A DNA stretch of 62,269 bases, filler included, from Jimgerdemannia flammicorona (taxonomy: Eukaryota), in NCBI GenBank assembly GCA_003990765.1. It is 3 parts of 3 records of this genome, joined end to end, with 100 filler letters (N's around TTAATTAATTAA, not from the genome) between each part and the next. Parts side by side here need not be neighbours in the genome. Positions count along the whole stretch, not along the records: positions 20,792 to 41,480 come from RBNJ01001609.1; 2 more parts are not named here. One strand, 5' to 3'. The position numbers were made by a program, and so were the translations under genes. Shown one piece after another: positions 1 to 62,269 of the stretch (within the stretch, counting starts at the first letter, position 1; the number at the start of each line of letters is the position of its first letter). The notes under the pieces are model-generated. The model ran no database searches. It was not told where the DNA came from and saw nothing but the letters and a program-made list of their open reading frames with translations.

Positions 1-3000
1 CTTCTCTGTGAAAGACCACTTTTTCGAACACAATCCCCACCCTCCCACCACTCTGCTTACAGATCTTTATCACCAAACCACAACATCATCCCCCCTGAGG
101 ACCCCAACCCACCCACCATCTGGTCAGCAGATCCCCCACCAGCTCCTCCCATCTTGACATCTTCTCATGTAGTCCCAACTGCTGCCCCTCCTCAAATACA
201 AAAAGCCAATGGCCCGCCAGTCCCACCCATACTGCTAACACTCATCCTACAGTAAGCCAACTATCCACCACCCCACCTACAAGCTGAGCTCTTAAGTCCC
301 CCCAGCGACCCCCCTCTCCCACCTGCCAACGCCACACACCCAGTCTATCCCCTATCTCAGCCCAGAATTCCCCCAAGACCTCACACTCTCCCAGCCAATG
401 TTCCAGCATCTGTATATAACCCCCAGCCTGCCCAACATCATAACACTCCTCGCAGTCAAATTGTCCACCCTCTACTAAGTGCCCTGAGCAGAAATTCAGC
501 ATGACATTCCTCCACAATATTCGCCACCATACTACCCAGAACTTGGGAGGAAGCCACCTCCATATCTCAGCATTCTAAGACCAGATGTCTGCCCAGTCCC
601 ACTTCTCTCCAATTCCAACTGCCTGCCAGCTACTCGGCCAAAGGTCCTGGCCAAGCCCCTGCTGACACTCCACTCCCTCCCCAATATTGAACGCAGCCAG
701 TGGAGCACCCCCCAGGAGCAGTCCATCCCAATGCCACATATTAGGCCCCCACACTGCCTCCCCCTCATTACCCTGCCATCACAGGCCAATTCGGTGTGTA
801 CCATTGGCCACTCCCCACCAAAAGCCCTTGAACTGCAGCCTCTGAACTCTATTCAGCCCCACCAAAGAGAGCAGATCTCCAGAGGACCCTCGGGGGGATG
901 TTTGTATCTCCCATACCTTCTGCAGCAGAGGCACTCAACCTCCACCCTGTAATTCCACAGCTCTCTTCAACCACCAGGCTCTCAAGCAGTGCAGCCTCTT
1001 AGGGAAATCCACCAGGCCAAGACCTCCTCTGACTACTGGTCTTGCAAGAGTATCCCAACTGACCTGGGACCTCCTCCCCACCCAAATCCAATCCCTAGCC
1101 ACCTTTGTTAGCTTCTTCACCACCCATGCTAGGAAGTTGAGGTGATATGCCACATACCATAGCTTTGGGAACCAATATACATTCAGGATCGACACCTGCC
1201 CTGCTAGAGAGATATGGCGGCCTCCCCATTCTTGAAGGGCCTCCCCCCAACTATTTACCCTGCCCTCCCACCACACTCATGATAAGACAGAACCATATAT
1301 AGAGAGGAAGATGCCCAGATACCACACCACCTCACCAGTAGGGACAATTGTTCCAATGATGTCCCCACCCACTAGCCCATTCCCTAGCACCATTGTCTCA
1401 CACTTATGCCAGTTGAGCTTTGCTCCCAAGTGAGCCTCATACTATTCCACAGTCTCCTGAAGTACCTCTACATCTGCTACAGACCCAAGTCCCACCACTA
1501 TATCATCAGCAAAGGCCCCCACCTTCCACCCTATACCATATATAGAGAGCTCTGCTACCTTCCAGCAAATCCTATCCATCAATGACTCCAGTGATAGGGC
1601 ATAGAGAATTAGGGATAGAGGGTCCTCCTGAGGTACTCCTCTTCCCAAGGGAAATGCCCTCCCATGGTGACCATTACATGTTAGAGCTGCCTGACTACTT
1701 TCCAGCAGACTCAACATAGAGGCCCTAAATGTTGGGGGAACACCAATCTGGTCCAATACCTTTCCCAGCCACACCCACCATACACAGTTGTAGGCTTTCT
1801 CCTGGTCCAGAAAGACCAACCTTCCATCCAGTCTACAGGCCCGGGCCCCTTCAATAACACTATGAACCCATGCAGTCCCATCTCTTATTAGCCTGCCTCC
1901 AACAAAGCCCTTCTGCTCCTCCCCCAGCACCTGTTGGGTAACCTTCTGCAGCCTCATGACAATCACCTTAGTCACTATCTTTCTGTCCATATCCAGAAGC
2001 ATGATTGGCTGCCAGTTCTTCCAGTCTTCCCTCCTCCCCTTGTCTTTGTATAGTAAGGCCACCAGCCCCAGATCCTGCTCTCCAACCCACTCACCACTCC
2101 GAAGGACATGGTCACAAAGATCAGCCATCTCGCCCAATACTCCAGGGACATTTACCATCTTCTTCCAGAAGTCCCAAGGCAATCCATCCTCCCCTGGCAC
2201 CATCCCAAGCTTAGTTGCTGCCAGGACACTCTGGATCTCCTCTCCTTGCACTGGTAAGATCAAGTCCCTCAGTCCAGCAACCCGCGGTGGCCCCCACTCA
2301 TCTAGTGTATTCACAATCTTTGCCTCATCTGCACCCCCTTCTCCCTCACTCCACAAACCCTGCCATCTCTCCTTCAAGACCCCCAGGATTTGTTGCATGC
2401 CATGAACCATGTTCCCATCAGCATCCAGGACCCCATCCCACCGATGACGCACTCTCCTAGCTTTAAGAAGTCTCAATAAGTACCTAGTAGGCCACTCACC
2501 CTCCTCAAGCCTCTGCCACCACAGCCTAGCAGCCATGCCCCACATATGGGTCTCCTCCTCTCCCCTCAGCACCTGTTGTAGTTCCACTATCTCCAATTTC
2601 GCCCTCTCTATCCTCCAATCCTCCACCCCTACAACAGTGAGCAAATCCACCCAATCCATTTGTAGTCTTCTCAGCCTGCTGGAAGCACACCTCGTGCACC
2701 TCCTTCTCTGCCTCCCAGCTCTCTACCCACCTCTCCCCAATAAACTCTTGCAGCCTCTTTCAACCTCATCCAGTAGACAGCCACAGGCAAACCCTCATGC
2801 TTCCAGATAAAAACTTTTGCCTGAATGTCCTCCACCCACAGGTCCTATAGCCTCTTCTCAGCCAGCAGGGAGGAGTTAAGGCACTAATGTCCAGGTCCAT
2901 CTCCACTCCCCCCAAACTGCCCCTGCCCCAACAGTCCCCAGTGATCAGACCATGGGCACTACTCTACTTTCAATGCCTTCCAAACATCCAAACCCCAGCA

Positions 3001-3616
3001 CTCTGCCATCAGAATCCAGTCAATCCTTGTGCTCAGGCCATTCATCCAATGCATGTAAACCCTGGTGCCACCCCACCTTGTTCTGCCCATATCCCCCAAG
3101 GAGCTCAATGTCTCTACCTCCTCCCAAGCATCCAGACCTCCACTTCTACCCCCAGCACTCCTCCCTCCATCAGTTCTGTCCAGACACTGATCCTGAACCA
3201 TATTAAAGTCCCCACTGAAAACATCGACCCCTTCCTCCAAGAGAATACTCTCCTCCAGCAATCCCCTAATCCATGCAATCTGCTCACCCCTAGCCACAGG
3301 GCAGTAGCAAGAGCCCACCTTCACCGATTCCCACCCTGGCTGATGCCAATCTCCCCAGACCAAGCGATCACCCCAGCTCCTAATTTCCCCCAAGTCTCCT
3401 CTGCCCTTCCTCACCAGAATTGCTACCTTTCCAAGTAGCAGCCCCCCCCCACTCCCTAGTCTACTCTGCCTGATCATCCTCATCCTCACATCGAACATCC
3501 TGCAATAAAAAGAGATCAGCCTCCAATCCCTTGAGCCAAGTAAAAATGTTCCTATGCCACCCAGATCCCCTTAGCCTATTCACATTCAAGGAAAAAATGT
3601 TGGTTATACTGTTCAT
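1..3616 (-). pseudogene. LINE ORF2 (APE endonuclease-reverse transcriptase-CCHC), disrupted
   Basis: Fragments 2959-3498, 1442-2659, 935-1276 and 242-517 carry APE, RT and zinc-finger motifs. Confidence 0.9.
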
Positions 3617-3649
3617 AAAGAATAATGATATATATCAGAGCCCATCCTC

Positions 3650-5683
3650 TATAAGTCAGCATCCTGCCTCTCCTGCACCAAGTTTAAGTTAAGTTCAGCA
3701 GCCAGTTCTCTCTCTCCAGCTTCCCATGCCTCCAACTCTCCCAGAAGTTCTACCATTGCCCCATCCTCATGCTCCTCAAAATCCTCATGATACTCCAGAC
3801 ATACCTCCTGCCAGAGCTGCAGACCCTGATGCTCTGCTCAACAGTAGTCTGCCCACTCAGCAGCAACCACCCCCAGCTCTGCCTTCCTCACCTCATCAAC
3901 CTCATATCCCTCCTCCTCCAGCAAAATTGCCAGAATCTCCACCTTCAGCACCTCCACCATTCCATCCCCACACAGGATTCTTGTCCAATGCTCCTCAGGC
4001 ATTGCCTGCAGGTCTACCTCCCCCAATGCTTCTGCTGCGAGGTTATCTATCACCTTGCATACCCACAACAAGTTCCCCACCTCCTTCCCTCCCAGAGTCC
4101 CTGGTCACCCTGCATCCAACATCATGGTGTCAGCTCCTACACTAGCAGCCTCATCCCACTCCTCCTCAGGGACATCCACTAGCTCATCCTCACCAACTGC
4201 CACCACCTGCTCCCCTTGAGCCACATCAGGGACCCCAAAGCACACCTGCTGGGCTCCCTGCATCTGTGTATCCTCCGCCCTCCCTCGCATCCCCACTGGG
4301 CCCCTCCTGATAAGTAGGGGGGGGGGTGGTATCCAACTCTAGCTCCCACACTTCAAAGGTACCATCAGCAAATGGGTCCTTGACCAGCTCCTTCCCAGCC
4401 CCTGCCTCCTTCACTTCCACCTCCTCTCCTCCTTTATCAGCCCAGACACTGGCCTCAGTGCCTCTAGACTCCTCAGCTTCACCCAACTTCTTCTTCCCCC
4501 CACTAGTCATACCCGCCAACAGCTCCTTCTGCCTCTTACATCCCTGGACCCACTCCCGCTACTTCTTATCCATACAGATATGCCTCTCACCCACAACCTC
4601 TAGATGCATCAATTCCTCAAACAGCTTCCAGGCCTTTGCCCTCCTCTCCACAGCACCACCCAACTCCTCCAGCACCTCCAACAAGTCCTCCTCCTCCTCT
4701 TTGCTCCCCTTCACCCTCAATACCTTGCAGATGACAGCCCCCCACATCAGCACTGAGGGCCAGTCACTTGTCTTCCCTGTGGCCTCTTTTCCTGCCAACT
4801 GAATCCTGACATTGATGTCACCCGTCCTGATAGTTGTCCCCTCCCACAACTGAAATCCAATGTCCACCACATCTCCATACTCTACCATCACCTCCTCCAC
4901 CCTCCTCCTAGTCTCCTCCTTAGTCACTATGGGCACCCCCCTCACCAGAAGCTGCACCACTCTGGGGTCCCACCTCAAGCACCTAACCATGGGGACCACC
5001 ACCTCCCCAACCACCACTCCTGTCTTCATGGCCTCGTCCAGTAGGCCTGCCTCCTCAAAGCCCACCTCAATCCCCTCCATGCCCTTCAAGAACTTCACTG
5101 AGGCCGCACCAGCCACCTGCCTCGAGATAAGCCCCAGGACCATCCTCACCATCACCACCAAGCCCCGGAAGCACAAGGTAGCTGCGAACTCCGAGATTGA
5201 CTTCTTGAGCAATGGGGCCACCACCAGTCCCATTATACCATCAGCCAGGTCCCCCTACCACATTGGGAGCCCCTGCCCCCCCTGGCCATCAGCTGTCACA
5301 TCTCTTTTTTTTTCCTGATTCACTGTCACACTACCATCAGCAGTCCTGCCACTACCCCCAGCCACTACTCCACTCCCTCCACCTCCCACCAGTGAAGGCC
5401 CAGCTCCCCCAGCATTGCCAGCCTTCTGCTTCCCCTTTCCTCCTGCCTGTCCACTGTAGGTGCCCCTTGGCCAACCCCCAGCCTTAAGTGCATCCGCAAA
5501 GCTCCCTCCCTACTGCCCTCCAGCCCCCCCACCAGTGCCTCCTCCACCCCCCAAGCTGCCCAGTCCACTTGATCCACCGAAAGACCCCATCCCCAGTCCA
5601 TATCCTCTCCCGACATGCTGCCAGTTGAAGGCCCCAGGTCCACCTAATCTAGAATATGCATCGGCTCACTTGCTGGTTGACAT
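3650..5683 (-). pseudogene. LINE ORF1 (gag-like), disrupted
   Basis: ORF fragments 4559-5233 and 3838-4080, upstream of ORF2; homologous to 11505-13340 on +. Confidence 0.7.
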
Positions 5684-5869
5684 CTCCTTAATATCTTTCT
5701 CCAATAAACGATTTGAAAGTATGTAGTAAAGTGTGTGTAATGTGAATTGTAGTGGAGGTTATCATCATAGTATCCACTATAAGTGGTACTGTAGAAGATA
5801 TGTCCAATATGTTTGATTGCAATATACTTGATTGTATATATATTATTGTGAGTTATATTATATGTAAGT

Positions 5870-6157
5870 TTTGAATTACCATATTTAGTTTTGAATTTCA
5901 AATTAAATTCAAAATTCAAACTTTGAATTGAATTTTGAATTGAATTTGAAATTCAAACTTCAATTCAAATTGTGACTTGATTTTAGGTTCAAATTGAAAT
6001 TCAAATCAAATTGGACCTTAATTCAAATTGAATTGAATTGAATTAGACCTCAATTCAAATTGATTCAAATCAAATTGGGTCTCAATTCAATTTGAAGTTT
6101 TTGAATTGAATCAAATTTAGGTCCAATTTGATTCAATTCAATTCATTGGGAGCACTA
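5870..6157 (-). mobile_element. hAT-like DNA transposon terminus with subterminal (GAATT)n repeats
   Basis: Minus strand begins TAGTGCTCCCAATGAATTGAATTGAATC, followed by dense TTGAATTG/CAATTCAA repeats. The same TAGTGCTCC start occurs at 36375. Confidence 0.45.
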
Positions 6158-6158
6158 G

Positions 6159-7390
6159 TTCTTGGATTATATCTCTTTATTTATTTATATAGTAATATAT
6201 ATTAGAACCAGATCACTGTCTCACAGAATGACATTATCTATCTTATATGCTAGATATAGTATTAGTAACTAGAGAAGGGATATATTATCTTTACTTTTAT
6301 TAGATTTACTATCAGTATATCTTTAATAAGTTATAGTACTATATATTATCAGATTATAGTAAGCTAGTAACTACTTATACTCAGAAAGTAGAGTTGCTGG
6401 TTCTATCTCAAGAGTTGCCTAGAGATATAGACTATATTCTTTAGTCTCTTTATTGTAGTTGAAGTAGTTAGGTATAAATACAGATTGGTATTCATACTAG
6501 TGGTCATTATTCTAGTAGATCTCATAAGTGGTTATGAACTATTGTAAGTTTATCAGTAAAATTGGTAAAGTGATCAGAGTTAGTAGAGATTCTTGGCTAG
6601 AGGTCATATCAGTATTAGAGAAATTATTGTCTTCTGTTTCATTATTGTTAAACTGAATTATATTATAGATATTCTTATAATATATCCAACTTGAGACATT
6701 TATAGGATGTGATCATCTGGATGTGAGAAGGGTCTGTCTGTAGTTTAAGTATACTCAATATATTTGGGATTAAGTTCTTATATCATATCATCAATTTGGC
6801 CATAAATCAGGGTAATAATTATTTCAATAGTAGTAACTCAGATATAGAGAATAAAGATGCTATACTCATAAAAGCATAAAAGAGTTCTTGGTATTTGTGA
6901 GTAATAAGTTTCTAGTATTGAGATATTTCAGTAATGTCTATATTATAGTAATAATTAATCATATCTTCTAGGAGGCAGCTAATCTGATAGTAGCTTGAGA
7001 TTTGTCTGATTTAGTGAACCTTGCTAAGTATGTTTAGGGTATTTCAATAGGCTTTTATGAAATAGAAGAGTACTAGACTATAGATATTTATGAGGGGCAG
7101 GAGTACTATAGCTTAATTAATAATAGTATTTCAAATATCAGTATGAATATAGTTGTAGACTTCAGTAGTTATATCTGAGTATATATTTGAGAGTTATGGT
7201 TGTGATTTCAGTTTGTTATGATTCTTTATTTTAGTATACTATATATTTAGTATATATGTTTTTAGTTCTGATTGATAAGATATATATTATATTCCATGAC
7301 TTTGAGTTGACTCAGCTTTATAATCTTATATATGATTTCTGAATTTATTCTGAGAGTGATATATGATTTCAGTGGCTTAGAGGTTATATA
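6159..7390. repeat. Degenerate dispersed repeat of unknown type, copy 1
   Basis: Colinear with ~17350-18580 (e.g. cactgtctcacagaatg at ~6215 and ~17404). Confidence 0.8.
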
Positions 7391-7489
7391 CTTATAACTC
7401 TCTCCTTCTTAGTTTTCAACATCCTTATCAAGGTCTTCTAATTTGATCTAGTGTTGTTATACTATTTGGATGATCAAAAGTCTAGTAAT

Positions 7490-7493
<4 letters not shown>

Positions 7494-7555
<62 letters not shown>

Positions 7556-7570
7556 TTTTTTTTTTTTTTT

Positions 7571-7628
<58 letters not shown>
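7494..7628. repeat. Poly(T) tract, ~135 nt (probable retroposon poly(A) tail on - strand)
   Basis: Seen directly. Confidence 0.85.
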
Positions 7629-7949
7629 CAGAAAGTAGTATACTTATAGTACAGTTGTTTAATATATTAGATTTATATATTAAAGAGTCATATATTTAAT
7701 ACTATATATCAGAAGTGATTCTAATATTATTTACTATTAGAGAATTTTCTCTGAGAAACCTGTTTAAATATCTATACCTTGTTTTTTATCAGTAGTATAG
7801 AGAGAATAGACTGGTTTTCAGTTTTGCTATTTTTTAAAAGATTAGTATTTTTGTCTTAATTTGCTGAGTTTTCAATTTTGTTCATAATAATTATAAGGGT
7901 ACTTTTAATAGTATTTGGGAGGGATAATATATAGTATAGAAATAATAAG

Positions 7950-10900
7950 TATTAGAGTATTTGAACTAGTTGTTTAAGAAATCATATTTTTGAACTAAGT
8001 CAGTAATATTCTGAAGATTTGTTTTAGGTTCCTATATAGTATCATAGATTAAATAACATTTCTATTTGATAAGGTATTCTGGGTAATTCTTGTGATCATA
8101 TTTGTTAAGAATTTATTTGACTTTATATTCTTCTTAGTTATTAATAATAATGAGTACTAGTGGTTTTATAGTTTGATTTAAGAATAGTTCATTATTATTT
8201 TCATTATATTACTTGAGATATCAAATATTGAAGACTGGGCAAATCTTGATAGGATCTGATAGTATTAATTTGTAGAATGTTGAAGAGACTTGTATGATAA
8301 CTTCAAATGGTCTAATGAACTTGCTGTTTAGTTTTATAGAAGATCTATATTTGAGGTTATTAATTTGGTATCCTCAGATATCTAGTAGAACTTTTTCTTT
8401 AATATCAATAGTTTCTTCTTAGTAGTACTGATTGACATACTGTAATTTTTGCTCTTAAGCTCAAGATAAATTCTCAATTACAATCTGGCTTAAGTTGCAT
8501 ATTTGGAGTAAGAATTCTTTAATAGCTTTAATAGTAGAGAGTTTATTAGTAGTTCTAATAAGGGTTAAGGAGGTGTTTAGATTTTATTTTATATTGATAA
8601 AGAATGAGGTCTTTCTATGAGAAGCTTGTTTACTATTATTATAAGAAAACTCAACTATAGTAAGAGATTTATGTCAATTATCTTATCTATAGGAAATATA
8701 GTTCTTTAGTATTTGCTCTAAAGTTTAGTTTATCTTTTCAGTTTGTCTATTAGTTTTAGAATAAAAGATTATGAATAGTGCTAGTTTTATTCCAAGATAT
8801 GAGTTTAGAGCTTTCTAAAAAATAGCTAGTGAATTTCAGGTCTTAGTTACTAATAATGATCTTAGAAAGACCATGATAGTAGAAGATATTATCAAATAAG
8901 AGTATAGCAATTTCAAATACTATTATAGTTATAATAGTAGATATAAAATATACTTGTTTGCTAAGATAACCTATAAAGATAATAATTGTATCTTTCTCAT
9001 TCTTAGTTTGAGGTAGTTATATAATATAGTTTATAGAGATTTATTCTCAATTAACAAAAGATACTGAAATAGAATAGAGTAGTCTAGGTTTTACTAGAGT
9101 TGAGGACTTGTTACACTGACAGATATCATAAGAAATAATGTAGATCTTTAACTAATCTGCTATATGAGACTAATAGAAGTTTCAGGAAATAACTATATAG
9201 TATTTGTCAAATTCTAGATATTCAGCTATAGGGATATTATGATATTTAAACAGGATAGTCCTTCAGAGGTCTTGATTATTAAAAATATATAATCTATCTT
9301 TATAATAAATAATATTTTCCTTCAATTGGTATTAATGATACTGGGAGTACTTATCAATATTATTACTACTCAGGATTTCTTAAAGTATTTGAGTTTTTTA
9401 TTATTAGTATATATTATAATAATTTATTTCATAATAAAGTTGATAACCAAGATGAGAGTTTGTATAACTTCTTTGATTAGTAGTCTGGAAATTATATCAG
9501 TGACAATATTTTTCTTACTAGAGTGGTATTGGATTTTATTATCAAAGTTAGTAAGAACTTTTATCCATCTGGCTTGCTTTTGGAAAAGAGTAGTCTAGAT
9601 CTTAATATTGACTAATTATTTGTAGTCTGTTAATATAGTAAAATATACTTCTTTAAGGTATGAGTATCATTTGATCAGAGTGTCTACAATGGCTAATATT
9701 TTTTTCTCATAGATGGTATAGTTGATTTTGGCATCATTAAACTTATAAGAATAATAGGCCACAGTATGTTCTTCTTATATAAGTACTGCTCTAAGAGCTA
9801 GGTCAGAGACATTAATAGTAACTTTATATAGTAGAGTAAGATTTACTGCTTAAAGTACTGGAGTGATTATCAGAGTATTTTTTAAGACTTAGAAGGCTGC
9901 ATCTTATTTGGATTTCTATTTAACAAGATTGTTGAAGTCTTTTTTTTACTTTATAGTTCAGGATTGTTCTTTCTTTTTATTGTACTTAATTAGTTAGATA
10001 AGAGCAATAGTAATCTTGATAAAGTTTATATACATATAACAAATTGCCTATAATAGTTTACTAATCCTAGAAAAGACTGGAGGTCTTTCAGTTTTTTGGG
10101 TCTGGACTATTTCTTAATTGTGAAAATTTTGCTGAGTCTACTTTAATTTCATTAAGAGTAATAATATATCTAAAGAATTGAATTTCCTTTAAAAGAAATT
10201 TACATTTGCTAAGTTTTGTAAAGAGTTAGTTTTCTCAAAACTTCAATAGTATTTATTCAAGATGTTCAAGATGTTTATCCAGAGTTTTACTGAAGACCAG
10301 AATATTGTTAATATAGATAATAACAAATTTATTTAGATATAGGTATAGGATAGTATTCATCAGAGTCTGGAAGGTTATAGGAGTATTAGTTAAGCCAAAG
10401 AGCATAGCCAAGAACTCAAAATATCTATAGCAAGTTTAGAAAACAGTTTTGTAGATGTCTTCTTCTTTTATAGCAATTTGCTAGTAGTTATTTCATAGGT
10501 CAAAAGAGCTTATAAGCTGTGAATTAGTAAGTCTATCAAAGATTTCATTGATTTAAAGTAGTGGGCAACAGTTCTTGATAGTCTGTTCATTGAGGTCTCA
10601 GTAATCAATATACATTCAGAGGTCTTCTTCTTTCTTGACAATAAAGAAGACTGATATACTATATAGTATATACTAGATCTAATGAATTTTTATTCTAAGA
10701 GTTCATCAATCTCTTTCTTGAGTATATTGATTTCTCTAGAGGATATATAGTAGATTGACTTGAAGGCTGGTTTGACATCTGGGATGGTTTTTATTATAAG
10801 ATCAACTGCTTATTTAGATAGTAGATCTTTTGAAAGTTTTTTTGAGAATATATCTCAAAATTTCTAAAGTAAGGGTCAGATATAACTGTCAACTTTGAAA

Positions 10901-11410
10901 AAATCTTCTTTAAGATTCTCAGGTTCTTTTTTGGATAGCTATATAGAGATAGCAAAGAGAGGACATTTATTGGCTAATATCTTAAGTTATAGTTTATTAA
11001 TATAAGTGATCTTTGAACCTAAGTCACTAGAGCTAAGTGAGTCTCTTTTGTCTTATAGTTTAAAATTATAGTATCCTTTCTTAATAGTTAGAGAATGGTT
11101 CACCCAATCTATCATAAGATTCTCTTGTTTTAACTATAGTATTCTAAGAATAATTTCATTATCTAGAAGTAATATAATTTAGAGGATAATATATATTCAA
11201 TAGTTATTAATTCTGAAGAATAGATTATAGACTTCTTTACTAATGATATATGAGATTCTATCAGCTATAGTAACTGCTTCAGTTTGTTATATCAGAGAGG
11301 TCAGGACTTTAAGTCTATTAGCTATTTTCTCATTGATAAAACTACCTAAGATATTATTGTCTATTATGATCTTAATAGATAATTAATTAACAAAAGCTTC
11401 ACACTTTAGC
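7950..11410 (-). mobile_element. pol: Highly mutated chromovirus-type Ty3/Gypsy pol relic (PR-RT-RH-IN-chromodomain)
   Basis: Minus-strand translation KEEDIYKTVF*TCYRYFEFLAMLFGLTNTPITFQ (~10370-10470) and VIIYINNILV (YxDD relic, ~10300-10325). Chromodomain relic EEYKVK*ILNK...EYLIK*KCY...T.*EP..NL at ~8000-8135. Confidence 0.85.
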
Positions 11411-11414
11411 TATA

Positions 11415-14400
11415 CCTTTCTTCAGTACAATTCAGATTATATAAACTTCAGACAATACTTTCAGTATCATTTTTAGAGAAAAGGTAATAATAATATAGTG
11501 ATCAATGAGCAATTCAAGAAACATACTAGGTAGGATAGCTCCAGTACATTCAACTAATAGTATGTAGAAAGGAGTTATAGCTTAGGAGAGAGCCTATTGA
11601 GTACTCTCTCTGGTGGAAGAGATGAATCTAACAGAGAGGGGCCTGGGAGAATGAGCTTTACTAACAAGGTCAAGATAGAGCACCTAGTAACTGAATTAGA
11701 GAGTTGGCTACAAAAGAGTAAGAAAAAGGAGAGGGCTGCAGAACTGAGTAGAAAAGCTCATAGTGGTGGTAGCAGTAGGGCTATGAGAGTAAAGATTGAG
11801 GAGAGTAGGACTACTGATAGAGGGAAACTACTAATCTGAAAAAAAAATCCAGATGTGATAGCTAATAGTGGGGCTGGGCAGGGGAGAGGGCCAAGGACTG
11901 GGGATCTGACTGATGGTATAATAGGTCTAGTGGCAGCATCATTACTCAAGAAATCAGTGTCAGAATTTGTCATCACATTGTGCTTCTGGAGCTTAGTAGT
12001 TATGGTCAAAATGATTCTGGGGCTTCTGGTCTAGAAAATGAAAGAAGTGGTATCAGTAAAGTTCTTGAAGGGTCTGGAAGGAGTGAAGGTGGGTTTTGAG
12101 AAGAAGGAGTTGATGTTGGGAGTATTGAAGAAGAGAGTGATAGTAGGAAGAGTAGTGATCTCTATAGCTAGAGACCCCTGAGTAGTACAGCTAGTGGTGG
12201 TAAATATACCTATAGTGAAGAAGGAGGAGGCCAGAGGGCTGATTGTTGACATTATTAAAGAGTATGGAGATATAGTAGATATTGGATTTCAGGTCTGAGA
12301 GAGTACAGAGTTCAGGACTGGAAATATAGATATCAGGGTCAGGCTAATAGATAAGAAGAATATAGAGAAAGAAAGAGATTGACCAGCAGTGTTTAAGTGG
12401 GGGCCAGTGGAGTACAAGATCTTAAGAATGAAGAAAATACTAGAGAAGGAGAAGGAGGACTTATTAGAGATATTGGAAGACTTAATTGGAGTAGTGAAGA
12501 AGAGACAGTTGGCTTAAAAGAAGTTTAAGGCTAAGATAGTAGTAGAGATTGTAAATGAGAAGAAAGTGCAACTGGATTGGATAGTTTGAGAGAGAGCATA
12601 AGAGAGACAGTATCAGAAAGATTTATTGACAAATCTAAGCAAGAAGGTAGTGAGAGAGAATACTACTGATAGAGTTGAATTGAGAGTCAATACTTGGGCA
12701 GGGAAGAAGAGAGTGACTCCTACAGTAGCTCTGAGAGAGGGTGGAGGCTCTAGGTAGAGTGCAATAGCTGAGGATGAGATAATGATAGAGGAGGTCCATA
12801 TGCTATATAATGTACCCACTAGAGAGAGAGAACCTAATACTGAAGGAGGTATATGAGGATGAATGCTGAGGGGAGTCTGGAGAGTGGAGAGCAAAAGATG
12901 GCTATTAGTATCAATGAGACTATTAGAGAGAAGTGATAGCTATGGAAGGTGCTGACAAATATTGTAGTATATGAATTAGATGAGATTGATTTTTGTATAA
13001 TTAGTAAGAGATACTGGAGTGAGGTCCTGTAAGATGAAGAGATGGTGCAGAAGCTTCAAAATGAGCTGATAGTAGGCCTGCTGGAAGCAGAGAAGTATGA
13101 GATAAATGACAACAGAGAGGCCATACTTCTGATAAGTATAAATGAGTATATATCATATCTGTGGGACCCTAAAAAGGAGTTGACAAAGTGGCAGATAGTG
13201 TGTGAGAAGTACTAGTCTAATATAGAAGCTGTGGATGATAAGGACTATTAGGAGATCTTAGAAGTATTAGATACGTAGTAGAGAGAGATAGATGCGCTTG
13301 AAGCAGAGAGGAATCTGAATATTACTAGTGATATAGTAAGTATAAAATTATAGAGTAGGTGTTTATTCTTCAAACATTATTTAATATGAACAATATAACT
13401 AGAATCTTCTCTCTGAATATCAATAGACTATAAGATATAATAAGGTATCAGAATATTTTCAGCTAGTTGAAGGAGTTGGATACAGATCTATTTTTATTGC
13501 AGAATATAGGATATGATATAGATACTAATATACTAGACTAGATAAGTAAATGGGAGGGAGTAGCTGTATAGTAGAGTTGAGTAGGGATTCTAGTTAGAAA
13601 GAATAAGAGAAACATTAGAAACATTGGACATTAGGGAGGGCAGAGTGGTGTGGATAGTATAGAGGTAGTCAGACTAGAGCCTCTTGACTATTGAGTCATA
13701 CTATTACTCAGTAGAGAGGGGGGAATACTTGGAGTGGATATGAGGGCTATGAGATACAGACATAATAGTAGTAGAGGGGATTGACTGTTTGGGTGACAAC
13801 TTTAATATAATAAGAGATGGGCAGTTGAATAGGACTGATAGAGAGAGAGGAATAGTTGGTAGAAGTAGAGAGATGGAAGACTGGAAGGAGATAGAGGCTG
13901 GGCTTACTAATAAATGCTGGGTATCTTGAATAGGGAGATTGCAGGGTCTATACTCACTAAGTAGTAGGGCTGAGCTCAAGGATTGACTAGATCTTGATGG
14001 CTGAGTGCTGGGGAGCAGATGTCTGAGGTTCTTTGGAGACAGTTTGATGCCTATAATCAGATTACTAGGGCTTGCTGAACTGTGGAATGTTTGGAGGAAG
14101 TAGGGAGGGGCCTGAATATTGGTATCTAAATTCTTCATTGCTGGGAGAACTCTCTTTATAAGATATATAGATAGTAGACATTAGCTTCAGAATTTTGAAC
14201 TAGAGAGCACAGGAGCTGGAGATTGAGCATTAGAAATCAGATGCCCAGCAGTTCTAAGGAGAGACAGAGAGGGAGAGAGGTGCTCAGAGAAGGAGTCATT
14301 TAAGGTAGACTTCTCAGAGGTTAGAGAAGCTATTGGAGAAGTAGGTAGAAGTATTGAATGATAGAGAGGAGAAGGATTGGTAGGTTTAGCAGATTCAGCT

Positions 14401-17083
14401 AGAGGTAGAGAAACTGAAGGAATAGCTTAGACAGGAGAAAGATTTACAAGTAAAGAGTATAGTGGCCCAGCTGAGATGGCAGGGCTTAGAGAAGAGTAAG
14501 AGACCTGTAAAGTTTTTGTCAAGGCTGCTTCAGATGAGGAGGGTGAGGCAGCAGTGGGAAGGAGTATTAGATGAGACAGAAGAGATGGTGGTTGGAATAC
14601 CAGAGATCTTGGGCTAGCTGAGGTCCAGATGGGGGTAATTATGGAGTGAGGAGAAGGAGAGAGAGGGTGTACTGGACATTGAATGGTATCTGGTAGATTG
14701 GTATCCAGACTAAGCAGAGGACTTAAGAGAACTTGAAGTATCTGTTCAAGGAGAAGAGATCTGTAGGATATTGGTAACTATGAGTCTTGAGATAGCTCTA
14801 AGAGAGGATAGTCTATCTTGGGATTTTTGGAAGAAGATGACAGGAGTAGAGATAACTTTGGAGGAGATAATGTGAATATGTGATGAGATTATTGGCTTAG
14901 AGTCCTAGATTGAGGGGTAGTACTTGGTCTTATAGCTCTATTGTATAAGAACAAGGTACAAAGAGAGGATTGAAAGAACTAAAGACTGATCATGCTTCTG
15001 GATATAGATTGCAAGTTGGTTATGAAGATTTTGGTGGCTAGGTTGTAAGGAGTAGCTCAGTAGATGTTGGGGGCAGAGCAGAGGAGCTTTGTCAGAGATT
15101 ATTTGATAAGAGATAAGATAGTATGGGTCTATAGTATTATTGAAGGGACCAATATTACAGAGGTCAATAGTTGACTCATATTTCTGAACTAAGAGAAGAC
15201 CTATGACAGAGTCTGGTGAGTGTAGCTGGAGGGGGTACTGAAGTATATAAGAATCCCTCAAGAGTTCCAACAATCTTTGATCAGTCTGTTGGAGGAGAGT
15301 CAGACAGCTATTATGATAAATAGATATAGGGGGGAGTCCTTTCCCCTAGGCAGAGAAGTGCTACAGGGGGACCCACTATTATCAATCCTTTATGTCCTCT
15401 CTCTGAAGTCTTTGTTGGACAGAATTAGATATAGGATGAGAGAGTTGAACATTCTGGGGGTAAACTAGAAGGTTGTGGCCTTTGCTAATAACATAGTAGT
15501 AGAGCTGGGCTCTGTAGAGGATGTGGCAGTACTAAAAGGTATAGTGGAATAGTATGTATGAGGGTACTCAGATACTAAGCTTAACTGGCATAAGTATGAG
15601 ACTTTAGTATTAAGAGGAGGTATTATAGGAGAGAATATGATTGAAATAGTTATCTTAGCAGGAGAGGTAGTCCAGTATCTGGAGATCTACTTCTCAGTAT
15701 ATAGTTCTCTATTGCCTTAGGAATAGTGAGAGCAGTGGCTGATTGATTGAGGTAGTACTCTTCTGGAATAGGGTGGCAGATATATCTCTCTGGCTAAAAG
15801 AGTAATAGTGTTGAATATATATTAGCTATCTAAGTTATGATATCTGGTATATCACTTAGACTTTCTGATATAAGTAGTCAAGAGACTATTGAAGATGATC
15901 AGGATATAGATTTGAATGGAGCAGTAGGGTTAGATTGAATGAGAGATATTAATGCTATCAGTAGACTAGTGAGGGCTGGATCTGGTGAACTTTACCAAGT
16001 ACCTATACTACTTGAGGGTATAATAGCTGAAGTGAGCTAGTAAGTTGAGAGATTGAGAGTAGGTACCTCTTATATAAAGAGTATGAGAGATATAGTTCTC
16101 TTCTTATGATATATTAGTGACTTGCTCTCTCTGGTAGTACTGAAGGGGAGTCAGAAGATATACTATAAGAGATTCTGGTAGAGAGTAGTTGATGGTACTT
16201 GATAAATTGGTCTCTAGTAGTAGGATAATGAGAGAGAGAAGGACTAAAGATTCCAGATGTAGAGGTGGGACTATTTTCTGTTAGGAGGCATATCAGTAAA
16301 TGATTTCAGTTTGAAGAATGATATAGAATATCTTTGGAAGTATAGGAGAGATCTGTAGTCTGAGATCTGGTAGGGGGTTGAGATTAGAGAAAAGTGAGAC
16401 TAGAATAGTATTTGGTCTTGAAGTAAGCAGGTAATAAGGTGGATCTCTCCTAAGTTTTGGATGGTATGGTAGAGGTTCTTGAGGTACAATGTGATGTTTA
16501 ACTATTGATCAAGATATATAATAGATAGAGGTACCCTGGAGTGTGAGGAGTATCTTAATGTCAGACAAGAGAGTGGAGTAGTACAGATGCCTGAATATTG
16601 GCTGGGAGTATGAGGTTATGAGAGACTTTTGGAAGGCTATTGAGGATTAGATAAAAGTATATCTACTTGAATAGATAGTGAGTAAGAGGTGGAGTGATCT
16701 CCAGAGAAGACTGATGAGAGAGGTTGGAGATGAGTAGTTAACTATTAGATAGATATTGGCTATTTGAATTGGGCTTGCTAGATATTGGCTATATATATTT
16801 AAGAATGGTCAGTAGTTGGTACTTATGAGTTATAAGATAAGAATAGTTATTATTAAATCTTTTAAATAGAGTAAGGAGAGAATTGGGGTCACTAGGGGGT
16901 TGATAAATTTTCAGAGAGATGAGGAGAGAGAAGGGAAGGAGAGGGGAGAGAGACTTCTTATGGAATTAGATAAGAGGTACATTTATATATCTGTATTAGT
17001 ATAATATAGATTAGAGAATAATAAAGTAAAAGTCCAAGTAACTATAAAAAAAAAAAAATCAAAAAAAAAAAAAAAAAAAAAAA
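11415..17083 (+). mobile_element. L1/Tx1-like LINE, copy 2, full length with poly(A) tail, heavily mutated
   Basis: Homologous throughout to copy 1: ORF1 ATG 11505, ORF2 ATG 13386 (MNNITRIFSLNIN), RT fragment 15277-15468 (LQGDPLLSILY), poly(A) 17046-17083. Confidence 0.9.
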
Positions 17084-18580
17084 GGGCTATCTGAACTATA
17101 CTAAATATAAATATAATATATTAGTACTTTGATGAGTCAGAATACAATCATATAGTATAAGTATAAACTGATATATTAAGAGATTAACTGACTGCTGAGT
17201 TAGTATATAGTTATATGTATAGTATAAGACTAATCTAATTATACTAATAATGGCTAAGTTATTATAAGTTTGGATACTATCTGAATACTCTTTGATGAGA
17301 TCACTATTAATAATATCATTTCTGATAAAGTAGTTATCTAGAAAGAGCAGTTCTTAGATTATATCTTTCTGTTTATTTATATAGTAATATATTAAAACTA
17401 GGTCACTGTCTCACAGAATGGCATCATCTATCTCATATACTGAGTATAGTATTAGTAAATAGAGTAGAGATATATTATCTTTACTTTTATTAAATTCACT
17501 ATCAGCATACCTTTGATAGATTATAGTACTATATATTATTAGATTATAGTAAACTAGTAACTACTCATACTCAGGAGGTGAGATTGTTGGTTCTATCTTA
17601 AGGATTATCTGGAAATATATATAGGTTGTATTCTCCAGTCTCTTCATTATTGTTGAAGTAGTTAGATGTGAATATAGATTGGTATTCATACTAGTAGTCA
17701 TTATTCTAGTAGGTCTTATAAGTAGTTATGAACTGTTATAAGTTCATCAGTAAGATTAGCAGGGTGATCAGAGTTGGCAGAGATTCTTGGCTGAAGGTTA
17801 TATCAGTATCAGAGAGATCATTGTCTTCTGCTTCATCATTATCAAACTGGATTATTTATAGATATCCTTTATAGTATATTCAACTTAAGGCATTTGTAGA
17901 ATATAATTATCTGAGTGTGAGAAGGATCTGTCTGTAGTTTGGTTATACTTGATATATTTGTAGTTGAGTTCTTACACTATTTCATCAATTTGACCATAAG
18001 TCAGAGTAGTAACTATTTTAAAGTAGTAACTTAGAGATAGGGAATAAAGATACTATACTTATAAAAGAGTTCTCAGTATTTGCAGGTGATAGTTTCTGAT
18101 ATTGAGATATTTTAGTAATATCTATATCATAGTAGTGTTTAATTATATCTTCTAGGAGATGGCCAATTTAATAGTAGCTTAAGATTTGTCTAATTTGATA
18201 GACCTTACTAAGTATATTTAGAGTATTCTAATGGGCTTTTATAAAATAAAGAAGTACTAGGCTATGGATATTCATGAGAAGCAGAAGTACTGTAACTTGA
18301 TTGATAATTGCATTTTAAATATCAGCATAGATATAGTTATAAACTTCAGTAATCATATCTGAATATATATTTGAGAGTTATGGTTATGGTTTCAGTTTAT
18401 TATAGTTCTTTATTTTGACATATTATATGTTTAATATATATGCTTTCAGTCCTGATTAGTAAGATTCTATTTGTATATATTTTGTATTTTACGTATAACT
18501 TCAAGTTAACTCAGCTTTATGATCTTATATATAATTTCCAAATTTGTTTTGAGAGTGATATATAATTTTGATAGCTTAGA
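17084..18580. repeat. Degenerate dispersed repeat of unknown type, copy 2
   Basis: Colinear with 6159-7390 from ~17350 onward. Confidence 0.75.
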
Positions 18581-18582
18581 TA

Positions 18583-19943
18583 TTGTGAAAACTGAGATCA
18601 CTATCTGCCAATAGTATTATTTACTCTTTAGAATATCTAATTACAAAGTACTTATTTCATCTCTTAAGAAATACTATTTAGAGAAAAAAGTTCTTAAGAA
18701 ACCCTATCATCTAATAAAGATACTATATAGAGATTATATCAAATTAAAAAGAAGGCTAAGAATTATATAACTAAGATATAGGCTCTATAATAGAATAATA
18801 TAGAAAAGATTTACAAACTCTTAGAGATTATCAAGATACATAGAAGAAAAAGTCCTAATATATCAGAATATAATAGAAGCCTTATAGTTATAAAAACTGA
18901 AGTCTAAGTGAAAAGGATCTTATCTTATATAAGATATAAAAGAGATTATATTTTAGCTACAAAAACTCTTAGACATAATTATCTCTATCAATATTTATCA
19001 AAACTAGCTCAAAAAGTATTATAACTAACTAATAAAGTAATACCACAGTCCTCAAGATCACCAGTGCTATACAATGAGCTATTAAAAGACAGTAGTATTC
19101 CACTAAGCTACTAATTATAAAGAAATCCTTTAATAGTATTCAGAGTATAGTATAGATATACTTATTATAAATTTTATATTTCAAGATCTATCAGAACTAG
19201 ACCAAGTTCCAGAAATACTTCAAGTTGAGATAGTTATTAAACTTGAAGCTAGAAATAGAAAAATAAGATTGAATTAAAGAATATCAGCTCTCTTATACTC
19301 AGATCACTATTATTAAGAAAGTATATAAGTTATTTAAGGAGGATAAGCCAGCTCTAGCTCATCTCTAGGAAGTAGTCTCAGAAGACTTCAAATATATTAG
19401 AAGACAATATTGAGAGAATTTAATAATATAAATTATATAGTATAAGAAAATTCAACTAATTGAGACTTGAGAGTTTGAGTAAATAAGATATTTTAGAGAT
19501 AAATCACCTATTTAGAAGAAAGTTGTAATGATTGATCTAAATTAATAATATAAATTAGAGAAATAGACATTTAATTACAGTACTTGAATCTAATTTCCAA
19601 ATATAGTATAGTCTTATAAATAGCAGTTATTTCAGTAATATAGAAATTATTAAAATTCTAGCAAATGTTAAAAGATTTAATACTTACAAAAAGTGATATA
19701 TAACTTAGCTACATATCCTATAGCTAGCAAACTTATATAAATATTCTCAGTATCTAGAGTAAATAAACCTCAGATCAAAATAGTTTAAAGTAAAGAGAAA
19801 GCAAGAAAACTAGTAAGCCTGTGGGCAGATATGCTTTGAACTTACCTACCTCTGTATTCTGAGGACTCTGTAGAGTTAAAGACAATCAAGTTTTTAAGAT
19901 ATAGAAATCTAATTACTTATATAGTTATATGTCTACTATATTA
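18583..19943 (+). mobile_element. Family-B-related Ty3/Gypsy 3' fragment (integrase end, ORF3 relic, LTR)
   Basis: KLKSK*KGSYLI*DIK matches KLEPKWEGPYLVQDIK of the 45666-52354 element. ORF3 relic ~19021-19483. LTR motifs match family B. Confidence 0.8.
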
Positions 19944-20055
19944 TAATATCAGTTTTAATTTCTTTTAACTCAACTGATAAATTTCTTAAGTAAGAATAAA
20001 GCTAATCTATTTCATTAAAGTATTATCTAATAGTATATATATTTTATATATTTAT

Positions 20056-20691
20056 TGTAACGGTGACCCCAGAATGATAACATCAGCACAGGAGACAGCC
20101 TTTCTTTACAAGCCACCAGATCAGAGTACAAGAAGATCATATGGTATATGAGATGAGCAACGATGACCAACTGTGAGTCATTGTGACCACAGTACAAGCA
20201 TCCTGAAGAATATAAAAGAAGGATCAAGAAACTGCAGTAGCAGCAACCAACAAGAACCCCTAATTCCAAAATAGCTCAAAGACTTACCACAAACAAAATG
20301 CCTGCTGCCCGCCAAACCTCAAGGTCAAGGAATTATCAAGGTATCTCGGTCAAGGAAAGGATGTTCCAAGATATCAGAAGAGCCATGAGGACCTACTCAA
20401 GAAGGACTCCTAGCATCAACCTGGGTACTGCAGACTCTTATCACTTTATCCTCTACCGCTGTGAAATGGAAACAAGGATCACCATTGCCACCGAATGCCT
20501 CCAAATGTGGCAGGAGTATGAAATAGGAAACCTCCTCTGCTGGGAGTTCCCACAGGCCAGCCCTCAAGAGCTACAAGATACCACCCCCATGGACCTACGT
20601 GAGGTAAGGACAGCAAAGAAGATCCATCAGATCTTCAGGCATGCACCATGGTCGATCCCCAACTTGGAGTATGTTAGAGTCTCAGACTTCA
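20056..20691 (+). mobile_element. Start of a younger element with an LTR-like TGTAAC terminus, TATA box (20211) and ORF3-family ORF; cut by gap
   Basis: Abrupt compositional switch at TGTAAC (20056), TATAAAA at 20211-20217, ORF from 20298. Confidence 0.5.
20298..20691 (+). CDS. Hypothetical protein, homolog of the retrotransposon accessory ORF3 (partial, runs into gap)
   Basis: Open frame of >130 codons. Motifs QEYEIGNLL and TAKKIHQIFR...LEYVRVSDF align with ORF3 of families A and B. Confidence 0.65.
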
Positions 20692-20791
20692 NNNNNNNNN
20701 NNNNNNNNNNNNNNNNNNNNNNNNNNNNNNNNNNNTTAATTAATTAANNNNNNNNNNNNNNNNNNNNNNNNNNNNNNNNNNNNNNNNNNNN
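20692..20791. other. Assembly spacer (N run with TTAATTAATTAA six-frame stop linker)
   Basis: Seen directly; identical spacer at 41481-41580. Confidence 0.97.
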
Positions 20792-21610
20792 ATCCAAGGA
20801 ATTTGAGTTTCTGTTTTCCAAAGTAGCATTTCTTTGCATTCAGTCTCAAGTGATTCTTGCGGGTGAGCTTGAAGAATTCCTCTAGGTGGTGCAGGTGTTC
20901 TTCGAAATTTGCTGAATAGATGTTGGAATCATCCATATATACAATCAGAGAGTGGTGGATCAGGGAGGCATAGACCGAATTCATCATCCTCCGGAAGGTG
21001 GGGGGTGCATTGCAAAGTCCAAAGTGTATTCGAAGGTATTCAAACAGTTTTCCTAAAGCAAGGAAGGCTGTCTTTTGAATGTCCTTGGGGTCCATGGGGA
21101 TCTCATGGAATCCTGTGAAGAGGTCCATACTGCTGAAATATCTGGCATCTTGTAACTGGTCCAAAAGGTCATCGATTCTGGGCAAAGGATTAGCATCCTT
21201 TTCAGTGACTGAGTTGAGTTTTCTGTAATCCATGCAGAGTCTCCATCCTCCTTTCTTTGGTACAATAAGTATAGGGCTGGCCCAGGGGCTGGTAGAGGCT
21301 CGGATAACTCCATTGTCTAAAAGTTCTTGAATGTGCTCCTTTTCAAATGTTTTCAAATAATGGGATATTCTATAGGGTTTCTGCTGGATGGGTGTTGCGC
21401 TTCCTGTATTTATGCTGTGGTGATATGATGGATTGTATGGCAGGTTGCCATAATCGGTAGTGAAGATATCTTGATATTTGTTGAGAAGTTCTACTAATTG
21501 TTGCTGTTGTTGAGGTGTCAATTCTTCTCCAATGTTGGTGGAAGGCTTCACTGTCTCCTGGGTCGCAGAGGGGCCTTTCCTTTCTTCTGGGACCTTTTGC
21601 TGTTTCCTGA
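20792..21610 (-). CDS. pol: Reverse transcriptase (Ty3/Gypsy), partial
   Basis: SPWASPILIVPKK, RLCMDYRKLN, PLPRIDD, FGLCNAP and YMDD motifs. Confidence 0.93.
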
Positions 21611-21959
21611 TAGGTTTAGTTCATAAACTTCCCTATGAGTTCAGTTGAGAAAAGGCACCAGATGTCCTATGATGGTTCCTTTTAGCAGGATGATGGTCTC
21701 CCAACTTTGGTTGGTTTCTCGAGAGTGTACTGGGTTCAACTTGTCAGGGAATGTGTGTCTCTCTATGTCCAAGTGTGGGATATCTTCCTTGGGTTTAAAG
21801 AAAAGGTTCCTGGGGTCGGGTGGTGCAAATATTTCGAAGGTGGCTTGTTCTCCAGGCTCCAGGATAAGATTCTTGTGTAGTCTGACTGGTTGCTGATATA
21901 CTTGCTGGGGAACATTCCCCTTGAGGTGGTTGACTTGAAGGAGATGTACCTCTTTTCTG

Positions 21960-22370
21960 TCTGAACTTCCAAATCCTTTGGCTTGCCTTGTTCCTTCAGT
22001 TAGTTCTGAGACTTCCTGTAACTGTGGGGTCTTGACTTTCATGAAGACTGCTTGGGCAAACTTCTGTCCTCTAATGATTTGGTGCCATTCTGTACTGCTG
22101 TTGTGTAGGATGACCTTGATTTCGCCTGTATATCCAGGGTCAATGGTTCCTCCTTCTACAGTTATCCCTTGTCTGGCAAGTCCAGACCTTGAGGTCAATT
22201 GAATATAAGCTCCTTGAGGTGGCTGCATGGCTAATCCGGTTCTGACCATGAAAGTTTTTCCAGGTTTGATGGATTCTTCCTCTAAACAGTGAAGATCATA
22301 TCCTACATCCTCTGGGTGGGCTTTGGTCGGGGGTTTGGCCTTGGGGTGCAGCAGGGCATACTGAGCAATA
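21960..22370 (-). CDS. dut: Trimeric dUTPase domain within the family A polyprotein
   Basis: All five motifs: VGYDL, SRSGLA, GTIDPGYTGEI, FAQ, RQAKGFGSS. Confidence 0.92.
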
Positions 22371-23699
22371 TCTTTGCTGAGTTTGGGCTTCCCTAAGGCT
22401 GAAGCTCCACTGGCAGAAAGCCTCCAAGCTCTAAGGTTGAGGTGTGGCCATCTGGCTCCAGTAGAGGGGTCCCGGAGATAATTGATTCCCCTTCTTCCTG
22501 TAGGATCAAGGGCTTCCATGAAGTTGGTGGCATCTTCTGCCCATCCTTGGCAGGTTGCATTTCTGATAAGAGCTAGGATATCTTCTCCCAAATCATAGAT
22601 CTTGAGAATTCTTTTCCCAGGCTTCTTGGTCTGGCTTTTTCGAATCTGGCTTTTTCAGATCTGGCTTCGGTTATCTCCTTTCTTCAGAGTGTGTACTGCA
22701 ACATCATGACTGAGGTGAATCTTCTGATGTCTGCAGTCTCGGCAGTCAGGGTGTCTTCCATGGTTGCAATATCCCATTGCTCGGAAATGGTATTCCTGGC
22801 TGTTTATCTCCTGTTGTCTTGGGAATCGGTACCCATCTTGATCATAGATTGGGGGAAGGATAGACAAGGGGTATATTTCTGTTTGGGTGAAGAAGCCTTG
22901 TCCCCTAAATCAACTTTGCAGCCTTGTGGTGACTTCTTGGAAGGTGGTAGACTGTGCAAGAGTAGTTGGGGGTTCTGGTCTCTGAGGTCTCTGTCTTTCT
23001 TGTTGATCCAATAGATGATACTGATAGCAGTAGTCTCGGGGAGAGTGGAAGACCATTTGATGTAGATATCTTCCTAGCCAAAAAGCTTTCTCTTGGTGGG
23101 TTTCTTTCTTGGGGATAATGGTGATAGTACTGGGTCCTTCCTCTGTATTCCAGGGGTCATTGTCTTCAGGTGGTATCCAGCGAGGGTCATCCCAGGGGAT
23201 GAGTTCGGGGACTTCTCCTTCATCAGGTGCTTCTTGTTCAGGAACTTCTTGGTCAGAAGTTTCTTCTTCCTCAGATGATTCTTGGCCCCAAATTGCTTGT
23301 ACTTCTGCAGCTTCAGTTGCAGGTGTTTCTGGAACATGTCTGCATTTCTTCTTCTTTCTTCTGCATTCTGGGCAGGCTGCACCAGGTGATTTCCTTTTTC
23401 CCATGATCTTGGAGGAGTGCTCGGGACACTTGTGTCTCTTGAGGCATATAGGGCATCCTTTAGCTTCCCCTGCAATGGCTCCAATGGTGATAGGGATAGT
23501 GTTCTTGGCCCACACATTGTCTTCTGGTCTGTCATCCACTACGTTGATTCGTGGATTGAGTCTGGGATCATTTCCATCTTCAGATTCTTCTTCCTCTTCT
23601 GTAGTAGACTCCTCACTACTGGTATATTCTTCTTGAATGGTGACCTTCTTCTTCTTCTTCGATTGCTCATAGCTGGTCACCTTTACTCTATACTTCTTG

Positions 23700-24040
23700 C
23701 CTCAGTAGTCAAACTTGAGTACTTGTTGGCCAATATCAACAACTGCATTCATTTCCTTCATCCAGTTGGTACCAAGAATTATGTCATAGGTGACAGCTTC
23801 GGTGACAACAGCTTTGGGGATGGAGAACTGAATGTGTCTGAGGGAGATAGTGATATTTTGTACTTCTCCAAGGGGTTGAGTTCGGGCTCCATCTGCTACT
23901 ATGATGCTGAGGTTGGATGGTCCATCAATGGGCCATTGGAGGGTGTCCAAGAATCGTTTGGCAATGACACAGATAGCTGCTCCTGTATCTATGAGGATTT
24001 TTGCTTTTTGTCCTCCAATGTCTCTATGTAAGTAGGTGCT
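23700..24040 (-). CDS. Retropepsin aspartic protease domain
   Basis: ILIDTGAAICV, VADG and YDIILGTNW; in frame with gag. Confidence 0.85.
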
Positions 24041-24099
24041 GACATGTCTTTCAGCTGCTTGGACAGAGATGGAGGCTGGTTCTTGCTGTGGGATTGGAA

Positions 24100-25548
24100 C
24101 TCAGCCAGTGCTAGACCTGGTGGTTCTCAGTAATTTGTTTTGGACTCCAGCTGGTGTCAGTTGTAAGAACTGCAGGAGAGGAACTTCCATCTTGGCTTCT
24201 TGAATCTTCTGCCAGGCTTCATTGTAAATATCCCTAGGCATGGTCTTCAGGGTGTACTTCTTCTTAGACTTTGGAGCAGCAGGTTCCCATTCTTCTTGTT
24301 CCATTTCTTCATCTTCTGGTGGCAACTCATTTGTTTCAGGCACAAAAGGTGAGGGGGTTCAGGGAGGTGTTTCAACTTGTTCTTCCTTATGTTCTTCATC
24401 TTCTTCTTGAATGATTCTTCTGCTGATGTTCCTGGATGGTCTTCCCATAGGTCTCTTTCTTTTTTCTGCTGGGTAGACTGTCTTTTGAGTAGTAACCTTG
24501 GTAGAATACAAGTCTAGGTCACTGTAGTCTTCACTGTTGTTTGCTTCCTCGAAATCTTCAACAGGATGGGCTTCAGTCTTCTTGTACTGCATGTCATTCC
24601 TTCAGTTTGGTGGTTCTGAGTCCCTTCGGTCACTTCTTTTATTATCACATTTAGTGGCATAGTGTCCAAATTGTCCACAGTAGAAGTATTGGACTTGGGC
24701 TCTGTCTCAGGCAGGGTACCTTCTTTCTTCTTGCTGGTAATTCCTGTTATCTCTTGGTGGATAACCTTGGCTCCTCTGTGGTGGGTATCCTCTGTTGTTT
24801 TGGTAGTCCTGATTTTCGCATGTGGTGAGTTTTTCAATCTGCCCAACCAATTGGTCCAACTTGGAGCTGAGGTCTTGAATTTCACTTCTGTTCTTCTTTC
24901 CTTCCTTGGCTGGCCTTCTTTCTTCAGACCTTTCTTGTCCTGAAGGAGTCCTTGCAGGGCTTTGACCAGAATATCTTCTTTATCCTCTTTCTTATCATGG
25001 TCACTCCAGATAGTTCCTTGCCTGATATCAAAGAATCCTTGTGCTGCATCTACTTGCTCTTCAGACCTTCTGATGCCTAGGGTGCAGACATGCTGGGCAA
25101 TGTTTGGAGGAATTCCATTCATGAAGGTCATTGGACCTATGATGTCTTGGTTGGTGGCATTGAACCTGGCAGAATGCATTCTCTTCTGGATTCTTGTGAA
25201 GAAGGCTCTGGGTGATTCTCCAAGATTCATCTTCATTCCCATGATGGATTCCTGAGCCTTGTGGCGGGTTTCATTTCCTGCATACTTTTCTATAAGCCAG
25301 TAGACCATGGCCTGATATTCTAGCTCATAGGAGACTGCTGCTTGTATCTGTCTTATTAGTTCTGAATCTGGGTTGTTTGCTGTTCGATGGAAAATCCCTC
25401 TGGCTGGTTCTCTAAGCTGAGCTTTGTAGATGGCGATCTTCCTTTCATCTGAGAGATTCCTCAAGGCTGCAATTCCTTCAATTCCATCAAGGAATTCTCT
25501 GGGGTCTTCCTCCGGGTATCCTGCAAAGATTGGCAATGAGGTGGCCAT
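24100..25548 (-). pseudogene. gag: Family A gag (capsid + CCHC knuckle), with frameshift and TGA stops (probably from CGA)
   Basis: LPIFAGYPEEDPREFL capsid-like start; knuckle relic at ~24645-24690. Confidence 0.85.
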
Positions 25549-26100
25549 TTCTTCATCACTTTCTTCTGATTTTGGTTCAAATTCGGATTCTGATTCTGAT
25601 TCACTTCCTGAACTGTCACTAGAGACCAGGGTGCTTGGGTATCTTGAAGATGGTGTTCTGGTCCTTAGGTGAGGTGGAGTAGGCCTAGGTATCCTTGTAG
25701 GAGCTACTTCTGGTTCTGCAAGAGGTTGTGGTAGGAGTTCTATTGGTGAGATTGGTGGGACTGGTGTATACTGTCTGGCTGTAAGATGTTGGGTCTGGGT
25801 AATAAGTTCATCTAGTTCTTGTGCAAGTTCTCCAAAAACTCTAGCAGGGCTGCCTATATTGTCTGGTTGATCTGGTTGATCTAGTTGGGGATTTTGGGCT
25901 GTACTGCCTCCTGCTTCTGGTTGGGATCCTTCTGATGCTGGGTAGTTGGCAAGTCTTGAGGTGATTACTTCTCTTCCTGTCCAAATGCTAGTGATGACTG
26001 GTTCTCCTGTAGTGGTAGAGATTGGTATTGTATCAAATGTATCCAGTTTGACTGTGGATTCTTGTGAGCTGAAAAGTCATGTTGATTTTGAAATCATTTT

Positions 26101-26115
26101 CCAGTTGAGCCCCCA
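26101..26115 (-). promoter_or_regulatory. Primer-binding site, tRNA-Pro type
   Basis: Minus strand TGGGGGCTCAACTGG, 2 nt from the LTR end; resembles the classical tRNA-Pro PBS TGGGGGCTCGTCCGG. Confidence 0.8.
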
Positions 26116-26117
26116 AA

Positions 26118-27594
26118 TGTAATGTGCTGGCTCAATGGAGGCAAATTACAAGATTGGGGGTTGATGTAGTTTGGCTTGAGCCCCCAGTTACTTTGTTAAA
26201 AGCAACAAAATGTTCTTGGTGTTTAGTGGTATAATAGTCAAGATCTGGATACTATGTGAGCAGTTTCCTTATTGGGACAGTTCTCTGGGTATAGTGGCGA
26301 TTTGTATGTCTTTTCCTTCTTGGGTCAGCTGGGAATGGTACAATTTGTATGTAGCATGAGCGGTTTCCTTCTTGAGTGACAGGTGATTTCTGTGTAGCAC
26401 GATGATCTCCTTGTGTGTGACAGTCTGGCAATTTAATAGTTCTCCTTATGTGATTTTTGCATGACAATCTCTGTGTAGCATGACGGGTTCCTTATGCAGA
26501 TGTTCTGATAATTCAGCGGATAATCCGATTTGGCTCACTGGGAATCGTATGGCGTGGATTCTTCCTAGGCTCACTGGGAATAACAGATAACTCAGATGGC
26601 TCTTCTTGGGACAATAACTTGGATGTCACGGTTTCTTCCTGAATCGGCAGCTTTTCTGGGAAATAACTCAGGTGGCGCGGATCCTTCCTGAATTGACAGT
26701 TTCTTGAGGACAGTGGCTTAACTGGGAATTAACTCGGATGACACGGATTCTTCCTGGATTGGCGGGGTTCTTCTGGGAATGTGGCGGATAGCTTAGAAAT
26801 GGCAGATGATGTGAATTCTTCCTAAATCGGCGGAGTCTAACTGGGAAACAGGATGGCATGGATTCTTCCTGAATCAGCGGGCTTCAACTGGGAATATGAA
26901 CAACTGGTGATGTGGAAAGGGTCTCTTGGCAAAGTTGTGTCAAAGACTGGCTTCGTTTGTGTGAACGGATCACTGTGAAGTTGTATCAGAAACTGGCTTG
27001 GGCAAGGCGGCTTTCTAATGCAGATAACTTGGAAACGGCAGCTTATTCCTTAAGCAGCGGATTACTCAAAAGGTGGCGAAGTTCTCCTTGAACTTAGGTG
27101 GCAAATCTTCAGGCTTATCTGGTAAGTGAACCAATCAATCTTTGTATCAGAAAGTGGACTGGAGTGGAAAGGGGACTAATGCTCAATCTTTGGAGGCTTC
27201 TTTGGTGTTTGTATTTTGGACTGAGGTTTTATTCACTCTCGCCTCTGGGGTAATTTATACAAGTTGGTTGCTATCTGGTTACTATGTGGCTAACTATAGA
27301 TTTGCTATCTTCGGTAATGTTTGGGTGTGTCCTCTGGGTACAGGTGTATTCACAGGACATGAGTGTGTCCGCAGGACATAAGTGTGTCCGCAGGACATGA
27401 GTGTGTCTGCAGGACATGAGTGTGTCCTCAGGACACAGGTAAACAATCCTGATCTGATATCTTGGCTAATTATAAGTGTGGCGGGCATGAGTAACTATGA
27501 TACACTAGAAGTCACATCATGCTGAGTAAGTATGCTAATTGTTCGTGTCATCTGGCTAAGTTATAATTCAGGTGGTATGTTTTGGTCTGTTACA
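26118..27594 (-). repeat. Family A 5' LTR (1477 bp)
   Basis: TG...CA termini; homologous to 55397-56763; TATAAA at ~27254-27259 on - strand. Confidence 0.92.
27353..27437. repeat. 19-bp tandem repeat (CAGGACATGAGTGTGTCCG x4.5) in LTR U3
   Basis: Seen directly; also at ~56522-56600. Confidence 0.9.
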
Positions 27595-27969
27595 ATATAT
27601 ATAATTATTAATCTATAATAATAGTTTTATATAGTCTATCAAATTATACTTCTTTAAAAGATTTATTATATAGTAAACTCAGATAGTATAGTCTTTATTA
27701 TTAAAAGTTGAGATTATTCTCTTAATTACTATAATAGTAAAGACTATTATAATTATTATATATAATATATATGTATAATCTAATATATTAAAGAGATCTC
27801 TTTTTGACTACTAATAGAGCTTATAATTTATTATAATATATAATTTTTTATACAAAGTAGTACTTTATTAATATATAATATAAATAATATACTTATATAT
27901 ATTAGTTGATAATAATATAGAATTAATAATATAGTTGATATTCAATCTAAAAAATATAGCAGATTTCTT

Positions 27970-29210
27970 TATCTTGAATTCTTAACCTTTTTTGACTCTT
28001 TAGAGTTTTTGGCAAAGTATAAGAATAGGTAAGATTAAAGTATATATTTCTACAGACTTACTAGTTTTCTTACTTCTTTGCTTTTAAACTATTTCAATCT
28101 GAGATTTATTTATTCTAGATATTAAAAATATGGTAAAAGCTTTATAATCTTGAAAACTAGAACTTAAGTAGAAAGGATCTTACCTTGTACAAGATATAAA
28201 AAGAATTAACTTTTGGCTACAAAAACTCTCAGACACAATTATCTCTACTACTATTCATTAAAACTAACTCAAGAAATATTATGACCAATCAGTGAAATAA
28301 TACTATCACTCTCAAAATCACTAGTACTATACAATAAACTATAGAATGACAGTAGTATTCTATCAAACTGCTAATTATGGAAGAAACTTTGATAGTATCC
28401 AGAGTATAGTATAGATATATCTATTATGAATTTTATATTTCAAGGTCTATCAGAACTGAACTAAGTTTCAGAAATACTTTAAGTTAGAGCAGCTACTAAA
28501 CTTGAAGCCAGAAATAGAAAAAGAAGACTAGATCAGAGAGTGTTAGCTCCCCTATACTCAGATTACTACTGCTAAGAGAGTGTATAAGTTATTTAAGAAG
28601 GACAAACTAGCCCTAGTCTATTTCTAAGAAGTAGCCCCAGGAGACTTTGAATATATTAAGAGATAATATTGAAAGAATATAATAGTACAAATTGCACAAT
28701 ATAAGGAGATTCAACTGATCAAGACTTAGAAGTTTAAATAGGATATTTCAGAGATAAATCACCTATTCAGGAGAAAGTTATGATAGTTGATCTGAATTAG
28801 AAATATAAATCAAAGAAATAGACATTTGATTATGATATCTGAATTTAATTCCCAAATATAGTATAGCCTTATAAAATAGTAGTCATATTCATAATGTAGA
28901 AAACATTAACAACTATTAAAGATTTTACAGATATCAAAAAGATTCAATATTTGTAAGAAGTGACTTATAGGAAATATAGTCATAACTTAGCCACTATATA
29001 GCTAGCAAACTTATATAAATATCCCTAGTATCTAGAGTGAATAAACCTCAGATTGAAATAGTTCAAAGTAAAAAAAAACTAGTAAGCCTATAGGTAGATA
29101 CACTCAAACTCACCCACCCCTGTATCTCAAGAACTCTGTGAAGTCAAAGAAGATCAAGTTTTTAAGATACAGAAATCTAACATACATAGTTATATATCCA
29201 CTACATTATA
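27970..29210 (+). mobile_element. Family-B-related fragments: inverted LTR piece (~27970-28125), then + strand integrase end, ORF3 relic (28281-~28741) and LTR
   Basis: Colinear with 18890-19943 and with the reverse complement of 45666-46760. Confidence 0.8.
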
Positions 29211-29475
29211 AAATATATAATGATTTATTATAGAAATTATCTATAAGAATGACAAGATATATATTTATAATTTTAATAATCTTTATTATCAAATTCTCAA
29301 AGAAAATCATAACTTCCTTCTTACTAACTATATGAGATATTAGTAAACTATCTATATTATCTACTGTCATTTCTTCTGATCTACTATAAATTAAAATACC
29401 TGTCCATATTGTAAGGACTGGTGAATAAATCAGACAGGCAGCTTGTGTACAGCCACTGATGTCAACAAAAATGAC

Positions 29476-32400
29476 TCATGGAATTCTGTCCGACATCGTG
29501 ACTTCTATTGTTGAAGATTCCAAGACCAACGAAGACATATCTACTACGCCATTTAAATTCTGGCGCATACTGTCTGGAATCGTAACCTCTGTGATGCGTG
29601 GAATGTCCATCAGGGCCTTAGGGGCATCATGAGCAGGTTGCAGGAGAAGCTGGTCATGTACCAATTTTAGAGTGCTAACTATCCCTTCCATCTCAGGTCG
29701 CTCCTTCGGTTGCGCTGATCCACAACATCGGTACAAATTTTGATATTCAGGGCTGGGACACAGTGGCAGAGGCTTCAAACGGTTAGGGTTGACTGCTCTC
29801 TCATTGCTGCCAGGAAATTCGGATGACGCGATCTCCCAACACAAGACACCAAAGCCAAAAATGTCGTGCAGGTAGTTGTATGGCGGGGGTGGCTTCTTCC
29901 AGAGTTCAGGAGCGATGTATGGAAGTCGACCGTAGATCTTGATTCGGAATTCTGGGCGTTGTGCCTCCTCGAAAGTGCGGCTCAGCCCAAAGTCTGTGAG
30001 AAGAGCAGACCCATCCTGTACAAAAATATAATCGACAATGAGCATACATCCTCAGCCAATGTAAATATAAGGAATTCGAGATGTACTTACATCGTCTATA
30101 AGAATGTTGCCACTATGCATATCGCAATGAATTATATGGTATTGGTGAAGGAATTGTAACCCTTGTGCAATATCCAATGCGATCTTGACCTTTTCAGCCC
30201 AAGGCATACTAATAAATGCCTTGTTGTAATGAATATATTTCTGAAGACACGATTGGGCCCTGCGCATGACAATATAGTTCAAGGTGACATCTCTGTAAAA
30301 GAAATAGAAAGCGGGTATATATGAGCATACCACAAATATTTTTCATCTTTGCAATATTAGAATTTTAACGATTTGAAATTCATCAAGACATACCTTGTAA
30401 TACCATAGAATTGGACAATATTCGGATGACCTGTCACCATCTTTAGAATGCGCACTTCTTGTATTATATCTGTCGTATGCTTCAGTTGCGATTTGACAGC
30501 TACTTCTACTTTTATATCTTTTTCGATGCTCAAAACACCCATGTGGATATCTGCAAACCCACCCCTGCAAGCATTCTTTTGAGTGAAGAACAGATTTTCA
30601 AAATCAATAATGTCTAACCCCAATTGCTCCAGCTCCTTGTTGATATCAATTCCTGTCATATGTTGCAAAAGATTCATTGAATAACCTATGTGAACCAACT
30701 GCAGAAATTAGATAGTGTAATAAATTCAACGCACGAACCTATTTTTCTTTGGTTTTCTAGGCCTAGCCAGACACTCTCCAATAGTTCCCAGTTGAAGTCA
30801 CGATCATCTTCGGCGGACTTCAGGTCTCGCAACCTGGACACCACGGCATCTATGGGAGGCCGAACAAGTATGTCGGTATCCCAACATACCTCATAGAGTC
30901 GAATGTAATCAAGCGGGACATTTGTCATCGGTAATACAGTCTCTGTGTCCATTCCTGGTCGGAGGCCGTCCATGATTTTTTCGAGGAGGTCTGGATTGTA
31001 GTTGTCCTCAAATGCACGCTTCTCATGTAGAATTTCCCACAACAGAATTCCAAGGCTGTAAATATCGCTCTTCTCGAAATCTACTTGCACTCCATCATAA
31101 TAGTCCAGCCGTTCCCGGATGCGAGCGTTTGTCGTTGAGCAGGTGAGTCCGCTCAGACTGAAGCCAGTCAGTGCCACCGAGCCATCTTTGCGGATTAGAA
31201 CATTCTCGCAATCCAACCCTAATAAAATATTTGTCACTAACATACATCATATAAGGGTACAAGAACTATTCTATACATTTAGAGCATAAATGGAAAATGT
31301 AAATACCTCGATGTACGATTCCTTTGACATGCATATGCTGTAATCCACATACCAAACCATATGCCATTTTTATTCTTGTTGACCATGGCAACGAAATGTT
31401 TTTTTTTACATCCCAAAAGTCATGCATATTTCCCCTCTCTGCATACTCCAGAATAATTTCGTATTGGTTGGTTTCAGGATTCCTATACAGAATAATCAAA
31501 ATGTTGATTATTGATATCAACAATATGCCTCTTTCTAAAATGACAATTTTATAACTTACTTGGTAATACCATAAAACTGAATAATGTGATCATGCTCTCC
31601 CAATGTTATAAAAACTTGAACATCATGAACCATATCGCTCAAATCCAAAAAATCCTTAACAGCAACAAATGGCGATTCATGTCCTTTCCAACTAGCCCTG
31701 TACACTGTCCCATAGTTACCGCGGCCAATTATACCGACTTTTATAAGGTCTCCAAAGGGTATTGTACGAATGGTCTCCGTGGCCAAGGCGTTGACAATCC
31801 AGTCATGTGGCTCGGCTTCATTTGATTGAATCTGTAATTCCATTTCTCCCATAATAACCCTGTCATATGCGAGTTTTGCAGATTCCTTGGTATCAGTTGA
31901 AGTTGGGCTGACCTTCCACTGCGGATCGTTGCTGCCTGAGGTGTTGTGATCGTCTTCTATGGCAGGTGGAACACGCTTAGGAATATATCGGTGGGCGAAC
32001 CAGTGCGTCCTGGCTGCATCCGGCTTGCCAGTGCGGCCTTTTTTCAGATTTTGTTCGCGCTGTTGTTTCAACTTCTGGCGTACTGTGGCTAATTCCTGGT
32101 TTGTTTGCCTGACTTGATAGGTATGCACGCAGAAAATCGGTATGTAAAAGCAAAACAACCAACCTTCGAAACAAATTACAACAAATATAAAACTTGCAGC
32201 TCAAACCAAGAGAATATGCCCTACAGCTGCAGATAACTGTTTCATAATTTGACATACCATTGATATTTGGCTTAGCCGAAGTCTTGTTTTGTTTCAAAGC
32301 ATTGTCTATGGCATCTGTCATCTCGCTGTCAATGTTGTTGTCTAAAAACGAACAGAGGATAGGGATGAACAAACATGCATAAATTAGCTGCATCGAATTA

Positions 32401-35085
32401 CCCACATTTAAACAGTTACATACTGATTTCTGACATACTTCTGAGATCCAGTTGGGTAAGAGTTGTGTTTTGCTTCAGAAGCTCAGCCAGAGCACGGGCA
32501 CCCTCATTGCCGATTTTGTTATCTATGAATACTCAGAGGTCAGCTGGATCGAATCAATCACATTCAAACAGTCACACACTGATTTCCGACATACAGGAGA
32601 GTGCCAGCTGGGTAAGGGTCGTGTTCTGCTTCAGAGACTCAGCCAGAGCACAGGCACCCTCTACTTTGATCATATTAACTGAAAATGCACAAAATGCGCA
32701 CAGGTCAGCTGGATCAACACCCCACATTCAAACAGTCACACTGATTTCCGACATACTTTCGAGCCTCAGTTGAGCGAGGGCCGCGTTCTGCTTCAGAGAC
32801 TCGGCCAGAGCACGGGCACCTTCAGAGCCGATTTGGTTGTCTAAATGAATACGCATAAGTCAGCTGAATGGAATCACCCGCATTCAAACAGTCACATACT
32901 GATTTCCGACATACTTTCGAGATTCAACTGGGTAAGCGTCGTGTTCTGCTTCAGAGACTCGGCCAGAGCATGGGCACCCTCATATTTGATTCTATTCACT
33001 GAAAAATGTACAAATACGCATGGGTCAGCTGGATCGAATCACCCAAATTCAAACAGTCACACACTGATTCCGACATACAGGAGAGATTCAGCTGGATAAG
33101 GGTCGTGTTCTGCTTCAGAGACTCAGCCAGAGCACGGACACCCTCATCGCCGATGCTATTCCCTGAAAATGCACAAATACGCAAGGTCAGCTGGATTGAA
33201 TCACCCACATTAAACAGTCACACACTGATTTCTGACATACCTCGGAGATTCAGCTGGGTAAGGGTTGTATTCTTCTTCAGAGTCTCGGCCAGAGCACAGG
33301 CACCCTCAGCCCCGAATCTATTCCCTGAAAAATGCACAAAATATGCACAAGTCAGCTGGATCGAATCACCCACATTCAAACAGTCATGCACTGATTTCCG
33401 ACATACTTTTGAGATTCAGCTGGGCAAGGGTCGCGTTCTGCTCGAGAGACTCGGCCAGAACACGGGTACCCTTAACGCCGATGCTATTCCCTGAAAATGC
33501 ATAAATACGCAAGGTCAGATGGATCGAATCACCCACATTCAAACAGTCACACACTGATTTCCGACATACTTTCGAGATTCAGCTTGGTAAGGGCCGTGTT
33601 CTGCTCCAGAGACTCGGCCAGAGCACGACCACCCTCAGCGCCGATTTTGTTATCTAAATGAATATGCACAAGTCAGCTGGATCGAATCACTCATATTCAA
33701 ACAGTCACACTAATTTCTGACATACTCTCGAGATTCAGCTGGGTAAGGGTCGTGTTCTGCTTCAGAGACTCGGCTAGAGCACAGGCACCCTCATCGCCGA
33801 TGTTATTATTCAAGTAAGAAAAACCTGAAAAATGCACAAATACACACAGGTCAAGGATCGCATCACCCACATTCAAACAGTCACACACTGATTTCCGACA
33901 TACTTTCGAGATTCAGTTGGGTAAGGGTCGTGTTCTGCTTCAGAGACTCGGCGAGAGCACGGGCACCCTCATGGCCGATGCTATTCCCTGATAAATGCAC
34001 AAATACGCGGGATCGAATTACACACATTCAAGTAGTCACACACTGATTTCCGACATAATTAATTACGTACCTCCGAGATTCAGCTGGGTAAGGGTTGTGT
34101 TCTGCTTCAGAGACTCAGCCAGAGCACGGGCACCCTCAACTTTGATGATATTTACTGAAAAATGCACAAAATATGCACAGGTCAACTGGATCGAAGCACC
34201 AACATTCAAACAGTCACACTGATTTCCGACATACTTTCGAGATTCAGCTGGGTGAGGGTCGCGTTCTGCTTCAGAGACTCGGCCAGAGCACGGGCACCTT
34301 CAGCGCCGATTTGGTTGTCTAAATGAATACGCACAGGTCAGTTGGATGGAATCATCCACATTCAAACAGTCACATGCTGATTTCCGACATACTAAAGAGA
34401 TTCAGCTGAGTAAGCGTCGTGTTCTGCTTCAGAGACTCGGCCAGAACACGGGCACCCTTAGCGCCGATTTCGTTATCTAAATGGATGGATACGCACAAGT
34501 CAGCTGGAACGAATCACCCACATTCAAAAAGTCGCACACTGATATCCAACATACTGGAGAGATTCAGTTGGGTAAGCGTCGTATTCTGCTTCAGAGACTC
34601 GGCCAGAACACGGGCACCCTTAGCGCCGATTTCGTTATCTAAATGGATACGCACAGGTCAGCTGGATCGAATCACCCACATTCAAATGGTCACAGTGATT
34701 TCTGACATACCTTTGAGATTCAGCTGGGTAAGGGTCGTGTTCTGTTTCAGAGACTCGGCCAGAGCATAGGCACCCTTATAGTCGATGTTATTCCCTGAAA
34801 ATGCGCAGTCAGCTTGATCGAATCGCCCATATTCAAACAGCCACACACTGATTTCTGACATACATTCGAGATTCAGCTGGGTAAGGGTCGTGTTCTGCTT
34901 CAGAGACTCGGCCAGTGCGAGTACACTCTCAGCGTCAATACGCCTGCCTGAAGTTGAATAGATGGATGAGCAAATACGCACAGATCGCCAATTGGAACTC
35001 ACCAGACAGCTGCAATCAACAGTTCGCTCTGTTCAAACATACCTTCGAGGTTCAGCGCAGTCTGGGTCGTGAGCAGTGTTCGCAT
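29476..35085 (-). CDS. Multi-exon RNI/NLRC3-like LRR (16 repeats) + pseudokinase + TKL-like kinase protein
   Basis: ATG 35085 (MRTLLTTQTALNLE|gtatgt), TATA-like run at ~35177-35187. LRR exons NxIGxEGAxALAESLKQNTTLTQLNL. Kinase domain 1 at ~30800-31745 (GRGNYG, VAVK, HRG, GFS). Kinase domain 2 at ~29660-30570 (RGGFA, VAVK, HCDMHSGN, DFG, APE). Stop at 29476. Exon boundaries inferred from GT-AG sites. Confidence 0.85.
32330..34950 (-). repeat. Tandem array of 16 exon+intron units (~155-180 bp), each carrying an 84-nt LRR exon (one 99 nt)
   Basis: The core ctgcttcagagactc (or a close variant) recurs at ~32470, 32626, 32787, 32945, 33109, 33270, 33437, 33600, 33756, 33934, 34101, 34265, 34423, 34585, 34740 and 34894. 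Confidence 0.95.
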
Positions 35086-36374
35086 GTCTGTGTCTAAGTT
35101 CAAGGTGTCAAATGGTGGCGTGCGTGTAATGGCACGTGCTCAGAAATCGGTCTTGCGTGACCAGTTTTCCGAGGCGTATATATATACTGAATCTGATGTC
35201 TGCGGTGATGTCGACACAGTGGCGACAGCATAGGCCCGTGTTTTAAACCCCCTCCCCAACTACCCTCCCTTCATCCTTTCTTTCCTTTGGACTTTCCTTC
35301 ATGATTTTGCTTTGGTTCATGCTTTTGTTTATTGTTATGCTTTCCGATAACCCCTGCATTTGATCGGAAAAGTTTTTTATTTTCCACCAGCTCATGTGTT
35401 TATTGCGGCACCCGCCTCCGCATCGGCCATGACCAAACTGCTTATTTTAACTTCTGTCTATTTTGTTGGCAAGAACCCGCCAAGGAGCAACCACGGGTCG
35501 GATTTGGCACCGTTCAATCAGCAGCCATTGTCCACGGGTGAGTTACGATGTTCCTCCCACTGTGTCAGCGTGGAGTCAAATCGCCTCCGTCTCTCACGAT
35601 ACCCTAGATCACGAACTGGATGAGTCAAAAGGGCGAGCAAAATATTTCTCCTGGCAAGTGGAATGATTCATTTGGTGATTCGGTAGTCTTTCGTAAAGTG
35701 ATAGCTGTTCAGACAATCGAATTATTTCTGCCCATATTAGGGTCAACAGGGTCAGCGTAGGGAGGTGGTGTGGATGGGTGTTCTTGGGGCAGCAGTGCGT
35801 TATAATGTACATGGAACCGAAGCTTCTGAGTAATGCCAAGAGAGTTGCAATTTTTAAAATTAGATATCAGAAAAAGTGGGGATGGAGCGTCGGGTACCAC
35901 AGATATTGGGCTACTGTAATATCATATATTGTTCAAACACATTGACAGACATCATGTCACTGCAAATTGTCATTTTCAAACCACATTTTAACACCACTTG
36001 GCGAGTTTGGAGCGGCTGGTGGTGATGTAGGTGATCGAGTCAGCTGAAGGTTCGTGATAGGAAGGGTGGCTGGCTCGGCACCGCTTCATGCTTTAAGGTA
36101 TTGACATGATTTTTAATTCGACAAGATCTTTCTTGCATCAACAAAAGTTCCACCTCTGAGGTAACAATACCTGAAGGAAGACCACTACTATTCCACCACA
36201 TAAGTGATAGAATGTTCGACAAGATGGGGTCACCTCGAAATTTTTGGGGGGCATGTGGTGTTTTGACCTTGGCAACCCTTCTCGGTTTTGATCGTGCCGC
36301 GATTTTCTCGAGTGGAGCACCATGACACCAGGAAAATAGTCGCGTTGCCAGGAGCCGCCACCGACATGCTCAAC

Positions 36375-36470
36375 TAGTGCTCCGAACGAGACGGGATGAG
36401 GTCCCGGTCTCGACGAGATGTCTCGCGAGACTATGATGACATCAACGAGACAGCGCTGTCTCGATGTTAA
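36375..36470 (+). repeat. hAT-like terminus / palindrome cluster (GAGAC/GTCTC)
   Basis: TAGTGCTCC start; perfect palindrome CGAGACAGCGCTGTCTCG at 36446-36463; GTCTCGCGAGAC at 36420-36431. Confidence 0.45.
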
Positions 36471-37893
36471 ATATTGCGGATAATGGATAATGGTGATAAT
36501 GGCGACAATGGTGATAATAGGGATAATGAGGATATTAGGATAATAGGGATATCACATTAGATTGTGCTAAATCATATGCAACATGACGTGAACAAGACGT
36601 CCTGGCCTGGTATCTCGGGACGTCCCATCCCGTTTGGGTCACTAATCTCAACCATGAAGCCGCCGGCAAGCTGGTTGAACTTGAGGGAAAGATTGCCTGG
36701 TACGGAGCAGTACAAACCGACAGTATGCAGAACCTGATGCTCCAACAGGACATGGGCAATGTTGAAAGTGGCACAGGTGGACATGGTGCTTTGCATGTCC
36801 ATTGAGATGAGGTTTATTAGCGATGTGATCCTTATCAAGCATTCGGACATCTTTTTCAAGGGTTTCCAAGAGTGACAACCCCGGCGAAAACGGAACCCAT
36901 GTCAAAGTTTCTGCCACTGACGATTCACAGGGAGAGCCATTCCTGTAACCTTAAAGAAGACGAAGAGAACGGAACGGTCGCCGCCTAGGTCTTTATCAAA
37001 GGCTTTTATCAAGGCTGCTCAGAAGGTATGGTAAAAGGTTCTTTAGAGGCCCTCTTGTCGGTTTAGTCTAGTCTCGCCTGGCGGCAACTGCGGCAAATAA
37101 TGCCAACTGGCCTTTTACTGCTCGAGCCCAACGGAGATGTTTGCGTGAGTTCACAAACGGAGGGAGCGTCAACTGCCAAAACTTTCGCTCGGGATTGACA
37201 CCGTCAAACGCACAAACGGCAAAAAAAAAAAAAAAAAAAAAAAAAACACTACTCCGCGGTACACGACGTCCACTAACTTCGACATTCCACCAATAGAGGC
37301 ACTTTTCCAGGCCATTCCGCCTGCAGCTCCGCTGTGTAACATCTTGTCGATCATGTACATGCATTCCGTTCACGAACAATAGTGGCTATGCAAAGAACTT
37401 TACACGAAATCCCACTCTTTCGGGGGTGCTCAAGTTCCCATGACAATTAGAAAACAACGGTCGAGTTGAACTTGATTTGCAAGGGTCCATATTATAGCGA
37501 TCAAGGTTGAGACGTTGATGTGCATGACTTAGAAGCAGCGAGATGGAGTTTGAAATAGGGTTTGTGCGACAAATACTCCCCGCAGTTACAGGTCTATATT
37601 TATTTGCATCACTTTTTCAGCATTTCGATCCAGACACATGATCATGCGCCGAAAATGAAATTGTAATATGATACCTCCCGTTCGGTTGCGCAACCATGAC
37701 CGCAGAATTCACCTTTTTATATATAGGGTTCTGAGTTTTATTTTGGTGCATGAGGGAGAACCCCAGATGTGATAATCATTTCCAAGCTTGAATTGGGTGA
37801 GACACGTGAAGTGACTTTTCTGTGTACCCACTTATCTGCATTGCCACTATCGCCATTCCCCCCCCCCCCTTCGCTCACAAATTTACAATTGCT

Positions 37894-40258
37894 ATGATAC
37901 GCTGCAACCACCCGTTCCTGTCATCATTGTTCCTCCTCCTAATCCTAGCCATTTCAACCGTATGCTTAATCCCGCCAGGAAGGGACTCCGCCGGCATCGC
38001 CTTACTGAACAATACCATATGGGTTTTTGGTGGCGCAGTCTCGGATAACAACGGCGGTTACGACCCCTCCAGCAGCCTTTATTCACTAGATATCTCACAA
38101 TCCTGGTCAACGTCCTCGCCGAATTGGATTGGTCATGACGCCGACATCAATTCCACCATAGTCAGCGGTCGCATCCGGCCAAATATGCAGGTCGGCCCGG
38201 ACGGTACCTCGCTCTGGGTCTACGGCGGCCAGCCGACGAACGCCACGAGCGCCAACCTTTTCCTATGTTATGACACTACCACCCATACATGGTCCACTGT
38301 GGCCTTTGCAGGTGCAATCCGATTGCAAGGGTTCAACGCTGTTAAAAACGCGCGTGGTGTCATCTTCTTTTTTGGTGGAGTGACAGACGAAACTTCACTG
38401 GACGCCTGGGCGCGGAACGACGCCGTCTTCAAGATCGATCCCACTATGAAAACTTGGAGCACTACATCGGTGGCTAACGGGTATCCCGGGCGAGTGATGG
38501 CTACAGCTACCTTAGTAAGGTAAGCTTTTGCTTTGGCTCTTCGTTTCCTTTATTTATCGATTGTTGCTTATCGTTCTTTTCCACGCAGTGACACGAAGGT
38601 TTACATCATTGGTGGCGCTGTGCAGACCCCGACCACGGGGGTACTAGTGTCAATCAATAATGTCACTGTGTATGACACCGTCGCCGGCACTTGGTCCTGG
38701 TCTATGACTACGGGGAGCCAGCTCCCACTCAATCGTTCTGGGCACGCGGCCGAGCTTAGTGAGTATCTGTCGGCAATCTTTTCTGTGCCATTGTCGTCGC
38801 CCTAATTCACATCAAACTGAATAAGACTCTACCGCGACTTAGGTTATGATGGCAAAAGCATTATCATCTTTGGTGGTAACGGCGGCAGTGCAGTTGGCTA
38901 TTTCAGCGATGTATGGACTCTCGATGTCAACCTATTTCAGTGGACATCCCCTACCGTTACGGGTTCCGGTCCGAAGACAGGAATCTATGGCATGAATTGT
39001 AGGAATCTTTTAACTCCTTTGCAATTTTATGTAAAATCTCTCGAATAACATTTGATAACTTGGAGTATGCTGTTCGATTTTAGCCCTATTAATCGGGTAC
39101 CAGATGCTGATAATGTTTGGTACTACTCTTTGTTACTTTATTAAACCGTCTACTGATGTAAAACTTTATCCTTGCATTAATCATTTGTTAATCTATGTTC
39201 TCGCTCCACCTTTAGGCTCTGGTCTGGCAACTTCTACTTACTATAACGACGTTTATGTCCTCGATACCAAGAACTGGGCCTGGACAACCGCTTTCGCCGC
39301 CGTGTCGGTACAAACAGAAGCTCCGACCCAGACAGGAATCGTAGCGCCAACGACAGGTGTGAGTGCGGTCGGTACTAACGGTACCAGCGGTAGTAACGGT
39401 GGCATCGGTGATAAAGGTGGCATCGGTGGCATCGGTGGCATCGGGGGATTGGTGGGCATTATTTGTGGATTGCTCTCTCTCATTGGCATCATCTCATTTA
39501 TTACATGGACCGTCCGGCGCAATAGGCGGGCAGATGCTGCGGTCAAGGCAAATGAAAACCCGGAATTGAGCACGATGTTAAAACCGAACGAGAATGCGGA
39601 GGTTGCAGAGTTGCCGACCAAAGATCCCCCCCCTCCAATTACCCCAAACACAGCGGTCGAGAATGCGGAGGATGCAGAGTTGCCGACCAAAGATCCCCCC
39701 CCTCCAATTACCCCAAACACAGCGGTCGCGCGCGGCAATGTCGTCGATCCACACACCACCGCCACCGCACCCTCCACGGTGAACCCATCGGACCCACACC
39801 TTCCACAATCGAGCATGATACCGTCAGATGCGATCATTTTCCAGACTGGCCCTGCTGTCATTGGAGCGTACTCCGCGCCGCATCAACCATACTACTACCC
39901 GGTACCACACGTCCAACCTAACGCGAACCCTGTCCTCCCCGCCAGCATGTACTACTACCCCGGCACTCCACAGTTTCAACCGGGTTTCTACTACCCCCCG
40001 CCGTTACCGCCGCCGCATGGGACAATCCTTCAGGATAATTCGCACACCCCTGGTGACGGCACCTACGTTGTGGGTGGGCGATACCCTCCGCCAAACTCTT
40101 ATACTCCATCCTTGCACCATGTAGACATCCCGGCCCCACCCATGTACTCTGCACAGTCAGCGGAAGCACCACAGGTTGTTTTGCCCAGACCCCACCAGAG
40201 GATGGAGGAGACCGTTGAGCTACAGGAGGAAAGACCAGCAACGAGAGGGGATGCGTGA
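37894..40258 (+). CDS. Signal peptide + Kelch (galactose-oxidase-like beta-propeller) single-pass membrane protein with Pro/Tyr-rich tail
   Basis: Five in-frame exons (37894-38519, 38589-38758, 38843-38998, 39083-39118, 39216-40258). Repeated VFGG/VYGG/FFGG/IIGG/IFGG...W Kelch motifs. Hydrophobic N-terminus. TM segment LVGIICGLLSLIGIISFITWTV followed by RRNRR. Confidence 0.9.
39590..39727 (+). repeat. 69-bp in-frame tandem duplication (ENAExAELPTKDPPPPITPNTAV x2)
   Basis: Seen directly; one substitution between copies. Confidence 0.92.
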
Positions 40259-40597
40259 TCCCAATTTGGGCTTTCAGGGATGATGCAACACGTTTAATTG
40301 TACAATTTCTTTTCTATAATTATTTGCACACGTATTTAATTCGGTGACCATCCTGGTCATTATTCTCGTGCATTATGATAGGGTCCATAAAATGATTATT
40401 TGGGCGACTTATCGGGTTGCCTCACTGCAAATCATCCTCTGAAACGCAATGATGTTATATAAACACCTCATTAACTGTAACATGGGCGAACGGATGCCTC
40501 CAGTTATTATTCATAACAGTCGCTTGTGGCTTTCTCAAATGTAGTCCCACAGCCATTAAAATCAAATGTGTACCGAATTGTTCTTGGAGCAATCTAA

Positions 40598-40750
40598 TGA
40601 CGTCACACGTGATAGATTCATGGGCAGGACCAACCAGCCCATTACTTAGGGTTGGCGACTTAATGATTTCTCTTCGGAGCTACCCATCATTTCTCCCAGC
40701 GACCGCAAACCGGTCCGTTGCTGATAGATGACGTCACAAGTGTGACGTAA
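40598..40750. promoter_or_regulatory. Cluster of CRE/ATF (TGACGTCA) and E-box (CACGTG) motifs
   Basis: TGACGTCA at 40598 and 40729, CACGTG at 40606, TGACGTAA at 40743. Confidence 0.35.
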
Positions 40751-40964
40751 CAGATATGGCTGAAGTCATGTGCTTACATGTCGAGTTGAAGAAAACACCA
40801 GGTATCCCTGGGCTTAGGTCAAGCTTGTAAACGTCACAAAAATAAAAAATATAAGATAGTGGTGGCTGAAATGGCATTTATTTTCTAGTTTGGCCTGAAC
40901 GATTGCCACAGCATTTCAAACCTCTCTAGAGATCTCTTGCTTTGCTACAACCGTTCAGTGTTTG

Positions 40965-41365
40965 ATGGGTGTGCATTACAGATTGCCCTTACATATCGGT
41001 GTGAACGTTTCGGTGGAACGCGTCAATGCCTTCCTTGTCCTTTGTGAAGCACCCGGATACAACTTTAAGATAAACGCCGACGGTAACGTGTTTATCTTTG
41101 ACGTGGCCTACGCCGAGCACGAAGTTGTTGTTTCATTGATACAAGATTGCTTCAAAGTCGCGAATGACGGTGTTGTTAGGAATCCTCTGACTTGCGTTTG
41201 CGGCCAACCATGGTTGACGTTTGACTTGTATGTGGTTTTCAAACTATTCTTATATCCTTCCCTTAGTTCATCATGCGGTGGAATCGTTATTGCTCCAAAT
41301 ATTGCTGTTTCACCAGACATTGCTCACTATACCTTATCCTGGACCTCCCCCCAGCAACACAGAGG
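40965..41365 (+). pseudogene. Uma2-like PD-(D/E)xK nuclease-family fragment, probably intron-containing and truncated
   Basis: GNVFIFDVAYAEHEVVVSLIQDCF...GQP...IAPNIAV resembles the Uma2-type pattern G.v.i.e...peH....PD in early-diverging fungi (pattern recognition only). Confidence 0.45.
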
Positions 41366-41480
41366 TACTTTAAATTTTTGTTCTGTATTAACACCTTTTT
41401 ATTTTGAAAGTGATTTCCAATATCAGTTTTTGTAGAATTTCCCCTTGGGTGGATAACATGCATTTTTTTTTTTTTTTTTT

Positions 41481-41580
41481 NNNNNNNNNNNNNNNNNNNN
41501 NNNNNNNNNNNNNNNNNNNNNNNNTTAATTAATTAANNNNNNNNNNNNNNNNNNNNNNNNNNNNNNNNNNNNNNNNNNNN
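41481..41580. other. Assembly spacer with six-frame stop linker
   Basis: Seen directly. Confidence 0.97.
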
Positions 41581-42100
41581 TATTACCAATGTCTATAGTG
41601 TTAACAATACAATATCACCCACACCCTCAACCAAAACTCCGGGGACCCAACCCCCCCCCCTCAACCTCCCCCTGCCCAAGTACTACCCAATTACCAACTA
41701 CTCGAATCCTCCCACCACTCTTCCAGGAGATACACTGTACTAGACCCCTGCGGTTCCCCCCACCCATACCCCAGCCTTGCCACCAGCTATTCAAAATGTC
41801 CAATAGCAACCATTCCCAATGGGCCACCTTGTCCCCAACCCTGACCCAATGCCCTTCTTCAAAGACATGAACCCAGTACCCAGCCAACCCAACCCACATA
41901 GTCAAAGCCCAACCAAGAGTCAGCCATTCATCCCTGACCCCACCCACCAGTCGCCGGTGAAGCTCTCCCCATCTTCCCCCCCTCTCTCTCTCCAAGGCAC
42001 CCAGCCCCACACAGTCCATAATACATCTCCAGAACTCCCCCAAAACCTCACATTCGCCAAGCCAATGTTCAGGCATTTGGACCACTCCTCTCTCCCTACT
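41581..42100 (-). mobile_element. 5'-truncated LINE, 3' end of ORF2 (same family)
   Basis: ORF 41627-42085 (QMPEHWLGECEVLGEFW...) matches 242-517. Confidence 0.85.
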
Positions 42101-42109
42101 AAGAGCTTT

Positions 42110-43050
42110 ATAGATATAGAGAGACTGACAGCTTGTACAAAAAATAGATTACTGCTTTTATCAGTTTCAATAATATTTACATTATCATATTTCTCTCAAT
42201 AGATTCCACTACTTCTATGTTGCCAATACTGACTTTTTCTATACCTATTTTCATTTTTCAAGTGATAGCATTGGTGTTTCCTATATCCATACTTACTATA
42301 GTATTTATAGTACACATTATACTTACCTGATTAGCTGGACTGGTGGTCACATTGTTGAGCTTGGGTTTGGGTTATTGGCCTTATTGATCACATCTTTGAC
42401 CTCATTTAGCACTAAACCTACAGAATCCATAGAATGCCCTTTCATTGTTATTTTCTTCAGCACTATTTCTTTAATACATTACCTCATTTATGAGGCTTAT
42501 TATCAAGTAATTATAGTTTGAAAGACTACTACTCTCATATATAGCTGTGACAAAAACATTCTATGTATCTAAAAGTCTCCTTGTGAGTGCTATAACCTTA
42601 TCTTCATTATTAATATAATCTATAGATACACTGAGAGAATTTACTTGATTCACAGATTATTAATATAACTAATATATTTGCAGATACTCTCTTTAGACTT
42701 CATTCAAATATTAAATAGCTGAGATTTCAGATGGAATCTATTCAATATAGATGCTTGTACATGATGATTGTATAGCACTTTTTATACTTCATTGACTATA
42801 TTGGTGTGCATTATGAGCTTTGTTTGCAAGTTTGACAATATGAATGTGATCTTGCATAATACTCAGTAATCATTTGTATAGTAATAGTCTTGAATCTATA
42901 CTTGTGGCTTCATATACTCTATCAAGCCATATTTATCTAGGAGATTTATCATATGGAATATCCAGATGATATAATCTTTTCCATCAAAGATCAAGATAGA
43001 TCACTTGACTATATTTACACTTATATATAATTGAGACTGCTCTCATTACT
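42110..43050 (-). mobile_element. gag: Ty1/copia gag relic
   Basis: Minus-strand IFDGKDYIIWIFHMINLL...ASILNRFHLKSQLFNI*MK..ES...EDKVIAL (UBN2-type copia gag) and knuckle relic YKYYSKYGYRKHQC. Confidence 0.65.
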
Positions 43051-43144
43051 GAAATGCTTGCAATTAATATATCTATATTGCCAGATTGTTTGTTATTTAA
43101 CATTTCTAGTATATATAATTATATAGTATATATTTATGAGATGT

Positions 43145-43149
<5 letters not shown>

Positions 43150-43198
<49 letters not shown>
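43150..43198. repeat. Poly(T) tract
   Basis: Seen directly. Confidence 0.85.
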
Positions 43199-43201
<3 letters not shown>

Positions 43202-43726
43202 ATATCTATTTAGCACTAGTGGGGCTCATAATTTTTGTTGAAAAGAGGGGGCATTTTTATTGAGTTTGTATAGGGCACATATTTTATATATTACTAATAG
43301 ATAATATAAGACTGATGAAATTACTAATCACATATTAATATATTATATTACCATCCCAATAGTGTCTTTAAGGTTCATCTAGATATTTGGTGCTATTTAT
43401 ATGATTTTTGCAGCAACTAGATAACTATGAGAGTAATTATAATATATAGTCACATCATCTGAGTGTCTAATACTTATATCATATATTATAATATATATTA
43501 TAATATAGTAGATACTTATATAGTTCTAGTTTCTTTAAGAGAAAGTAGCTAAATTGTAAAAGTTCTAATAAATCTAAGTAGCTTAAAGAGATACTTATAG
43601 ATTCAGATAATCTTAAAGAGGATATTTATATAAGAGCTAAAAGAAACTTCCAGAAGGATCTTAAAAATGAAAAGAAAAGTCAAGAAAATAGTTCTTGATA
43701 AAGATATCTAATAGAATTCTATCTAG

Positions 43727-44130
43727 TGTGACAGCTGATCTGAATTAGTAACATAAAATAGGGGAATTAGACATTTGATCATAGTACCTGAATCCAATTC
43801 CCAATATAGCTTAGCCTCATAAATAGCAGCCACATTCCACAAAGTACAGATGTTAAAAGATTCAATACTTGTGAAATAAGCCATTACTTAGCCACCTTAT
43901 AGTTATCAAAACTTGTATAAATAACCCAGTATCTTACAGTGAATAAACCTTAGATCAAAATAGTTCAAAGCAAAGAGATAGCAAAGGAACTAGTAAGCCT
44001 GTGGGCAGATACACTTTGAACTCACCCACCCTCCCCTGCAACTAAGAGACTCTGCGAGAGTCAGAATGGTCAAGTTTTCAAGATACAGAAATCTGACATA
44101 CTTTCAAGAGTAAGCATCCACTATGTTACA
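43727..44130 (+). mobile_element. Solo LTR, family-B-related, 4-bp TSD CTAG
   Basis: TGTGA...TTACA; CTAG at 43723-43726 and 44131-44134; matches the reverse complement of the family B LTR. Confidence 0.88.
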
Positions 44131-44134
44131 CTAG

Positions 44135-45450
44135 CTAAGATAAGATACTTAGTATCAAGAAAAGATAAGAATATTCTAGTAAAGTCTTGATCTCAAGAGA
44201 GAATTTTTAAGTATTTAGAAAATACTGAAATATTGTAAAATATTCAAGAAAAGCTAGAAAAAGATTAAGAAAAAGATGTGAAAATATACTAAAACTTAGA
44301 TATAAATAAGAAATTATTATATCTCTCTCTCCTTAAAAATTAACATTCTTGTTAAATTCTAAAATTATCTAAGAATAATTATACTTAATCATAATTTTTC
44401 AAATCTATAAAGATATTACTATAAAGATTTGGCTGACTTTATATAAGATAAGAGCCAAAGAATTAGTTTTTAGAGATTTAAACTACTAAGAAAGAAACTT
44501 TTTTATTCTGTATAAGCTTACTAGTATCTTACTTTAAAGCCTTAAATAAGATCTTATATATTTTTTAAGATTAACTAGTAGTTTCTATATAGTATATAGA
44601 ATAGTCTATCCATTTGACCAGATATTCAGATTAGTAATAGTAGATTCTTTTATTAAGAATTTTCTCAACTTTATACTTAATATAGCCTTCAATAATTACA
44701 AAGACAGATAGCTTAAAAATTTAACCAGAATAAAGTAGTGACTTATTTTAGATCTTGAGATAAGATATATAGAAGACTGAATAAACTTATATATCTTTAG
44801 ATAGCATAAGATAGTAAGAGAATATAGAGACTTATTCTATAATCTCAATAGGTTCAATAAATTTAGATTGAAATTAGTTCTATAGATAGTTATATTAAGA
44901 TTATATCTTGAGATTCTTAATTGACAAAAGAACTCAATCATTAATAGTATAGGTGGTGATATCACAGTATTTCTTATTAATATACTTAACTTAATACTAT
45001 TGAGTATTCTGAAGATTTACAATAGTAATTATAAGTAGTTTATCTATCTTATCAATGAGATTCTCAATAGAAGAAACTTATATTTAACTACTTTCTAAAG
45101 GAGAAATAGACATATAGAAGTCTCAGAGTCTTTACTGTAAAGTTGTCAAAAAGATAAAAGACTAGTAGATAATGAAACTATATTATTATATATAATTCTA
45201 TATAGTAGTTCTAATTACCTTACTTATAAGAAATATAGTTTCTGAGTATCTGTTAAAGAGTACTCTTTATGTGCTCAGTTTTTTTATTTATTTGAGAGTA
45301 GATATTGAAAATAGCTTGTCAGAAGTAATGAATGAATTTGAGATCTTGATTATTGATAATAACTTACAGTAGACTTTTATTATAAAAGATTAACTTAAAG
45401 AAGATTCTTATAATCTTAAATATAGATAGTATTGATTATAGTATATTTAG
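44135..45450 (+). mobile_element. Extremely decayed AT-rich TE relic (possibly Gypsy gag region)
   Basis: TA-rich, CpG-free; weak gag-like relic near 44770-44850. Confidence 0.3.
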
Positions 45451-45479
45451 CAATTATAGTCTTAGTCAGACAGTATTTA

Positions 45480-45665
45480 GTATTATATGTATCTTGCTAA
45501 ACTTGTAGATAAGTATCAGATTGAAGATTTGAAGCTTTTGGCTTTACTTGGCTTATTGATATAATAGTATAGATTAGGTATTAATATATCTAAGAGATTG
45601 ATAGTTAATAGTAATATAAACTCAATATCTTCTAAATAATATCATTAGTGATCTAGAGTATATAT
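45480..45665 (-). mobile_element. pol: Continuation of the old chromovirus RNase H interrupted by element B
   Basis: Minus strand IYTLDH**YYLEDIEF..INYQSLRYINT*...Q*AK*SQKL continues the reading that stops at 52355. Confidence 0.75.
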
Positions 45666-46133
45666 TGTAATGTAGTAGACGCTTACTCTTGAAAGTATAT
45701 CGGATTTCTGTATCTTGAAAACTTGACTGTTCTGACTCTCATAGAGTCTCTTGAAGTTGCAGGGAAGGGTGGGTGAGTTCAAAGTGTATCTGTCTGCAGG
45801 CTTACTAGTTCCTTTGCTATCTCTTTGCTTTGAACTATTTTGATCTGAGATTTATTCACTCGAAGATACTGGGTTATTTATACAAGTTTTGCTAGCTATG
45901 AGATGGTTACTGAGTTGTGTGGCTAAGTTATAAGTCATTTAACACTTTGCGAAATGTTTCACCAGTTGCGAAATGCTATACTATATCAGGAAGCTTAATC
46001 TTGCACTTTGCGAAATATTTAGCAAGTTGCGAAATCGAGGACTGTTAACTATGTGGCTATACTACTTTGGAACTGGGTGCGATCAAGTGTCTGTTCCCTA
46101 TTTCCTTCTTCCAAATCTGGCAATACCATCACA
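45666..46133 (-). repeat. Family B 3' LTR
   Basis: Same length as and near-identical to 51887-52354. Confidence 0.95.
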
Positions 46134-46170
46134 ACTTCCTCCTGAATAGATGATCTCATCCCTAAAGCAT

Positions 46171-46632
46171 CTATTCAAACTCCCAAGCTTCAATGGTTTG
46201 TATGGTCTTGTATTGCACAATTTGTTGCATCACTATTTCCCAATGGTATCACCTGACTTGGTTGAAGTCTGAGGGGGTCACTCCTCACAGGTGGGCTAGT
46301 GCTGATTCATCTTCTCAGAATAGCTTGTGGATTCTCTTGGCAATGGTGATCTGAGAATAGGAGAGCTGGCATTCTGCGATCCAATTTTCTTTGGTCATTT
46401 CTGGGTCTTGGTTGAGTACTTGGCCGAGTTTGAAGTACTCTTGGAATTCATTTCAATGCTGATAGGCCTTGAAGTGTGAGATCTGAGAGAGATGAGTCTG
46501 TACGATGCTTTGGATACTGTCATAAGACTCCTCTATGGTTGGGGGCTCAGTGGTGCACCATTGTCTCTCAATGGCTCTTTGGGCAGCACTAGTGATCTTG
46601 AGTGCCATCGCAGTACTTTTGTTACTGGCCAT
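46171..46632 (-). pseudogene. Family B accessory ORF3 (153 codons, internal TGA stops)
   Basis: MASNKSTAMALKITSAAQRAIERQW...QEYFKLGQVL...IAKRIHKLF*EDESALAHL*GVTPSDF...WEFE*. The ATG overlaps the integrase stop. Confidence 0.75.
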
Positions 46633-49600
46633 GATATTTCTTGAGTCAGTTTCGATGAATGGTGGTGGGGATTATTGTGCTTGAGAGTTTTCATAGCCAA
46701 AAGGTGGTACCTTTTATATCTTGCACGAGGTAAGGTCCTTCCCACTTGGGCTCAAGTTTTTGTAACCATGAAGCTTTGACCATATTCTGATACACCAGGA
46801 CTTTGTCTCCTATCTTGATAATCTCCAAGAGTTTGTGGGTCTTTTCTACATTCCTCCATTGTAGTGTCTGCACCTTCGTTATGTAATCCTCAGTCTTCTT
46901 CCTGATTTGGTGTAGTCTCCATATTTCCATGTCCACATGTTTCCATACAGTATCTCCATTGGATGATAAGGTTCCCTGAGAACATTCTTCTCTGAACAGT
47001 ATTTCTTGAGGGGTAAAGTGGGTACTTTGTGATCGGATATCTCAAAGAGCAGATAATGCTATTGGTAGATAGTAATCCCAGTTCTCATAGTTATCGCAGA
47101 TCTTGGCAATAATATTCTTGAGGGTTTTGTTGGTTCTTTCTACTTGGCCATTTCCTTGAGGGTGATATGCTATAGTCCGAATATGCTGGATCTTGTACTT
47201 CTTGTAGAGAACTTCGAAGAACTGGTTCACGAATTCTGTTCCTCTATCTGTAGTTACTTGTGTTGGGGTCTTGAACTGGCAGATAATTTCCTTGTGGAAG
47301 AAATCGGTGATTGACTGTGCATTGACTTCCATAAGGGGTCCCGCTTCTATCCATTTTGTAAAAAGGTCTACAATGATGATGATGTATCAGTTGCCAGTCA
47401 AGGTCAAGGGTAGGGGGCTGATTATATCCATTGCAATGTGGGCGAATAGTACTGGTTCTATGTGTGCTGATCCTGGGGCTTGATTTTGTTGGTCTTGTTT
47501 CTGTTTCTGGCATTTGTTGCAGGTCTTAACAAATTGTCTGATATCTTCCTCCATCCCTGGCCACCATATTGTTCTTCTTGCTTTGTTGTATGTATTTGTT
47601 CCTCCTAGGTGGTCAAGTTTGTGTACTGATTTCATTGCTTGCTCCTTCTTGTGTTCTGGTATGACTAGTAGTTTTCCTTTCTTTAGTATTTCTCCATTGG
47701 TTTCGAATTGTTTCTATGTTCTATTGATAATCATTTGTGTCCATTCTTCCAGATGTTGGGGCATCTTTCACTGTCCCAGGTATGTAATAATTCCATAGTA
47801 GAGCTCCTTATTCATGGTGATTTTGTGGGGGTGGGGTCCTTCGGGGTGTCCATGAGAGGGCATCTGCATTGACATTGGTTCTTCCAGAGTGATGTACGAT
47901 GGTTACATCATAAGCTTACAACTTCATTATCCATCTGGCATAGATTCCTTTGGGTTGTCCAGTTGTCAGTAGCTAGGTGAGAGCTAAGTGGTCCATTTGG
48001 ATGGTGAAGTGTCTTCCAGCCAAGTAGTAGTGGAACTTTCTATGGCCCAGATGACTGCAAGGCATTCCAACTTGTAGGATTCATATTCTTTTTCAGCTCC
48101 TCGGGTTCCGTGGCTGAGGTATGCGATGACATACTCTACTTTATCTTTCTTTTGAGCTAGGACTGCTTCTAGTTCTTGTGTACTTGCATCAGTCTGTAGG
48201 ATGAATTCTTGAGTCCAGTCAGGTCTTCTGAGGATGGGTGCCTGGGTCAGTCTGACCTTGAGTTCATCAAATGCTTTTTGTTATCTGCCAGTCCACTGGA
48301 ACTTGGTGTCCTTCTTGTTAAGTTCATAGATTGGTCCTGCGATGTTGGAGAATCCTCTAATAAATCTGCGATAATAGGAGGCGAGTCCTATGAAGGCTTG
48401 GGCTTCTGTAACAGTGGTGGGTCTTGGGTATGCTGCCACTACTTGTATCTTGAGAGGGTCCGTGTGTGTTCCATCTCAATTGATAATATGACCGAGATAG
48501 GAGATCTCAATTTCTGTGAACTTGCAATTCTTGGATTTGATGTAAAGGCCATGTTGTCTTAGTCTCTCCATTATCTGCTGTATGTGCTGCAGATGTTCCT
48601 CAGGTGTCTTGCTGTAGATGGTTACATCATCGACGTAGACCATCATCTATCTTCCCATGTCATAGCAGAAGATTTTTTTCATCATTTGCTGGAAGCTTGC
48701 TGGTGCGTTGCACATTCCAAATGGCATTCGTAGGTAGATGTAGGTTCCATCTGGAGTGATGAAAGCTGACTTTTCACTTGCCATGTCTGTGAGTCCAATT
48801 TGGTGGAATTCTGAGTATAAGTCCAAGGTGCTGTAGTATTGTGCTTCATCTCCCAGTGTTATGAGGATGTCATTGATGAGGGGCAGTGGTTGGCGATCCT
48901 TCTTGGTAGCCATGTTGAGTTTTCTGTAGTCAACGCAGAGTCTTGGGGCGAATTCTCCAGGCTTACTACCTTTTTTTGGGGCCAGTACAACAGGTGAGGA
49001 CCAGGGGCTGCTTGCTTCTTTAATGATACCCGCTTCTTCCATCTGCTTGATTTCTTCTCTGAGCCATTCTTAGTAGGCTGGCGGGACAGGTCTTGCTTTC
49101 TGATAAATTGGTTTGGTGTCTCCAGTATCTACTTCATGATAGTAGTGTGGGGTCTTTCCTTTAATATCCTTGAAATCTGTAGCAAGGACATCTTCGAATT
49201 CATAGAGTATTTTCCTGAGTTCTTTCTTGAGTGGAAATTCATTTCTGATGGTGTAGCTGTGCTTGCTTGTGTTCTTATGCTCAAGTTCGGTAATCTTGGT
49301 GTTAGCGAATACTTCACTTCCTATGGATCCAAATCCTTTCTTTCCCCTTCTTGTTTCCTCCAGCTTCTTAACTTCTATGATCTTTGGTTGTAGGATCGGA
49401 AAGATCAACATTTGTGCCAATTGGTCCTTCTTCTTGACTGGAAATGGGATTGTAGGATTGTGATTCCTAGCAATGAGTAGAATTTCTCCAGTGTAGTCTG
49501 AATCGATGACTCCTCCTTTGATTGTAATTTCGCTTCTAGCCAGGCTGTTTCTTGTCTTGAGAATCCTGACATGATCCTTTGGAATGGTCATCTCCAATCC

Positions 49601-51790
49601 GGTTGCAAGTAGGGTGGTTGTCTGGGGTTCCAGTATGGTTTCTTCTACTGTAGTGATGTCCATTCCGGCTGCATTTTCTGACTTGTATTCTGGCAAGACT
49701 GTATCAGGGTGGATTCTTTGAATCTTGACCTTGATTTCTTCTTCGTCATCACTGTCCTCCAGGAGAGCTGGTGGTTCATCATCTTCCTCCTTCTCTTCTT
49801 CCCTGATCTGTTTTTTGAGAGCTTTCTGCCTTTTTGCCTGGTGGATCTTCCTGATTCCAATGGTGCACTGGTAGCAATCATTGACGTGCTCCATGCAGTA
49901 CATCTTGATCCCGTGAGGACAGACTCCTTGTGGGGCATAACCTTCTGTGATCTTCTTACACCATTCTTCTTCACTCATCCATCCGACTTTCTTCTTCTTT
50001 GGAGTAGTCACTATATAAGCTTCCTCCTGCTCACTCTCTTCTTCCTCTATGTCAGGCAGGACTCCTTTGTTGACATTGATGGGAATTCATATCTTCTGTC
50101 CCCGGTAGGTGATCTGCATCTTCTGGATGTTGAGGTCGATTACTGCCTTGGCTTTGTGAAGCCATTGATTGCCAATAAGGATGTCATAGTTGGTGGCATT
50201 GGTTACAATTATATCTACTAGGATGGTTGCTCCTCCAATCTTGATGGGAATGTCTCGGATCTTTTCCAGAGGTGTGGCTCTTGTACCATCAGCTGTGACG
50301 AACACCAGCTTAGTTGCCTCTTCTACATCTCAACCTAGGTAGTCTGCTGCCTTTTTGCTGAGGAGACATCCTCCTGCTCCCATATCAATGATGGCCTCAA
50401 AGATTCTATCTTCAATTTAACATGTGGCATATGCAGAGGTTTTGCGATTGTCCTTACTTTCTTCTCCTGAGTCCTCTTGAGCATTATTGGCCTTGGTTAT
50501 CTTCCATCCCTGTTCCTTAGTTGTTTCGGCAAGTCCAAACCTCATTTGCTATCTGAATGTAGGGATTTCTGCAAGCTGGCCAAAGGTTGCATTGACCTTT
50601 TGTTGGCTGAGATCCTTGAAGATATCATACTTGAAGGTCTTGGTTTTGTGAAGCTTCTTCTCTTTTTCTCCTTCACTGACTGGAGTGGTTCCTTGGATGA
50701 TATCTTGAACTGCTTGCTCCAGCTCTGTATCTTGGTCTATCTCTTCGGCTTGGCTTTCTGTAGCAGTTTCCATCTGCCTTTCCACTGGGTTCTTCTTGGG
50801 TCTTCCTGGTGGTCTCTTGTAGGGTTCTTTGTGAGCATTCTTCTTGGTGGTCTGAGCAGAATAGGCCTCCCATTCTTCTTCATCAGAATCTCCAATCTCC
50901 TCAAAGGTAATTGTATTGGCCTGCTCCTTGTTTCGTGTGCCATTGCTTGGTTGAGCCTTGCGCTTGGTTTCACTCATGCATTTATAGGAGTAGTGGCCTT
51001 CTTCTCCACAAGTATAGCAGGTACCTTTCTTCTTGTCTGAGGTGGCGGTGAACTTCTGAACAGGGCAGCAGTCTCTTCCTTGAATTTCCTTTACCACATC
51101 TCCCAGGTGGGCAGTCATTTTGGCAAACCTTTTGGCGAGTTCCTTCATAGGGTCACTGTTCTTTTGCTGCTCTGTAGCTTTTGGCTGAGGTGTGTTTCGA
51201 TTGATCATTATGGTAGGGATCATGCCAGTTGCCTTGGGTGCCTCAATTCTGACTTCTGTGACCCTTTTCATTGTATGGTCTTGTGGATATCTGGCTATCT
51301 AGTATCGCTGAGCATAGGTGACCTTCTGTGGCAGATCCAGAATCACTGGTTATGAGCAGATAGCCATGGCTATTTCTGGATGGACTCCTTTCATGAAGGT
51401 TGCTTCAGCTACTTGATCTCAGATAGCAGCAGCATAATCTGCAAGGATTATCTGATATCGAATTCTGGTATAGAATGTATTTGGATCCTCGCTCATTCCT
51501 TGGCATGTTGTATTGAGCTGATCCTTCAGGGGTTGCTTGATCTCATCTGTATAATATGTATTTCGGAGCCAGGTCTTCTGTGCTATCAGTATAGCATCGG
51601 CATCATTTTCTGCATGGGTTGCAGCTGTGAATGCTACTCTGGCAGAACCTCATAGGCTGAAGGGCATGAGGGCTACTTGCTGTACTGCTGTCAGAGTCCT
51701 TACAGCAGCATACTGCTCGAAATCATCAATGAAGGTGATGATCGATTCATCTGAGGTATATCCATGGAATACTGGTGGTCTCATATCCAT
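46622..51790 (-). pseudogene. Family B gag-pol polyprotein (gag through RT in one frame), disrupted
   Basis: ORF pieces 50549-51271, 50087-50305, 49070-50011 and 48647-49042 share one frame with ATG 51790. Integrase pieces at 46691-47635. Confidence 0.9.
49320..49735 (-). CDS. dut: Trimeric dUTPase domain, family B
   Basis: AAGMDI, TRNSLA, GGVIDSDYTGEI, LAQ, RRGKKGFGSIG. Confidence 0.92.
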
Positions 51791-51886
51791 CTTGTCTGGG
51801 TATTGGGGCTCAGTTTGTATGGTTGTTTATTGTTCAGCTTTAAAGTGAGAGATTCGTCTTGAATTACCAGCTAATGGGCACCAAGT

Positions 51887-52354
51887 TGTAATGTAGTGGA
51901 CGCTTACTCTTGAAAGTACGTTGGATTTCTATATCTTGAAAACTTGACCATTCTGACTCTTGCAGAGTCTCTTGAAGTTGCAGGGGAGGGTGGGTGAGTT
52001 CGAAGTGTATCTGCCTACAGGCTTACTAGTTCTTTTGTTATCTCTTTGCTTTGAACTATTTTGATCTGAGATTTATTCACTCAAAGATACTGGGTTATTT
52101 ATACAAGTTTTGCTAGCTATGAGATGGTTACTAGATTGCGTGGCTTAGTTATGAGTCATTTAACACTTTGCGAAATGTTTCACCAGTTGCGAAATGCTAT
52201 ACTATATCGGGAAGCTCGATCTTGTACTTTGTGAAATATTTAGTAAGTTGCGAAATCGAGGACTGTTAACTATGTGGCTATACTACTTTGGGACTGGGTG
52301 TGATCAAGTGTCTGTTCCCTATTTCCTTCTTCCAAATCTGGCTATACTGTCACA
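51887..52354 (-). repeat. Family B 5' LTR
   Basis: TG...CA termini with adjacent PBS. Confidence 0.95.
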
Positions 52355-55300
52355 ATATATATAATTTTTAGTAGTTTTTTTTTATGAATAACTAACTTTA
52401 GTTTAGCTAATAATAATTTATATTTGTAACTTAAAGATAATAGAGTGGTATTCATTTCTATTATCTTTTAATAAAATTGCGCTCATAGTAAAATTTGAAA
52501 TACATATCAGTAATAACTGTAAATTTTAGATTTAAATTAGGATTTTATAAGACTTGAGTATAGATTAAATAATTCTTGAGTTTTTAGAATACTTATTGAT
52601 AAATGAGATTTCAGATATAAGATACATATATAGTATTCTAAGAATAGTATCTTATATATTAAGTTTATAAGAGACTTAATAATTTTAGAGAAGTTTCAAA
52701 CAAAGTAGTAATAATTAGCTAGACTAAGAAAGAATCTAATTTCTATCAAATTTACTAGTTTAGATCATTTTTAAATTATCTCTATTTTGTATATGTATTT
52801 AAATTTCTTATATAGAGATAATATGATAAGATATTTAACTTTTTTCTTAAAAAATTTATATTTCTTGAGCTTTATATATAATTTATATTTTTATAAAATT
52901 CTAAAATAAATTAGATATATTTGAGATATTCTTCTTTAATTATATTATATATCAGAATACTATCAAAATATATCAATAGAATAATAAAGAGATTATTCTT
53001 AAATATCTTATTTATGAGAATCTGAAATATTTTAGGTATATTAGTGAGATTAAATACTAAGATCAAAATTTGTAAAGTTTAAAAGAAATTATAAAAGTTA
53101 TCTTAGAGATATCTTCTGGCTTGATTTGAATTTAGTAATATCCAGATATAAGGTCTAGTTTAGTGAAGTACTTGATATTTTTAAGAGTATTAAAGATTTG
53201 ATCAATAAGAGATAGCAGATACTAGTTTTTAACTATAAGCTTAGTGAGAGTATAGTAGTCTATATATATTTATAAAGTATTATCCTTCTTCTTAATAAAA
53301 AGAATTAGTAACTTATATATAAGATAACTTACTGTGATAAATGTCTTATCAGATAAGTAGTTCTTCTAATTTCTTCTTAATTACTTTAATCTTGAGAGTT
53401 TATATATAGTATATATATTTCTTAAGTAGTATAGCTTTTAAGAATAGTTTGATTTTATAATCCACTTCTTATATAGATAGTAAACAAGACAGTATATCTG
53501 AAAAAATATTTAGAATTCTTTTAATAGCAACTTAATGCTCCCATTTATTAATAGCTTCTTATTTTATTTCTTAGATCATATAATATATAGTAATAATAAT
53601 ATATATAATTTTCTTAAGTATCTTCTTATATTATATTATATATAAATGAAAATCTGGGTCTTTTTTTATATATTGACTTTATTTTGAAGTAGAGTAACTT
53701 TATTTTTATATTAATTAATATTTGAGTTATACTTTATAAACCAGAGTTTTTCTAAGATCAGATAATAATCTTTTAGCAATATGACTTTAAAGTCAACTCA
53801 TTCTCAATATATATTTCTGAATTTTAATAGATAGTTTTATAATAATTGACTTAATCAAATATAGTATACTATTAGTAATAACTACTCTATTAATTTTGGA
53901 TAAAGGTTTAATAAAAATCTTGAAGTTTTCAATTAAGTTCTATATAGTTGATAAGATATACTTTCAAACTCTTTTTGATCTTACTTAATTAAAGATAGTT
54001 TTTAAACTTCTGTAATCTTAAGCTAACTTACTTTTTCTAAAGTTATTTATATAACTCAGTCTCCTTCTTTGATAGTATAGTCTTAATTCTTCTAATTAAT
54101 AGGTAAGACTTAAACTTATCTACAGTAGTTTGTATCAATGATACTAATACTAATATCTAAATAATAATTAATATTAAGTCCTAATCTAGTTATATATAAT
54201 TCTTAGATAGTAGACTTTTGAATATTGAAATATAATTCTAATAGATATTAGAGCTCTTTCTCAGACATAAATAATGACTTATTTGACTGAATATTAGTAA
54301 ATTCTAATGGTTTTTTCTAATTAATATTAAGAGATCTGAGTTATCAGATATATATAGCTTCTTGATTATAAGTTCTGATTAATAGATATATCTTTAAATA
54401 GTATTATAACTGATCTGATTAGATTGCTTATCTTCTTAGAATATATAGTTTTAATATATTCTATCTAATAGTATAAAAAACATACTTCCAACTTTTTAGC
54501 TATTTTTTCTCTTTTATAGTAAACTTATTATTTTTCTTATTTATAGAGTTTTTAATCCATTAGAGCTAATTTTACTACTCTAAGTTAATTCTTATAATAG
54601 TTTTGGAAATAATTCTTCTAATAGTATTTTAGTTTAAAATAGTAATTATAAATAATTATATCAAATCTATTAGTAATTCATATGACTTCTTTAATAGATC
54701 TTAGTTCTTCTAGTTCAATCTTAACTTGTGTATTCTCTTTTAAGTCTTGAATATAGTAGTCTATCTTTTTATTCTCTATGATATCAGATAGTTCTAAAAG
54801 AATTAACAGAAATTATATATTATAGCTTTGTATAGACTTAAGTTATTTGATATTTGCTAGCCTATCTCTAACAGTTTAGTAGTATTAGTAGACTTGAACT
54901 ACTTATATAAAATCTTCTTGAATATTTTTTAATCTTTAACTTTTGTTCTTCAGTATAAGAAGATAGTTATAATATAATTATATTATCAAAATAACTATAT
55001 TTTCTTAAAGAAGTATAGTAGAAAACTAAACTTGGAAAGTTTAGATATCAGTAGATAATTCTCCTCAGTGATCATTAAAGATATCTAGCTTAAGTAGCTT
55101 GAAACTAATAGATATAACTATAGATTAAGTTGCTGTAAAATATAATTTCTTTATTTTCTGATAGTCTAGTTAGACTTGTAGATTTTATATTTAGAATATT
55201 ATAGTTATTAGCATTTCTTTTATACTTAATTATAGAGTTTCTGGATCTAGGTCTCCTAGGGTAGAGGAGTCTGATTAATTGACTCATTCTCTCTAGTTTA

Positions 55301-55390
55301 TTTTGAGTTTATTTGACTTATTGTAACTTGTTTCTGAATTTAGTGAGGTTTTTTTAATAAGATAAGATATAATATTACTACTGCTATCAT
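52355..55390 (-). mobile_element. Very old chromovirus-type Ty3/Gypsy relic (gag-PR-RT-RH)
   Basis: Minus strand ILFIKKKDNTL*IYIDYYTLTKLIVKN*YLLSLID...YFTKLDLISGYY*IQIKPEDI at ~53110-53310; RNase H relic at 52360-52560. Confidence 0.8.
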
Positions 55391-55396
55391 ATGTAT

Positions 55397-56763
55397 TGTA
55401 ATGTGCCCAGCTCAATAGAGGCAAATTACAAGGTTTGGGGTTGATATAGTTTGGCTTGAGCTCTCAGTTACTTTGTCAAAAGCAACAAAATGTTCTAAGA
55501 TTCCTGATATCCTTATTGGTGTTTAGTGGTATAATAGTCAAAAGCTAGATATCTGTAAGTGGTTTCCTTATTGGGATGGTTCTCTGGGCATAGTAATGAT
55601 TTGTATATGAGTTTCCTTTTTGGGTCAACTGGGAATTGGTAGAATTTCATATATAGTGTGAGTGGTTTCCTTCTTGAGTAGCAGGTGATTTCTGTATAGC
55701 ATGACAATCTCCTTATATATGATGGTCAGACAATTTAGTAGTTCTCCTTATGCAATTTCTGCATGATAATCTTGTATAGTGTGATGATCTACTTGTATAT
55801 AACAGTTTTCCAAAAGTATGCAATCTCTGGCAAATGGCTTGATCTAGTATAGCTTTCCTGAAACAGCAACTTACTGGGAATTATACTGGCAGCAGATTCT
55901 TCTCAGGCTCACTGGGAATAATGAATAACTCAGATATCATGGATTTAGCTTCAACTGGGAATACTACTCAAATGGTGTGAGTCATTCCAAATCAGGTTCT
56001 TTTGGGAATATGGATAACTTGAAAATGGCAGATGATACAGATTCTCCTGAATCAGCAGCTTCAACTGGAAATTAACTAGGATTCTTGGCAAGTTATGTCA
56101 AAGACTGGCTTTGTTTGCATGGGGTTATATTGTAGACTAGCTCCACAGTGAAGTTACACCAGAAAGACTGGCTTGTGGTAAGAATGGTGGCAAAAACTTG
56201 GGTTCTTCAGGCTTATCTAGCAAGCATACCAATAGCATGGCTTATTCCTTAAGTGGTGGTTCTTCAAAAGGTGGTAAAGTTCTTCACTCGAACTCGGCAG
56301 CAAAATCAGCTTTATATTGGAAAGTGGACCAGAGTGGAAAGGGGACCAATGCTCAAACTTTAGAGACTTCTTTGGTATTTGTATTTCAGACTGAGGTTTA
56401 TTTACTCTTATCTCTGGGGTAATTTATACAAGTTGGTTGCTATCTGGTTGCTATGTGGCTAACTATAGATTTACCACTTCTGGTAATATTTGGGTGTGTT
56501 CTCTAGATACAGGTATATCTACAGAACATGAGTATGTCTGCAGGACATGAGTGTGTCTGCAGGACATGAGTGTGTCCACAGGATATGAGTGTGTCCTTAG
56601 GATATAAGTAAACAATCCTGATCTGATGTCTTGGCTAATTATAAGTATGGTGGGCATAGGTAACTATGATATACTGGAAGTCACATCATGCTGAGTAAGT
56701 ATGCTAATTGTTTGCATTATCTGGCTAAGTTATAATTTGGATAGTACATTTTGGTTCATTACA
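55397..56763 (-). repeat. Family A 3' LTR (1367 bp)
   Basis: TG...CA termini; homologous to 26118-27594. Confidence 0.92.
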
Positions 56764-56857
56764 TCAGCCCCAACTGAAGGGTAGTCTGTCCCAGACTATT
56801 CTTCAGTTATCATCCCAATAGGCATAAGCAGCTTCTGCATCTATATCTGTTTCATCA

Positions 56858-57304
56858 TCAATGATCACTCCATTCCAGGGGCTCCTCTTCTTCCTTGGGA
56901 AATAGGATTTCAACTTGGTGAATAATGCTGAGGTAGGTAGATAGTGTCATCCTCTGGAGGTCATTTAGAGAGAACTGGGCCTAAATTAAGGCAGAATGAT
57001 TTCATTTGTAGATTGTGTATAGTCTGTCTGCAGCAGTAGTATTCCTTCTATTCAGGTCAGTGGTGTTACAGACATAGGCTAGGTCTGGGAGGGGAAGATT
57101 CTGCAATTGTTCTCTAATTACATAGTATGCCTGCAGCTGGTGGACCTGGAGTAGCCTCTTGGCCAAAGTGAGGTTCTCTTGATGAACTCAGATTTTCTGA
57201 AGATATGTTCCATTGAGTTTCTGAAACTGAGGCAGGGGAACTGGTAGGGCTTGGAGGGAACTGAGGATAAGGGTTTGGAGACAGTTGTCAATTCTCTAGT
57301 TTAT
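56858..57304 (-). pseudogene. Family A accessory ORF3 relic
   Basis: (ATA, probably from ATG) N*RIDNCLQ...QLQAYYVIREQL...AADRLYTIYK*NHSALI*AQFSLNDLQRM...; overlaps the integrase end. Confidence 0.65.
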
Positions 57305-60189
57305 GGTATAAGAAGAGATATATCTTGAGGTAATTGATATGTACTGGTGTCTTCAGGGTTCATCCATCCATACTTCTTAAATAGATGCTGGTTCCTTTAA
57401 TATTATGTACAAGATAAGGTCCTTCCCATTTGGGCTCCAATTTGGTGGCAAAGTTTGTTTCAATCATACTTCTCCAGACTAGTACTTGATCTCCAATCTT
57501 GATCTCCTGATCTTTCCATTTCTGATTATAATACTTCTTTTGTCTTTCTTGAGCTTTGATAATCTGACCTCTGGCTTGATTACATAACTGTTCTGCCTTC
57601 TTGAGAAGGTCTCTGAATTTCTCATGGTCAGCAGTTCTGGTTTTCTTGGCAAATATAGTTTTGAATGGCTTTTATTTGATGGAGACAGCAGGGGTGTTCC
57701 AAATTTCCCATAGGATCTCAGATAAGCAGAGGTCCCAATTGGTGGAGTTGACTCAGGCAAGTCCTTTCTTGATGGTCTGGTTCATTCTCTCTGTCATGCC
57801 ATTCGTCTGAGGGTAGTATGATGTAGTCCTTTTGAGGTGGATCTTGTGAATTTGGGCATAACTTGTGATTATATTATTGATGAATTCTGTGCCTCAGTCA
57901 GAGATAAGTTCTTCTGGGGGTCTATATCTGAGTGTAAGTCCATGGAAGAGGCCTATAATGGTTAAGGCATCTGCAATTTCCATTGGAAAAGCCTTTGGCC
58001 ACTTGGTCAGATGTTCTACAAATATGAGGATATATTTGTTTCTTCTTGGTATAACTGGTAGAGGTCCAATTACATCTACTCTCTATCTCTGAAGAATGTT
58101 GTCTGGTGGTATGATTGGTTGCAATGGTGCTAGATAGTTCTTCTTTCCTTAGTACTTCTGACAGATATCACATCTCTTAAGTATATCCCAGACTTGTGTT
58201 CTGAGGTTGGGCCAATGTTGGTGTGTTGTTCACAACTTCTCTTCTATGTTTGCTTGTCCTTGGTGGGCTTTCTGATATTCTTTTTGAATGAGATCTTCTT
58301 GTGCCTTGATGGTCTGAGAAGCTTCCTTTAGGGTGTAGTTCCTCAAGACACCCTTCTTCTGGTTCATTGGGGCTGGCAGGAAAGTATATCAACATTGTTG
58401 TAGGCTTTCCCTGCTTTGTGAATAATGGTGATTTTGTAATCCTGTAGGATAAGGATCCAGCAGGCTAGAATTCCAGTAGATTCCTTATAGTTGAATAACC
58501 ATTTGAGGGCTGCATAGTCTGTGATCAGGATGAACCTTTTTCAATAAGGTAGTGTTTGAACAGGGTGACTGCCTATATGACTGCAAGGTATTCTAGTTTG
58601 TTGCTACCATAGTTTGTCTACTGTTGATTGGTAGCTCTGCTTGTATAAGCTATCACATGGTGCTGTTGATCAGGTCCTTCTTGGGCCAGAACTTCCCTGA
58701 GACTATCTTTAGAAGCATCTGTATATAAGATGAATAGCTTCTGTATATTGGGGCGCACAAGGATTGGTGCTGTAGTTATGTGGTTCTTGAGTTCTCTGAA
58801 GGTTTTTTCTTGTGTTTCTGTCCATTTAAATGGTACTTCTTTCTTGAGAAGGATCTGGATTGGGGCAGCGATTTGGGCAAAGTCTTTGATAAACCTTCTG
58901 TAGTAGGATACTAGCATCAGGAATGATAGTGTTTCCTTTTGGGTTTTTGGATACTGGCCAATTGTTGATCTTCTTGGTCTTCTTTAGGTCTGTATGGGTT
59001 CTTTCTTTTGAAACTATGAATCCAAGGAATTTGAGTTTCTGTTTCCCAAAGTAGCATTTCATTGCATTCAGTCTCAAGTGATTCTTGTGGGTGAGTTTGA
59101 ATAATTCCTCTAGGTAGTACAGGTGTTCTTCAAAATTTGCTGAATAGATGTTGGAATCATTCATGTATACAATCAGGCAATGGTGGATCAAGGGGGCATA
59201 GACTGAATTCATCATCCTCTGAAAGGTGGGGGGTGCATTGCAGAGTCCAATGGGATTTCAGAGGTATTCAAACAGTTTTTCTAGAGTAAGGAAGGCTGTC
59301 TTTTGAATGTCCTTGGGGTCCATGGGGATCTTATGGAATCCTGTGAAGAGATCCATACTGCTGAAATATCTGGCATCTTGTAACTGATCCAAGAGGTCAT
59401 CAATTCTGGGCAGAGGATAGGCATCCTTTTTGGTGACTAAATTGAGTTTCCTGTAATCTACACAGAGTCTCCATCCTCCTTTCTTTGGTACAATAAGTAT
59501 AGGGCTGCCCCAGGGGCTAGTAGAGGGTCGGATGACCCCATTGTCTAAGAGTTCTTGAATGTGCTCCTTTTTGAATATTTTCAGGTGATGGGGTATTCTA
59601 TAGGGTTTCTGTTGGATAGGTGTTGCATTTCCTATATTTATTCTGTGGTGATATGATGGATTGTATGGCAGGTTGCCATAATTGATAGTGAAGATATCTT
59701 GATATTTATTGAGAAGTTCTACTAGTTGTTGCTGTTGTTGAGGTGTCAATTCTTCTCCAATGTTAGTAGAAGGCTTCACTGTCTCCTGGGTCGCAGAGGG
59801 GCCTTTCCTTTCTTCTGGGACCTTTTGCCATTTCCTGATAGGTTTAGTTCATAAACTTCTCTATGGGTTCAGTTGAGAAAAGGCACCAGATGTCCTATGA
59901 TGGTTCCTTTTGGCAAGATGATGGTTTCTGAACTTTGGTTGGTCACTCGGGAGTGTACTGGATTCATCTTGTCAGGGAATGTGTATCCCTCTATGTCCAG
60001 GTGTAGGATGTCTTCCTTGGGTTCAAAGAAAAGGTTCCTGAGATTGGGTGGTATAAAGATTTTGAAGGTAGTTTGTTCTCCAGGCTCCAGGATAAGATTC
60101 TTATACAGTCTGACTAGTTGCCAGTACACTTGCTGGGGAACATTCCTCTTGAGGTAGTTGACTTGAAGGAGATGTACTTCCTTCCTGTC

Positions 60190-60600
60190 TGAACTTCCAA
60201 ATCCCTTGGTTTGTCTTGTTACTTCAGTTAGTTCAGAGAATTCTTATAACTGTGGGGTCTTGACCTTTATGAAGACTGCTTGGGCAATCTTCTGTCCTCT
60301 AATGATTTGGTGCCATTCTACACTACTATTGTATAGAATAACCTTGATTCCACCAGTATATCATAGGTCAATCATTCCTCCTTCCACAGTTATTCCTTGT
60401 CTGGCAAGTCTGGACCTTGAGGTTAGTTGGATGTAAGATCCTTGGGGTGGCTGCATGGCTAATCTGGTTCTGATCATAAAGGTTCTTCCAGGTTTGATAG
60501 ATTCATCCTTCAGACTGTGGAGATCATACCCTACATCTTCTGAGTGGGCTTTGGTCAGGGGTTTGGCCTTGGGATGTAGCAGGGCATACTGGGCAATATT
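60190..60600 (-). pseudogene. dut: dUTPase domain, family A copy 2 (disrupted)
   Basis: VGYDL, SRSRLA, GGMIDL*YTGGI, IAQ, KGFGSS. Confidence 0.88.

Positions 60601-62269: not shown

Follow-up and report, generated by a model that had tools for sequence, protein, structure and literature searches.

The window, a 62,269-nucleotide stretch (filler included) from Jimgerdemannia flammicorona, contains a minus-strand gene at 35085-29476 that comprises 24 exons and 3696 coding bases, equivalent to 1231 codons and a stop. The reading frame is open from end to end with one terminal stop, and all 23 introns have GT..AG borders. Along the protein, a leucine-rich repeat (LRR) domain is followed by a linker, a predicted pseudokinase and a kinase. 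The repeat array stands as given in the preliminary description of this DNA except for its strand, which is corrected here to minus. Retrotransposon remnants are abundant in the window, and a TATA-like run was noticed by eye approximately 90 nt upstream of exon 1. For two different genes of the window, the closest Atlas clusters occur most often in Mucoromycota. The features of the locus, all on the minus strand, are as follows.

29476..35085, minus: whole gene (open frame and splice sites; several borders agree with public contigs)
35043..35085, minus: exon 1, 43 nt, ATG and partial LRR, ends in phase 1
34864..34947, minus: LRR exon 2, 84 nt, phase 1-1, divergent first repeat
34711..34794, minus: LRR exon 3, 84 nt, phase 1-1, head type A
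34555..34638, minus: LRR exon 4, 84 nt, phase 1-1, head type B
34393..34476, minus: LRR exon 5, 84 nt, phase 1-1, head type B
34235..34318, minus: LRR exon 6, 84 nt, phase 1-1, head type B
34071..34154, minus: LRR exon 7, 84 nt, phase 1-1, head type C
33904..33987, minus: LRR exon 8, 84 nt, phase 1-1, head type A
33726..33824, minus: LRR exon 9, 99 nt, phase 1-1, 5' extension
33570..33653, minus: LRR exon 10, 84 nt, phase 1-1, head type B
33407..33490, minus: LRR exon 11, 84 nt, phase 1-1, head type A
33241..33324, minus: LRR exon 12, 84 nt, phase 1-1, head type A
33079..33162, minus: LRR exon 13, 84 nt, phase 1-1, head type A
32915..32998, minus: LRR exon 14, 84 nt, phase 1-1, head type C
32757..32840, minus: LRR exon 15, 84 nt, phase 1-1, head type B
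32595..32678, minus: LRR exon 16, 84 nt, phase 1-1, head type C
32439..32522, minus: LRR exon 17, 84 nt, phase 1-1, head type B
32258..32341, minus: LRR exon 18, 84 nt, phase 1-1, degenerate capping repeat
32523..34863, minus: 15 homologous introns (2-16), 69-83 nt, from alignments
31560..32112, minus: exon 19, 553 nt, linker and N-lobe of kinase domain 1 (PF07714 E 3e-4, below cut-off)
30739..31482, minus: exons 20-21 (31482-31307, 31218-30739), rest of kinase domain 1 (PF07714 30.2 bits)
29476..30652, minus: exons 22-24 (30652-30394, 30292-30091, 30015-29476), kinase domain 2 (PF07714 27.4 and 43.3 bits)

The LRR domain is spread over 17 exons (exons 2-18, 34947-32258), of which 16 are 84 nt long and one is 99 nt. 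Each begins with two bases and ends with one base of a split codon, placing all 17 in phase 1 at both ends, as had been proposed; the example exon quoted there is exon 13 (33162-33079). The donors are GTATGT (16 exons) and GTACGT (one), and the acceptors CAG (nine) and TAG (eight); two further exon calls in the minus-strand parse were rejected as artefacts of a second GTATGT within introns 14 and 17. Tandem Repeats Finder reports a single array (32386-34915; period 156, 15.6 copies, 79% matches), and a 21-base core occurs 15 times with up to three mismatches, against 0.01 expected by chance, a count reached in none of 100 shuffles. The 28-residue units follow the consensus LxxLxLxxNxIgxxGaxxLaxxLkxNxx, and the junction codon shared by two exons encodes the second x of LxLxxN, within the motif to which it had been assigned. 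The in-frame 15-nt extension noted earlier is at the 5' end of exon 9 (33824-33810), adding five residues between the β-strand and the conserved Asn; by eye, the 84-nt position of this exon is preceded by GA rather than AG, and it therefore has no canonical alternative acceptor.

Introns 2-16 all open with the donor GTATGT, have a branch site of CTGAC type and close with CAG or TAG. Their mean pairwise identity of 0.80 (105 pairs) bears out the homogeneity first ascribed to them, and implies that the array is either young or homogenised. Folding of five of the 15 introns gave no signal of RNA structure (z-scores of -0.43 to +1.27), and a search of Rfam gave no hits.

Both of the LRR exon peptides scanned (two of 17) match Pfam LRR_6, with scores of 19.7 and 20.6 bits that are below the single-repeat cut-off of 23.4. 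A profile built from the 17 exon peptides has eight matches among solved sequences, including the ribonuclease inhibitor (RI)-like entry 9y6s, which is the best, and entries 5irm and 5irl, which are labelled 'Uncharacterized protein' in the match table and which we take to be NOD2. LRR_6 is carried by all 24 library hits scanned. The nearest library proteins share just 43-54% identity over the LRR domain, so there is no orthologue with a known role among them.

In the second half of the protein, PF07714 was found above the cut-off in three of the four open reading frame pieces scanned. Kinase domain 1 has HRG for HRD and GFS for DFG, with loss of both catalytic aspartates, and is thus predicted to be a pseudokinase. 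Kinase domain 2 possesses the VAVK lysine, HCD..N, DFG and APE; this motif set predicts an active kinase, and HCD places it in the non-RD class, which is often linked to innate immune receptors. The solved chains nearest to it are TK/TKL kinases, and judged by its sequence, the domain is probably an active non-RD kinase of TK/TKL type. No Roc-COR GTPase was detected in the pieces scanned. The protein has no signal peptide, its sole hydrophobic stretch appearing to be intronic, and is probably cytosolic.

Contigs assembled from two public runs, presumed to be RNA, match the kinase exons with no differences. One contig joint (30292->30394) corresponds exactly to a predicted intron. Another (33986->34070) likewise coincides exactly with a predicted intron, intron 7 (34070-33988, 83 nt), skipping 83 bases with CT..AC ends and the cut placed at +1. 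A further contig is error-free over 31559-32107, beyond which it runs into sequence that is not adjacent in the genome. The gene is intact and apparently transcribed.

The distribution of diversity was determined over repeats 3-17 (n = 15). Nucleotide diversity is 0.158 in the introns (72 columns) and, in the exon core, 0.171 at third positions and 0.098 at first and second positions. Per exon column it amounts to 0.348 over bases 1-20, 0.12 over bases 21-80 and 0.617 over bases 81-84, in agreement with the earlier observation that variation is concentrated at exon ends; all of the end motifs reported there (NLE, NLG, NLS, NLF, NLK, NLR and DLR; NQI, NKI, NEI, NSI, NRF, NII and NMI) were found. 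At the protein level, the variation lies in five codons: the last exon codon, the codon split at the junction, and the second, fourth and fifth codons of the exon that follows. Amino-acid identity between repeats is 0.22 at these positions and 0.83 elsewhere. The value of pN is 0.59 at the five codons and 0.089 at the other 23, with a pS of 0.25 over all codons; since the five were picked post hoc from the same data, this choice biases every comparison except that with intron and synonymous sites. In RI-type LRR structures these positions would form the end of the β-strand and the following loop, the usual binding face. The consensus and these structures suggest that the variable residues face a ligand, in which case they would set binding specificity, and their excess of amino-acid change points to selection as its cause.

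The exon heads fall into three types, A (six exons), B (six) and C (three), each tied to a matching 3' end of the preceding intron. The 3' part of the introns has a diversity of 0.25, compared with approximately 0.12 for the 5' part. Distances between repeats are uncorrelated from one segment to the neighbouring one, with the sole exception of the intron 3' part and the following exon head (r = 0.49, p = 0.0005). This mosaic pattern fits the recombination within the array that had been suggested from inspection, a process that would account for it. The preliminary description had also taken the residues at the junctions to be diversified; their diversity does outpace that of intron and synonymous sites, although part of the head variation consists of the three inherited types. 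As each head is inherited together with the 3' end of the intron before it, some of the head variation may reflect long-standing differences between subtypes that conversion does not erase, and not selection still at work.

Related arrays are present at four of 28 metagenome loci and represent three distinct sequences (L003, identical to L009; L017; and L019). All 12 complete exons parsed from them are 84 nt long and in phase 1, with an identical border. Intron identity is 0.70-0.71 within L003 and L017 and 0.54-0.62 between arrays, with a shuffled control at 0.51 +/- 0.03. Because these diverged relatives share the intron position (phase 1, at the second x of LxLxxN), it is older than the array. 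L003 carries an in-frame stop within one repeat exon.

The anatomy of the gene, the diversity pattern, the common architecture of the relatives and the exon-exon joins in contigs are direct observations. As their explanation, we favour, as likely, an array produced by tandem exon-plus-intron duplication, homogenised by recombination and under selection for diverse junction residues, in an LRR sensor kinase gene. Growth would have proceeded by tandem duplication of one 84-nt exon together with one intron of approximately 75 nt. Unequal crossing-over and short-tract gene conversion would maintain similarity among the exon cores and over most of each intron, and selection would hold the five codons around each splice junction different between repeats. 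The five variable residues would then set binding specificity, with the kinase pair relaying the signal, if the gene product is a sensor.

A different reading of the exon ends, which we regard as rather unlikely, is that their variation is a neutral relic of three old subtypes, in which mismatch-rich stretches block conversion and stay diverged. The linkage of types A, B and C (six, six and three exons) to matching intron 3' ends is in its favour, as is the higher diversity of the intron 3' part itself. However, the 4-base exon tail (0.62) lies between homogenised flanks, the core (0.115) and the 5' part of the next intron (0.114), with which it would be expected to be co-converted, and is uncorrelated with the rest. 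Differences within types also recur at the same codons: the heads of exons 6 and 15, and those of exons 8 and 13, are each one base apart, in both cases by a nonsynonymous change in codon 5. The heads of exons 4 and 5 are identical and their last codons are two bases apart. Moreover, the pN of 0.59 exceeds both neutral proxies (0.16 and 0.25), for which relaxed constraint alone is insufficient, and positions 2, 5 and 27 are among the five most variable in the relatives' 12 exons as well.

The cassette might instead serve alternative splicing, with skipping of sets of phase-1 exons yielding many isoforms, and new junction residues, from one gene; this we hold to be unlikely. As had been predicted, any set of LRR exons can be left out without loss of frame: all 17 preserve it, none of the 171 possible forward exon-to-exon joins creates a stop, and 13 different residues could arise at new junctions. 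The exons are also short (84 nt). Symmetric phase makes gain or loss of a unit harmless to the frame, whether by recombination or by splicing, but it is no sign of selection for skipping, as the in-frame duplication of an exon-plus-intron unit already forces it. The uniform, strong signals of these introns of 69-83 nt suit, on established knowledge, a mode of splicing in which the two sites are paired across the intron. Assembled contigs cannot resolve exon skipping in a repeat array; they give one clean constitutive joint there, and none of the 15 of 171 joints listed reads as skipping, which is unreadable in these because most carry replaced letters typical of paralogues. The exons outside the LRR domain are mostly not multiples of three (553, 176, 480, 259 and 202 nt), the same contrast as in human NLR genes, in which, from the text available, LRR exons are frame-preserving, most others are not, and exon 5 of NLRP3 is skipped (PMC6642158). 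Alternative splicing is a priori uncommon in fungi, and the portion available of a comparative survey gives intron retention as more frequent than skipping in all but one of the eukaryote species studied, and skipped exons as enriched for frame-preserving lengths only in animals (Grau-Bove 2018, PMC6142364).

That the array is instead a pseudogene or satellite-like expansion in surroundings rich in transposons, a duplicate in decay or without function that encodes no working protein, is very improbable: the retrotransposon remnants, the stop in one metagenome relative and the missing aspartates of kinase domain 1 would fit, but 1231 codons are open over 24 exons with 23 of 23 introns canonical, core first and second positions are less diverse (0.098) than third positions (0.171) or introns (0.158), and the public contigs show no differences and are joined at predicted intron borders.

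The gene shares features with several known systems. The 28-residue period and consensus are shared with RI and LRR_6 (PF13516), and the best solved match is RI-like; in RI, 28- and 29-residue repeats alternate with two repeats per exon, whereas here all units are of 28 residues, one per exon. An LRR sensor is fused to a TK/TKL-like kinase in ROCO/LRRK proteins and plant LRR receptor kinases; the present gene differs from the former in having no Roc-COR GTPase in the pieces scanned, and from the latter in its RI-type LRRs, rather than the 24-residue plant type, and in having no signal peptide. A dead kinase domain precedes a live one in JAKs, as the predicted pseudokinase does here, without FERM or SH2 domains. 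Lamprey variable lymphocyte receptors, for whose somatic assembly gene conversion draws on flanking cassettes, likewise use short LRR-encoding cassettes with variable residues toward the ligand, but the cassettes here are the exons of one germline gene.

Two of the features are already known: one 28-residue LRR per exon in human NOD/NLRC genes, and conserved repeats with hypervariable sites in fungal NLRs. The parallel with vertebrate NLRs drawn at the outset is real, in that most human NOD/NLRC genes, as far as the available text describes them, encode one 28-residue LRR per frame-preserving exon with the border fixed in the β-sheet (Hoss et al. 2019, PMC6642158). An 84-nt exon per RI-class LRR and a border fixed in the β-strand region are thus shared, the likeness of the border being taken from that description rather than from an alignment of residues or phase. 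The present gene is without NACHT, has a pseudokinase-kinase pair as its output and belongs to a fungal host, with introns of approximately 75 nt that are approximately 80% identical among themselves.

Fungal NLRs carry highly internally conserved WD, ANK and TPR repeats, and LRR is not found as a repeat type in the part of the survey available (Dyrka et al. 2014, PMC4986451; Paoletti et al. 2007, PMC1805685, for the conserved repeats). Near-identical tandem repeats in one gene, concerted evolution by repeat exchange, and few hypervariable positions with excess amino-acid change on a predicted binding face are, on these accounts, common to both. The repeats here are instead of the LRR type, each in its own exon with a homologous intron between, the partner is a kinase instead of a NOD, and the lineage is Mucoromycota-like rather than Dikarya.

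The gene carrying the leucine-rich repeat (LRR) array is encoded on the minus strand, as is the array itself, and could be modelled as 24 exons (35085–29476) forming a single open frame of 1,231 codons, with GT..AG at all 23 introns. The domain order is an LRR domain (approximately residues 1–495), a linker of approximately 125 residues and two kinase domains. At the nucleotide level the array is a tandem repeat at 32386–34915 with a period of 156, 15.6 copies and 79% matches, and a 21-base core occurs 15 times in it against 0.01 occurrences expected by chance.

LRR-encoding part of the gene model
35085–35043, minus strand: exon 1, which bears the ATG; with it the gene model begins 43 nt ahead of the array
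34947–32258, minus strand: 17 LRR exons (exons 2–18), 16 of them 84 nt long and one 99 nt
33824–33726, minus strand: exon 9, 99 nt, the sole LRR exon that is not 84 nt long

All 17 LRR exons have the phase 1-1, with two bases of a split codon at the start and one at the end, and in all 17 the exon border falls at the second x of LxLxxN. The donors of the LRR exons are GTATGT, except for one GTACGT, the acceptors are CAG or TAG, and most acceptors in the array have a branch site of the CTGAC type ahead of them; the intron style of the gene fits a fungus. The non-LRR exons (553, 176, 480, 259 and 202 nt) are mostly not multiples of three. The preliminary description had held that skipping of LRR exons keeps the frame, and this agrees with the uniform phase and with the 171 possible forward exon-to-exon joins, none of which creates a stop; the example exon, the end motifs and the 15-nt extension that it listed were all recovered among the parsed exons.

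Each of the 17 repeats spans 28 residues, with the consensus NxIGxEGARALAESLKQNTTLTQLNLx. This fits the RI class of LRRs (Pfam LRR_6, PF13516), for which PMC6642158 gives LxxLxLxx(N/C)xLxxxGxxxLxxxLxxxxx over 28–29 residues. Two of the 17 exons were scanned singly, and their LRR_6 scores, 19.7 and 20.6 bits, fall just short of the 23.4-bit cut-off. A profile built from the 17 exon peptides matches eight solved sequences, including an RI-like protein and the chains 5irm and 5irl, which we take to be NOD2, a name that is absent from the table of matches. In a representative library the same profile matches 10,615 LRR proteins, and LRR_6 is present in all 24 top matches scanned with Pfam. The best 150 of the 10,615 are general LRR_6 proteins in which the partner domains are RCC1, kinase, NACHT, TIR, Sel1 and SidE_PDE; no close paralogue of the gene was found among these 150, the top identity in the LRR domain being 43–54%. 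A homologue search with the C-lobe of the second kinase domain gave no match among 436 candidates. One library protein of 1,502 residues (P0007) has the unusual combination of RI-type LRRs, a kinase and a SidE-type phosphodiesterase domain, and its kinase is approximately 28–30% identical to each of the two kinase domains of the gene.

The Pfam family PF07714 scores above its 23.1-bit cut-off in three of four open reading frame (ORF) pieces (30.2, 27.4 and 43.3 bits), and the fourth piece scores 20.6. The first kinase domain has HRG for HRD and GFS for DFG, so that both catalytic aspartates are missing. The second retains the lysine, HCD..N, DFG and APE, and the PF07714 match together with the catalytic motifs identifies a protein kinase of the TK/TKL type. 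The nearest solved chains to this second domain are those of the TK/TKL kinases let-23, FGFR4, DLK and MLKL.

Three other identities for the gene were rejected. A plant-type LRR receptor kinase would have a signal peptide, extracellular LRRs and a transmembrane helix ahead of the kinase; against it speak an N-terminus that is not hydrophobic and the apparently intronic position of the only hydrophobic stretch. A kinase of the ROCO/LRRK group would have a Roc GTPase and COR between the LRRs and the kinase, and Pfam found neither in the linker exon (31560–32112), which gave only a weak kinase match. An NLR is excluded by the lack of a NOD domain: a Pfam scan of the four ORF pieces outside the LRRs returned kinase families only, with no NACHT or NB-ARC, and the gene next to it upstream, which is divergently oriented, encodes Kelch repeats.

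Two public sequencing runs, of a kind only presumed to be RNA, contain part of the gene (0.34 and 0.24 of the words), and 892 and 535 contigs could be placed at a likeness of at least 90%. Their contigs match kinase exons with 0 differences, and contig joints at 30292–30394 and 33986–34070 correspond to intron 22 and to intron 7 (83 nt, CT..AC on the plus strand). Among the joints listed (15 of 171), most have replaced letters; at many joints in the array these paralogue-like replacements fall in the variable stretch, which suggests that there are other loci with related repeats. The only hydrophobic stretch (32200–32113) sits upstream of the exon 19 acceptor, and contig ends at 32107 and 32112 coincide with that acceptor. 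These ends place the hydrophobic frame within intron 18, and the reading of the gene as a receptor kinase with a membrane helix was therefore rejected. Intron 18, on the minus strand, is the longest in the gene at 145 nt; use of an acceptor at 32199 or 32163 in it would give an in-frame stretch resembling a membrane helix and may produce a membrane-anchored isoform.

Variation among the repeats is distributed very unevenly. It was compared over repeats 3–17 (n = 15), the divergent first and last repeats being left out, and exons were divided into a head (bases 1–20), a core (bases 21–80) and a tail (bases 81–84).

Per-column diversity among repeats 3–17
Introns, 72 well-aligned columns: 0.158
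Exon core, third codon positions: 0.171
Exon core, first and second codon positions: 0.098
Exon bases 1–20: 0.348
Exon bases 81–84: 0.617

The concentration of variation at exon ends, as had been described, is thus evident from 0.348 and 0.617 at the two ends compared with 0.098–0.171 in the core, where nucleotide identity among repeats is 0.88. Most of the amino-acid variation lies in five codons, namely the last codon of an exon, the codon split by the junction and, in the exon that follows, codons 2, 4 and 5. Amino-acid identity among repeats is 0.72 overall, 0.22 at these five positions and 0.83 elsewhere. Selection on the repeats can be gauged against the homologous introns as a neutral reference within the gene itself, something that single-exon repeat arrays do not have. 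Nonsynonymous differences (pN) amount to 0.59 at the five codons and 0.089 over the other 23, with a pS of 0.25 over all codons; these values do not come from a formal codon model. The five codons were picked after the data had been seen, and what can be said free of that bias is that they lie two to four times above either neutral measure, the introns and the synonymous differences. Judged by the LxxLxLxxN consensus and by known RI complexes, the variable residues would lie at the end of the β-strand and in the following loop.

The four-base tail is a variable island, and the stretches on either side of it are homogenised (0.115 and 0.114); in exons 4 and 5 the heads are identical but the last codons differ by two bases. 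Heads fall into three sequence classes (A, B and C, with six, six and three exons), and with each class goes a corresponding 3′ end of the intron before it (Mantel r = 0.49, p = 0.0005). The distances of all other adjacent segment pairs are uncorrelated, which makes every unit a mosaic of the kind expected from repeated exchange. A functional RNA in the conserved introns was considered and rejected: folding gave no structure signal (z-scores from −0.43 to +1.27 in the 5 of 15 introns folded), and Rfam gave 0 matches at E up to 1.

The most economical account of these features combines duplication, concerted evolution and diversifying selection. A unit of exon and intron, inherited with its phase-1 intron, would have been duplicated in tandem and in frame; unequal crossing-over and short conversion tracts would then have driven concerted evolution of the units, and selection would maintain diversity among the residues at the β-strand end and in the loop after it. 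Phase symmetry results incidentally from this in-frame duplication. It makes the gain or loss of units harmless to the frame and is no demonstration of diversity based on splicing.

The preliminary description had gone further and interpreted the array as a substrate for combinatorial diversification; its observation is confirmed, and its interpretation is partly supported. That a germline cassette of phase-1 LRR exons acts as a diversity generator in this fungus, through exon skipping or through frequent unequal recombination that is somatic or between nuclei, appears unlikely to us. In organisms other than animals, retained introns are more common than skipped exons, and the latter show no enrichment in frame-preserving lengths (PMC6142364). 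Were the cassette such a generator, one LRR-pseudokinase-kinase gene would give many receptor variants, each with novel residues where exons join on the binding face, and, together with the contigs bearing related repeats, would point to LRR-based recognition of non-self or of partners in early-diverging fungi, in a system that has converged with the NLRs of animals and the VLRs of lampreys.

Related arrays were sought by scanning metagenome contigs with an 18-base core. Of the 28 loci obtained, 24 were rejected as chance single matches of the 18-mer, and four are related arrays with three distinct sequences (L003, which is identical to L009, L017 and L019). Their complete parsed exons are without exception (12 of 12) 84 nt long and of phase 1, with the border as in the window array, and positions 2, 5 and 27 are again among the five most variable. 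The introns measure 63–80 nt, besides two larger unresolved gaps in L019. Intron identity within arrays is 0.80 in the window and 0.70–0.71 in L003 and L017; it falls to 0.54–0.62 between arrays, and a shuffled control gives 0.51. The shared border and the dissimilar intron sequences indicate that the intron position is old and shared, and the likeness of introns within but not between arrays indicates that intron sequence has been homogenised or newly amplified in each array. One of the six 84-nt LRR exons of L003 (2803–2886, plus strand) has an in-frame stop within the conserved core, for which decay to a pseudogene, an error in sequencing or variation between strains may account.

The exon-per-repeat architecture of LRRs is itself already known, since it has been described for NOD/NLRC genes: according to Hoss et al. 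2019 (PMC6642158), most of these devote an exon to each 28-residue LRR, with a border whose place in the β-sheet is fixed, and their LRR exons preserve the frame. The gene resembles them in all of these respects, in keeping with the parallel to vertebrate NLRs drawn earlier. Unlike NLRs, it has a pseudokinase-kinase output in place of a NOD (NACHT or NB-ARC). A residue-level intron position for NLR LRR exons was not found in a literature search, and the text of PMC6642158 gives none. The survey of fungal NLR-like receptors by Dyrka et al. 2014 (PMC4986451) reports WD, ANK and TPR repeats and no LRRs, and quotes an identity of approximately 85% for WD repeats. Like such internally conserved repeats, those of the window gene are alike (amino-acid identity 0.72, or 0.83 outside the five positions) and have a few hypervariable codons with excess amino-acid change, at positions that the consensus places on the putative binding face.

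Both patterns come together at this locus in a fungal LRR-pseudokinase-kinase gene, with homologous introns between all repeats in addition. No published account of an LRR-kinase like this one from Mucoromycota or Glomeromycotina turned up in a literature search, which is weak evidence because subscription journals were mostly outside its coverage. A Mucoromycota-type fungus would have an RI/NOD-type LRR sensor that unites the evolutionary signature of fungal receptors with the gene structure of animal NOD/NLRC genes. The locus offers a test of whether the exon-per-repeat LRR architecture is ancient or convergent, and of whether a diversifying LRR receptor family exists in early-diverging, often plant-symbiotic fungi.

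For the kinase and the Kelch gene alike, the Atlas clusters that lie nearest occur most often in Mucoromycota. The other features of the window are as follows.

Surroundings of the LRR gene
37810–40255, plus strand: Kelch-repeat gene (Pfam), upstream neighbour of the LRR gene and divergently oriented
20736–22591, 48647–51271 and 58826–60819, minus strand: retrotransposon-like element in at least three copies, with a reverse transcriptase beside a dUTPase domain
1442–2659: further reverse transcriptase fragment

The spread of retrotransposon-like copies across the window places the LRR-kinase gene in a transposon-rich region, and one of the copies has a zinc-knuckle Gag piece. The G+C content ranges from 0.24 to 0.53 across 4-kb bins of 1–62269, the bodies of genes and transposons being richer in G+C and the spacers very rich in A+T. 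The 3′ part of the Kelch gene encodes a hydrophobic stretch and a proline-rich tail, and the gene contains a 69-nt tandem duplication (39589–39728, two copies, 98% identical) as well as repeats of 9 and 18 nt.

Follow-up and report, generated by a model that had tools for sequence, protein, structure and literature searches.

A probable accessory gene family downstream of integrase in divergent dUTPase-bearing Ty3/gypsy retrotransposons of Jimgerdemannia flammicorona

RESULTS

The window analyzed here, a 62,269-nt stretch of Jimgerdemannia flammicorona DNA, contains an LTR retrotransposon on its minus strand that we call family B. Its internal region (46622..51885, minus) encodes gag with a zf-CCHC motif, protease (PR), dUTPase, reverse transcriptase (RT), RNase H, and integrase (IN), broken by stops and one frame change. 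Pfam matches follow the order gag-PR-dUTPase-RT-RNaseH-IN of a Ty3/gypsy element (RVT_1, 8e-29; dUTPase, 8e-24; Integrase_H2C2, 1.5e-16; rve, 2e-11; RVP_2, 8e-9; zf-CCHC, 8e-4). The hallmarks of an LTR retrotransposon are also present: the 5′ LTR (51886..52355, minus) is followed by a primer-binding site beginning TGG, and the 470-bp 3′ LTR (45665..46134, minus), which has TG...CA ends and is 92.8% identical to the 5′ LTR, has the polypurine tract AGGAGGAAGT (46135..46144, minus) immediately on its 5′ side. Between the end of integrase and this polypurine tract and 3′ LTR sits an additional frame, ORF3 (46171..46632, minus), of 153 codons plus a stop, decayed by in-frame stops at codons 60, 106, 116, and 128. 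The initial annotation had read a frame of ~150 aa here through premature stops, which is confirmed for the minus strand (46632..46171, four in-frame stops): over its whole length, the frame is 82% identical to an intact 153-aa protein, P0005. Two proposed relics of the same ORF are likewise real (tblastn E 5e-32 and 6e-31). Both lie on the plus strand and carry 15 stops each, one at 19021..19479 (27% GC, followed by an LTR relic to about 19950) and the other, relic 2, at 28281..28738 (30% GC, with an ATG 20 nt before its own pol stop).

A second element, family A, has a frame-shifted pol (57288..62269, minus) that encodes protease, dUTPase, RT, RNase H, and integrase and runs past the window end; its domain order, PR-dUTPase-RT-RNaseH-IN, is the same as that of family B from PR onward (Pfam). 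The family A ORF3 (56858..57304, minus) is decayed, with in-frame stops at codons 3, 39, 101, and 108, and its start codon is absent: ATA stands at the position of the M that opens the sequence M[NT]QRID in intact relatives. Two of these relatives, P0015 (171 aa) and P0016 (172 aa), share 66-67% identity with it. The family A frame of the initial annotation is confirmed, on the minus strand (57304..56858). All window ORF3 copies of families A and B, including both relics, are broken by stops and give no sign of being active in this genome. No Chromo domain was found in the pol of B (Pfam E ≤ 0.01) or A (E ≤ 0.001), so that neither family has the chromodomain at the integrase C-terminus that marks the chromovirus branch; integrase instead ends a few residues past the GPY module, at the start of ORF3. 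ORF3 is kept at the same place, between integrase and the polypurine tract and 3′ LTR, in no fewer than two Ty3/gypsy lineages that carry a dUTPase, lack a chromodomain, and are deeply divergent, with pol identity of only 26-40%.

The junction between pol and ORF3 is also shared. In family B, pol and ORF3 overlap at 46622..46632 (minus), a stretch that runs from the ORF3 ATG (46632..46630) through the final codons of pol to its TAA stop (46624..46622), and ORF3 is in the +1 frame. The ATG precedes the pol stop by 8 nt in B and by 20 nt in relic 2, and the pol stop of family A lies 17 nt 3′ of the ORF3 start site; the frame is +1 in each case, and the suggestion that ORF3 starts within the last integrase codons in a common +1 register holds for A, B, and relic 2. 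This register could also mean that ORF3 is not a separate protein but extends integrase at its C-terminus, ribosomes shifting into the +1 frame close to where pol ends, and the ORF3 frame is in fact open upstream of the ATG for 13-18 codons in the window copies and for 41 codons in P0021. However, the ATG keeps its position relative to helix 1 of the protein in A, B, and relic 2, ORF3 relatives are called as stand-alone ORFs starting with M, and the third type of ORF3 (type C, below) has no pol in the upstream sequence available; we therefore regard an extension of integrase as improbable. In all 30 aligned family members, an initial M precedes helix 1 by a short stretch of similar length; this is weak evidence for an own start because gene callers always start at M. 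Overall, translation of ORF3 would very probably begin at its own ATG, which is in the +1 frame and precedes the pol stop by 8-20 nt. The chances are about even that its message would be a spliced or internally promoted subgenomic RNA, and re-initiation after pol termination is a possible, if not favored, route. A candidate splice signal near the ATG was rejected by eye, as the CTCAAG found there is accounted for by conserved integrase Leu-Lys codons.

A third ORF, type C, lies on the plus strand (20298..20691), where 131 open codons run to the end of a contig; the frame is broken by the N44-TTAATTAATTAA-N44 spacer joining separate contigs, not by a stop. The claim of an open homolog at 20298 stood, but no integrase was found in the 240-375 nt available upstream of type C. 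Three relatives were found; at full length, type C proteins reach 247-342 aa and carry a long acidic C-terminal extension, and several type C variants share 80-88% identity. The upstream region (20208..20297, plus) has a TATA-like GAATATAAAAG ~80 nt upstream of the ATG, together with a leader ending ...CTTACCACAAACAAA-ATG, which is common to the window and two metagenome loci, L001 and L002. Judged from sequence, type C is a longer ORF3 relative behind its own TATA-containing leader. The metagenome loci came from a scan with type C in which 250 stretches matched and three were confirmed; one of the three, L003, was discarded as spurious (a bacterial contig), and the L001 and L002 contigs are shorter than a whole element. 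Directly after the type C stop, L002 reads GGAGGGAGGA and then TGTAA..., which looks like a polypurine tract leading into an LTR. L002 also has a head-to-tail repeat, which was rejected as an LTR pair because 33 nt (z 4.8) is too short.

To place these frames among other proteins, we collected relatives of each. Ten relatives of the family B ORF3 share 65-83% identity and have no internal stops in the called proteins, one being complete at 153 aa; five uninterrupted relatives of the family A ORF3 include two complete at 171-172 aa. A profile mixing A, B, and C retrieved 33 proteins at E ≤ 1e-3 from 1.84 billion representatives, most of them stand-alone ORFs of 125-230 aa. When all 51 collected proteins were compared all against all by BLASTP, every one fell into a single component at E < 1e-5. 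Direct matches in this comparison were B-A at 6.7e-4 and B-C at 6.5e-5, and several proteins bridged the families: P0029 (A at 4.9e-8, B at 4.4e-7), P0042 (A at 1e-8, B at 2e-6), and P0030 (A at 3.9e-7, B at 7.7e-8, C at 5e-5). A hidden Markov model (HMM) built from the 23 proteins outside A, B, and C scored B at 79 bits, A at 68, and C at 52. These 23 proteins were chosen with the mixed A, B, and C profile, which introduces some circularity into the bridging argument, although such circularity would hardly produce E-values as low as 1e-7 to 1e-8 for two families at once. The family HMM applied to the six-frame translation of the window scored 132 bits on B, 107 on A, 96 on C, and 76 and 71 on the relics. 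Two weaker matches, 18347..18144 (minus, E 1.6e-6) and 7160..6960 (minus, E 0.011), were not counted as copies, since they translate into AT-rich sequence riddled with stops. In further searches, the one sequencing run listed, of soil-metagenome DNA, shared 0.06 of query words, and an alignment matched 55 stretches of viral contigs, with no relatives among them.

Direct comparisons of the three window ORFs were weaker. BLASTP among them alone gave 4e-4 for B-C and nothing significant for B-A or C-A. Profile-profile alignment, which the initial annotation had named as a possible refutation, gave a mixed outcome with shallow profiles in hhalign: it was marginal for B-C and B-A (E 0.0012-0.0027, probability 11-20%) and not significant for A-C (E 0.22). 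Homology therefore rests on the intermediates, through which the A, B, and C ORF3s are joined, at the level of sequence, into one family. One could argue that the ORF3 frames arose by chance in decaying DNA and that their motifs are coincidental, given the stops in the window A, B, and relic copies and the lack of a significant direct A-B match by BLASTP. This is refuted by the uninterrupted relatives, the mixed-profile search, the bridges, the family HMM scores, the confident predicted fold, and the low dN/dS (both below), and we consider it extremely improbable.

The initial annotation saw two motifs in A, B, and the third ORF; both hold up, and they mark out the family as a whole. Column statistics place this signature at E62, Y66, [YF]67, and G70 and at A98, R100, [YH]102, F105, [KR]106, and P109, and conservation resides mainly in core positions plus E62, R100, [KR]106, and P109. 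As a working definition of the family, we use a helix part, [EQ][FLW]xx[YH][YF]x[ILM]G followed by an L-x-[RK]-rich cap, and a second part, [IAT]AxR[IVL][YHF]x[LIV]F[RK]xxPxAL; the window copies of all three types contain it, as do the two relics. Across the family, ORF3 identity is 15-25%, and blastn detected no nucleotide similarity between the A and B ORF3 regions. Together with a pol identity of 26-40%, this agrees with the earlier observation of protein conservation without DNA similarity between divergent dUTPase elements.

A dN/dS test had been suggested for ORF3, and values among three type C loci are far below 1 (0.14-0.21), although dS is saturated (1.8-3.3) and the values are rough. 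Such strong purifying selection, together with the TATA-like leader of type C and the lack of pol in the 240-375 nt upstream, could point to a host role: the ORF3 family might consist of host genes captured repeatedly by retroelements, or type C might be domesticated, with no part in transposition. Genomic context covers A and B in the window and, in part, C, so that a retrotransposon gene is indicated for these types rather than for all 33 subfamilies, which leaves some room for this explanation. Yet A and B share both the place of ORF3 and its frame relation to pol despite their divergence in pol, a polypurine-like tract and TG lie directly downstream of type C in L002, and the window type C ends a contig, as repeats do, and exists in several variants 80-88% identical. 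On balance, a host origin or host role seems unlikely, and we retain ORF3 as a gene of the elements themselves.

No known domain could be assigned to ORF3. Pfam returned no match at E ≤ 10 for the three window ORFs, and for 30 members searched at E ≤ 1, it returned 16 families, each from a single member (best E 0.008) and none consistent, in line with the earlier statement that ORF3 matches no named Ty3/Gypsy domain. The protein had also been judged not to be an env for want of a transmembrane segment, and we agree: only one of the 51 family proteins has a 19-residue Kyte-Doolittle window ≥ 1.6, in its variable tail, and the model described below is a soluble helical domain. By hydropathy and by this model, ORF3 has neither the signal peptide nor the membrane-spanning segment of a retroviral or errantiviral Env. 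ORF3 is not env, having no membrane segment by hydropathy.

From an alignment of 30 sequences, AlphaFold2 predicted an all-helical model of seven helices with high confidence (pLDDT 94.3, pTM 0.85); with 10 close sequences, the model was unusable (pLDDT 54). Fold searches yielded no convincing structural neighbor. Foldseek gave a best E of 1.2 against PDB, with none at E ≤ 1e-3, and of 0.72 against BFVD, where DUF3102 phage proteins appeared at probability 0.6-0.69 and TM 0.38-0.43. The best Z from VIA-align was 4.7 in a wide search and 3.5 on 768 Foldseek chains, and a profile search against PDB sequences reached a best E of 0.19. In ESM Atlas, P0005 recovered unrelated prokaryotic clusters only, and P0047 had a poor model (pLDDT 0.42) with TM ≤ 0.40. 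Model residues 60-153 aligned with the ParB-type helix-turn-helix domains of SopB (3mkw, 3mky) and VirB (3vwb) at Z 3.3-3.5 over 83-90 residues and an rmsd of about 5 Å, with no sequence match, which is within the noise for helical proteins. No capsid N- or C-terminal domain was among the Foldseek and VIA-align matches listed. Failure to assign a fold to the model does not prove that the fold is new.

The model further suggests that ORF3 pairs with itself. ESMFold2 gave the homodimer an ipSAE of 0.46 (runs 0.45-0.48), against 0.00 for the best of three controls; the runs agreed in at least 65% of contacts, and partner pLDDT was at least 64. Among proteins whose structures are pairs of one chain, 21 of 30 microbial and 17 of 29 eukaryotic ones attain the mark used for calling a dimer, against 0 of 23 and 0 of 30, respectively, of those solved as single chains. 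The predicted interface is antiparallel and comprises residues 40-76 and 84-94. A symmetric ORF3 dimer, joined along the long helix H2 in which the QEYFKLG motif sits, seems fairly likely to us. Acidity prevails in the family: 25 of 30 members have a pI below 7, and the final 25 residues bear a net negative charge in 26 of 30.

DISCUSSION

Taken as a whole, these results are best explained if ORF3 is a real, retrotransposon-carried gene for a small soluble protein (about 150-170 aa) of an undescribed family, a reading to which we assign a probability of about 0.6. The original proposal of a selected, non-env accessory ORF3 is supported by uninterrupted relatives for all three types, by the intermediates between them, by the confident fold, and by the low dN/dS of type C. 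A literature search found no description of the family, which is thus previously undescribed and has no name, assigned fold, or assigned job.

What the protein may do is a more tentative matter. Our best guess, offered as a hypothesis that could well be wrong, is that ORF3 acts as a dimer in the expression of its own element, as a regulator or adaptor. The few conserved basic residues at and before helix H4 (the [RK]-rich cap, R100, and [KR]106) would hold element DNA or RNA, and host machinery would be brought in by the acidic, aromatic-containing C-terminal tail, much as an LTR transactivator or RNA-export factor does. Because the family is acidic, general nucleic acid binding is not favored; fold searches recognized no DNA- or RNA-binding fold, the likeness to SopB and VirB being at noise level. 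A bolder version, which we hold to be rather unlikely, is that some fungal Ty3/gypsy elements are “complex” retroelements whose new-fold dimeric regulator binds their own LTR DNA or genomic RNA via H4. Here, the acidic aromatic tail would recruit host transcription or export machinery, the message would be a subgenomic or internally promoted RNA, and type C, with its TATA leader and long acidic extension, might be the same regulator in a reduced, non-autonomous, or domesticated unit able to act in trans on other copies.

Complex retroviruses encode regulators close to the 3′ LTR, among them HIV Rev and foamy virus Tas, the latter with an internal promoter. Like Tas and Rev, ORF3 is encoded after pol or env and ahead of the 3′ LTR, is small, and is predicted to oligomerize, and, as proposed here, it might also resemble them in combining a nucleic acid-binding patch with an effector tail. 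The TATA-like leader of type C likewise recalls an internal promoter, as in foamy virus Tas. We intend the comparison as an analogy and a hypothesis, with no homology implied.

Other functions would account for part of the same evidence. ORF3 could be a particle or replication factor, the acidic tail of the dimer binding basic partners (nucleocapsid, integrase, or histones) and the protein aiding particle assembly, reverse transcription, or target-site selection by integrase, where it might replace the missing chromodomain. The acidity of the family, the aromatic residues in its acidic tails, the model-supported dimer, and the lack of a chromodomain match in the pol of A (E ≤ 0.001) and B (E ≤ 0.01) would suit such a factor, and a start closely coupled to the pol stop would tie the amount of ORF3 to that of Pol. 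However, the fold-search matches listed include no likeness to a capsid or an integrase-binding fold, and type C appears to have a promoter-like leader of its own, so that we regard this role as unlikely.

Alternatively, ORF3 could counter host control of the element by RNAi, DNA methylation, or selective autophagy. Consistent with this, ORF3 evolves fast relative to pol (15-25% against 26-40% identity), and the C-terminus [DE]x[FYW][LV][DE][ILV] of a subset (P0034, P0035, P0040, P0045, P0041, and P0037) is reminiscent of Atg8-interacting or export-type short motifs. Still, this C-terminal motif is missing from the window A and B types, its residues belong to the last helix of the model rather than to a free tail, and no homology to known suppressors was found by Pfam, Foldseek against BFVD, or profile searches of PDB sequences. 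We find a role against host control quite unlikely, and a regulator of the element's own expression remains our preferred hypothesis.

Extra genes are rare in LTR retrotransposons, and few have a known role (env and the CERV of Cer1). CERV, encoded by the Caenorhabditis elegans Ty3/gypsy element Cer1, is an extra non-env protein of no known family that serves the element's expression through export of genomic RNA (PMC10309623). ORF3 is likewise an extra non-env protein of an LTR retrotransposon without a known family, but CERV is made from a spliced mRNA, requires phosphorylation, belongs to an animal host, and has a demonstrated function (PMC10309623). The bdelloid rotifer elements Juno, Vesta, and TelKA share the PR-dUTPase-RT order, lack a chromodomain, and carry varied ORF3s after pol, many of them non-env (PMC5408684). 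Those rotifer ORF3s encode a GDSL esterase, a DEDDy exonuclease, or a paramyxovirus-like fusion protein or are short with membrane or coiled-coil segments (PMC5408684); unlike them, the ORF3 family described here has no Pfam match and no membrane segment. Novikova et al. (2010) reported fungal Gypsy elements, some with a dUTPase between PR and RT, that are drawn with an “add. ORF” of unknown function (PMC2864245). The text of that paper does not describe this ORF, which may belong to the family reported here.

ORF3 thus occupies the same place in lineages with 26-40% pol identity and has a confidently predicted fold that matches no known family or fold. A kept place, a confident fold, and the lack of a known match therefore make it a well-defined candidate for a new step in the retroelement life cycle. 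This candidate step concerns the retroelements of fungi with large, transposon-rich genomes, probably arbuscular mycorrhizal ones, and public metagenomes contain at least 33 ORF3 subfamilies at the 50% identity level. In keeping with the link to Glomeromycota that the initial annotation suggested, the window also holds tandem TKL-type kinases and Kelch genes, and its background is ~25% GC (cf. PMC8647823). With a profile of the family, annotators could put a name to one group of “hypothetical proteins” and sort some of the “unclassified repeats” in such fungal genomes.

Carrier elements and position of ORF3

The family B Ty3/gypsy element is complete but decayed (52355..45665, minus strand). 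Its LTRs are 470 bp long, 92.8% identical, and end in TG...CA; the primer-binding site starts with TGG, and a polypurine tract, AGGAGGAAGT, lies directly 5' of the 3' LTR. Pfam domains follow the order zf-CCHC, aspartyl protease, dUTPase (8e-24), RVT_1 (8e-29), RNase H, Integrase_H2C2, and rve, and the Pfam scan of pol found no chromodomain. The family A element (57288..62269, minus strand) carries protease, dUTPase (5e-25), RT, RNase H, and integrase by Pfam, spread over three frames, and exceeds the window end. At the amino-acid level, A and B are 35% identical for RT, 40% for RNase H, 33% for integrase, 32% for dUTPase, and 26% for protease, and their ORF3 regions share no similarity by blastn. 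By these measures, the two elements are far apart.

Both carry ORF3 after integrase, overlapping the end of pol. In B, the frame spans 153 codons (46632..46171, minus strand), of which 60, 106, 116, and 128 are in-frame stops; its ATG, in the +1 frame, lies 8 nt upstream of the pol stop, and its own stop is 36 nt upstream of the 3' LTR. The A frame (57304..56858, minus strand) contains four in-frame stops, and this copy has no start codon; the stop of pol is 17 nt downstream of the ORF3 start position, with ORF3 in the +1 frame as in B. We infer that ORF3 is probably translated separately from the conserved ATG. A subgenomic RNA would serve this at about even odds, and re-initiation after pol would be a more tentative route. 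A frameshift fusing ORF3 to pol appears improbable, and the same low odds apply to the overlapping frame being merely an extension of pol.

Two heavily decayed B copies (27–30% GC) were recovered by tblastn on the plus strand, at 19021-19479 (5e-32) and 28281-28738 (6e-31), each with 15 stops. Compared with the better B copy (45665-46700), the relic regions 18950-19955 and 28210-29230 showed C>T plus G>A changes in 168/320 and 152/297 substitutions, with an excess at CpA among the C>T changes (55/92 and 48/75). This substitution bias looks RIP-like; a passage of PMC8647823 reports RIP as not detected in Gigaspora. The family HMM also gave weak matches in very AT-rich DNA at 18144-18347 (minus strand, E 1.6e-6) and 6960-7160 (minus strand, E 0.011), which could be additional relics or simply reflect base composition.

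Relatives and unity of the family

The initial annotation had read these frames through premature stops, and their relatives bear out that choice. The B frame matched 10 proteins (E 5e-78 to 5e-34, 65–83% identity), all uninterrupted, one of them complete at 153 aa and annotated "hypothetical protein." The A frame had five uninterrupted relatives, two of which were complete (171–172 aa) with the N-terminus M[NT]QRID, and the third, type C ORF (20298-20690, plus strand), which is open and ended by the contig end rather than a stop, had three. These relatives came from JGI/IMG, ENA, and read-derived sets, on contigs of 0.5–12 kb. Judged by them, the ORF3 frames are real genes, and their arising by chance is barely conceivable.

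Whether A, B, and C form one family, as their two shared motifs had suggested, was less clear from direct comparison. BLASTP linked B and C (4e-4) and gave no significant match for B-A or C-A, and hhalign with shallow profiles returned E values of 0.0012 (probability 19.5%), 0.0027 (11%), and 0.22, although the aligned columns coincided with those of the motifs. Because these direct tests were weak, we searched for intermediates with a mixed A+B+C profile against 1.84 billion representatives (cut-off E<=1e-3), finding 33 proteins, mostly ORFs of 125–230 aa starting with M. In an all-against-all BLASTP, the 51 collected proteins formed a single component at E<1e-5, with direct links for B-A (6.7e-4) and B-C (6.5e-5). 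Four proteins outside the three types bridged them: P0029 (A 4.9e-8, B 4.4e-7), P0042 (A 1e-8, B 2e-6), P0030 (A 3.9e-7, B 7.7e-8, C 5e-5), and P0047 (A 3.3e-6, B 8e-11). An HMM built from the 23 outside proteins scored B at 79 bits, A at 68, and C at 52. The bridging argument is partly circular, as the mixed profile picked the outside proteins, but matching two types at once with such scores is not explained by that selection. Thus, the single family stood through its bridging proteins rather than through profile-profile comparison, and the three types are very probably homologous.

Context of type C and selection

Sequence of normal composition begins at 20058 (TGTAACGG...), after ~110 nt of AT-rich DNA 3' of a B relic's LTR. 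A TATA-like GAATATAAAAG lies ~80 nt upstream of the type C ATG, and the leader ...CTTACCACAAACAAA-ATG is common to the window copy and two metagenome contigs (L001 and L002) that are just 61% and 45% identical in protein sequence. No integrase remnant was found in the 240–375 nt upstream. In L002, the type C stop is followed directly by GGAGGGAGGA and TGTAA..., which look like a polypurine tract and the beginning of an LTR. Given this arrangement and the shared leader with its TATA-like element, type C appears to be the final gene ahead of an LTR, though with a promoter-like leader of its own. L002 also holds a 33-nt repeat (GTCAGGCGGAAC...CAGAACA...) at 170-202 and 1481-1513, either side of the ORF; it has 27 matches (z 4.8 vs shuffles), falls short of the length of an LTR pair, and could represent a shared cis element. 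A 42-kb metagenome contig (L003) was rejected as a type C locus: it is bacterial, with aminotransferase- and UbiD-like ORFs recognized by eye, and its 41-residue match to the type C profile is a chance one.

Selection on the protein was expected to give dN/dS below 1. For type C, the only type covered by DNA of intact copies (window, L001, and L002), values were 0.14, 0.21, and 0.18, although dS was saturated at 1.8–3.3. For A and B, selection is suggested by divergent copies that remain uninterrupted, by conservation that varies along the protein, and by the model confidence gained with sequence diversity.

Predicted structure and function

AlphaFold2 reached pLDDT 54 with 10 close sequences and 94.3 (pTM 0.85) with 30 diverse ones. 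The model has seven helices (2-23, 40-75, 81-88, 92-105, 109-114, 120-125, and 128-152), with motif 1 (QEYFKLG) ending the long helix H2 and motif 2 (IAKRIHKLF) forming H4. No convincing neighbor was found by Foldseek in PDB (best E 1.2) or BFVD (best E 0.72), by VIA-align among 48,161 chains (best Z 4.7) or 768 Foldseek chains (best Z 3.5), or among PDB sequences (best E 0.19). This lack of any match is notable because, per the tool's note, helical models usually score much higher Z by chance, yet it falls short of proof of a new fold. The likeness of residues 60-153 to the ParB-type DNA-binding domains of SopB and VirB (Z 3.3–3.5) is a lead only. Across 30 aligned members, Pfam gave no consistent match (16 families with one match each, best E 0.008). 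A captured or domesticated host gene is an improbable origin of ORF3.

Two copies of the B form, run in ESMFold2 without an alignment, scored 0.46 (runs 0.45, 0.46, and 0.48), whereas the best of three controls scored 0.00; contacts agreed between runs at >=65%, and partner pLDDT was at least 64. The dimer mark was reached by 21/30 proteins solved as same-chain pairs and 0/23 solved as single chains in a microbial benchmark, and by 17/29 and 0/30, respectively, in a eukaryote benchmark. The model supports, short of proof, a homodimer, with H2 (40-76) paired antiparallel plus residues 84-94, including the conserved N50, I51, E62, Y66, and L69.

Conserved columns are mainly hydrophobic; the remainder (153-aa B numbering) are E62, Y66, [YF]67, G70, A98, R100, [YH]102, F105, [KR]106, P109, A111, and L112. 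A hydropathy window able to span a membrane occurred in just 1 of 51 proteins, in agreement with the initial annotation that ORF3 is not env. The pI was below 7 in 25/30 members, and the last 25 residues were net negative in 26/30, with W, F, or Y frequent among D and E. Conserved charged surface candidates were confined to H4 and the stretch preceding it, namely R100, [KR]106, and, in most members, a cap rich in [RK]; the protein is otherwise acidic. From this basic cluster, the acidic remainder, and the tail, we tentatively read ORF3 as a dimer acting as regulator or adaptor in the expression of the element itself (probability about 0.35). The tail may resemble the acidic, aromatic-containing segments through which host machinery is recruited. 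A role in the particle or in integration is a rather unlikely alternative for such a protein, and a counter-defence function is more doubtful still.

Known systems and other window contents

An accessory ORF3 in an LTR retroelement is already a known kind of gene. The functional accessory protein CERV of Cer1 is described in PMC10309623, and PMC5408684 describes bdelloid rotifer elements with the order PR-dUTPase-RT and ORF3s, non-env ones among them, a likeness to A and B. In fungal Gypsy elements, dUTPase is described in PMC2864245, including between PR and RT; a figure legend there also marks, with no discussion of it, an "add. ORF" of unknown function. Our literature search found no description of the ORF3 protein family, and both family and fold appear new.

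The spacers at 20692-20791 and 41481-41580 (N44-TTAATTAATTAA-N44) artificially join three separate contigs, so features reaching them are cut by contig ends. The background is AT-rich (many 2-kb windows at 22–31% GC), with abundant nested retroelement remains. The second contig holds kinase fragments (29476-32158, minus strand; three tandem ORFs with PK_Tyr_Ser-Thr/Pkinase matches) and two Kelch-repeat ORFs (37822-40258, plus strand); PMC8647823 reports kinase and Kelch-like genes at high copy in Rhizophagus irregularis. Taken with a GC content of ~25%, these gene families point to a likely arbuscular mycorrhizal fungus as host, in keeping with the Glomeromycota link raised in the initial annotation; bdelloid rotifers, whose elements share the PR-dUTPase-RT order and ORF3s, would be a less likely host. 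A LINE-like non-LTR element (~12000-17085, plus strand; RVT_1 match ~14971-15604, A-rich tail 17046-17085) lies in DNA with very strong GC skew (+0.4 to +0.5). A block at 1-6000 (52% GC, skew -0.42 to -0.49) contains a second non-LTR reverse transcriptase (1442-2659, minus strand, RVT_1 5e-17), whose opposite strand translates to proline-rich low complexity, and a weak endonuclease match (2959-3498). T-rich tracts occur in AT-rich DNA at 7494-7630 (137 nt) and 43150-43200 (51 nt).
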